Positions 1-19,964 of a stretch of DNA of 19,964 nucleotides are shown here, in pieces. The notes under the pieces are model-generated. The model was given only the letters and a program-made list of their open reading frames with translations, was not told the origin of the DNA and searched no databases. Source of the stretch: Pseudomonadota bacterium (GTDB taxonomy: Bacteria; UBA10199; 2-02-FULL-44-16; JBDRGF01); contig JBDRGF010000055.1 of assembly GCA_043818055.1 (NCBI GenBank), forward strand, positions 1-19,964, read 5' to 3'. Made by a program: the position numbers and the translations under genes. Positions within the stretch are counted from its first letter, which is position 1, and each line of letters starts with the position of its first letter.

Positions 1-312
1 TGGATATTAGCTGAAAATTATAAATTCATCAAATATACAACAAAGGAGGATTGTTGGACTATTATAAATGTTCCAGATGGTCTAACATATTTACTAAATC
101 GCAAAACAGGAAGTACTTGGCGTTGGTATAGAAACTATAAAAAGGGTGAATTTGCTGAATTTGAAGAAGAAGGCTGGACGCCAGTTTTATTTGATGTAGG
201 TTTATCAAAATTTACAGATCCGAATAACGCACAAGCTACTTTAATAACTTATACCAACATTATCAATAAAATTGACATGAAAAATATACAAAAAAAGAAT
301 CAACAAAAATAA
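1..312 (+). CDS. 3' part of a hypothetical protein (5' end outside window)
   Basis: Frame +1 is open from base 1 (WILAENYKFIKYTTKEDCWTII...KKNQQK) to TAA at 310-312. It is absent from the ORF track, and I recognise no motif. Confidence 0.65.
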   Translation, partial: WILAENYKFIKYTTKEDCWTIINVPDGLTYLLNRKTGSTWRWYRNYKKGEFAEFEEEGWTPVLFDVGLSKFTDPNNAQATLITYTNIINKIDMKNIQKKNQQK

Positions 313-353
313 ATAAAGTTCACTTTCGTATTGTGTAAAGCCTGTGGCTATTT

Positions 354-410
354 ATCCCTCCTAACCTATCCCTGTTATGCAACAGGGCATGCCTTAGTAA
401 AGGGAGGGAT
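354..410. repeat. Compound palindromic element or possible bidirectional terminator between convergent genes
   Basis: Outer arms ATCCCTCC (354-361) and GGAGGGAT (403-410) enclose an inner hairpin CCCTGTT-atgc-AACAGGG (370-387). Confidence 0.5.
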
Positions 411-415
411 TTCTA

Positions 416-1051
416 CTAATAATTCAACATCCAATTTGGAAGAGTATAGCTCAACATCGTTCCATCTATTATGTAGTATGGAATTATTCTTTTTTCTACG
501 AAGTCTATAACCTTAGGAAATATTTCCAGTGCCTCTGCGTGTATTTCATATTTGGGTAATGCCTCATCTAAACGTTTTATATATTCCTTTGGATCAACCA
601 AGCGTGTATCGAACGCGTCAAAGATATCTTTTACATCCTGTTTGCGATTTGCGGAGCTTAAAAAGTTTGAAAATGTTTTTGAAATTAAAACATCTGTGGG
701 ATTTAATCTTGTCACGTTTAAACAGTTAAATTTCTTAAAAGATATGAATTGTGGTTGAGGTGGCAGCCAGACTATTGCAACGGGAACGATATCTAGATAC
801 ATTCCATAGCGAAAAGAGCCCGGACTTCTCTTGCCATATTCCTTTTCCAAAAAATTTAAAACATCCATGTTTTTGGGATCATTCAAAATATCGGTTTTCA
901 ATGTATCGACGTCTTTAGTACCTCTTTCGGGCAGGCCGGCAATCTCAAGTGCAGAAAATCCAATAAGTTTAAATTCTATCGTAATACGATCAAAATTTTT
1001 ATGAACTGCGTCATCTATCTCTGTAAAATATGTGGTGTAGTTTTCAATCAT
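416..1051 (-). CDS. DUF6036/AbiEii-like nucleotidyltransferase, putative type IV TA toxin
   Basis: Motif LIGFSAL...RGTKDVD resembles the G-x-x-A...R-x-T-x-D-x-D signature of Pol-beta superfamily AbiEii/DUF6036 enzymes. Start moved to ATG 1051 (MIENY), which has GAGGAG about 10 nt upstream and an ATGATTGA overlap with the upstream stop. Confidence 0.7.
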   Translation of the reverse strand: MIENYTTYFTEIDDAVHKNFDRITIEFKLIGFSALEIAGLPERGTKDVDTLKTDILNDPKNMDVLNFLEKEYGKRSPGSFRYGMYLDIVPVAIVWLPPQPQFISFKKFNCLNVTRLNPTDVLISKTFSNFLSSANRKQDVKDIFDAFDTRLVDPKEYIKRLDEALPKYEIHAEALEIFPKVIDFVEKRIIPYYIIDGTMLSYTLPNWMLNY

Positions 1052-1730
1052 GGCTTGCACTCTCCTCGATGAATTTAGATACATATTCAGGTGTAATATC
1101 TGCTAATGTGTTTTGTTGATACGACCCGCCTGTTATCGAATCGAGTTTTTCCTCAAGTTCCAATAACTGCTTTTCAATCCTTTTGTCGTAAGTTAAAAAA
1201 TTCTTATTTGTCTCGGAGAGGATTCCAATAATCGCCTTTAGATTGGAAAGTAGTATCTCATTATCTATCTTTGTTATGATTCGTGATATTGATAGTTTGT
1301 TATTGTAGATTTGATAATAGATGGTTGTTGCCAGCGCTGCCGCAAATCGTGGATCATCAACTTCGCTCAAGGCGACATTTAGAAAATCTTCATAAGTTTG
1401 AAAGTGTTTTTTGATATCGATCGTCTGTTTGCTTTTTAAATGACGAGCCCCATAAAAAACCAATCCAGCCCTTAGTATATCCTCCTGATCGTAAGAGATG
1501 GAGCTCTGTTCACCGATAAAATATGACAAGGTGCGATTAAAAATTTTAGACAGAAAACAGAGTTTCTCCGCGGGGATTGATGTCGTGCCGTTTTCAATTC
1601 GCGAGATGGTTGGTTGTGTAACACCTAGCACCTTTGCAAGATATGCTGCGCTGATGTTTTCCTCTTCACGCAGTTTTCGAATGGCCTTACCTATTCGGCT
1701 CCTGAATTCCCTGATCTCTATCGGTTCCAT
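1044..1730 (-). CDS. XRE-family HTH protein with C-terminal extension, putative antitoxin/regulator
   Basis: IRKLREEENISAAYLAKVLGVTQPTISRIENG is a typical Cro/C1 HTH, and the gene is translationally coupled to the NTase. Start chosen at ATG 1730 (MEPIE); the track's 1769 start is possible. Confidence 0.8.
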   Translation of the reverse strand: MEPIEIREFRSRIGKAIRKLREEENISAAYLAKVLGVTQPTISRIENGTTSIPAEKLCFLSKIFNRTLSYFIGEQSSISYDQEDILRAGLVFYGARHLKSKQTIDIKKHFQTYEDFLNVALSEVDDPRFAAALATTIYYQIYNNKLSISRIITKIDNEILLSNLKAIIGILSETNKNFLTYDKRIEKQLLELEEKLDSITGGSYQQNTLADITPEYVSKFIEESASHD

Positions 1731-1762
1731 AGGTGCAAATATGGCATAAATTTTGACCTTTG

Positions 1763-1778
1763 TATACATAAATGTATA
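1763..1778. promoter_or_regulatory. Operator-like palindrome TATACAT-aa-ATGTATA upstream of the XRE gene
   Basis: Perfect 7-bp arms. Same TATNCAT-N2-ATGNATA pattern as the sites inside the ~200-bp repeats. Confidence 0.55.
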
Positions 1779-1819
1779 TAGCTTATCATAAATATCTGTA
1801 ATATATGATCTATACTAGA

Positions 1820-2018
1820 TTCTTATTCATATACGCATAATTTATGCATATATGAATAGAAAATTGGGAAAATGGTTATAAATCTACAGGTTGAGACAGT
1901 TGAGAGGTTTCTTCTATCAATATATAGGTGATGAGTGGGATGATAATCGAATGACAGAAAACAAAAGGGTGGACACATAGGTCCACCCCTACAAGAGCAT
2001 TAACAACGGACCCTTCCC
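1820..2018. repeat. ~200-bp direct repeat element, copy 1
   Basis: TTCTTATTCATATACGCATAA...GAATAGAAAATTGGGAAAATGGTTATAAATC...GGTTTCTTCTATCA...TATATAGGTGATGA...CCCCTACAA...CATTAACAACGGACCCTTCCC aligns by eye with 6527-6721 and 8436-8665. Confidence 0.95.
1966..1992 (-). repeat. GTAG-type REP hairpin
   Basis: GGGTGGAC-acatag-GTCCACCC followed by CTAC (GTAG on the minus strand). Confidence 0.75.
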
Positions 2019-2129
2019 GACCTGCCAGGTTAGAAAGAGCGGCTTGTGTTGGGTGTGAGACGGGTTTTGAGAAAGCGGGGGAGAGATGCGGAATAAGAAC
2101 TTTAGAGCGTAAGAGCTTGAGAATGGGGT

Positions 2130-2196
2130 GTTATTGCGAGGAGCGTATCCGCCAGAGGCTAATCAGCCTTTGGCTGAAGCGACGTGGCAATCTCGG
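2130..2196 (+). repeat. GTCATTGCGAG...GCAATCTC-type palindromic repeat with a nested hairpin
   Basis: GTTATTGCGAGGAGC...AGCGACGTGGCAATCTC matches the reverse complement of 10085-10122 but is interrupted by GCCAGAGGCT-aatc-AGCCTTTGGC. Confidence 0.7.
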
Positions 2197-2217
2197 CGCG
2201 GGCTGTGAGGTTCGGGG

Positions 2218-2249
2218 CTACTCCCTGTACAATGCGGTACAGGGAGTAG
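2218..2249. repeat. Perfect 13-bp inverted repeat
   Basis: CTACTCCCTGTAC-aatgcg-GTACAGGGAGTAG. Confidence 0.7.
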
Positions 2250-2388
2250 AGGGACAGCGAGGAAGAAGCTTTAAATAGCTAGCTCCCGGCAAATGTCCGC
2301 AATACAGCAACCTCCTTGCATTATTATCGAATAATGCTTATCTGGCATGACATTCTCGAAACACCAAAGTTTCATCAAGGAGAGCGAC

Positions 2389-4077
2389 ATGAACATATCA
2401 ACTGGCTATTTGCTACATCCCAATCCCTTCAACAGTTTTCTAAATTGCAACTTGTCGAAGAAAAAGAAATCCAAGACCAAAACTACCCCTACAAAAAAGC
2501 AACCGCCAAAGCCCGTTTCTGATCCACAATTGGGAAAGATGCTGTTAGTGCATAATAGATTAAATCGACGCTTGCTTGGGTATATGATCAGCGTAACAGC
2601 AAGTGTGCCTCGCACTAAATCATTGATGGCAAAATATCCAAACACAATAATGGCCAAGGAGCTTGAACAAAAATTGAAGATTGGCTCGCTTGATGGAAAA
2701 CCGGGTTACAGCTTGGTGGAGAATCGTGTAAGAGCTCACATTTATTCCAGATTGGGAGTCATCAGTCCCATGGGTGTTATGTTTTATCGACCTGAGTTGT
2801 CTCAAATACGATCAACGTTAAGGGGATTGTATAGTGTTTATTCTTCAGCAAAAGGAAGAAAGCAAAATATTCAGCAGGTCTATATCTTTTTCGAAAATTG
2901 GAACAAATATTGCGATGCCTATGGCATTGCGAAGGATAAGAAAGTGCGCAAACAGTTGATCACGCGCATGGAAAGAAAATTGCAAATATTTTACACCTCA
3001 GAAAGTGGCAAACCTCTAAATATCAGTTTTAAAATTGTCACCAAAATGAACCATTTCGATTCTGCAAAAGCCAACAAGGCAAAGATTGTTTTAATTTCAT
3101 CGCCGGAGAGGGGTAAGGGTAAAGGAGGTGGGCATTTTCTTAACGCATTATTAAAGAATAAACTAGGTGTAAGGATATCGAAAACTCAGCAAACTTTCTT
3201 TCAACAACATGCTAACAAAATTATGAAGGGCTATGCTCGAACTACTCTCTGTTCAACACCACCCATATTCTATTTTAAATCTTGGATGAAACGCAGATTT
3301 CCTAAGATAGAGTTGGTAGCAAGACTTCAAAAGGAGATCTGGGAGAATCGCATCTTTAACAAGAAGCTATCGGATGAGACGGTTATCTTGCGAGCGATTA
3401 CAGATCCAAAAATTGCACACCTGATCTTAAGACTTAAGAAGCCTGAAGGAAAAGAACTCCTACATACAATCAATATGTATAGACGGAGTATGCCTAAGGC
3501 TTTAGCCGAACATATCCTTCAAAAGTTGCGATACTGGCAACAGGAGTTCAAAAAATCGCACTTTACACAACGTATTTATGAAGGCGCTGAGCTTAAAGCT
3601 GCCAACTTTTTGATGTTCACATATTATAAAAAACAGCTCAAAAAGTTTAAGAAAAACCCTAAGGCGATTGAGATAGTTTTAAAACAACGCTTCTTCAAGA
3701 AAATGCTTATTAAAAGCATGAACCATGATTGGGGGATGGCGCTCATTGGATGTAAATTCAACAGTGGTAATAGGCGCTCCACGGGTTATATCTTACTCAG
3801 CTTGAATCAGCGAAGAAAGTGGATGAAGAAACACATTCAATTCGAACGTTTAGTCAACACGATCGCTCATGAGGTTGGTCATACCTTAGGTCTGCAACAT
3901 CACTATGTTGGTAGAATGTTACGTGGCCAACTGAGCTCCAAAGTTATCAAGGGGAAAAAATATTATTATGAACCTACGATGGTCGCCGGACCATTTCGAT
4001 ACGATAGTAACACTGCTTTTCAGTTTTCTCCACCTAACAAGAGGGTATTGAGGTGGATGCTGGGCACAAAACGCTAG
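2389..4077 (+). CDS. Lys-rich protein with C-terminal metzincin-type zinc metalloprotease motif
   Basis: HEVGHTLGLQH fits HExxHxxGxxH, with a candidate Met-turn downstream (PTMV). Start moved to ATG 2389, preceded by AAGGAG at 2377-2382. No obvious signal peptide. Confidence 0.75.
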   Translation: MNISTGYLLHPNPFNSFLNCNLSKKKKSKTKTTPTKKQPPKPVSDPQLGKMLLVHNRLNRRLLGYMISVTASVPRTKSLMAKYPNTIMAKELEQKLKIGSLDGKPGYSLVENRVRAHIYSRLGVISPMGVMFYRPELSQIRSTLRGLYSVYSSAKGRKQNIQQVYIFFENWNKYCDAYGIAKDKKVRKQLITRMERKLQIFYTSESGKPLNISFKIVTKMNHFDSAKANKAKIVLISSPERGKGKGGGHFLNALLKNKLGVRISKTQQTFFQQHANKIMKGYARTTLCSTPPIFYFKSWMKRRFPKIELVARLQKEIWENRIFNKKLSDETVILRAITDPKIAHLILRLKKPEGKELLHTINMYRRSMPKALAEHILQKLRYWQQEFKKSHFTQRIYEGAELKAANFLMFTYYKKQLKKFKKNPKAIEIVLKQRFFKKMLIKSMNHDWGMALIGCKFNSGNRRSTGYILLSLNQRRKWMKKHIQFERLVNTIAHEVGHTLGLQHHYVGRMLRGQLSSKVIKGKKYYYEPTMVAGPFRYDSNTAFQFSPPNKRVLRWMLGTKR

Positions 4078-4124
4078 GGTCAAGAGCTATGGCAATCTCG
4101 GGGTTAAGCAAGTGCTAAAATAAA

Positions 4125-4540
4125 TTATTTTGATTTTCTTGTTAAAATCACCTTTATGCCTTCTCCTGAGCCAGCAGTTACTAAAACTATATTTGCTTCG
4201 GCGTCCATGCTCATATTAAGTTCTATCTTATCAAGTTGATATTTCTCGGTTTCAGTTTTAATTCCATCAACAAAGCGAATCATGTTATTAATTCCCTCAA
4301 TCAGTTTTTTTTCTTGCGAAAGTGTAACTCCAATTTTTTTAACAAATGAAACAGCTCCATCCCAAGCATCTCTTTGAAAAGTATAACCTACAGTTGGTCT
4401 AGGCTGTTTTTCTTTTTTGGCACCACTCATTACAAGTGCTTGAAACACAACTTCATCTACAGCTTTTTGTTTTGCATATGTAGTGTATGAAAAAAAAATG
4501 ACACTAAAACCAACGTAATAATTATAATTGTCTTTTTCAT
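4125..4540 (-). pseudogene. Small secreted protein with Pepco-like C-terminal domain, frameshifted at an A9 tract (4490-4498)
   Basis: AGGAGG plus ATG at 4540 begins a signal peptide (MKKTIIIITLVLVSFFF). One extra T in the T9 run joins it in frame to SYTTYAKQKAVDEVVFQALV... of ORF 4125-4448. The tail YQLDKIELNMSMDAEANIVLV...GIKVILTRK resembles Pepco/Trypco-type domains by eye. Confidence 0.6.
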
Positions 4541-4555
4541 TTTTGCCCTCCTGGA

Positions 4556-5161
4556 TTACTTTTGCTGTGCTTTACTGAAATTGAAAACTTTATCTAGCCT
4601 ATTTATCATATCCTGCACATTTTCACTGGGCTCAATTTCAAGTATGTCACACATTAATTTAAGATCATCTTTTGAACTATTATATCTCAGTTCTTTCTGA
4701 TGTTCGTCAAAATTAGCATCGGGGTTTTCCTTAGTTGCCCCTCCATTAGCCATTATCACAGCTCTTATCACTTTGTATGACCTCTTTTGACCATTTAATA
4801 TAATTAGATAGTATTTTTTTCGAGCTAAAAACATAAATAGCCTTTGAAAAAGGTAACCAATTAATAACGCGAAAACTATTGAACAGATTGGAATATAATA
4901 AAATTCATTTTTATTAAATTCAGACGTTTTGATTTGTGAAAAAATTAAACCGAAAACTCCACCTAACACAGAAAAAAATAGCCCTGGATATGTTAAATAT
5001 CTTTTAATGTAAGCCTTTTTTAGCGCATACGGTGACTCTCCATCCCAACTAAATATTGATTCTTTAGCTTCAACGGGACCTGAGATCTGGTGACGAAATG
5101 CTATCCAAAGCCCCGCAAGCAACGTTCCGAATGACAAAAAAGGAAGAGCTTTTAAAAACAT
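4556..5161 (-). CDS. Hypothetical membrane protein (about 3 TM segments)
   Basis: Three hydrophobic stretches followed by a soluble C-terminal part. GAGGTG precedes the ATG, and the gene ends 15 nt before the next start. Confidence 0.7.
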   Translation of the reverse strand: MFLKALPFLSFGTLLAGLWIAFRHQISGPVEAKESIFSWDGESPYALKKAYIKRYLTYPGLFFSVLGGVFGLIFSQIKTSEFNKNEFYYIPICSIVFALLIGYLFQRLFMFLARKKYYLIILNGQKRSYKVIRAVIMANGGATKENPDANFDEHQKELRYNSSKDDLKLMCDILEIEPSENVQDMINRLDKVFNFSKAQQK

Positions 5162-5304
5162 ATTATCACCTCGTAAATCGTTAATCTATATCCCTGCCTT
5201 CCTAGAGATAACAGCTTTTGTTTTTCGCTACATAGCTGTTTTACCCCTAGATCCCCACATCTCAACCCGAGGCTGCCCCGCCTTTAGCAGAAAGTGCGGG
5301 CTGA

Positions 5305-5389
5305 CCCCGTAGAGACGCTTCGCGTCCACGGGGCAAGCAAAACTCACAGCTCATGACGCAAAGCCCAAAGCACATAGCCCCTAGCCCCC
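5305..5389. repeat. GC-rich hairpin plus degenerate heptamer tandem array downstream of the HEPN gene
   Basis: Hairpin CCCCGT..GACGC-ttc-GCGTC.ACGGGG at 5305-5333. Heptamers AACTCAC AGCTCAT GACGCAA AGCCCAA AGCACAT AGCCCCT AGCCCCC at 5341-5389. Confidence 0.5.
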
Positions 5390-5390
5390 A

Positions 5391-5798
5391 TCATCCCAAC
5401 CTCTTAACATTCCTATTATAGAAGCTGACCATCTCTTCTAAAACTTTTACTGCAATTTTTGCATCCTTCTTTGTAACGTTCCTGCATTCATAGGCAGCCA
5501 GGTTTTTTAAATTTAGAATGCTATTGATTTCATTTGCCAAGCCTTTGAAATTACTCTTTCCTATTTGGTTGAGTTTTTGTTGTAGTAGTATTGGTGCCTG
5601 GGCATGGCCAGTAGTCTTGTTATCACTGCCGAAAAGATTTATGGATAGAGCATCCATATAATTGATGAGGCTTAAGCAAGCGGTACTGACACAGGCATCA
5701 TAAGCTTTTTCTTCCATCAGAAATTCAATAGGCAATTTGTGTTCTTCTGCCTTCTTTTGCAGAATTAGATAATCACTCTTTGGATAGTTCTTCGCCAT
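5391..5798 (-). CDS. HEPN-like protein, putative toxin of an MNT-HEPN pair
   Basis: 135 aa with a helical-looking pattern, a conserved-looking His (GHAQA) and KNLAAY where the HEPN Rx4-6H motif normally lies. Overlaps the upstream MNT gene. Confidence 0.65.
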   Translation of the reverse strand: MAKNYPKSDYLILQKKAEEHKLPIEFLMEEKAYDACVSTACLSLINYMDALSINLFGSDNKTTGHAQAPILLQQKLNQIGKSNFKGLANEINSILNLKNLAAYECRNVTKKDAKIAVKVLEEMVSFYNRNVKRLG

Positions 5799-6387
5799 TG
5801 TTCACCCAAATCAATTCGCCCTGTTTATAGACATCATCTAATGAAAGCCCTTTTTCTTTGTTTTCTTCACCTTCGATAAAAATGTGAATATCAAGATTTA
5901 ATTTCAGTTTTACAGCTTCATTCAGGAAATGTTCTTTGACTTTTTCGATTTCAGCATTAGATCTGATCACTATCGCAATATCAATGTCGCTTGAGGGTGT
6001 ATCATCTCCCTTAACTATGCTGCCGAAAAGAAATATCTCTTTGATTAAGGCCTTTAGATTTTGATCGAGCGATTGAAGTATGTCTTTTATAAAATCTTTA
6101 AAAAAATTTCTCTCTTTCGCAAAAAGAGGAATTATAATTTTTCTGGTTATGTACGATTCTTCATCAAGTTTATACAAAATAGTTTTTCCTGCATTGAATC
6201 TGTCGATTAGCTTCAGCTGTTCTAATGAATTGCAGGCTCTGCTTATTGTCGATGGATGGATTCCAACTGAATCACTTATCTGTTTTTGTGAAAAACGATT
6301 TGGTCGATTCCTATATAGAAATCGCAATATAGCCACTTGGGTTCTATCCCCTAAAATCTCTACACTAAGATTGCTGTAATAACCCAT
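5773..6387 (-). CDS. Winged-HTH plus minimal nucleotidyltransferase (MNT/MntA-like antitoxin)
   Basis: N-terminal wHTH (SQKQISDSVGIHPSTISRACNSLEQLKLI). C-terminal LFGSIVKGDDTPSSDIDIAIV is the GS...DxD MNT motif. Confidence 0.85.
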   Translation of the reverse strand: MGYYSNLSVEILGDRTQVAILRFLYRNRPNRFSQKQISDSVGIHPSTISRACNSLEQLKLIDRFNAGKTILYKLDEESYITRKIIIPLFAKERNFFKDFIKDILQSLDQNLKALIKEIFLFGSIVKGDDTPSSDIDIAIVIRSNAEIEKVKEHFLNEAVKLKLNLDIHIFIEGEENKEKGLSLDDVYKQGELIWVNNGEELSKE

Positions 6388-6409
6388 AGATATCGTTTAT
6401 ATATCTTTA

Positions 6410-6463
6410 TTGCAAAACTGCAACATATATTTCAAATTTGCAATATATATTGCAAATTTGCAA
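6410..6463. promoter_or_regulatory. Three 14-bp palindromic operator-like sites at 20-bp period
   Basis: TTGCAAAACTGCAA (6410), TTTCAAATTTGCAA (6430) and TTGCAAATTTGCAA (6450, perfect palindrome), directly upstream of the wHTH-MNT start. Confidence 0.7.
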
Positions 6464-6526
6464 CATAGGTTGGTGAGGATATAACCCGAACGAGCTAACA
6501 TATCGAAATAACTAAATTATTCTCGT

Positions 6527-6721
6527 TTCTTATTCATATACGCATAAATTATGCATATATGAATAGAAAATTGGGAAAATGGTTATAAATCAATAGGTTG
6601 AGCCAATTGAGAGGTTTCTTCTATCATTATATATAGGTGATGACTGGGATGACAATCGAACAACATAAGAGAAAAGGGCGGCCACAGGGGGCAGCCCCTA
6701 CAAAAACATTAAAATACGGAC
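6527..6721. repeat. ~200-bp direct repeat element, copy 2
   Basis: Core is near-identical to copies 1 and 3. Contains AATCAATAGGTTG (6588-6600), a GTAG REP (6675-6701) and CATTAAAATACGGAC. Similarity to copy 3 extends left to about 6492. Confidence 0.95.
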
Positions 6722-6778
6722 TTCGGCAACAGGCTCTACTAAGGGGAGAAAGCGCACAATCCATAACTCACAGCGGCT

Positions 6779-8221
6779 TCACCCATCCTTAAATATTTCA
6801 TCCAGCGTTATCACCTTTGAAAAATAGTTCATATCCTCCAAGTCCTTGGTTATGCCGTTGGTGGTTATTAACACCTTTTCAAGCGACTTATCTGTCTTGC
6901 CGATCAAGGCAACCTTTTTCTCAACATCCTTTATAATCCATTTTCCAATCGGGCCGTCGTAATATTTTATTTCGCATATAGTAATAACAGGATCATACCT
7001 TTCGAACATAAGGTCGATCTGTACTCCATCCTTTGTATTTGATCCACGATCAAAATATGCCCCATAGTTTTTAATAAGTTGATCAATCTTCAACACCTTC
7101 GAAATCAAGGGTATGTGCTTTAAACATAACCTCTCAAAAGCAAATCCAGACCAGGATTTATATCGTCTCCCTTTCAACACTTCCAATCCAAAATTTTGAT
7201 CGGTATTATCTTTGATCCTTTTTAGGTTTGGATAAACGAATTTAAAGTAGAATAACAAATACTCATCGAACAGACGGTATCTTTTCAGCCTTGAATCTTC
7301 AGCCTTATTCAATGGAATTATACTTTTAACAAAACCTGCAGTCTCAAGATTTTCCATATAATCAACAAAGCCACCACCACCGGATACGTTCAATTCATCT
7401 GTCAACTCAGGAATTTTCAGACTTTTATATTTACTGAGAAGCAAGACGATCTGCTTATAAATTTTTTCTTCTCTGAAAATATCTTTAAAAATTCGGTCGA
7501 ACTCATGCACAAAATAGCCATCCTTAGTAAACCCAAGCTTTGCGATATTTTGATAAACGGCATCATCTGGATTAATCTGAAGAAGATATTCGGGGACTCC
7601 ACCACAAAACATATATAGATCACAGATTTCGCGTATGGCTTTTTTTCCACCAAAAAATTCGCTCACCTCAGGAATAGAGAGCGGTTGCAAACATATTTCC
7701 AGCTTTACCCTTCCATATAAACTCGATGACTTAACGACATTGTTGATCATGAATGATGCTACTGATCCACATAGCACTAATGTAAATCCATGTTTGTCCT
7801 GCCACAGGTTGTCCCATGCCCATTTTACCGCAGCGACGAGTTCGGTTTGACGTGAGGCCATGTATTGAAACTCATCAAAAAAAATTGTCTTATTATATTT
7901 TTCAGGGCTTTGTGATATAGCCTGATCGATAATCTTGAGAAGTTCTATCCAATCGTTGCAACGGATGGTGGCGTAGATATTATTTCCGCTAAATGATGAC
8001 AGCTGTTCTAGTATGCGTTTTATCTGCGTGGGTTTGTTTTCATTCTCTATCCCATCGAACTTCCAAATATTTTTATCCTTGTAGAATTCCGTAATGAGTC
8101 TTGTCTTACCGACCCGGCGTCTTCCATATACAACAACCAAACTTGAATTGGGTTTTTCATACTCCTCCCTCATCAACCGTAATTCATATTCCCGGCCGAT
8201 GAACTGCTTGTGACCATCCAT
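6779..8221 (-). CDS. P-loop ATPase (archaeal-ATPase/ATPase_2-like) with probable wHTH and C-terminal PD-(D/E)xK/DUF234-like domain
   Basis: FIGREYEL N-terminus, Walker A GRRRVGKT, Walker B IFFDEFQY, LVLCGS, and C-terminal QIDL...ICEIKY. Start moved to ATG 8221 (MDGHK), 9 nt after AGGAGG. Confidence 0.85.
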   Translation of the reverse strand: MDGHKQFIGREYELRLMREEYEKPNSSLVVVYGRRRVGKTRLITEFYKDKNIWKFDGIENENKPTQIKRILEQLSSFSGNNIYATIRCNDWIELLKIIDQAISQSPEKYNKTIFFDEFQYMASRQTELVAAVKWAWDNLWQDKHGFTLVLCGSVASFMINNVVKSSSLYGRVKLEICLQPLSIPEVSEFFGGKKAIREICDLYMFCGGVPEYLLQINPDDAVYQNIAKLGFTKDGYFVHEFDRIFKDIFREEKIYKQIVLLLSKYKSLKIPELTDELNVSGGGGFVDYMENLETAGFVKSIIPLNKAEDSRLKRYRLFDEYLLFYFKFVYPNLKRIKDNTDQNFGLEVLKGRRYKSWSGFAFERLCLKHIPLISKVLKIDQLIKNYGAYFDRGSNTKDGVQIDLMFERYDPVITICEIKYYDGPIGKWIIKDVEKKVALIGKTDKSLEKVLITTNGITKDLEDMNYFSKVITLDEIFKDG

Positions 8222-8328
8222 AAAATTCATCCTCCTATAACGCATTTTTTAACCTATTATAGGAGGATAAATCAACAAAATTCATCCTCCTATAACGCAT
8301 TTTTAAACCCATTATAGGAGGATGAATT
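8222..8328. promoter_or_regulatory. Two tandem 47-bp repeats, each an inverted repeat containing the ATPase SD sequence
   Basis: Repeats at 8222-8268 and 8277-8323 with arms ATCCTCCTATAA / TTATAGGAGGAT. The second has perfect 17-bp arms (8279-8295 and 8312-8328). Confidence 0.8.
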
Positions 8329-8331
8329 GAA

Positions 8332-8385
8332 TTGCAGATTTGCAACAATCATTGCAAAATTGAAAGATATGTTACAATTTTGTAA
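8332..8385. promoter_or_regulatory. Second triple array of TTGCAAATTTGCAA-like sites at 20-bp period
   Basis: TTGCAGATTTGCAA (8332), TTGCAAAATTGAAA (8352), TTACAATTTTGTAA (8372). Confidence 0.65.
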
Positions 8386-8435
8386 GATGTTTTGTATAAA
8401 GACCTAACGTGTTGAAATAATTAGATTATATTCGT

Positions 8436-8665
8436 TTCTTATTCATACATGAATAGAAAATTGGGAAAATGGTTGTAAATCAATAGGTTGAGCCAATTGA
8501 GTGGTTTCTTCTATCATTATATATAGGTGATGACTGGGGTAGTAATCGAGCAGTATAAAATAAAAGGGCGGGTTAAAAACCCGCCCCTACAAAACCAACA
8601 CCAAAAACAAAAGGGTGGGCACTTTCGGCCCGCCCCTACAAAAACATTAACAACGGACTCTTCCC
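8436..8665. repeat. ~200-bp direct repeat element, copy 3, overlapping the gadB 3' end
   Basis: Same core with a single 16-bp palindrome (8440-8455), an IHF-like site (8478-8490) and two tandem GTAG REPs (8565-8590, 8612-8639). It ends inside the last codons of gadB. Confidence 0.95.
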
Positions 8666-10050
8666 TTGCTCTTCACCTGTTTCGCCTTATATCCCGGCTG
8701 GGATTCGAAGTGTTTAAGGATTCTGTCCAAATCTTCGAGCAACAGATCCGCCATGTCTCTGCTCAACCCCTCCTTCACTACTATGCGCAAGACTGCTGTT
8801 TCAGTTGAATTCTCTGGCAGCGTATAAGCCGGCACGAGCCATCCGCGATGACGCAGCATCTCGGAGATATCAAAAACTGAAAAATTGTTGTTCTTGGGAT
8901 CTTTTAGTTTGAAGGCAAAGACTGGAATATCGTTTCCGTTTGTGATGCACTCGAATGGTCCGAGTTTTTCGATCTTGCCGGATAGATAGAGCGCTATATC
9001 CTGACATGCCTGCTGAATGCGCTGATATCCATCGAAGCCCAATCGCAGAAAGTTGTAATACTGCGCGACGATCTGATTGCCGGGACGGGAGAAGTTGATC
9101 GCGAAGGTCGGCATGTCGCCGCCTAAGTAATTTACCTTGAAGATCAGATCTTCGGGAAGCTCATCCCAGTCGCGCCAGATCACCCAGCCAACACCCGGAT
9201 AGACCAGGCCAAATTTATGACCCGACACATTTATCGATTTCACCCACTTGAGGCGGAAATCCCATTCCAATTTTGGCTGCAAGAAGGGGAGTATGAAACC
9301 GCCGCTCGCACCATCGATATGAATCGGAATGTCATGTCCTGTTTTTTTATTATGTTTATCCAGCGCATCGTTGATCTCTTTCACCGGCTGATACTCGCCG
9401 GTAAAGGTCGTTCCCATCGTGATGCCGATGCCGATCGTGTTTTCGTCGCAACGCTTGATCACCTCATCTGCGTTCACACCGGAGCGGCCGTTTTGCATCG
9501 GAATGAAGCGTGGCTCAATCTCCCAGTAGCGGCAGAATTTTTCCCAACAGACCTGCACATCGATACCCAAAACGATATTCGGTTTGTCCGTCGGCTTGTT
9601 CTGGGCTTTCATGCGAGCCTTCCATTTCCACTTCATCGCCATGCTACCCAGCATCACCGCCTCACTTGAACCGATAGTCGAACATCCGCACGATTTGGCC
9701 TCTGCCGGCGCGTGATAGAGATTTGCTAAGATGTTCACACAGCGCATCTCGAGCTCCGCTGTTTGCGGATATTCATCCTTGTCGATCATGTTTTTATCGA
9801 AGGTCTCAGTCATGAGCGTCTGTGCCTCCGGCTCCATCCACGTTGTGACAAATGTGGCGAGGTTGAGTCGAGCGTTGCCATCGAGCATCAATTCGTCGTG
9901 AACGATCTGATAGGCGCTGCGGGGACGCATCTCATTTTTTGGAAGTTTGTACTTCGGAACCGGCTGTTCAAGTTCTAATGATCCGAATGTTGGTGTGATC
10001 AGTTGTTTGCTCTCCTCCATCTCTTTCAAATTGTGTTTGTGCTGTAACAT
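8647..10050 (-). CDS. gadB: Glutamate decarboxylase (PLP-dependent)
   Basis: NARLNLATFVTTWME, KNMIDKDEYPQT, TIGSSEA, IHIDGASGGF and SINVSGHKFGLVYPGVGW (PLP lysine). Start moved to ATG 10050 after AGGGAGG. Confidence 0.96.
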   Translation of the reverse strand: MLQHKHNLKEMEESKQLITPTFGSLELEQPVPKYKLPKNEMRPRSAYQIVHDELMLDGNARLNLATFVTTWMEPEAQTLMTETFDKNMIDKDEYPQTAELEMRCVNILANLYHAPAEAKSCGCSTIGSSEAVMLGSMAMKWKWKARMKAQNKPTDKPNIVLGIDVQVCWEKFCRYWEIEPRFIPMQNGRSGVNADEVIKRCDENTIGIGITMGTTFTGEYQPVKEINDALDKHNKKTGHDIPIHIDGASGGFILPFLQPKLEWDFRLKWVKSINVSGHKFGLVYPGVGWVIWRDWDELPEDLIFKVNYLGGDMPTFAINFSRPGNQIVAQYYNFLRLGFDGYQRIQQACQDIALYLSGKIEKLGPFECITNGNDIPVFAFKLKDPKNNNFSVFDISEMLRHRGWLVPAYTLPENSTETAVLRIVVKEGLSRDMADLLLEDLDRILKHFESQPGYKAKQVKSKGRVRC

Positions 10051-10084
10051 GTTTGCCTCCCTTGTTTTTTTTAAAACCAAACCC

Positions 10085-10122
10085 GAGATTGCCACGTCGC
10101 TCTACGAGCTCCTCGCAATGAC
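10085..10122 (-). repeat. GTCATTGCGAG...GCAATCTC-type palindromic repeat between gadC and gadB
   Basis: GAGATTGCCACGTCGC...CTCCTCGCAATGAC, the reverse complement of the element at 2130-2194. Confidence 0.7.
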
Positions 10123-10139
10123 AGGCGTTGATTAGTGTT

Positions 10140-11540
10140 TTATTTTTTCCATTCCGGTTTTTTGAAGTGGTTTATTATCAACGGCATGCCACCTAAAACT
10201 GTGACGCCCAGGATCAAAAAGGTTATGTAAAATGTCGGACTGCCTACGGTTAGCTGCGATGGTGGAAAGAAGCCGACTGTGATAGCAAATAGAGCACCTA
10301 AGATGCCGATGCCTGCAACAAACCACATACCAAAATTGCCAAACGGGATTTTGTACGCACGAGTAACTTTGGGTTGTGTGTAGCGGAGTCGAATTGCCGC
10401 AACGAAAAGTATAATGTACATAGTCAGGTAAAGAATTACTGCGAGAGCCGTGAGCAGGAAGAATGCGCTGCTGACATTTGGCATCAGAAGATAGACGAGC
10501 GAAACCGCCGTCACTATCAATCCCTGAATTAAAAGTATGTGCGTCGGCACGCCGCTCTTGTTTGTGTGTGCGAGAAATGGCGGCAGGTCGCCATCCTTGG
10601 CTGTCGCAAGAAGACCTTTGCTGGGGCCGACTATCCACGGAGTGACCGCGCCGATCGCGCCAAAAGCGAGAAAGAATCCGATGACGGGAAGCAGCCAATC
10701 GAGTTTGAAGATGTTCAAGAGATCCATAAAACCCTGCATGATCCCGGCCGTCAGACTTATTTTTTTAACTGGCAATACTGCTGCGATCGATAGTGTGCTG
10801 AGCGTAAATATAATAACTATTATAAAGGCGGCCAGGAATATTGCCTTCGGGTAATCTTTTTTCGGATTTTTTACATCGAGCGCGTGAACGGCGGAGACCT
10901 CCATGCCTGCAAAAAGAAGGACCACGCCAGCGAGGAATGAGATGTTGCTGAAGTTGCTGAAGTCGGGGAGGATGCTGTGTGATGTAAGCGTGAATTCTAA
11001 GGTATTTCCCTTCACCCACCAGGCGATTCCAAGTGCGATGATGAGTATGCCCGGGAGAATCGTGCCGCCGATAACCCCTGCAGTGGTCAGCCAACCTGAT
11101 GTCTTCATACCGCGAAAGTTCATGAAAGTTGCGCCCCAGTAGATGACGAGTATCACAGCAACGTTGAAAATTTTATTGTTTGCTAGGGATGGATCCATGA
11201 AGAGGTACGACAAAGCACCCGCGGCGAAGGCCAGAATCGTCGGGTACCAGATGACATTCTGAATCCATTGCAGCCAGATCGCCAGAAATCCCCAGCGGCC
11301 CCCAAATGCTACTTTGATCCACCGATAGACGCCACCCTCCTTGGGCCAGCCGGTTGCGAGCTCAGCCGAGACGAGCGATGTTGGAATCAAAAAGATAAAG
11401 GTCGCAAAGAGGACGAAGAAGATCATAGACAACCCCTCTTTGGCCATCATCGGTAGTCCCCTAAGATTCATGATGATCGCCACATTCATCATGCCTAGAA
11501 CGAAAACACTCAAATAGTGTTTTTTTGATGTACCTTTCAT
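10140..11540 (-). CDS. gadC: APC-family amino acid antiporter, GadC-like (glutamate:GABA)
   Basis: About 12 hydrophobic segments with motifs AELATGWP.EGGVY.W, FAGME.SA.H, WIVGPSKGLL. Adjacent to gadB. Start moved to ATG 11540 after AAGGAG. Confidence 0.8.
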   Translation of the reverse strand: MKGTSKKHYLSVFVLGMMNVAIIMNLRGLPMMAKEGLSMIFFVLFATFIFLIPTSLVSAELATGWPKEGGVYRWIKVAFGGRWGFLAIWLQWIQNVIWYPTILAFAAGALSYLFMDPSLANNKIFNVAVILVIYWGATFMNFRGMKTSGWLTTAGVIGGTILPGILIIALGIAWWVKGNTLEFTLTSHSILPDFSNFSNISFLAGVVLLFAGMEVSAVHALDVKNPKKDYPKAIFLAAFIIVIIFTLSTLSIAAVLPVKKISLTAGIMQGFMDLLNIFKLDWLLPVIGFFLAFGAIGAVTPWIVGPSKGLLATAKDGDLPPFLAHTNKSGVPTHILLIQGLIVTAVSLVYLLMPNVSSAFFLLTALAVILYLTMYIILFVAAIRLRYTQPKVTRAYKIPFGNFGMWFVAGIGILGALFAITVGFFPPSQLTVGSPTFYITFLILGVTVLGGMPLIINHFKKPEWKK

Positions 11541-11558
11541 ATTTCTCCTTTCATTATA

Positions 11559-11694
11559 ATGGATCCCCGCCTTCGAGACTGTTGCCGAACTAAATTGTAG
11601 GGGCAACCCCCCGTGGTTGCCCTCTTATAAGGGCAGGCACTTTCGGCCTGCCCCTACAAAATCAAAATAGATCCTTCGTTACACTCAGGATGAC
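11559..11694. repeat. Cluster of REP-like elements including an inverted GTAG pair (REPIN/BIME-like)
   Basis: GTAGGGGCAACC...GGTTGCCC (11597-11622) faces GGGCAGGC...GCCTGCCCCTAC (11631-11657). Also AGATCCTTCG...CTCAGGATGAC (11669-11694) and a TGGATCCCCGCC remnant at 11559. Confidence 0.7.
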
Positions 11695-11713
11695 AACCGA
11701 GCCGTATTTTCAC

Positions 11714-13222
11714 TTAATTCTTAGCGCTGCGTTTTAGTGCTATTTTCAAAAAGTTAACCAAATACGGCGTGCCCTGATTGTACGGGACCTTTATCTCTCC
11801 GTGAAACTGCTCGCCGTAGATCATTCGTGTCTTACTCTTCATCGCCTGAATGTAGCTAGACTTTGCGATGACTTCAAAGTCCTCTTGCGGATGCGCGACC
11901 GCCCAGCCGTGGACCTCGACTGCGACGAACGGATCTGGCACTCCATCAAAGATTGGATCCTTTTTTTCTATATCTATTTCAGTTCGTGCTCTCGCCTTAT
12001 CCATGGCGGTGATATCCTTCCACCCCATCGAGCGCGCATATGTGTAACCATATGCCATCGCAAGCTGTTGATGACCGCAGCAAATTCCAAGAATAGGAAT
12101 GTCGGATTCGCGAATGATCTCATACTCGCCGTTGTATTCGAACATCGGCAGGTTTTGGTAGTCGGCGTTGTTTCCGCTTAAAATTATCGCAACCGGTTTT
12201 CTTTTTAGATTTTTCACCATATCGAGCGAGACCTCATAATGAGGCACGGTGAGCGTCTTGAGTCCGATGTCGAGACCCTCGACAAACTTCGCAAGCTCTG
12301 TGAAGGTAAATCCGTTCTGCTGATCGCCAACGATGAGAATATAGTCTTCATCCGGTGTATCTGGGACAGGGGGCTTTCCCGGCGAATAGAGCGTGATCGC
12401 GTTTATCTGTGCGGCGTAACCATGCCAATCATTTATGAGCAATCTCACGTAACGCGCTGAGACCGATTTAAAATCGATGATGTTGCGTAATGTGTCATTA
12501 TTGTCAATCTTTGTGCCGGGAATGTCTCTCCAGCTCTCTCCATCGTGGCTCGTCTGCCAGACGAAACTCTTGAGCCAGCCATCACTGCTGTCCGGATTTG
12601 AGAGCATCCAGACGCGCGAGAGCTCTGTAGCGCGGCCCAGATCAAACACAACCCATTGCTGATCGGATCCCGGCGGTGTCGATTGCCAGAAGGTCGACTG
12701 TCCCGGGTCGTCGAGATCGTAGATATTCTTCTTGTTATAGCCGCTCGAGACCTCGATATCCTGCACGGGAACCCTGACAAGATTCATAAAACTATCATCT
12801 GCCTTTTCGTCAAAATAAAAGCGCGATTTAGCCCACGGCCCCCCGTTACTCTTTGAATCGACGGCACGCACGCGCCAGTAATAGCGCTGCTTACCACTCA
12901 AGGTATCCTTTTCTTTTTCATGGAGCCTGCTTGTGATATCTAACTTTCCTGTAATGTATTGGTTCTCCTCAGGCACGTTTTTGTATTCGATGATGTTCTT
13001 GCTGTCGAAATTTTCAGATGTGTCGATTTGAATCGTGTAAGTTCTTTTTCCCACACCACCCGTTGCGTTGAAGAATGAAAAGAGGGGATAGGGGTTGGTC
13101 ACTATGACATCGAGGCTCGGGTTGTTGGTGAGTTTTGGTGCAGTGAGTGGAGTTGAGGGTTTTGAACAGGCGTTAAATATAAACAGAACAGACATCAGAA
13201 TAAAGATGGAAATGCGCCTCAT
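11714..13222 (-). CDS. Lipoprotein with an N-terminal beta-rich region, F5/8 type C (discoidin)-like domain and class I glutamine amidotransferase domain
   Basis: Lipobox-like LFIFNAC. Discoidin-like motifs TFWQS, QWVVFDLG, SHDGESW, SARYVRLLI. GATase motifs IILSG, ILGICCGHQ (nucleophile elbow) and QFHGE (His-x-Glu). Confidence 0.85.
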   Translation of the reverse strand: MRRISIFILMSVLFIFNACSKPSTPLTAPKLTNNPSLDVIVTNPYPLFSFFNATGGVGKRTYTIQIDTSENFDSKNIIEYKNVPEENQYITGKLDITSRLHEKEKDTLSGKQRYYWRVRAVDSKSNGGPWAKSRFYFDEKADDSFMNLVRVPVQDIEVSSGYNKKNIYDLDDPGQSTFWQSTPPGSDQQWVVFDLGRATELSRVWMLSNPDSSDGWLKSFVWQTSHDGESWRDIPGTKIDNNDTLRNIIDFKSVSARYVRLLINDWHGYAAQINAITLYSPGKPPVPDTPDEDYILIVGDQQNGFTFTELAKFVEGLDIGLKTLTVPHYEVSLDMVKNLKRKPVAIILSGNNADYQNLPMFEYNGEYEIIRESDIPILGICCGHQQLAMAYGYTYARSMGWKDITAMDKARARTEIDIEKKDPIFDGVPDPFVAVEVHGWAVAHPQEDFEVIAKSSYIQAMKSKTRMIYGEQFHGEIKVPYNQGTPYLVNFLKIALKRSAKN

Positions 13223-13313
13223 TTTCCCCCCAGGCTAATAATATTTATACTAATCTCCCTTATGGGGTTATACCAGACCTGACAGAATAAACAACATTTG
13301 TCTCGTACCCCAT

Positions 13314-13341
13314 TGGATCCTCGATCGAAGTCGGGGATGAT
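13314..13341. repeat. GGATCC...GGATGA-type small palindromic repeat
   Basis: ATCCTCGA-tcgaag-TCGGGGAT hairpin, with ends resembling those at 11669-11694. Confidence 0.45.
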
Positions 13342-13357
13342 AAAACGCACAGCCCAC

Positions 13358-13394
13358 AAACAAAAACCCCGAACTTGTTCTACAAGTTCGGGGT
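13358..13394 (-). terminator. Rho-independent terminator
   Basis: 13-bp perfect stem ACCCCGAACTTGT / ACAAGTTCGGGGT (13366-13394) followed by a T-rich tract on the minus strand, just after the stop at 13422. Confidence 0.85.
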
Positions 13395-13421
13395 GAGTTG
13401 AAAAATGTTTATTGCTACAAC

Positions 13422-14024
13422 TTACTTTTTAGCTGTCTGGATATCTTTCAAAATAATATCGCGGAATTCACTTTGGACATCGCCGGCTGTGTATGGGCTC
13501 GTGCTGATGATCGTGTGTTTGCCCTTTTGGATCATATTTGATTGATCTTCAGTGAGATTCAGTTCACTAAGAAGCTTCTTGTTTGTCTTATCCTTGATCG
13601 TGTATTCGATGATGTAATCGTTATTCTGCTGATAGTACTCGTAGTCGATCTGCATTGATTTTATGCTGCCCTTTTTGATATGAATCTTTGTTACGCCCGC
13701 TACACCTTCTGCGGTTTCGACTTTCGTGCTCTTAATAGAGCCCGCTTTGCCTTTTGCCTTTTCTTTAGTCACAGTGGCATCATCTGTTTCAGTGACTTTT
13801 ACTTTTGCCTTAGCGCCTGTTTCTGTATCTTTTACCTTTGCTTTGGTGACAGAACCGCTCTCTGTCGTTACACTCTTTTCCTTGCCTTTTACTGAACCCT
13901 CTTCCCATTTTACTTTTTCAACTGTCTTGCCATCCTTTTCAATGACCTTCACCTGCTCGCCTGCAAAGAGATTCATGCTGAAACCAATTGCTAAAATACA
14001 TGCTACCACCAAAAACTTTTTCAT
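13422..14024 (-). CDS. Secreted hypothetical protein with Lys/Thr/Val-rich repetitive region
   Basis: Signal peptide MKKFLVVACILAIGFSMNLFA. Start moved to ATG 14024 after GGGGAGG. Confidence 0.8.
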   Translation of the reverse strand: MKKFLVVACILAIGFSMNLFAGEQVKVIEKDGKTVEKVKWEEGSVKGKEKSVTTESGSVTKAKVKDTETGAKAKVKVTETDDATVTKEKAKGKAGSIKSTKVETAEGVAGVTKIHIKKGSIKSMQIDYEYYQQNNDYIIEYTIKDKTNKKLLSELNLTEDQSNMIQKGKHTIISTSPYTAGDVQSEFRDIILKDIQTAKK

Positions 14025-14129
14025 TCCTCCCCCTTTCAAAAAATTGTTATTATTGAACCAGATCGCGACAATATCATAAAATGGAGATGAAGGGAAATGT
14101 AAAAGTGAGAGAAGGGCTATCCATCTCCA

Positions 14130-17100
14130 TTATTTCTTCTTTGCTTTTCTGATCGAATTTAGAAGGCCCTCTTCACGCACGGTTTCGATTAAGACGTAGA
14201 AGACCGGAACTAGGCCCAAGCTCAAGAATGTCGATGCGATCATGCCACCCATAACCGCTGTGCCAAGCGAATGGCGGCTCGCGGCGCCTGCGCCCTTGGC
14301 AAGCACAAGAGGCAAAACGCCTAAAATAAATGAAAATGCTGTCATTAAAATGGGTCTCAATCGGATCTTGGCGGCCAGAAGGGCCGACTCAACAATCTCT
14401 TTCCCGGCCGTTCTCTGATCCTTTGCAAATTCGATCAGGAGAATCGCATTTTTGCTAGCGATTCCGATGAGCATCACCAATCCAATCTGGCAATAGACAT
14501 CGTTGTTCAATGATCTCAGCCACTGAGCGGTCAGCGCCCCTAACATCGCAAGTGGAACGGCGAACATCACCATGAGCGGCATGCTCCAGCTTTCATATTG
14601 CGCGGCCAAAAACAAAAAGACGAATATGAGAGCAAGCGTAAAGATAAGAGGTGCCATGTTTCCAGCCTGCAGCTCTTCGAAAGCGACCCCGGTCCACTCG
14701 AATCCAAATCCATCCGGCAGCACCCTGTCGGCGAGACTCTGCATGGCATTGATCGCCTGGCCCGAGCTGTAGCTGGAAGTGTTTGCGCCATTCAGTTCGA
14801 CAGCGCGGTAAACGTTGTAATGTTTGATGCTCTGTACGCCGCGTATCTCCTTCACCTGAGCCAGCGCGGAGAGAGGAATCATCTCATTTTGATTATTTCT
14901 GACATACAGGCGCGCTATGTCTGTCATGTCTGAGCGGTAGTTCTTCTTCGCCTGCGCATAGACGCGATAGACGCGCCCGAATCTGTTGAAGTCGTTCACA
15001 TAGAGCGAGCCTAAGTACGCCTGAAGCGTGTTGAATACATCGCTTATCTGGATGCCGAGCACCTTTGTCTTGGTTCTGTCGAGGTCGATATAGATCTGCG
15101 GGTAGTTAATTCTGAAGCTCGTCGAGAGTGGTGTCAGCGAGGGCTCCTTTTTTGCTTCATCGATCATTTTCTGTGTAACCGCGCTCAATCTGTCGAGCGT
15201 ATTTCCCTCTCTATCCTGTAACTCAAACTGAAATCCTCCGGTGGTGCTTAAACCCGAGATCGGCGGTGGATTGAAGGGAATAACCATGGCACCTTCTATT
15301 TTCAGAGTCTTCATATAGATGGTGCTCATTATTGCGTTGAGGCTTAAATCTTCAGATGTCCTATCATCCCAGGGATTGAGGACCACAAAGAAGGATGAGG
15401 CGCTTGGATCGAGGCCCCCGTTGATGATATTGTATCCGCCGATTGTCAGGACGTCACTCACACCCTCGGTATTTCCCAGAATTTTCTCGATCTGGGTGGC
15501 AATCTTATCCGTGCGTTCGAGCGACGAGCCATCCGGACCTTGGGCCAGCATGAAGAAATATCCCTGATCTTCGTCGGGCAAAAACCCTGTAGGCACTATC
15601 CTGAAGAGCAGGTATGTGACGGCGATCATCCCCAAAAAGACGATCATGACCACGCGCCATTTATTTATAAATATGCCGACCAGTTTGTGATAATGAAACT
15701 TCGACCACTCCATCCCCTGATTGAATTTTTTGAAGAGGAAATTTTCTCCTCCCGATTTTGGACGCAGCAAAATGGCACAGAGCGCAGGGCTCAAGGTCAA
15801 TGCGTTTATGGTGGAGATGCCGACAGCGCAAGCTATAGTCAGCGCAAATTGTTTGTATAGCTGTCCGCTGATCCCCGGTATAAAAGCGACTGGAACGAAG
15901 ACGGCAAAGAGCACCAAAGTTGTAGCGATTACCGGGCCGACCACCTCGCTCATACCTTTGCTAGCCGCCTCAAGCGGTTCCATCCCCTCCTCTTCGATGA
16001 GGCGCGATATGTTTTCGACAACGACGATTGCGTCGTCGACGACAGTTCCAATCGCCAGCACCAGACCAAAGAGGGTCAGCGTGTTGATTGAAAAACCGAG
16101 CACCATCATCAGGCCAAACGTTCCTATGAGGGAGACAGGGATGGTGATCGCCGGTATCAGTGTGGAGCGCCAATCTTGCAGGAATATGTAGATGACGAGG
16201 AAGACGAGAAACATCGCCATCACGAGTGTCATTATAACTTCTTTAATCGATTCTATGACGAACATCGTCGTGTCGTAGGCGATCTTATAATTCATCCCTT
16301 TGGGGAAGTGTTTGGAGAGCGAGCTCATCGTCTCTTTGACAGCGTTTGCTATATCGACTGAGTTCGCATCGGGGAGCTGATAGACGCCTATCATAGTGGT
16401 TTTCTTGCCGTTCATGTTGGTGTACCACTGATAATTCTCCGCGCCCATCTCGACCGACGCGACATCTTTGATATAGACAACAGTGCCATCGTTGTTGCTT
16501 CGCAAGATTATATTTTCAAACTCCTCCGGTTTTGAGAGGCGACCTTTCGTTGTTACAGTGTATTGAAAGACCTGCCCGGGAGGGGAGGGCGGCTGGCCTA
16601 TCGAACCTGCTGCCACCTGCAAATTTTGATCCTTCACCGCGTTTATGACATCGGAGGCAGTCATCCCCATGCTTGCTAGTTTGTCCGGATCCAGCCAGAG
16701 GCGCATCGAGTATTTTCTCTCTCCCATGATAGTGACATCGCCCATGCCGGGGATGCGCTTTAAGACATCGACTATGTTGATGTCGGCATAGTTGCTCAAA
16801 TAGAGATCGTCAAATGTGTTGTCGGGAGAGAAGAGGTTGATGGCCAAAACGAGGTTTGTCGATTTTTTCTGTGTCGTGACACCGTAAGAACGGACATCCT
16901 GGGGAAGGCGGGGAAGGGCTATATCGACCCTGTTTTGCACATCGACGGCCGCGATGTCGAGATCGTAACCTACTTTAAATGTCACATTGATCGTGGCTGT
17001 GCCGTCGTTGGAACTCATCGACGACATGTATGTCATCCCTTCAACGCCGTTGATCTGCTCTTCAAGCGGGGATGTGACTGTCTGTTCCAAAACCTCAGCA

Positions 17101-17261
17101 CTGGCGCCTGTGTATGTGGCTGTCACCTGAACGACGGGCGGTGCAATCTGGGGAAATTGTGCGACAGGTAATATTGGAATACAGATCAACCCTGCCAACA
17201 CGATGAGAATCGCGATGACGCAGGCAAAGACTGGTCGCTTGATAAAAAAATCAACGAACAT
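14130..17261 (-). CDS. HAE1-family RND efflux permease (AcrB/MexB-like)
   Basis: 1043 aa with FFIKRPVFA, P.IAPP.V.V, and proton-relay motifs GTVVDDAIVVVEN, ASKNAIL, RLRPILMT. Confidence 0.96.
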   Translation of the reverse strand: MFVDFFIKRPVFACVIAILIVLAGLICIPILPVAQFPQIAPPVVQVTATYTGASAEVLEQTVTSPLEEQINGVEGMTYMSSMSSNDGTATINVTFKVGYDLDIAAVDVQNRVDIALPRLPQDVRSYGVTTQKKSTNLVLAINLFSPDNTFDDLYLSNYADINIVDVLKRIPGMGDVTIMGERKYSMRLWLDPDKLASMGMTASDVINAVKDQNLQVAAGSIGQPPSPPGQVFQYTVTTKGRLSKPEEFENIILRSNNDGTVVYIKDVASVEMGAENYQWYTNMNGKKTTMIGVYQLPDANSVDIANAVKETMSSLSKHFPKGMNYKIAYDTTMFVIESIKEVIMTLVMAMFLVFLVIYIFLQDWRSTLIPAITIPVSLIGTFGLMMVLGFSINTLTLFGLVLAIGTVVDDAIVVVENISRLIEEEGMEPLEAASKGMSEVVGPVIATTLVLFAVFVPVAFIPGISGQLYKQFALTIACAVGISTINALTLSPALCAILLRPKSGGENFLFKKFNQGMEWSKFHYHKLVGIFINKWRVVMIVFLGMIAVTYLLFRIVPTGFLPDEDQGYFFMLAQGPDGSSLERTDKIATQIEKILGNTEGVSDVLTIGGYNIINGGLDPSASSFFVVLNPWDDRTSEDLSLNAIMSTIYMKTLKIEGAMVIPFNPPPISGLSTTGGFQFELQDREGNTLDRLSAVTQKMIDEAKKEPSLTPLSTSFRINYPQIYIDLDRTKTKVLGIQISDVFNTLQAYLGSLYVNDFNRFGRVYRVYAQAKKNYRSDMTDIARLYVRNNQNEMIPLSALAQVKEIRGVQSIKHYNVYRAVELNGANTSSYSSGQAINAMQSLADRVLPDGFGFEWTGVAFEELQAGNMAPLIFTLALIFVFLFLAAQYESWSMPLMVMFAVPLAMLGALTAQWLRSLNNDVYCQIGLVMLIGIASKNAILLIEFAKDQRTAGKEIVESALLAAKIRLRPILMTAFSFILGVLPLVLAKGAGAASRHSLGTAVMGGMIASTFLSLGLVPVFYVLIETVREEGLLNSIRKAKKK

Positions 17262-18684
17262 TGTCGTCCTCTTTTCGGTCCTTTATATTTTTTTGCATCA
17301 TCTCTTTGGTCGAGACCTCTTTTGGCCTCACGCGCATGCCGGTCTTCACAAACTGCATCCCCTCGATGATGACCCTCTCTCCGGCTTTGAGGCCACTTTT
17401 TATTACTCTCATTCCGTTGTAACTGGGACCGGCGACAATCGGCCTTTCTTCCACCTTGTTGTGCTTTCCTACGACCAGCACGTAGCTTCCACCCTGCTCT
17501 TCACCGATCGCCTGCTCCGGGATGAGCAGAGTATTTGGAACCTCTTCGAGCAAAAGCTTAGCATTCATATATATGCCGGGCAGGAGTGTCTTATCTGGAT
17601 TGGGAATTATCGCTCGCATTCTTATCGTGCTCGTCGTGTTGTCGATCTCATTGTTGATAAAATCGAGAGTCCCTTTTTGCGGATATTCGGTTCCGTCTGA
17701 GAATGTAAGCTTGACGGAGAGTTTTCCCTTCTGAGCGAACTTCACGATCTTCTGATATTCCGTTTCGCTTGGATTGAAGTTCACATATATCGGGTCGAGC
17801 TGGACGATCGTCGCCAAAAGGGTATTCTGTCCGGCTCCTACGAGGTTCCCCACATGGATATTTGTCTGGCCGATCCTGCCATCGAGTGGAGAGGTCATCG
17901 TGCAATAGCTCAAGTTCAGCTTTGCCTGTTCCACTTGTGCCTCGTCTGCTTCGACAGCCGCCTTCGCCTGTTCGGCTGCGGTCACCTGATTATCATAGAA
18001 CTCTTTCGTGACATATTCCTTCTTCATGAGAGGCTCGTATCTCTTGACCTGCTCGACTGCGTATTCATAAGCCGCCTGATCTTTTTTGAGCTGCGCGATG
18101 CTCTTCTCAAGCGATGCTTCATACTCCCGCTTGTCGATGACAAACATGAGATCGCCCGTCTTGACATTATCCCCCTCGACAAATGCACGCTCGATCAAAA
18201 AGCCTTCGACGCGTGCGTTGATATCGACCTTTCTCACGGAAGAGATGATGCCGACATATTCAAGATAGGCAGGGGTGGTTTCGGATATCACCTGTGCGAC
18301 TTTGACAGGGCGGGGCAATAAAAAAGGCAGATACTTGAAGAGATAATGCCCGCCGATGAAGACGAAAAGGAGAATGCCCGCGATTATGCATCTTTTGCGG
18401 GTAAACCAGTTTTTGTGTTTTGCAAAAAAACTACCCAGCCACTTAAAAATCTTTTTATCTTTAAATTTTAAAATCTGCGGATATTTTTTGAGAACATAAT
18501 CTTTAAACTCGAGAAAATTATCTTTGATCGCAGGCCAAATATCTCTCCATTTTATATTGTCGAAATTTTTTATACCGGGACAGAACTTTGCAATAAAATC
18601 CCTCCCCTTCAAAAGTTTGTCCTTCATAGTTGCGAACAACCTTTTGATAGAGCCTTTCTCAACCTTATGTTCATCTCTTTTCAT
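17251..18684 (-). CDS. RND periplasmic adaptor (membrane fusion protein) with long N-terminal extension
   Basis: INARVEGFL...EGDNVKTGDLMFVID, SPLDGRIG, QLDPIYVNF, NPDKTLLPG, GLKAGERVI. Overlaps both neighbouring genes. Confidence 0.93.
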   Translation of the reverse strand: MKRDEHKVEKGSIKRLFATMKDKLLKGRDFIAKFCPGIKNFDNIKWRDIWPAIKDNFLEFKDYVLKKYPQILKFKDKKIFKWLGSFFAKHKNWFTRKRCIIAGILLFVFIGGHYLFKYLPFLLPRPVKVAQVISETTPAYLEYVGIISSVRKVDINARVEGFLIERAFVEGDNVKTGDLMFVIDKREYEASLEKSIAQLKKDQAAYEYAVEQVKRYEPLMKKEYVTKEFYDNQVTAAEQAKAAVEADEAQVEQAKLNLSYCTMTSPLDGRIGQTNIHVGNLVGAGQNTLLATIVQLDPIYVNFNPSETEYQKIVKFAQKGKLSVKLTFSDGTEYPQKGTLDFINNEIDNTTSTIRMRAIIPNPDKTLLPGIYMNAKLLLEEVPNTLLIPEQAIGEEQGGSYVLVVGKHNKVEERPIVAGPSYNGMRVIKSGLKAGERVIIEGMQFVKTGMRVRPKEVSTKEMMQKNIKDRKEDDNVR

Positions 18685-19964
18685 CTGTTAAGTTCCTTTC
18701 CTGGATTGTATCATATGTGGTTGAGGTAGAATTATTTGCATCCATCTCGCTTCCCATCGCGTGCATCAAGGCCACAAAAGAATTATAGAGGCTCGTCCTG
18801 GCATCGATGAGCTGTGCTCTGGCATTTGCTAGCGTGCTCTGCGCGTCGAGGAGCTCAGTGATTTCAGCCGCGCCCTCTTTGTATCTGGCGAGTGAGACCT
18901 TGTACGATTCGGTCGAGCTCTCGAGGAGTGATTTGGATGCTATCAGCTGTTCTGCGGAGGTTTTGAAATTATAGTATGCGTTCCAGACATCAGCGATGAC
19001 CGACTCCTCGGTATTTTCAAACTCGGCTTGGGCAGCCTGGAGATCGGCCTTGGCCTTTTTGATAGCGTTTTGATATTCAAACCCTTTGAAAATGGGAATG
19101 TTCAGCTGTACTCCGCCATACATTCCAGTGTTCTGATTGTTGCGCATCTTCGTCCACGAAAAATCGCCCGAGCCTGTCAAAGTTGGAAAGGGGGCTCGCT
19201 TTGCTGAAGTCAGCTCCGACTCCTTCTGCTTTAACGTGGAGAAGGCCTGATTGAGGGCTGGCCTTCTCACCTTTGCGATTTCAATCATGCCATCGACACT
19301 TTCATCCACCTTTTCCACAGGAAGATCTTTGAGCTCATCGTGAACGGAAAATTGCATATTAGCAGGCCACCCGACGACACGCGCCAGGTCCCCTTGCGAT
19401 ATCATTACAGCGCCCTTAGCCTGTGCGAGATTGACTTTGACCTGCGACGCCTTCGAGCGGGCAAGCAGTACATCGGCCAGCGTGCTCACTCCGCTCTTTC
19501 TTCTGAGCTCCGTCGCCGCGAGGCTCATATTTGCCTCGTCGAGATTTTTAACTTGCGCCTTTTGAAGCGCTACGTTTGCGAGATAGGTATTATAAGCGGT
19601 AGGCACATCGCGCAGCAGATCCTGTATCGCCTGATTGTGGCTCCAGTTTGCGGCGATCAACGCCTCCTTTGCAGCCTTTGCTTTAGCACCTCTTCCGCCG
19701 AAATCGAAGAGGAGATAACTGATATTGAGATCTGTGCTCACAAAGTTGCTGCCGCCCTGTAATGCAGGAATTCTTCCCGCCGCGCCGCTCACTGTGCCGT
19801 TGATCTCAGGATAGTAGGTGCTCCTCGACATTCCCCAGCTGGCGGCGGCAGCTTTCGCCTGAGCCCACGCAATTCTCGTAGATGGATTATTTTTGAGCGC
19901 GATATCGATGAGCTGCAAGAGCTTTAAATCTTGTGTCGATTGATCAGTCAGGGAGTCGGCCGCG
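18671..19964 (-). CDS. TolC-family outer membrane factor (5' end outside window)
   Basis: ALKNNP, LLFDFG, RRPAL, IPIFKG, RYKEG...ELLDAQ. The frame stays open upstream of 19918 to the window edge (AADSLTDQSTQDLKLLQLID...). Confidence 0.93.
   Translation of the reverse strand, partial: AADSLTDQSTQDLKLLQLIDIALKNNPSTRIAWAQAKAAAASWGMSRSTYYPEINGTVSGAAGRIPALQGGSNFVSTDLNISYLLFDFGGRGAKAKAAKEALIAANWSHNQAIQDLLRDVPTAYNTYLANVALQKAQVKNLDEANMSLAATELRRKSGVSTLADVLLARSKASQVKVNLAQAKGAVMISQGDLARVVGWPANMQFSVHDELKDLPVEKVDESVDGMIEIAKVRRPALNQAFSTLKQKESELTSAKRAPFPTLTGSGDFSWTKMRNNQNTGMYGGVQLNIPIFKGFEYQNAIKKAKADLQAAQAEFENTEESVIADVWNAYYNFKTSAEQLIASKSLLESSTESYKVSLARYKEGAAEITELLDAQSTLANARAQLIDARTSLYNSFVALMHAMGSEMDANNSTSTTYDTIQERNLTDEKR

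Follow-up and report, generated by a model that had tools for sequence, protein, structure and literature searches.

How did three copies of a repeat of about 200 bp come to lie in series behind gadB, each upstream of a different module of toxin-antitoxin (TA) or candidate-defence type? The locus belongs to an uncultured groundwater bacterium, whose metagenome-type assembly comprises 166 contigs and 2,927,731 bases (~2.9 Mb). The window analysed here is one entire contig of that assembly (C55; 19,964 nucleotides), and its left end, at window position 1, cuts off that side of the array. An earlier note had proposed an integron-like stockpile of defence cassettes, separated by an element that it did not recognise as a described one. 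The most likely history, read from a single sequence, would instead be one of insertion: the three junction copies may be what remains of several insertions made one after another at the gadB 3' end, with each insertion duplicating the junction or bringing one with it, a reading that we hold at about even confidence.

Repeat finding recovered 133-nt direct copies three times (1842-1974, 6549-6681 and 8439-8571), all in the same orientation and spaced by 4707 nt and 1890 nt, and MAFFT alignment extended them to about 200 bp (Table 1), which confirms the three copies described earlier. Over 108 columns of the core, the identity is 88% for copies 1 and 2, 82% for copies 1 and 3 and 90% for copies 2 and 3, and the similarity of the repeats is far above chance. 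Changes unique to one copy number 10, 2 and 8 in copies 1, 2 and 3, respectively. Stretches of 26, 15 and 14 nt are invariant in all three copies; we estimated that this conservation is not more clustered than chance (P roughly 0.09 for the longest invariant run, of 26 columns). The shared parts form a nested pattern: the tail/hairpin, the core and the palindrome are common to copies 1 and 2, and copies 2 and 3 share the hairpin, the core, the palindrome remnant and a leader of ~110 nt beyond the repeat, towards the cargo, found in these two copies only. With this leader included, BLAST gave a 273-nt match between copies 2 and 3 with 74% identity overall, the leader being less similar than the core. 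The palindrome was said to be part of every copy; it is intact in copies 1 and 2 (97% identity), but a 19-nt deletion has reduced it in copy 3. The TA-rich centre carries a 2-nt indel in copy 1. The consensus for IHF binding is WATCAANNNNTTR. The IHF-like site, also ascribed to all copies, matches this consensus exactly in copies 2 and 3, but no exact match was found in copy 1; the entire window, both strands included, holds 3 exact matches to the consensus.

Table 1. Features of the array and of the adjoining gad genes, in window positions.
Feature	Position	Strand	Content or remark	Basis
Unit 0 cargo	416-1769	-	XRE-HTH protein (1044-1769) overlapping NTase-like ORF (416-1084)	
Repeat copy 1	1811-2018		palindrome, core, REP hairpin, gadB 3'-end copy	repeat finding, alignment, X3 contig
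AT-rich palindrome, copy 1	1824-1863			repeat finding, structure alignment
REP hairpin then T run, copy 1	1965-1990	-	terminator-like	
gadB-end copy in copy 1	1998-2018	-	last 19 nt of gadB ORF including stop, plus 2 nt	
Unit 1	2019-6408		about 4.4 kb	
Unit 1, GC-rich repeat debris	2019-2346, 5162-5390			
Unit 1, zincin-like ORF	2347-4077	+	576 aa	
Unit 1, ORFs without family	4125-4448, 4556-5161			
Unit 1, HEPN	5391-5798			HEPN, E 6.2e-5
Unit 1, wHTH-nucleotidyltransferase	5773-6387			NTP_transf_2, E 1.7e-11
Leader of copies 2 and 3	6409-6517, partner 8331-8426		includes TTGCAA-rich motifs	
Repeat copy 2	6518-6736		palindrome, core, canonical REP unit with REP-type tail	alignment, L057
AT-rich palindrome, copy 2	6526-6565			repeat finding, block identity
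Exact IHF-consensus match	6588-6600	+	in copy 2; equivalent 8478-8490 in copy 3	pattern match, IHF consensus
Sigma-70-like site	6626-6655	-	TTGTCA-18-TATAAT, 11/12; in copy 2, towards cargo	pattern match
REP hairpin then T run, copy 2	6680-6696	-	terminator-like	
Unit 2 cargo	6779-8245	-	ATPase_2 + DUF234; candidate defence family PDC-S27	PADLOC, E 3.7e-110
Two tandem 55-nt repeats	8216-8325		each an inverted repeat with GGAGG, directly upstream of ATPase start	
Repeat copy 3	8427-8665		truncated palindrome, core, two REP hairpins, true gadB 3' end	alignment, L057, X1
Palindrome remnant, copy 3	8438-8455		centre minus 19 nt, short outer arms left	
Two REP hairpins after gadB stop, copy 3	8564-8646	-	gadB-distal one terminator-like	
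gadB	8647-10095	-	glutamate decarboxylase (acid resistance), anchor gene	TIGR01788, 695.5 bits, cut-off 380.4
gadC	10140-11606		follows gadB	

The GTAG hairpin that was described as a component of the element is present, but hairpin and tail turned out to be the common REP/terminator of this genome. The hairpin is a member of a dispersed REP family with 53 hits, and when the repeat was used as a BLAST query, 37 of the 42 matches lay on other contigs, limited to query positions 149-206. A terminator-like hairpin is predicted on the minus strand in each of the three copies. RNAalifold applied to the three copies gave a positive covariation term; compensatory changes were confined to the REP hairpin and a single pair of the core. 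As for promoter-like sites, the top scorer in the first 10.2 kb is the sigma-70-like site of copy 2; the corresponding site in copy 1 (1919-1946) reached 9/12, and the same pattern scan called none in copy 3. The region holds 23 such sites, fewer than the mean of 29.9 after shuffling, and nowhere is the core less conserved than at the -35 part.

Part of the gadB coding sequence is present in copy 1. Positions 1998-2018 and 8645-8665 are identical at 20 of 21 nt, the similarity of copy 1 ends exactly at this stretch, and the 21-nt gadB end, with at most one mismatch, occurs genome-wide at these two places only. Since the stretch is shared at this level and the KVRC* terminus is native to gadB in all seven relatives read (7/7), copy 1 descends from a gadB-adjacent copy, and the presence of this coding piece speaks for the gadB end as the place where the copies arose. 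A gadB-end copy had been claimed for all copies; the claim holds for copy 1, but copy 2 ends in a REP-consensus tail, and over the 21 nt of the tail the identity is 95% between copies 1 and 3 and 48-52% (10-11/21) between copy 2 and the others. A second gadB-end copy as the outer boundary of the array was not found in the genome, the sole other match, with 3 mismatches, being on contig C75.

The content downstream of gadB varies among the 7 relatives of the same order that were read. In G001 an unrelated DUF6036 pair lies immediately behind the gene, and in G013 and G021 a tRNA-Cys is found there, as is a block matching contig C126. We rejected the tRNA-Cys as the far end of the island, as in G000 it lies within C126 and conserved genes flank it on either side. 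The window itself holds no tRNA or tmRNA gene according to ARAGORN. An RNA gene as the target was likewise rejected: Rfam at E up to 1 over positions 1-12,000 returned 8 matches, all far below the gathering score, among them microRNA models and sraA (E 0.65).

As had been noted, each copy lies upstream of a different minus-strand module; in the present analysis these are XRE plus an NTase-like protein, wHTH-MNT plus HEPN, and the PDC-S27 ATPase. The family searches upheld XRE (HTH_3, E 2.8e-15), MarR-type wHTH with NTP_transf_2, HEPN, and ATPase_2 with DUF234, but the DUF6036 match of the NTase-like ORF stayed under the cut-off (E 0.0075). PADLOC matches to PDC-S27 and PDC-M05A (E 1.6e-16) agree with cargo of TA or candidate-defence type. 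The MNT and HEPN ORFs overlap, showing the adjacency of a type VII MNT-HEPN TA pair, and the NCBIfam MntA model gave the nucleotidyltransferase of unit 1 36.3 bits, under its cut-off of 60. Unit 2 is a single-gene unit of about 1.6 kb, and no solved structure related to its ATPase by sequence was found. The units are compositionally foreign, with a GC content of 0.355-0.385 as compared with 0.49 for gadB and 0.433 for the genome. Family searches of units 1 and 2 (about 4.4 and 1.6 kb) found no transposase, integrase or phage family. The GC-rich stretch 2019-2346 was considered as a gadB remnant and rejected; its matches to other dispersed repeats are all short, and 19 nt are in common with the spacer between gadB and gadC.

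In a metagenome-type assembly of 166 contigs, with the window being an entire contig, strain variants might have been strung together via the common repeat. We consider such an artefact, which the earlier note had named as a possible refutation, extremely improbable. The copies differ by 10-18% and are therefore not collapsed k-mer paths. Moreover, the metagenome contig L057, which is of the same strain, matches window positions 6078-13426 at 99.986% identity and spans copy 2, unit 2, copy 3 and gadB. Contigs of public sequencing runs (Logan contigs, ~5x depth, at which rare variants are dropped) reproduce the arrangement independently: those of run X1 cover 6619-7092, 8029-8532 and 8509-9377, match copy 3 with zero differences and include one with the 19-nt insert diagnostic of copy 2, and a 617-nt contig of run X3 holds copy 1 plus its own two flanks. 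A mobile repeat is another reading: a low-copy MITE- or BIME-like REP composite would have landed three times independently of the cargo. The hairpin and tail do come from a dispersed family, and the genome has further dispersed families of 100-200 nt, as well as two Y1-transposase-like genes. With its GTAG/CTAC hairpin, its ~25-nt tail, its 53 dispersed copies and its terminator-like position behind stop codons, this part resembles REP/BIME sequences, but the 150-nt core and the palindrome lie outside that family. Dispersed copies, the mark of a REP/BIME or MITE, were found for the hairpin and tail only. The earlier note had proposed BLAST of the repeat against the genome and relatives and had counted genome-wide scattering against its view; BLAST and nhmmer --max placed the ~150-nt AT-rich core at only three places in the assembly, all in this locus. 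BLAST of 60 relatives gave a single 36-nt match to the palindrome (E 5.9e-4) and nothing else of the core, and a sequence-only covariance model gave only two marginal matches (E 0.003 and 0.007, 17-18 bits) in 92 other genomes of the class, which we read as chance; the comparison genomes are of the same class and none is from the same family or genus. Scanning with 20-mers of the core yielded 8 loci in genome contigs, with no match longer than 29 nt, and 17 loci in metagenome contigs, with a longer match in L057 alone; in viral contigs one scan gave 30 loci without a match above 20 nt and the other 0 loci. All three copies also have a single orientation and stand each at a module boundary, and the gadB coding sequence inside copy 1 is not expected in a mobile repeat. 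We thus hold the mobile repeat to be very unlikely.

An active integron-like platform would turn the junctions into recombination sites, where units excise as circles and re-insert, driven either by RecA alone or by a recombinase whose gene lies off the contig or somewhere else in the genome. Same-orientation direct repeats around single modules as small as 1.6 kb would suit such a platform; the invariant 26-, 15- and 14-nt stretches could be a crossover core, and there is an exact match to the IHF consensus in copies 2 and 3, besides an AT-rich palindrome. In agreement with the earlier note, family searches found no recombinase on C55, whose left end cuts the array, nor an integrase beside the array, although one may lie beyond that end. 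A PF00589 search of the assembly gave 7 Phage_integrase matches, two of them cut by contig ends (C106 and C131), and there are 2 Resolvase matches, all on other contigs and none linked to the locus. At the left contig end, the first 20 and 30 nt have no second occurrence in the assembly and overlap no other contig, and for the cut ORF 1-312 we found no family match and no longer homologue. The open left end of the array and the cut tyrosine-recombinase matches count in favour of a platform. The boundaries of attC sites are R'' RYYYAAC and R' GTTRRRY, 50-150 nt apart. A regex scan of the three copies and their flanks on both strands bears out the view that attC sites are not used: with this consensus, copy 3 has one boundary pair, copies 1 and 2 have 0 and the entire window has 6, and we rejected the repeats as attC sites, as the motifs are missing from copies 1 and 2. 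Signs of mobility were not seen either. The contigs of six public runs (~5x depth, which would not reveal rare forms) show no excision or deletion junction, no copy-copy joint and no alternative cassette or fourth context beside the three known ones, and another assembly has the same arrangement at 99.986% identity. When contigs of X1, X2, X4 and X6 were placed on 1-12,000, the one joint obtained (5595 to 11377, X2) was read as spurious, with only 21 nt on its shorter side; the backward jumps 8592/6719 and 11623/6674 lie within REP hairpins. On 8331-8561, runs X1, X2, X3 and X5 gave 6 contigs (X1 5, X3 1, X2 and X5 none), all assigned to copies 1-3. Since the copies have diverged by 10-18%, the array looks old and fixed, and the indel in the TA-rich centre of copy 1 and the truncated palindrome of copy 3 also speak against working recombination sites. 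Of the first proposal, a cassette-like array set off by three copies of a locus-specific element is borne out; nothing in this comparison points to a stockpile in use, and an active platform seems to us unlikely. The repeat could also be the regulatory module of a TA operon (terminator, promoter and operator/leader), copied by segmental duplication or gene conversion and kept for insulating and driving toxic or defence modules, a reading silent on how the cargo arrived. In its favour, each copy has a terminator-like hairpin and copy 2 the top promoter-like site; in copy 1 the palindrome is some 55-95 nt upstream of where the XRE gene starts, a possible operator position for an HTH antitoxin, and on contig C162 a local repeat that contains a terminator is present in 4 copies among genes of metabolism. 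Against it, the DNA-binding proteins behind the three copies are all different, proximal repeats and palindromes of their own are found in the MNT and ATPase units, the 26-column run is not significant, and segmental duplication leaves three unrelated low-GC cargos unexplained. A regulatory module, too, seems to us unlikely.

Among described systems, integrons were compared as well. CALINs are clusters of at least two attC sites without an integrase. The array resembles them in its small same-orientation cassettes, of which several are of TA type, in the lack of a visible integrase, and in a separating repeat that is lineage-specific and longer than 100 nt, but copies 1 and 2 do not show the RYYYAAC...GTTRRRY consensus, the repeat does not form a single long imperfect hairpin, regulators are part of the cassettes themselves, and IntI was not found on the contig. 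Two other processes offer precedents, and since both are described, the element is not of the unrecognised kind that had been suggested. Tandem site-specific accretion with cis-mobilizable elements (CIMEs) is reported for ICESt1/ICESt3-related islands at the fda 3' end in Streptococcus thermophilus (PMC5704250) and modular excision for PAISt at bacA in Streptomyces (PMC4057263). The present array shares with such accretion the three direct repeats that delimit modules where a housekeeping-type gene ends and the inner modules without integrase, and newer insertions would adjoin the gene. Here, direct repeats stand at all visible unit boundaries in the same orientation, and the target 3' end within the repeat is the true gadB end in copy 3, 20/21 nt of it in copy 1 and 10-11/21 in copy 2. 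In contrast, neither the units nor their surroundings hold a remnant of an integrase or transfer gene, the repeats, at ~200 bp and 82-90% identity, are not short cores of identical sequence, a single gene of 1.6 kb makes up one unit, and no excision product was seen in the run contigs (~5x). Insertion with long target duplication was described by Nobusato, Furuta and Kobayashi at restriction-modification loci, with flanking repeats of 46 to about 420 bp that are nearly identical (e.g. 45/46 and 417/423) and an empty-site allele shown by genome comparison (PMC2853133). Defence-type genes of deviating GC are inserted there without a mobility gene, between direct repeats much longer than transposon duplications, some of which overlap the last bases of a gene (PMC2853133). 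The present units (about 4.4 and 1.6 kb) are inserts of this sort, having no mobility genes and direct repeats of about 200 bp, above 30 bp, but the repeats are 10-18% diverged and three in series, and TA or candidate-defence genes, not RM genes, make up the cargo.

Successive insertion at the gadB end is consistent with a junction made up of a gadB end or REP tail, a REP-type terminator hairpin and the ~150-nt AT-rich core. The XRE unit would originally have stood directly behind gadB. The 4.4-kb MNT-HEPN unit would then have been inserted, displacing a junction copy with 19 nt of the gadB ORF, and the 1.6-kb ATPase unit probably came last, by a duplication that included the first ~110 nt of the leader of the MNT unit. 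In favour of this reading are the locus-specific core, the nested similarity, the closest cores in copies 2 and 3 (90%), low-GC units without mobility gene, the variable content behind gadB in 7 relatives, the terminator-like hairpins of all copies and the top promoter-like site of copy 2. Several observations run counter to it: copy 2 has no gadB tail, the divergence gives no clean tree (10, 2 and 8 unique changes), and the leader of copies 2 and 3 is less alike than their core (74% over the 273-nt match). No recombinase is tied to the locus, the 7 tyrosine-recombinase matches being on other contigs, and no empty site, alternative cassette or excision joint turned up in a comparison set without a genome from the same family or genus. 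The core divergence of 10-18% is also far above that of the repeats tabulated for long target duplication; if the insertions took place as suggested, the copies are old or came from diverged donors.

At present the copies may act mainly as an intergenic terminator-plus-promoter unit, whose terminator part would end transcripts that read through from gadBC or from the module before it, and whose promoter part would restart transcription towards the next module. For the promoter part, the evidence is a pattern match, in a region with 23 sites against 29.9 after shuffling, and its -35 is poorly conserved. It is improbable, in our view, that the junction serves as a terminator-promoter insulator and is at the same time the substrate, ~200 bp on the last gadB codons, of integrase-free insertion by single crossover or long target duplication; if it did, the lineage could stack defence/TA modules one after another. 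Were successive insertion correct, the locus would be one more case of defence/TA genes stacked at a gene end without an insertion enzyme of their own. Displaced last codons of gadB would date the order of insertion, and the lineage's own REP terminators would have been incorporated in every junction. The locus is one data point for a survey of integrase-less, repeat-delimited defence arrays, and raises no new question alone. Finally, the tandem 55-nt repeats upstream of the ATPase gene belong to the ATPase cassette and not to the common repeat; the ATPase paralogue on contig C156 has the same layout.

The window is a complete contig (19,964 nt; assembly 2.93 Mb, 166 contigs, GC 43.3%) and falls into two halves. 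The right one (11 kb, about 48-49% GC) encodes gadB, gadC, a glutamine-amidotransferase-domain protein and an RND efflux system; the left one (8.6 kb) is rich in AT, its units having 35-39% GC. As the earlier note had proposed, repeat detection and alignment placed three direct copies of one element in the AT-rich half, with some amendments; successive starts are 4707 and 1890 nt from each other. Metagenome runs of groundwater and biofilms from several studies contain near-identical DNA. The left contig end overlaps no other contig of the assembly, and a search with the ORF cut there detected no homologue.

Features of the gadB-proximal array and related loci (window coordinates unless a contig is named; identities in the order copies 1-2, 1-3, 2-3)
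Feature	Position	Description	Identity
Unit 0	to 1810	XRE-HTH protein overlapping ORF with sub-threshold DUF6036 nucleotidyltransferase match; cut ORF of no family further left	
Copy 1	~1811-2018		
gadB-end stretch in copy 1	1998-2018		
Unit 1	2019-6408	MarR-type wHTH-nucleotidyltransferase fusion overlapping HEPN gene; two ORFs of no family; 576-aa zincin-like ORF on opposite strand; two GC-rich stretches of repeat debris	
ORF in unit 1	4125-4448		
Frame upstream of it	4449-4540	signal-peptide-like	
Leader of copy 2	6409-6517		
Near-perfect palindrome	6421-6472	52 nt, TTGCAA-rich	
Copy 2	~6518-6736		
Unit 2	6737-8330	single gene, ATPase_2 + DUF234	
Tandem repeats	8216-8325	two, 55 nt each	
Leader of copy 3	8331-8426		
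Copy 3	~8427-8665		
gadB	8647-10095	minus strand	
GC-rich motifs	2130-2200; 10083-10124		
Tail		21 nt	52%, 95%, 48%
Hairpin		REP-type, GC-rich, then T run; one per copy, two in copy 3	
Core		~108 aligned columns, 30-33% GC	88%, 82%, 90%
Palindrome of copies		AT-rich	97%, 61%, 61%
DUF6036 pair of relative G001 (L102)	C13 3519-4798		
wHTH-nucleotidyltransferase paralogue (L110)	C95 5966-6576		
Repeats at ATPase paralogue (L111)	C156 3434-3539		
Local repeat (L106)	C162 1808-1906; 1965-2074; 3182-3281; 6100-6209		
Dispersed families, examples	C21 8249-8353, 13302-13425, 19537-19659; C15 1194-1302		

In the minus-strand direction, in which gadB and most of the cargo are encoded, each copy runs from the tail through the hairpin or hairpins and the core to the palindrome. 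The low palindrome identity to copy 3 is due to 19 nt missing from the centre in that copy. Between copies the hairpin region is far less similar, its stems varying by paired changes, and only copies 2 and 3 extend their likeness about 110 nt further on the cargo side. By our estimate, conserved positions along the core were not more clustered than expected by chance, and no RNA or tRNA gene of known type was found beneath the repeat.

Of the composite element, the core is special to the locus; the hairpin and its ~25-nt tail belong to a dispersed REP family that gave 53 BLAST hits across the assembly. Of 42 matches of the repeat, 37 were on other contigs and spanned the hairpin and tail only; a search of 40 relatives, 21 of them from the same order, gave hairpin-only matches in 3, all outside that order. 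The core is present in three copies only in the assembly (BLAST, and nhmmer with all filters off). It was not found by BLAST in 60 relatives, by a sequence model in 92 further genomes of the class (two matches of 17-18 bits were read as chance) or in other organisms' DNA in genome, metagenome and viral collections; the study is limited mainly by the lack of a genome from the same family or genus among the relatives compared. In those collections the one real match was L057, a metagenome contig from the same strain with 99.986% identity to window 6078-13426.

Several further dispersed families of 100-200 nt, with 12-42 BLAST hits each, occur across the genome, one of them with terminal inverted repeats and a MITE-like appearance. 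In metagenome runs, contigs of many organisms covered the short GC-rich motifs in the window to a very high depth, peaking at about 390 at 10101-10107; the motifs are a widespread environmental repeat type rather than a genome-specific one. On C162, a repeat confined to that contig forms four ~100-nt copies with a terminator-like hairpin. The surrounding genes encode HAD and alpha/beta hydrolases, a GH19 chitinase, a methyltransferase and a cation-efflux protein, with no defence genes, so in this genome defence genes are not the only setting of local low-copy repeats.

We then considered the gadB end. GadB terminates in ...KGRVRC*, and a KVRC* end is encoded in all seven full-length same-order homologues read (74-80% identical), meaning that the last 19 nt of the gadB ORF within copy 3 are native gadB sequence. 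Copy 1 matches 20 of the 21 nt of this stretch, and its likeness to copy 3 ends exactly there; elsewhere in the genome nothing was found with fewer than 3 mismatches. Copy 1 thus descends from a junction that once adjoined gadB, here or in a donor. The gadB-end copy ascribed to every repeat is therefore true of one displaced copy, copy 2 having the REP consensus tail instead. Content downstream of gadB, whose comparison the earlier note had called for, differs in all seven same-order relatives read; in G001, gadB is directly followed by a DUF6036 nucleotidyltransferase (E 4.5e-15) and a 234-aa ORF without a family match, a pair with no pairwise similarity to the XRE/NTase-like pair of unit 0. 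These differences hint weakly at repeated use of the site.

The copies share the tail in 1 and 3, the palindrome in 1 and 2 and the leader in 2 and 3, with the core closest in 2 and 3, a nested similarity that fits successive insertions at the gadB 3' end, the most likely history. The XRE unit would have arrived first; the MNT-HEPN unit would have followed, displacing the junction that still bears gadB's last codons; and the ATPase unit would have come last, with a duplication extending into the MNT leader. The array belongs to a known kind: two described processes give such a picture, accretion with integrase-less elements and insertion with long target duplication, and both would fit here. 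On the latter, the passages of PMC2853133 report, for restriction-modification genes, repeats of 46-420 bp, no mobility genes and sometimes overlap with a gene 3' end. Against a simple insertion story stand the 10-18% core divergence, the uneven unique changes (10, 2 and 8 in copies 1, 2 and 3), a leader less alike between copies 2 and 3 than the core, and the lack of a gadB tail in copy 2. The hairpins, too, diverge more than the core, suggesting later replacement or conversion of REP units.

The interpretation proposed earlier, an integron-like stockpile of defence cassettes that does not use attC sites, was supported in part. attC sites are indeed not used: a motif scan found no attC boundary motifs in copies 1 and 2, and no copy folds as a single long imperfect hairpin. 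The contig also lacks a recombinase, all recombinase and transposase matches of the whole-genome searches (7 tyrosine-recombinase, 2 resolvase-type, 2 Y1-transposase) lying on other contigs, and no transposase, integrase, relaxase or phage structural family was detected in the window's 16 largest ORFs or the 9 cargo ORFs. No sign of cassette mobility emerged: contigs of six public runs contained no joint between copies and no fourth core context, at a low depth that would not exclude rare circles; all core-bearing contigs were assignable to copy 1, 2 or 3.

As to present-day function, the hairpins, scored terminator-like in all three copies by a simple scan, resemble terminators that would serve gadBC or the module before them. 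The top sigma-70-like match in 10.2 kb (11/12) lies in copy 2, directed at the cargo; its equivalent in copy 1 scores 9/12 and none was called in copy 3, and the total count of such matches was not above that of shuffles.

Proximal palindromes and repeats of their own accompany the MNT and ATPase units. PADLOC assigned the ATPase to candidate family PDC-S27 (E 3.7e-110) and the wHTH-nucleotidyltransferase to PDC-M05A (E 1.6e-16). Each tandem repeat preceding the ATPase gene forms an inverted repeat in which the GGAGG ahead of the start codon would be paired. A paralogue on C156 (62% identity) is arranged alike, with two ~50-nt repeats of period 56 and different sequence, and these repeats may serve as an operator or a translational control element specific to the family. 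The near-perfect palindrome directly upstream of the wHTH-nucleotidyltransferase start is likely an autoregulatory operator; this start has no Shine-Dalgarno sequence, and the mRNA may be leaderless. The C95 paralogue (86.5% nucleotide identity over 474 nt) has its N-terminal HTH part swapped for the end of another ORF reaching the contig end, possibly a transposase judging from its C-terminal motif. Elsewhere in unit 1, the signal-peptide-like frame opens at an ATG near 4540 and stops soon after a T run; it and the ORF downstream may be parts of a single secreted small protein interrupted by a frameshift or a homopolymer sequencing error.
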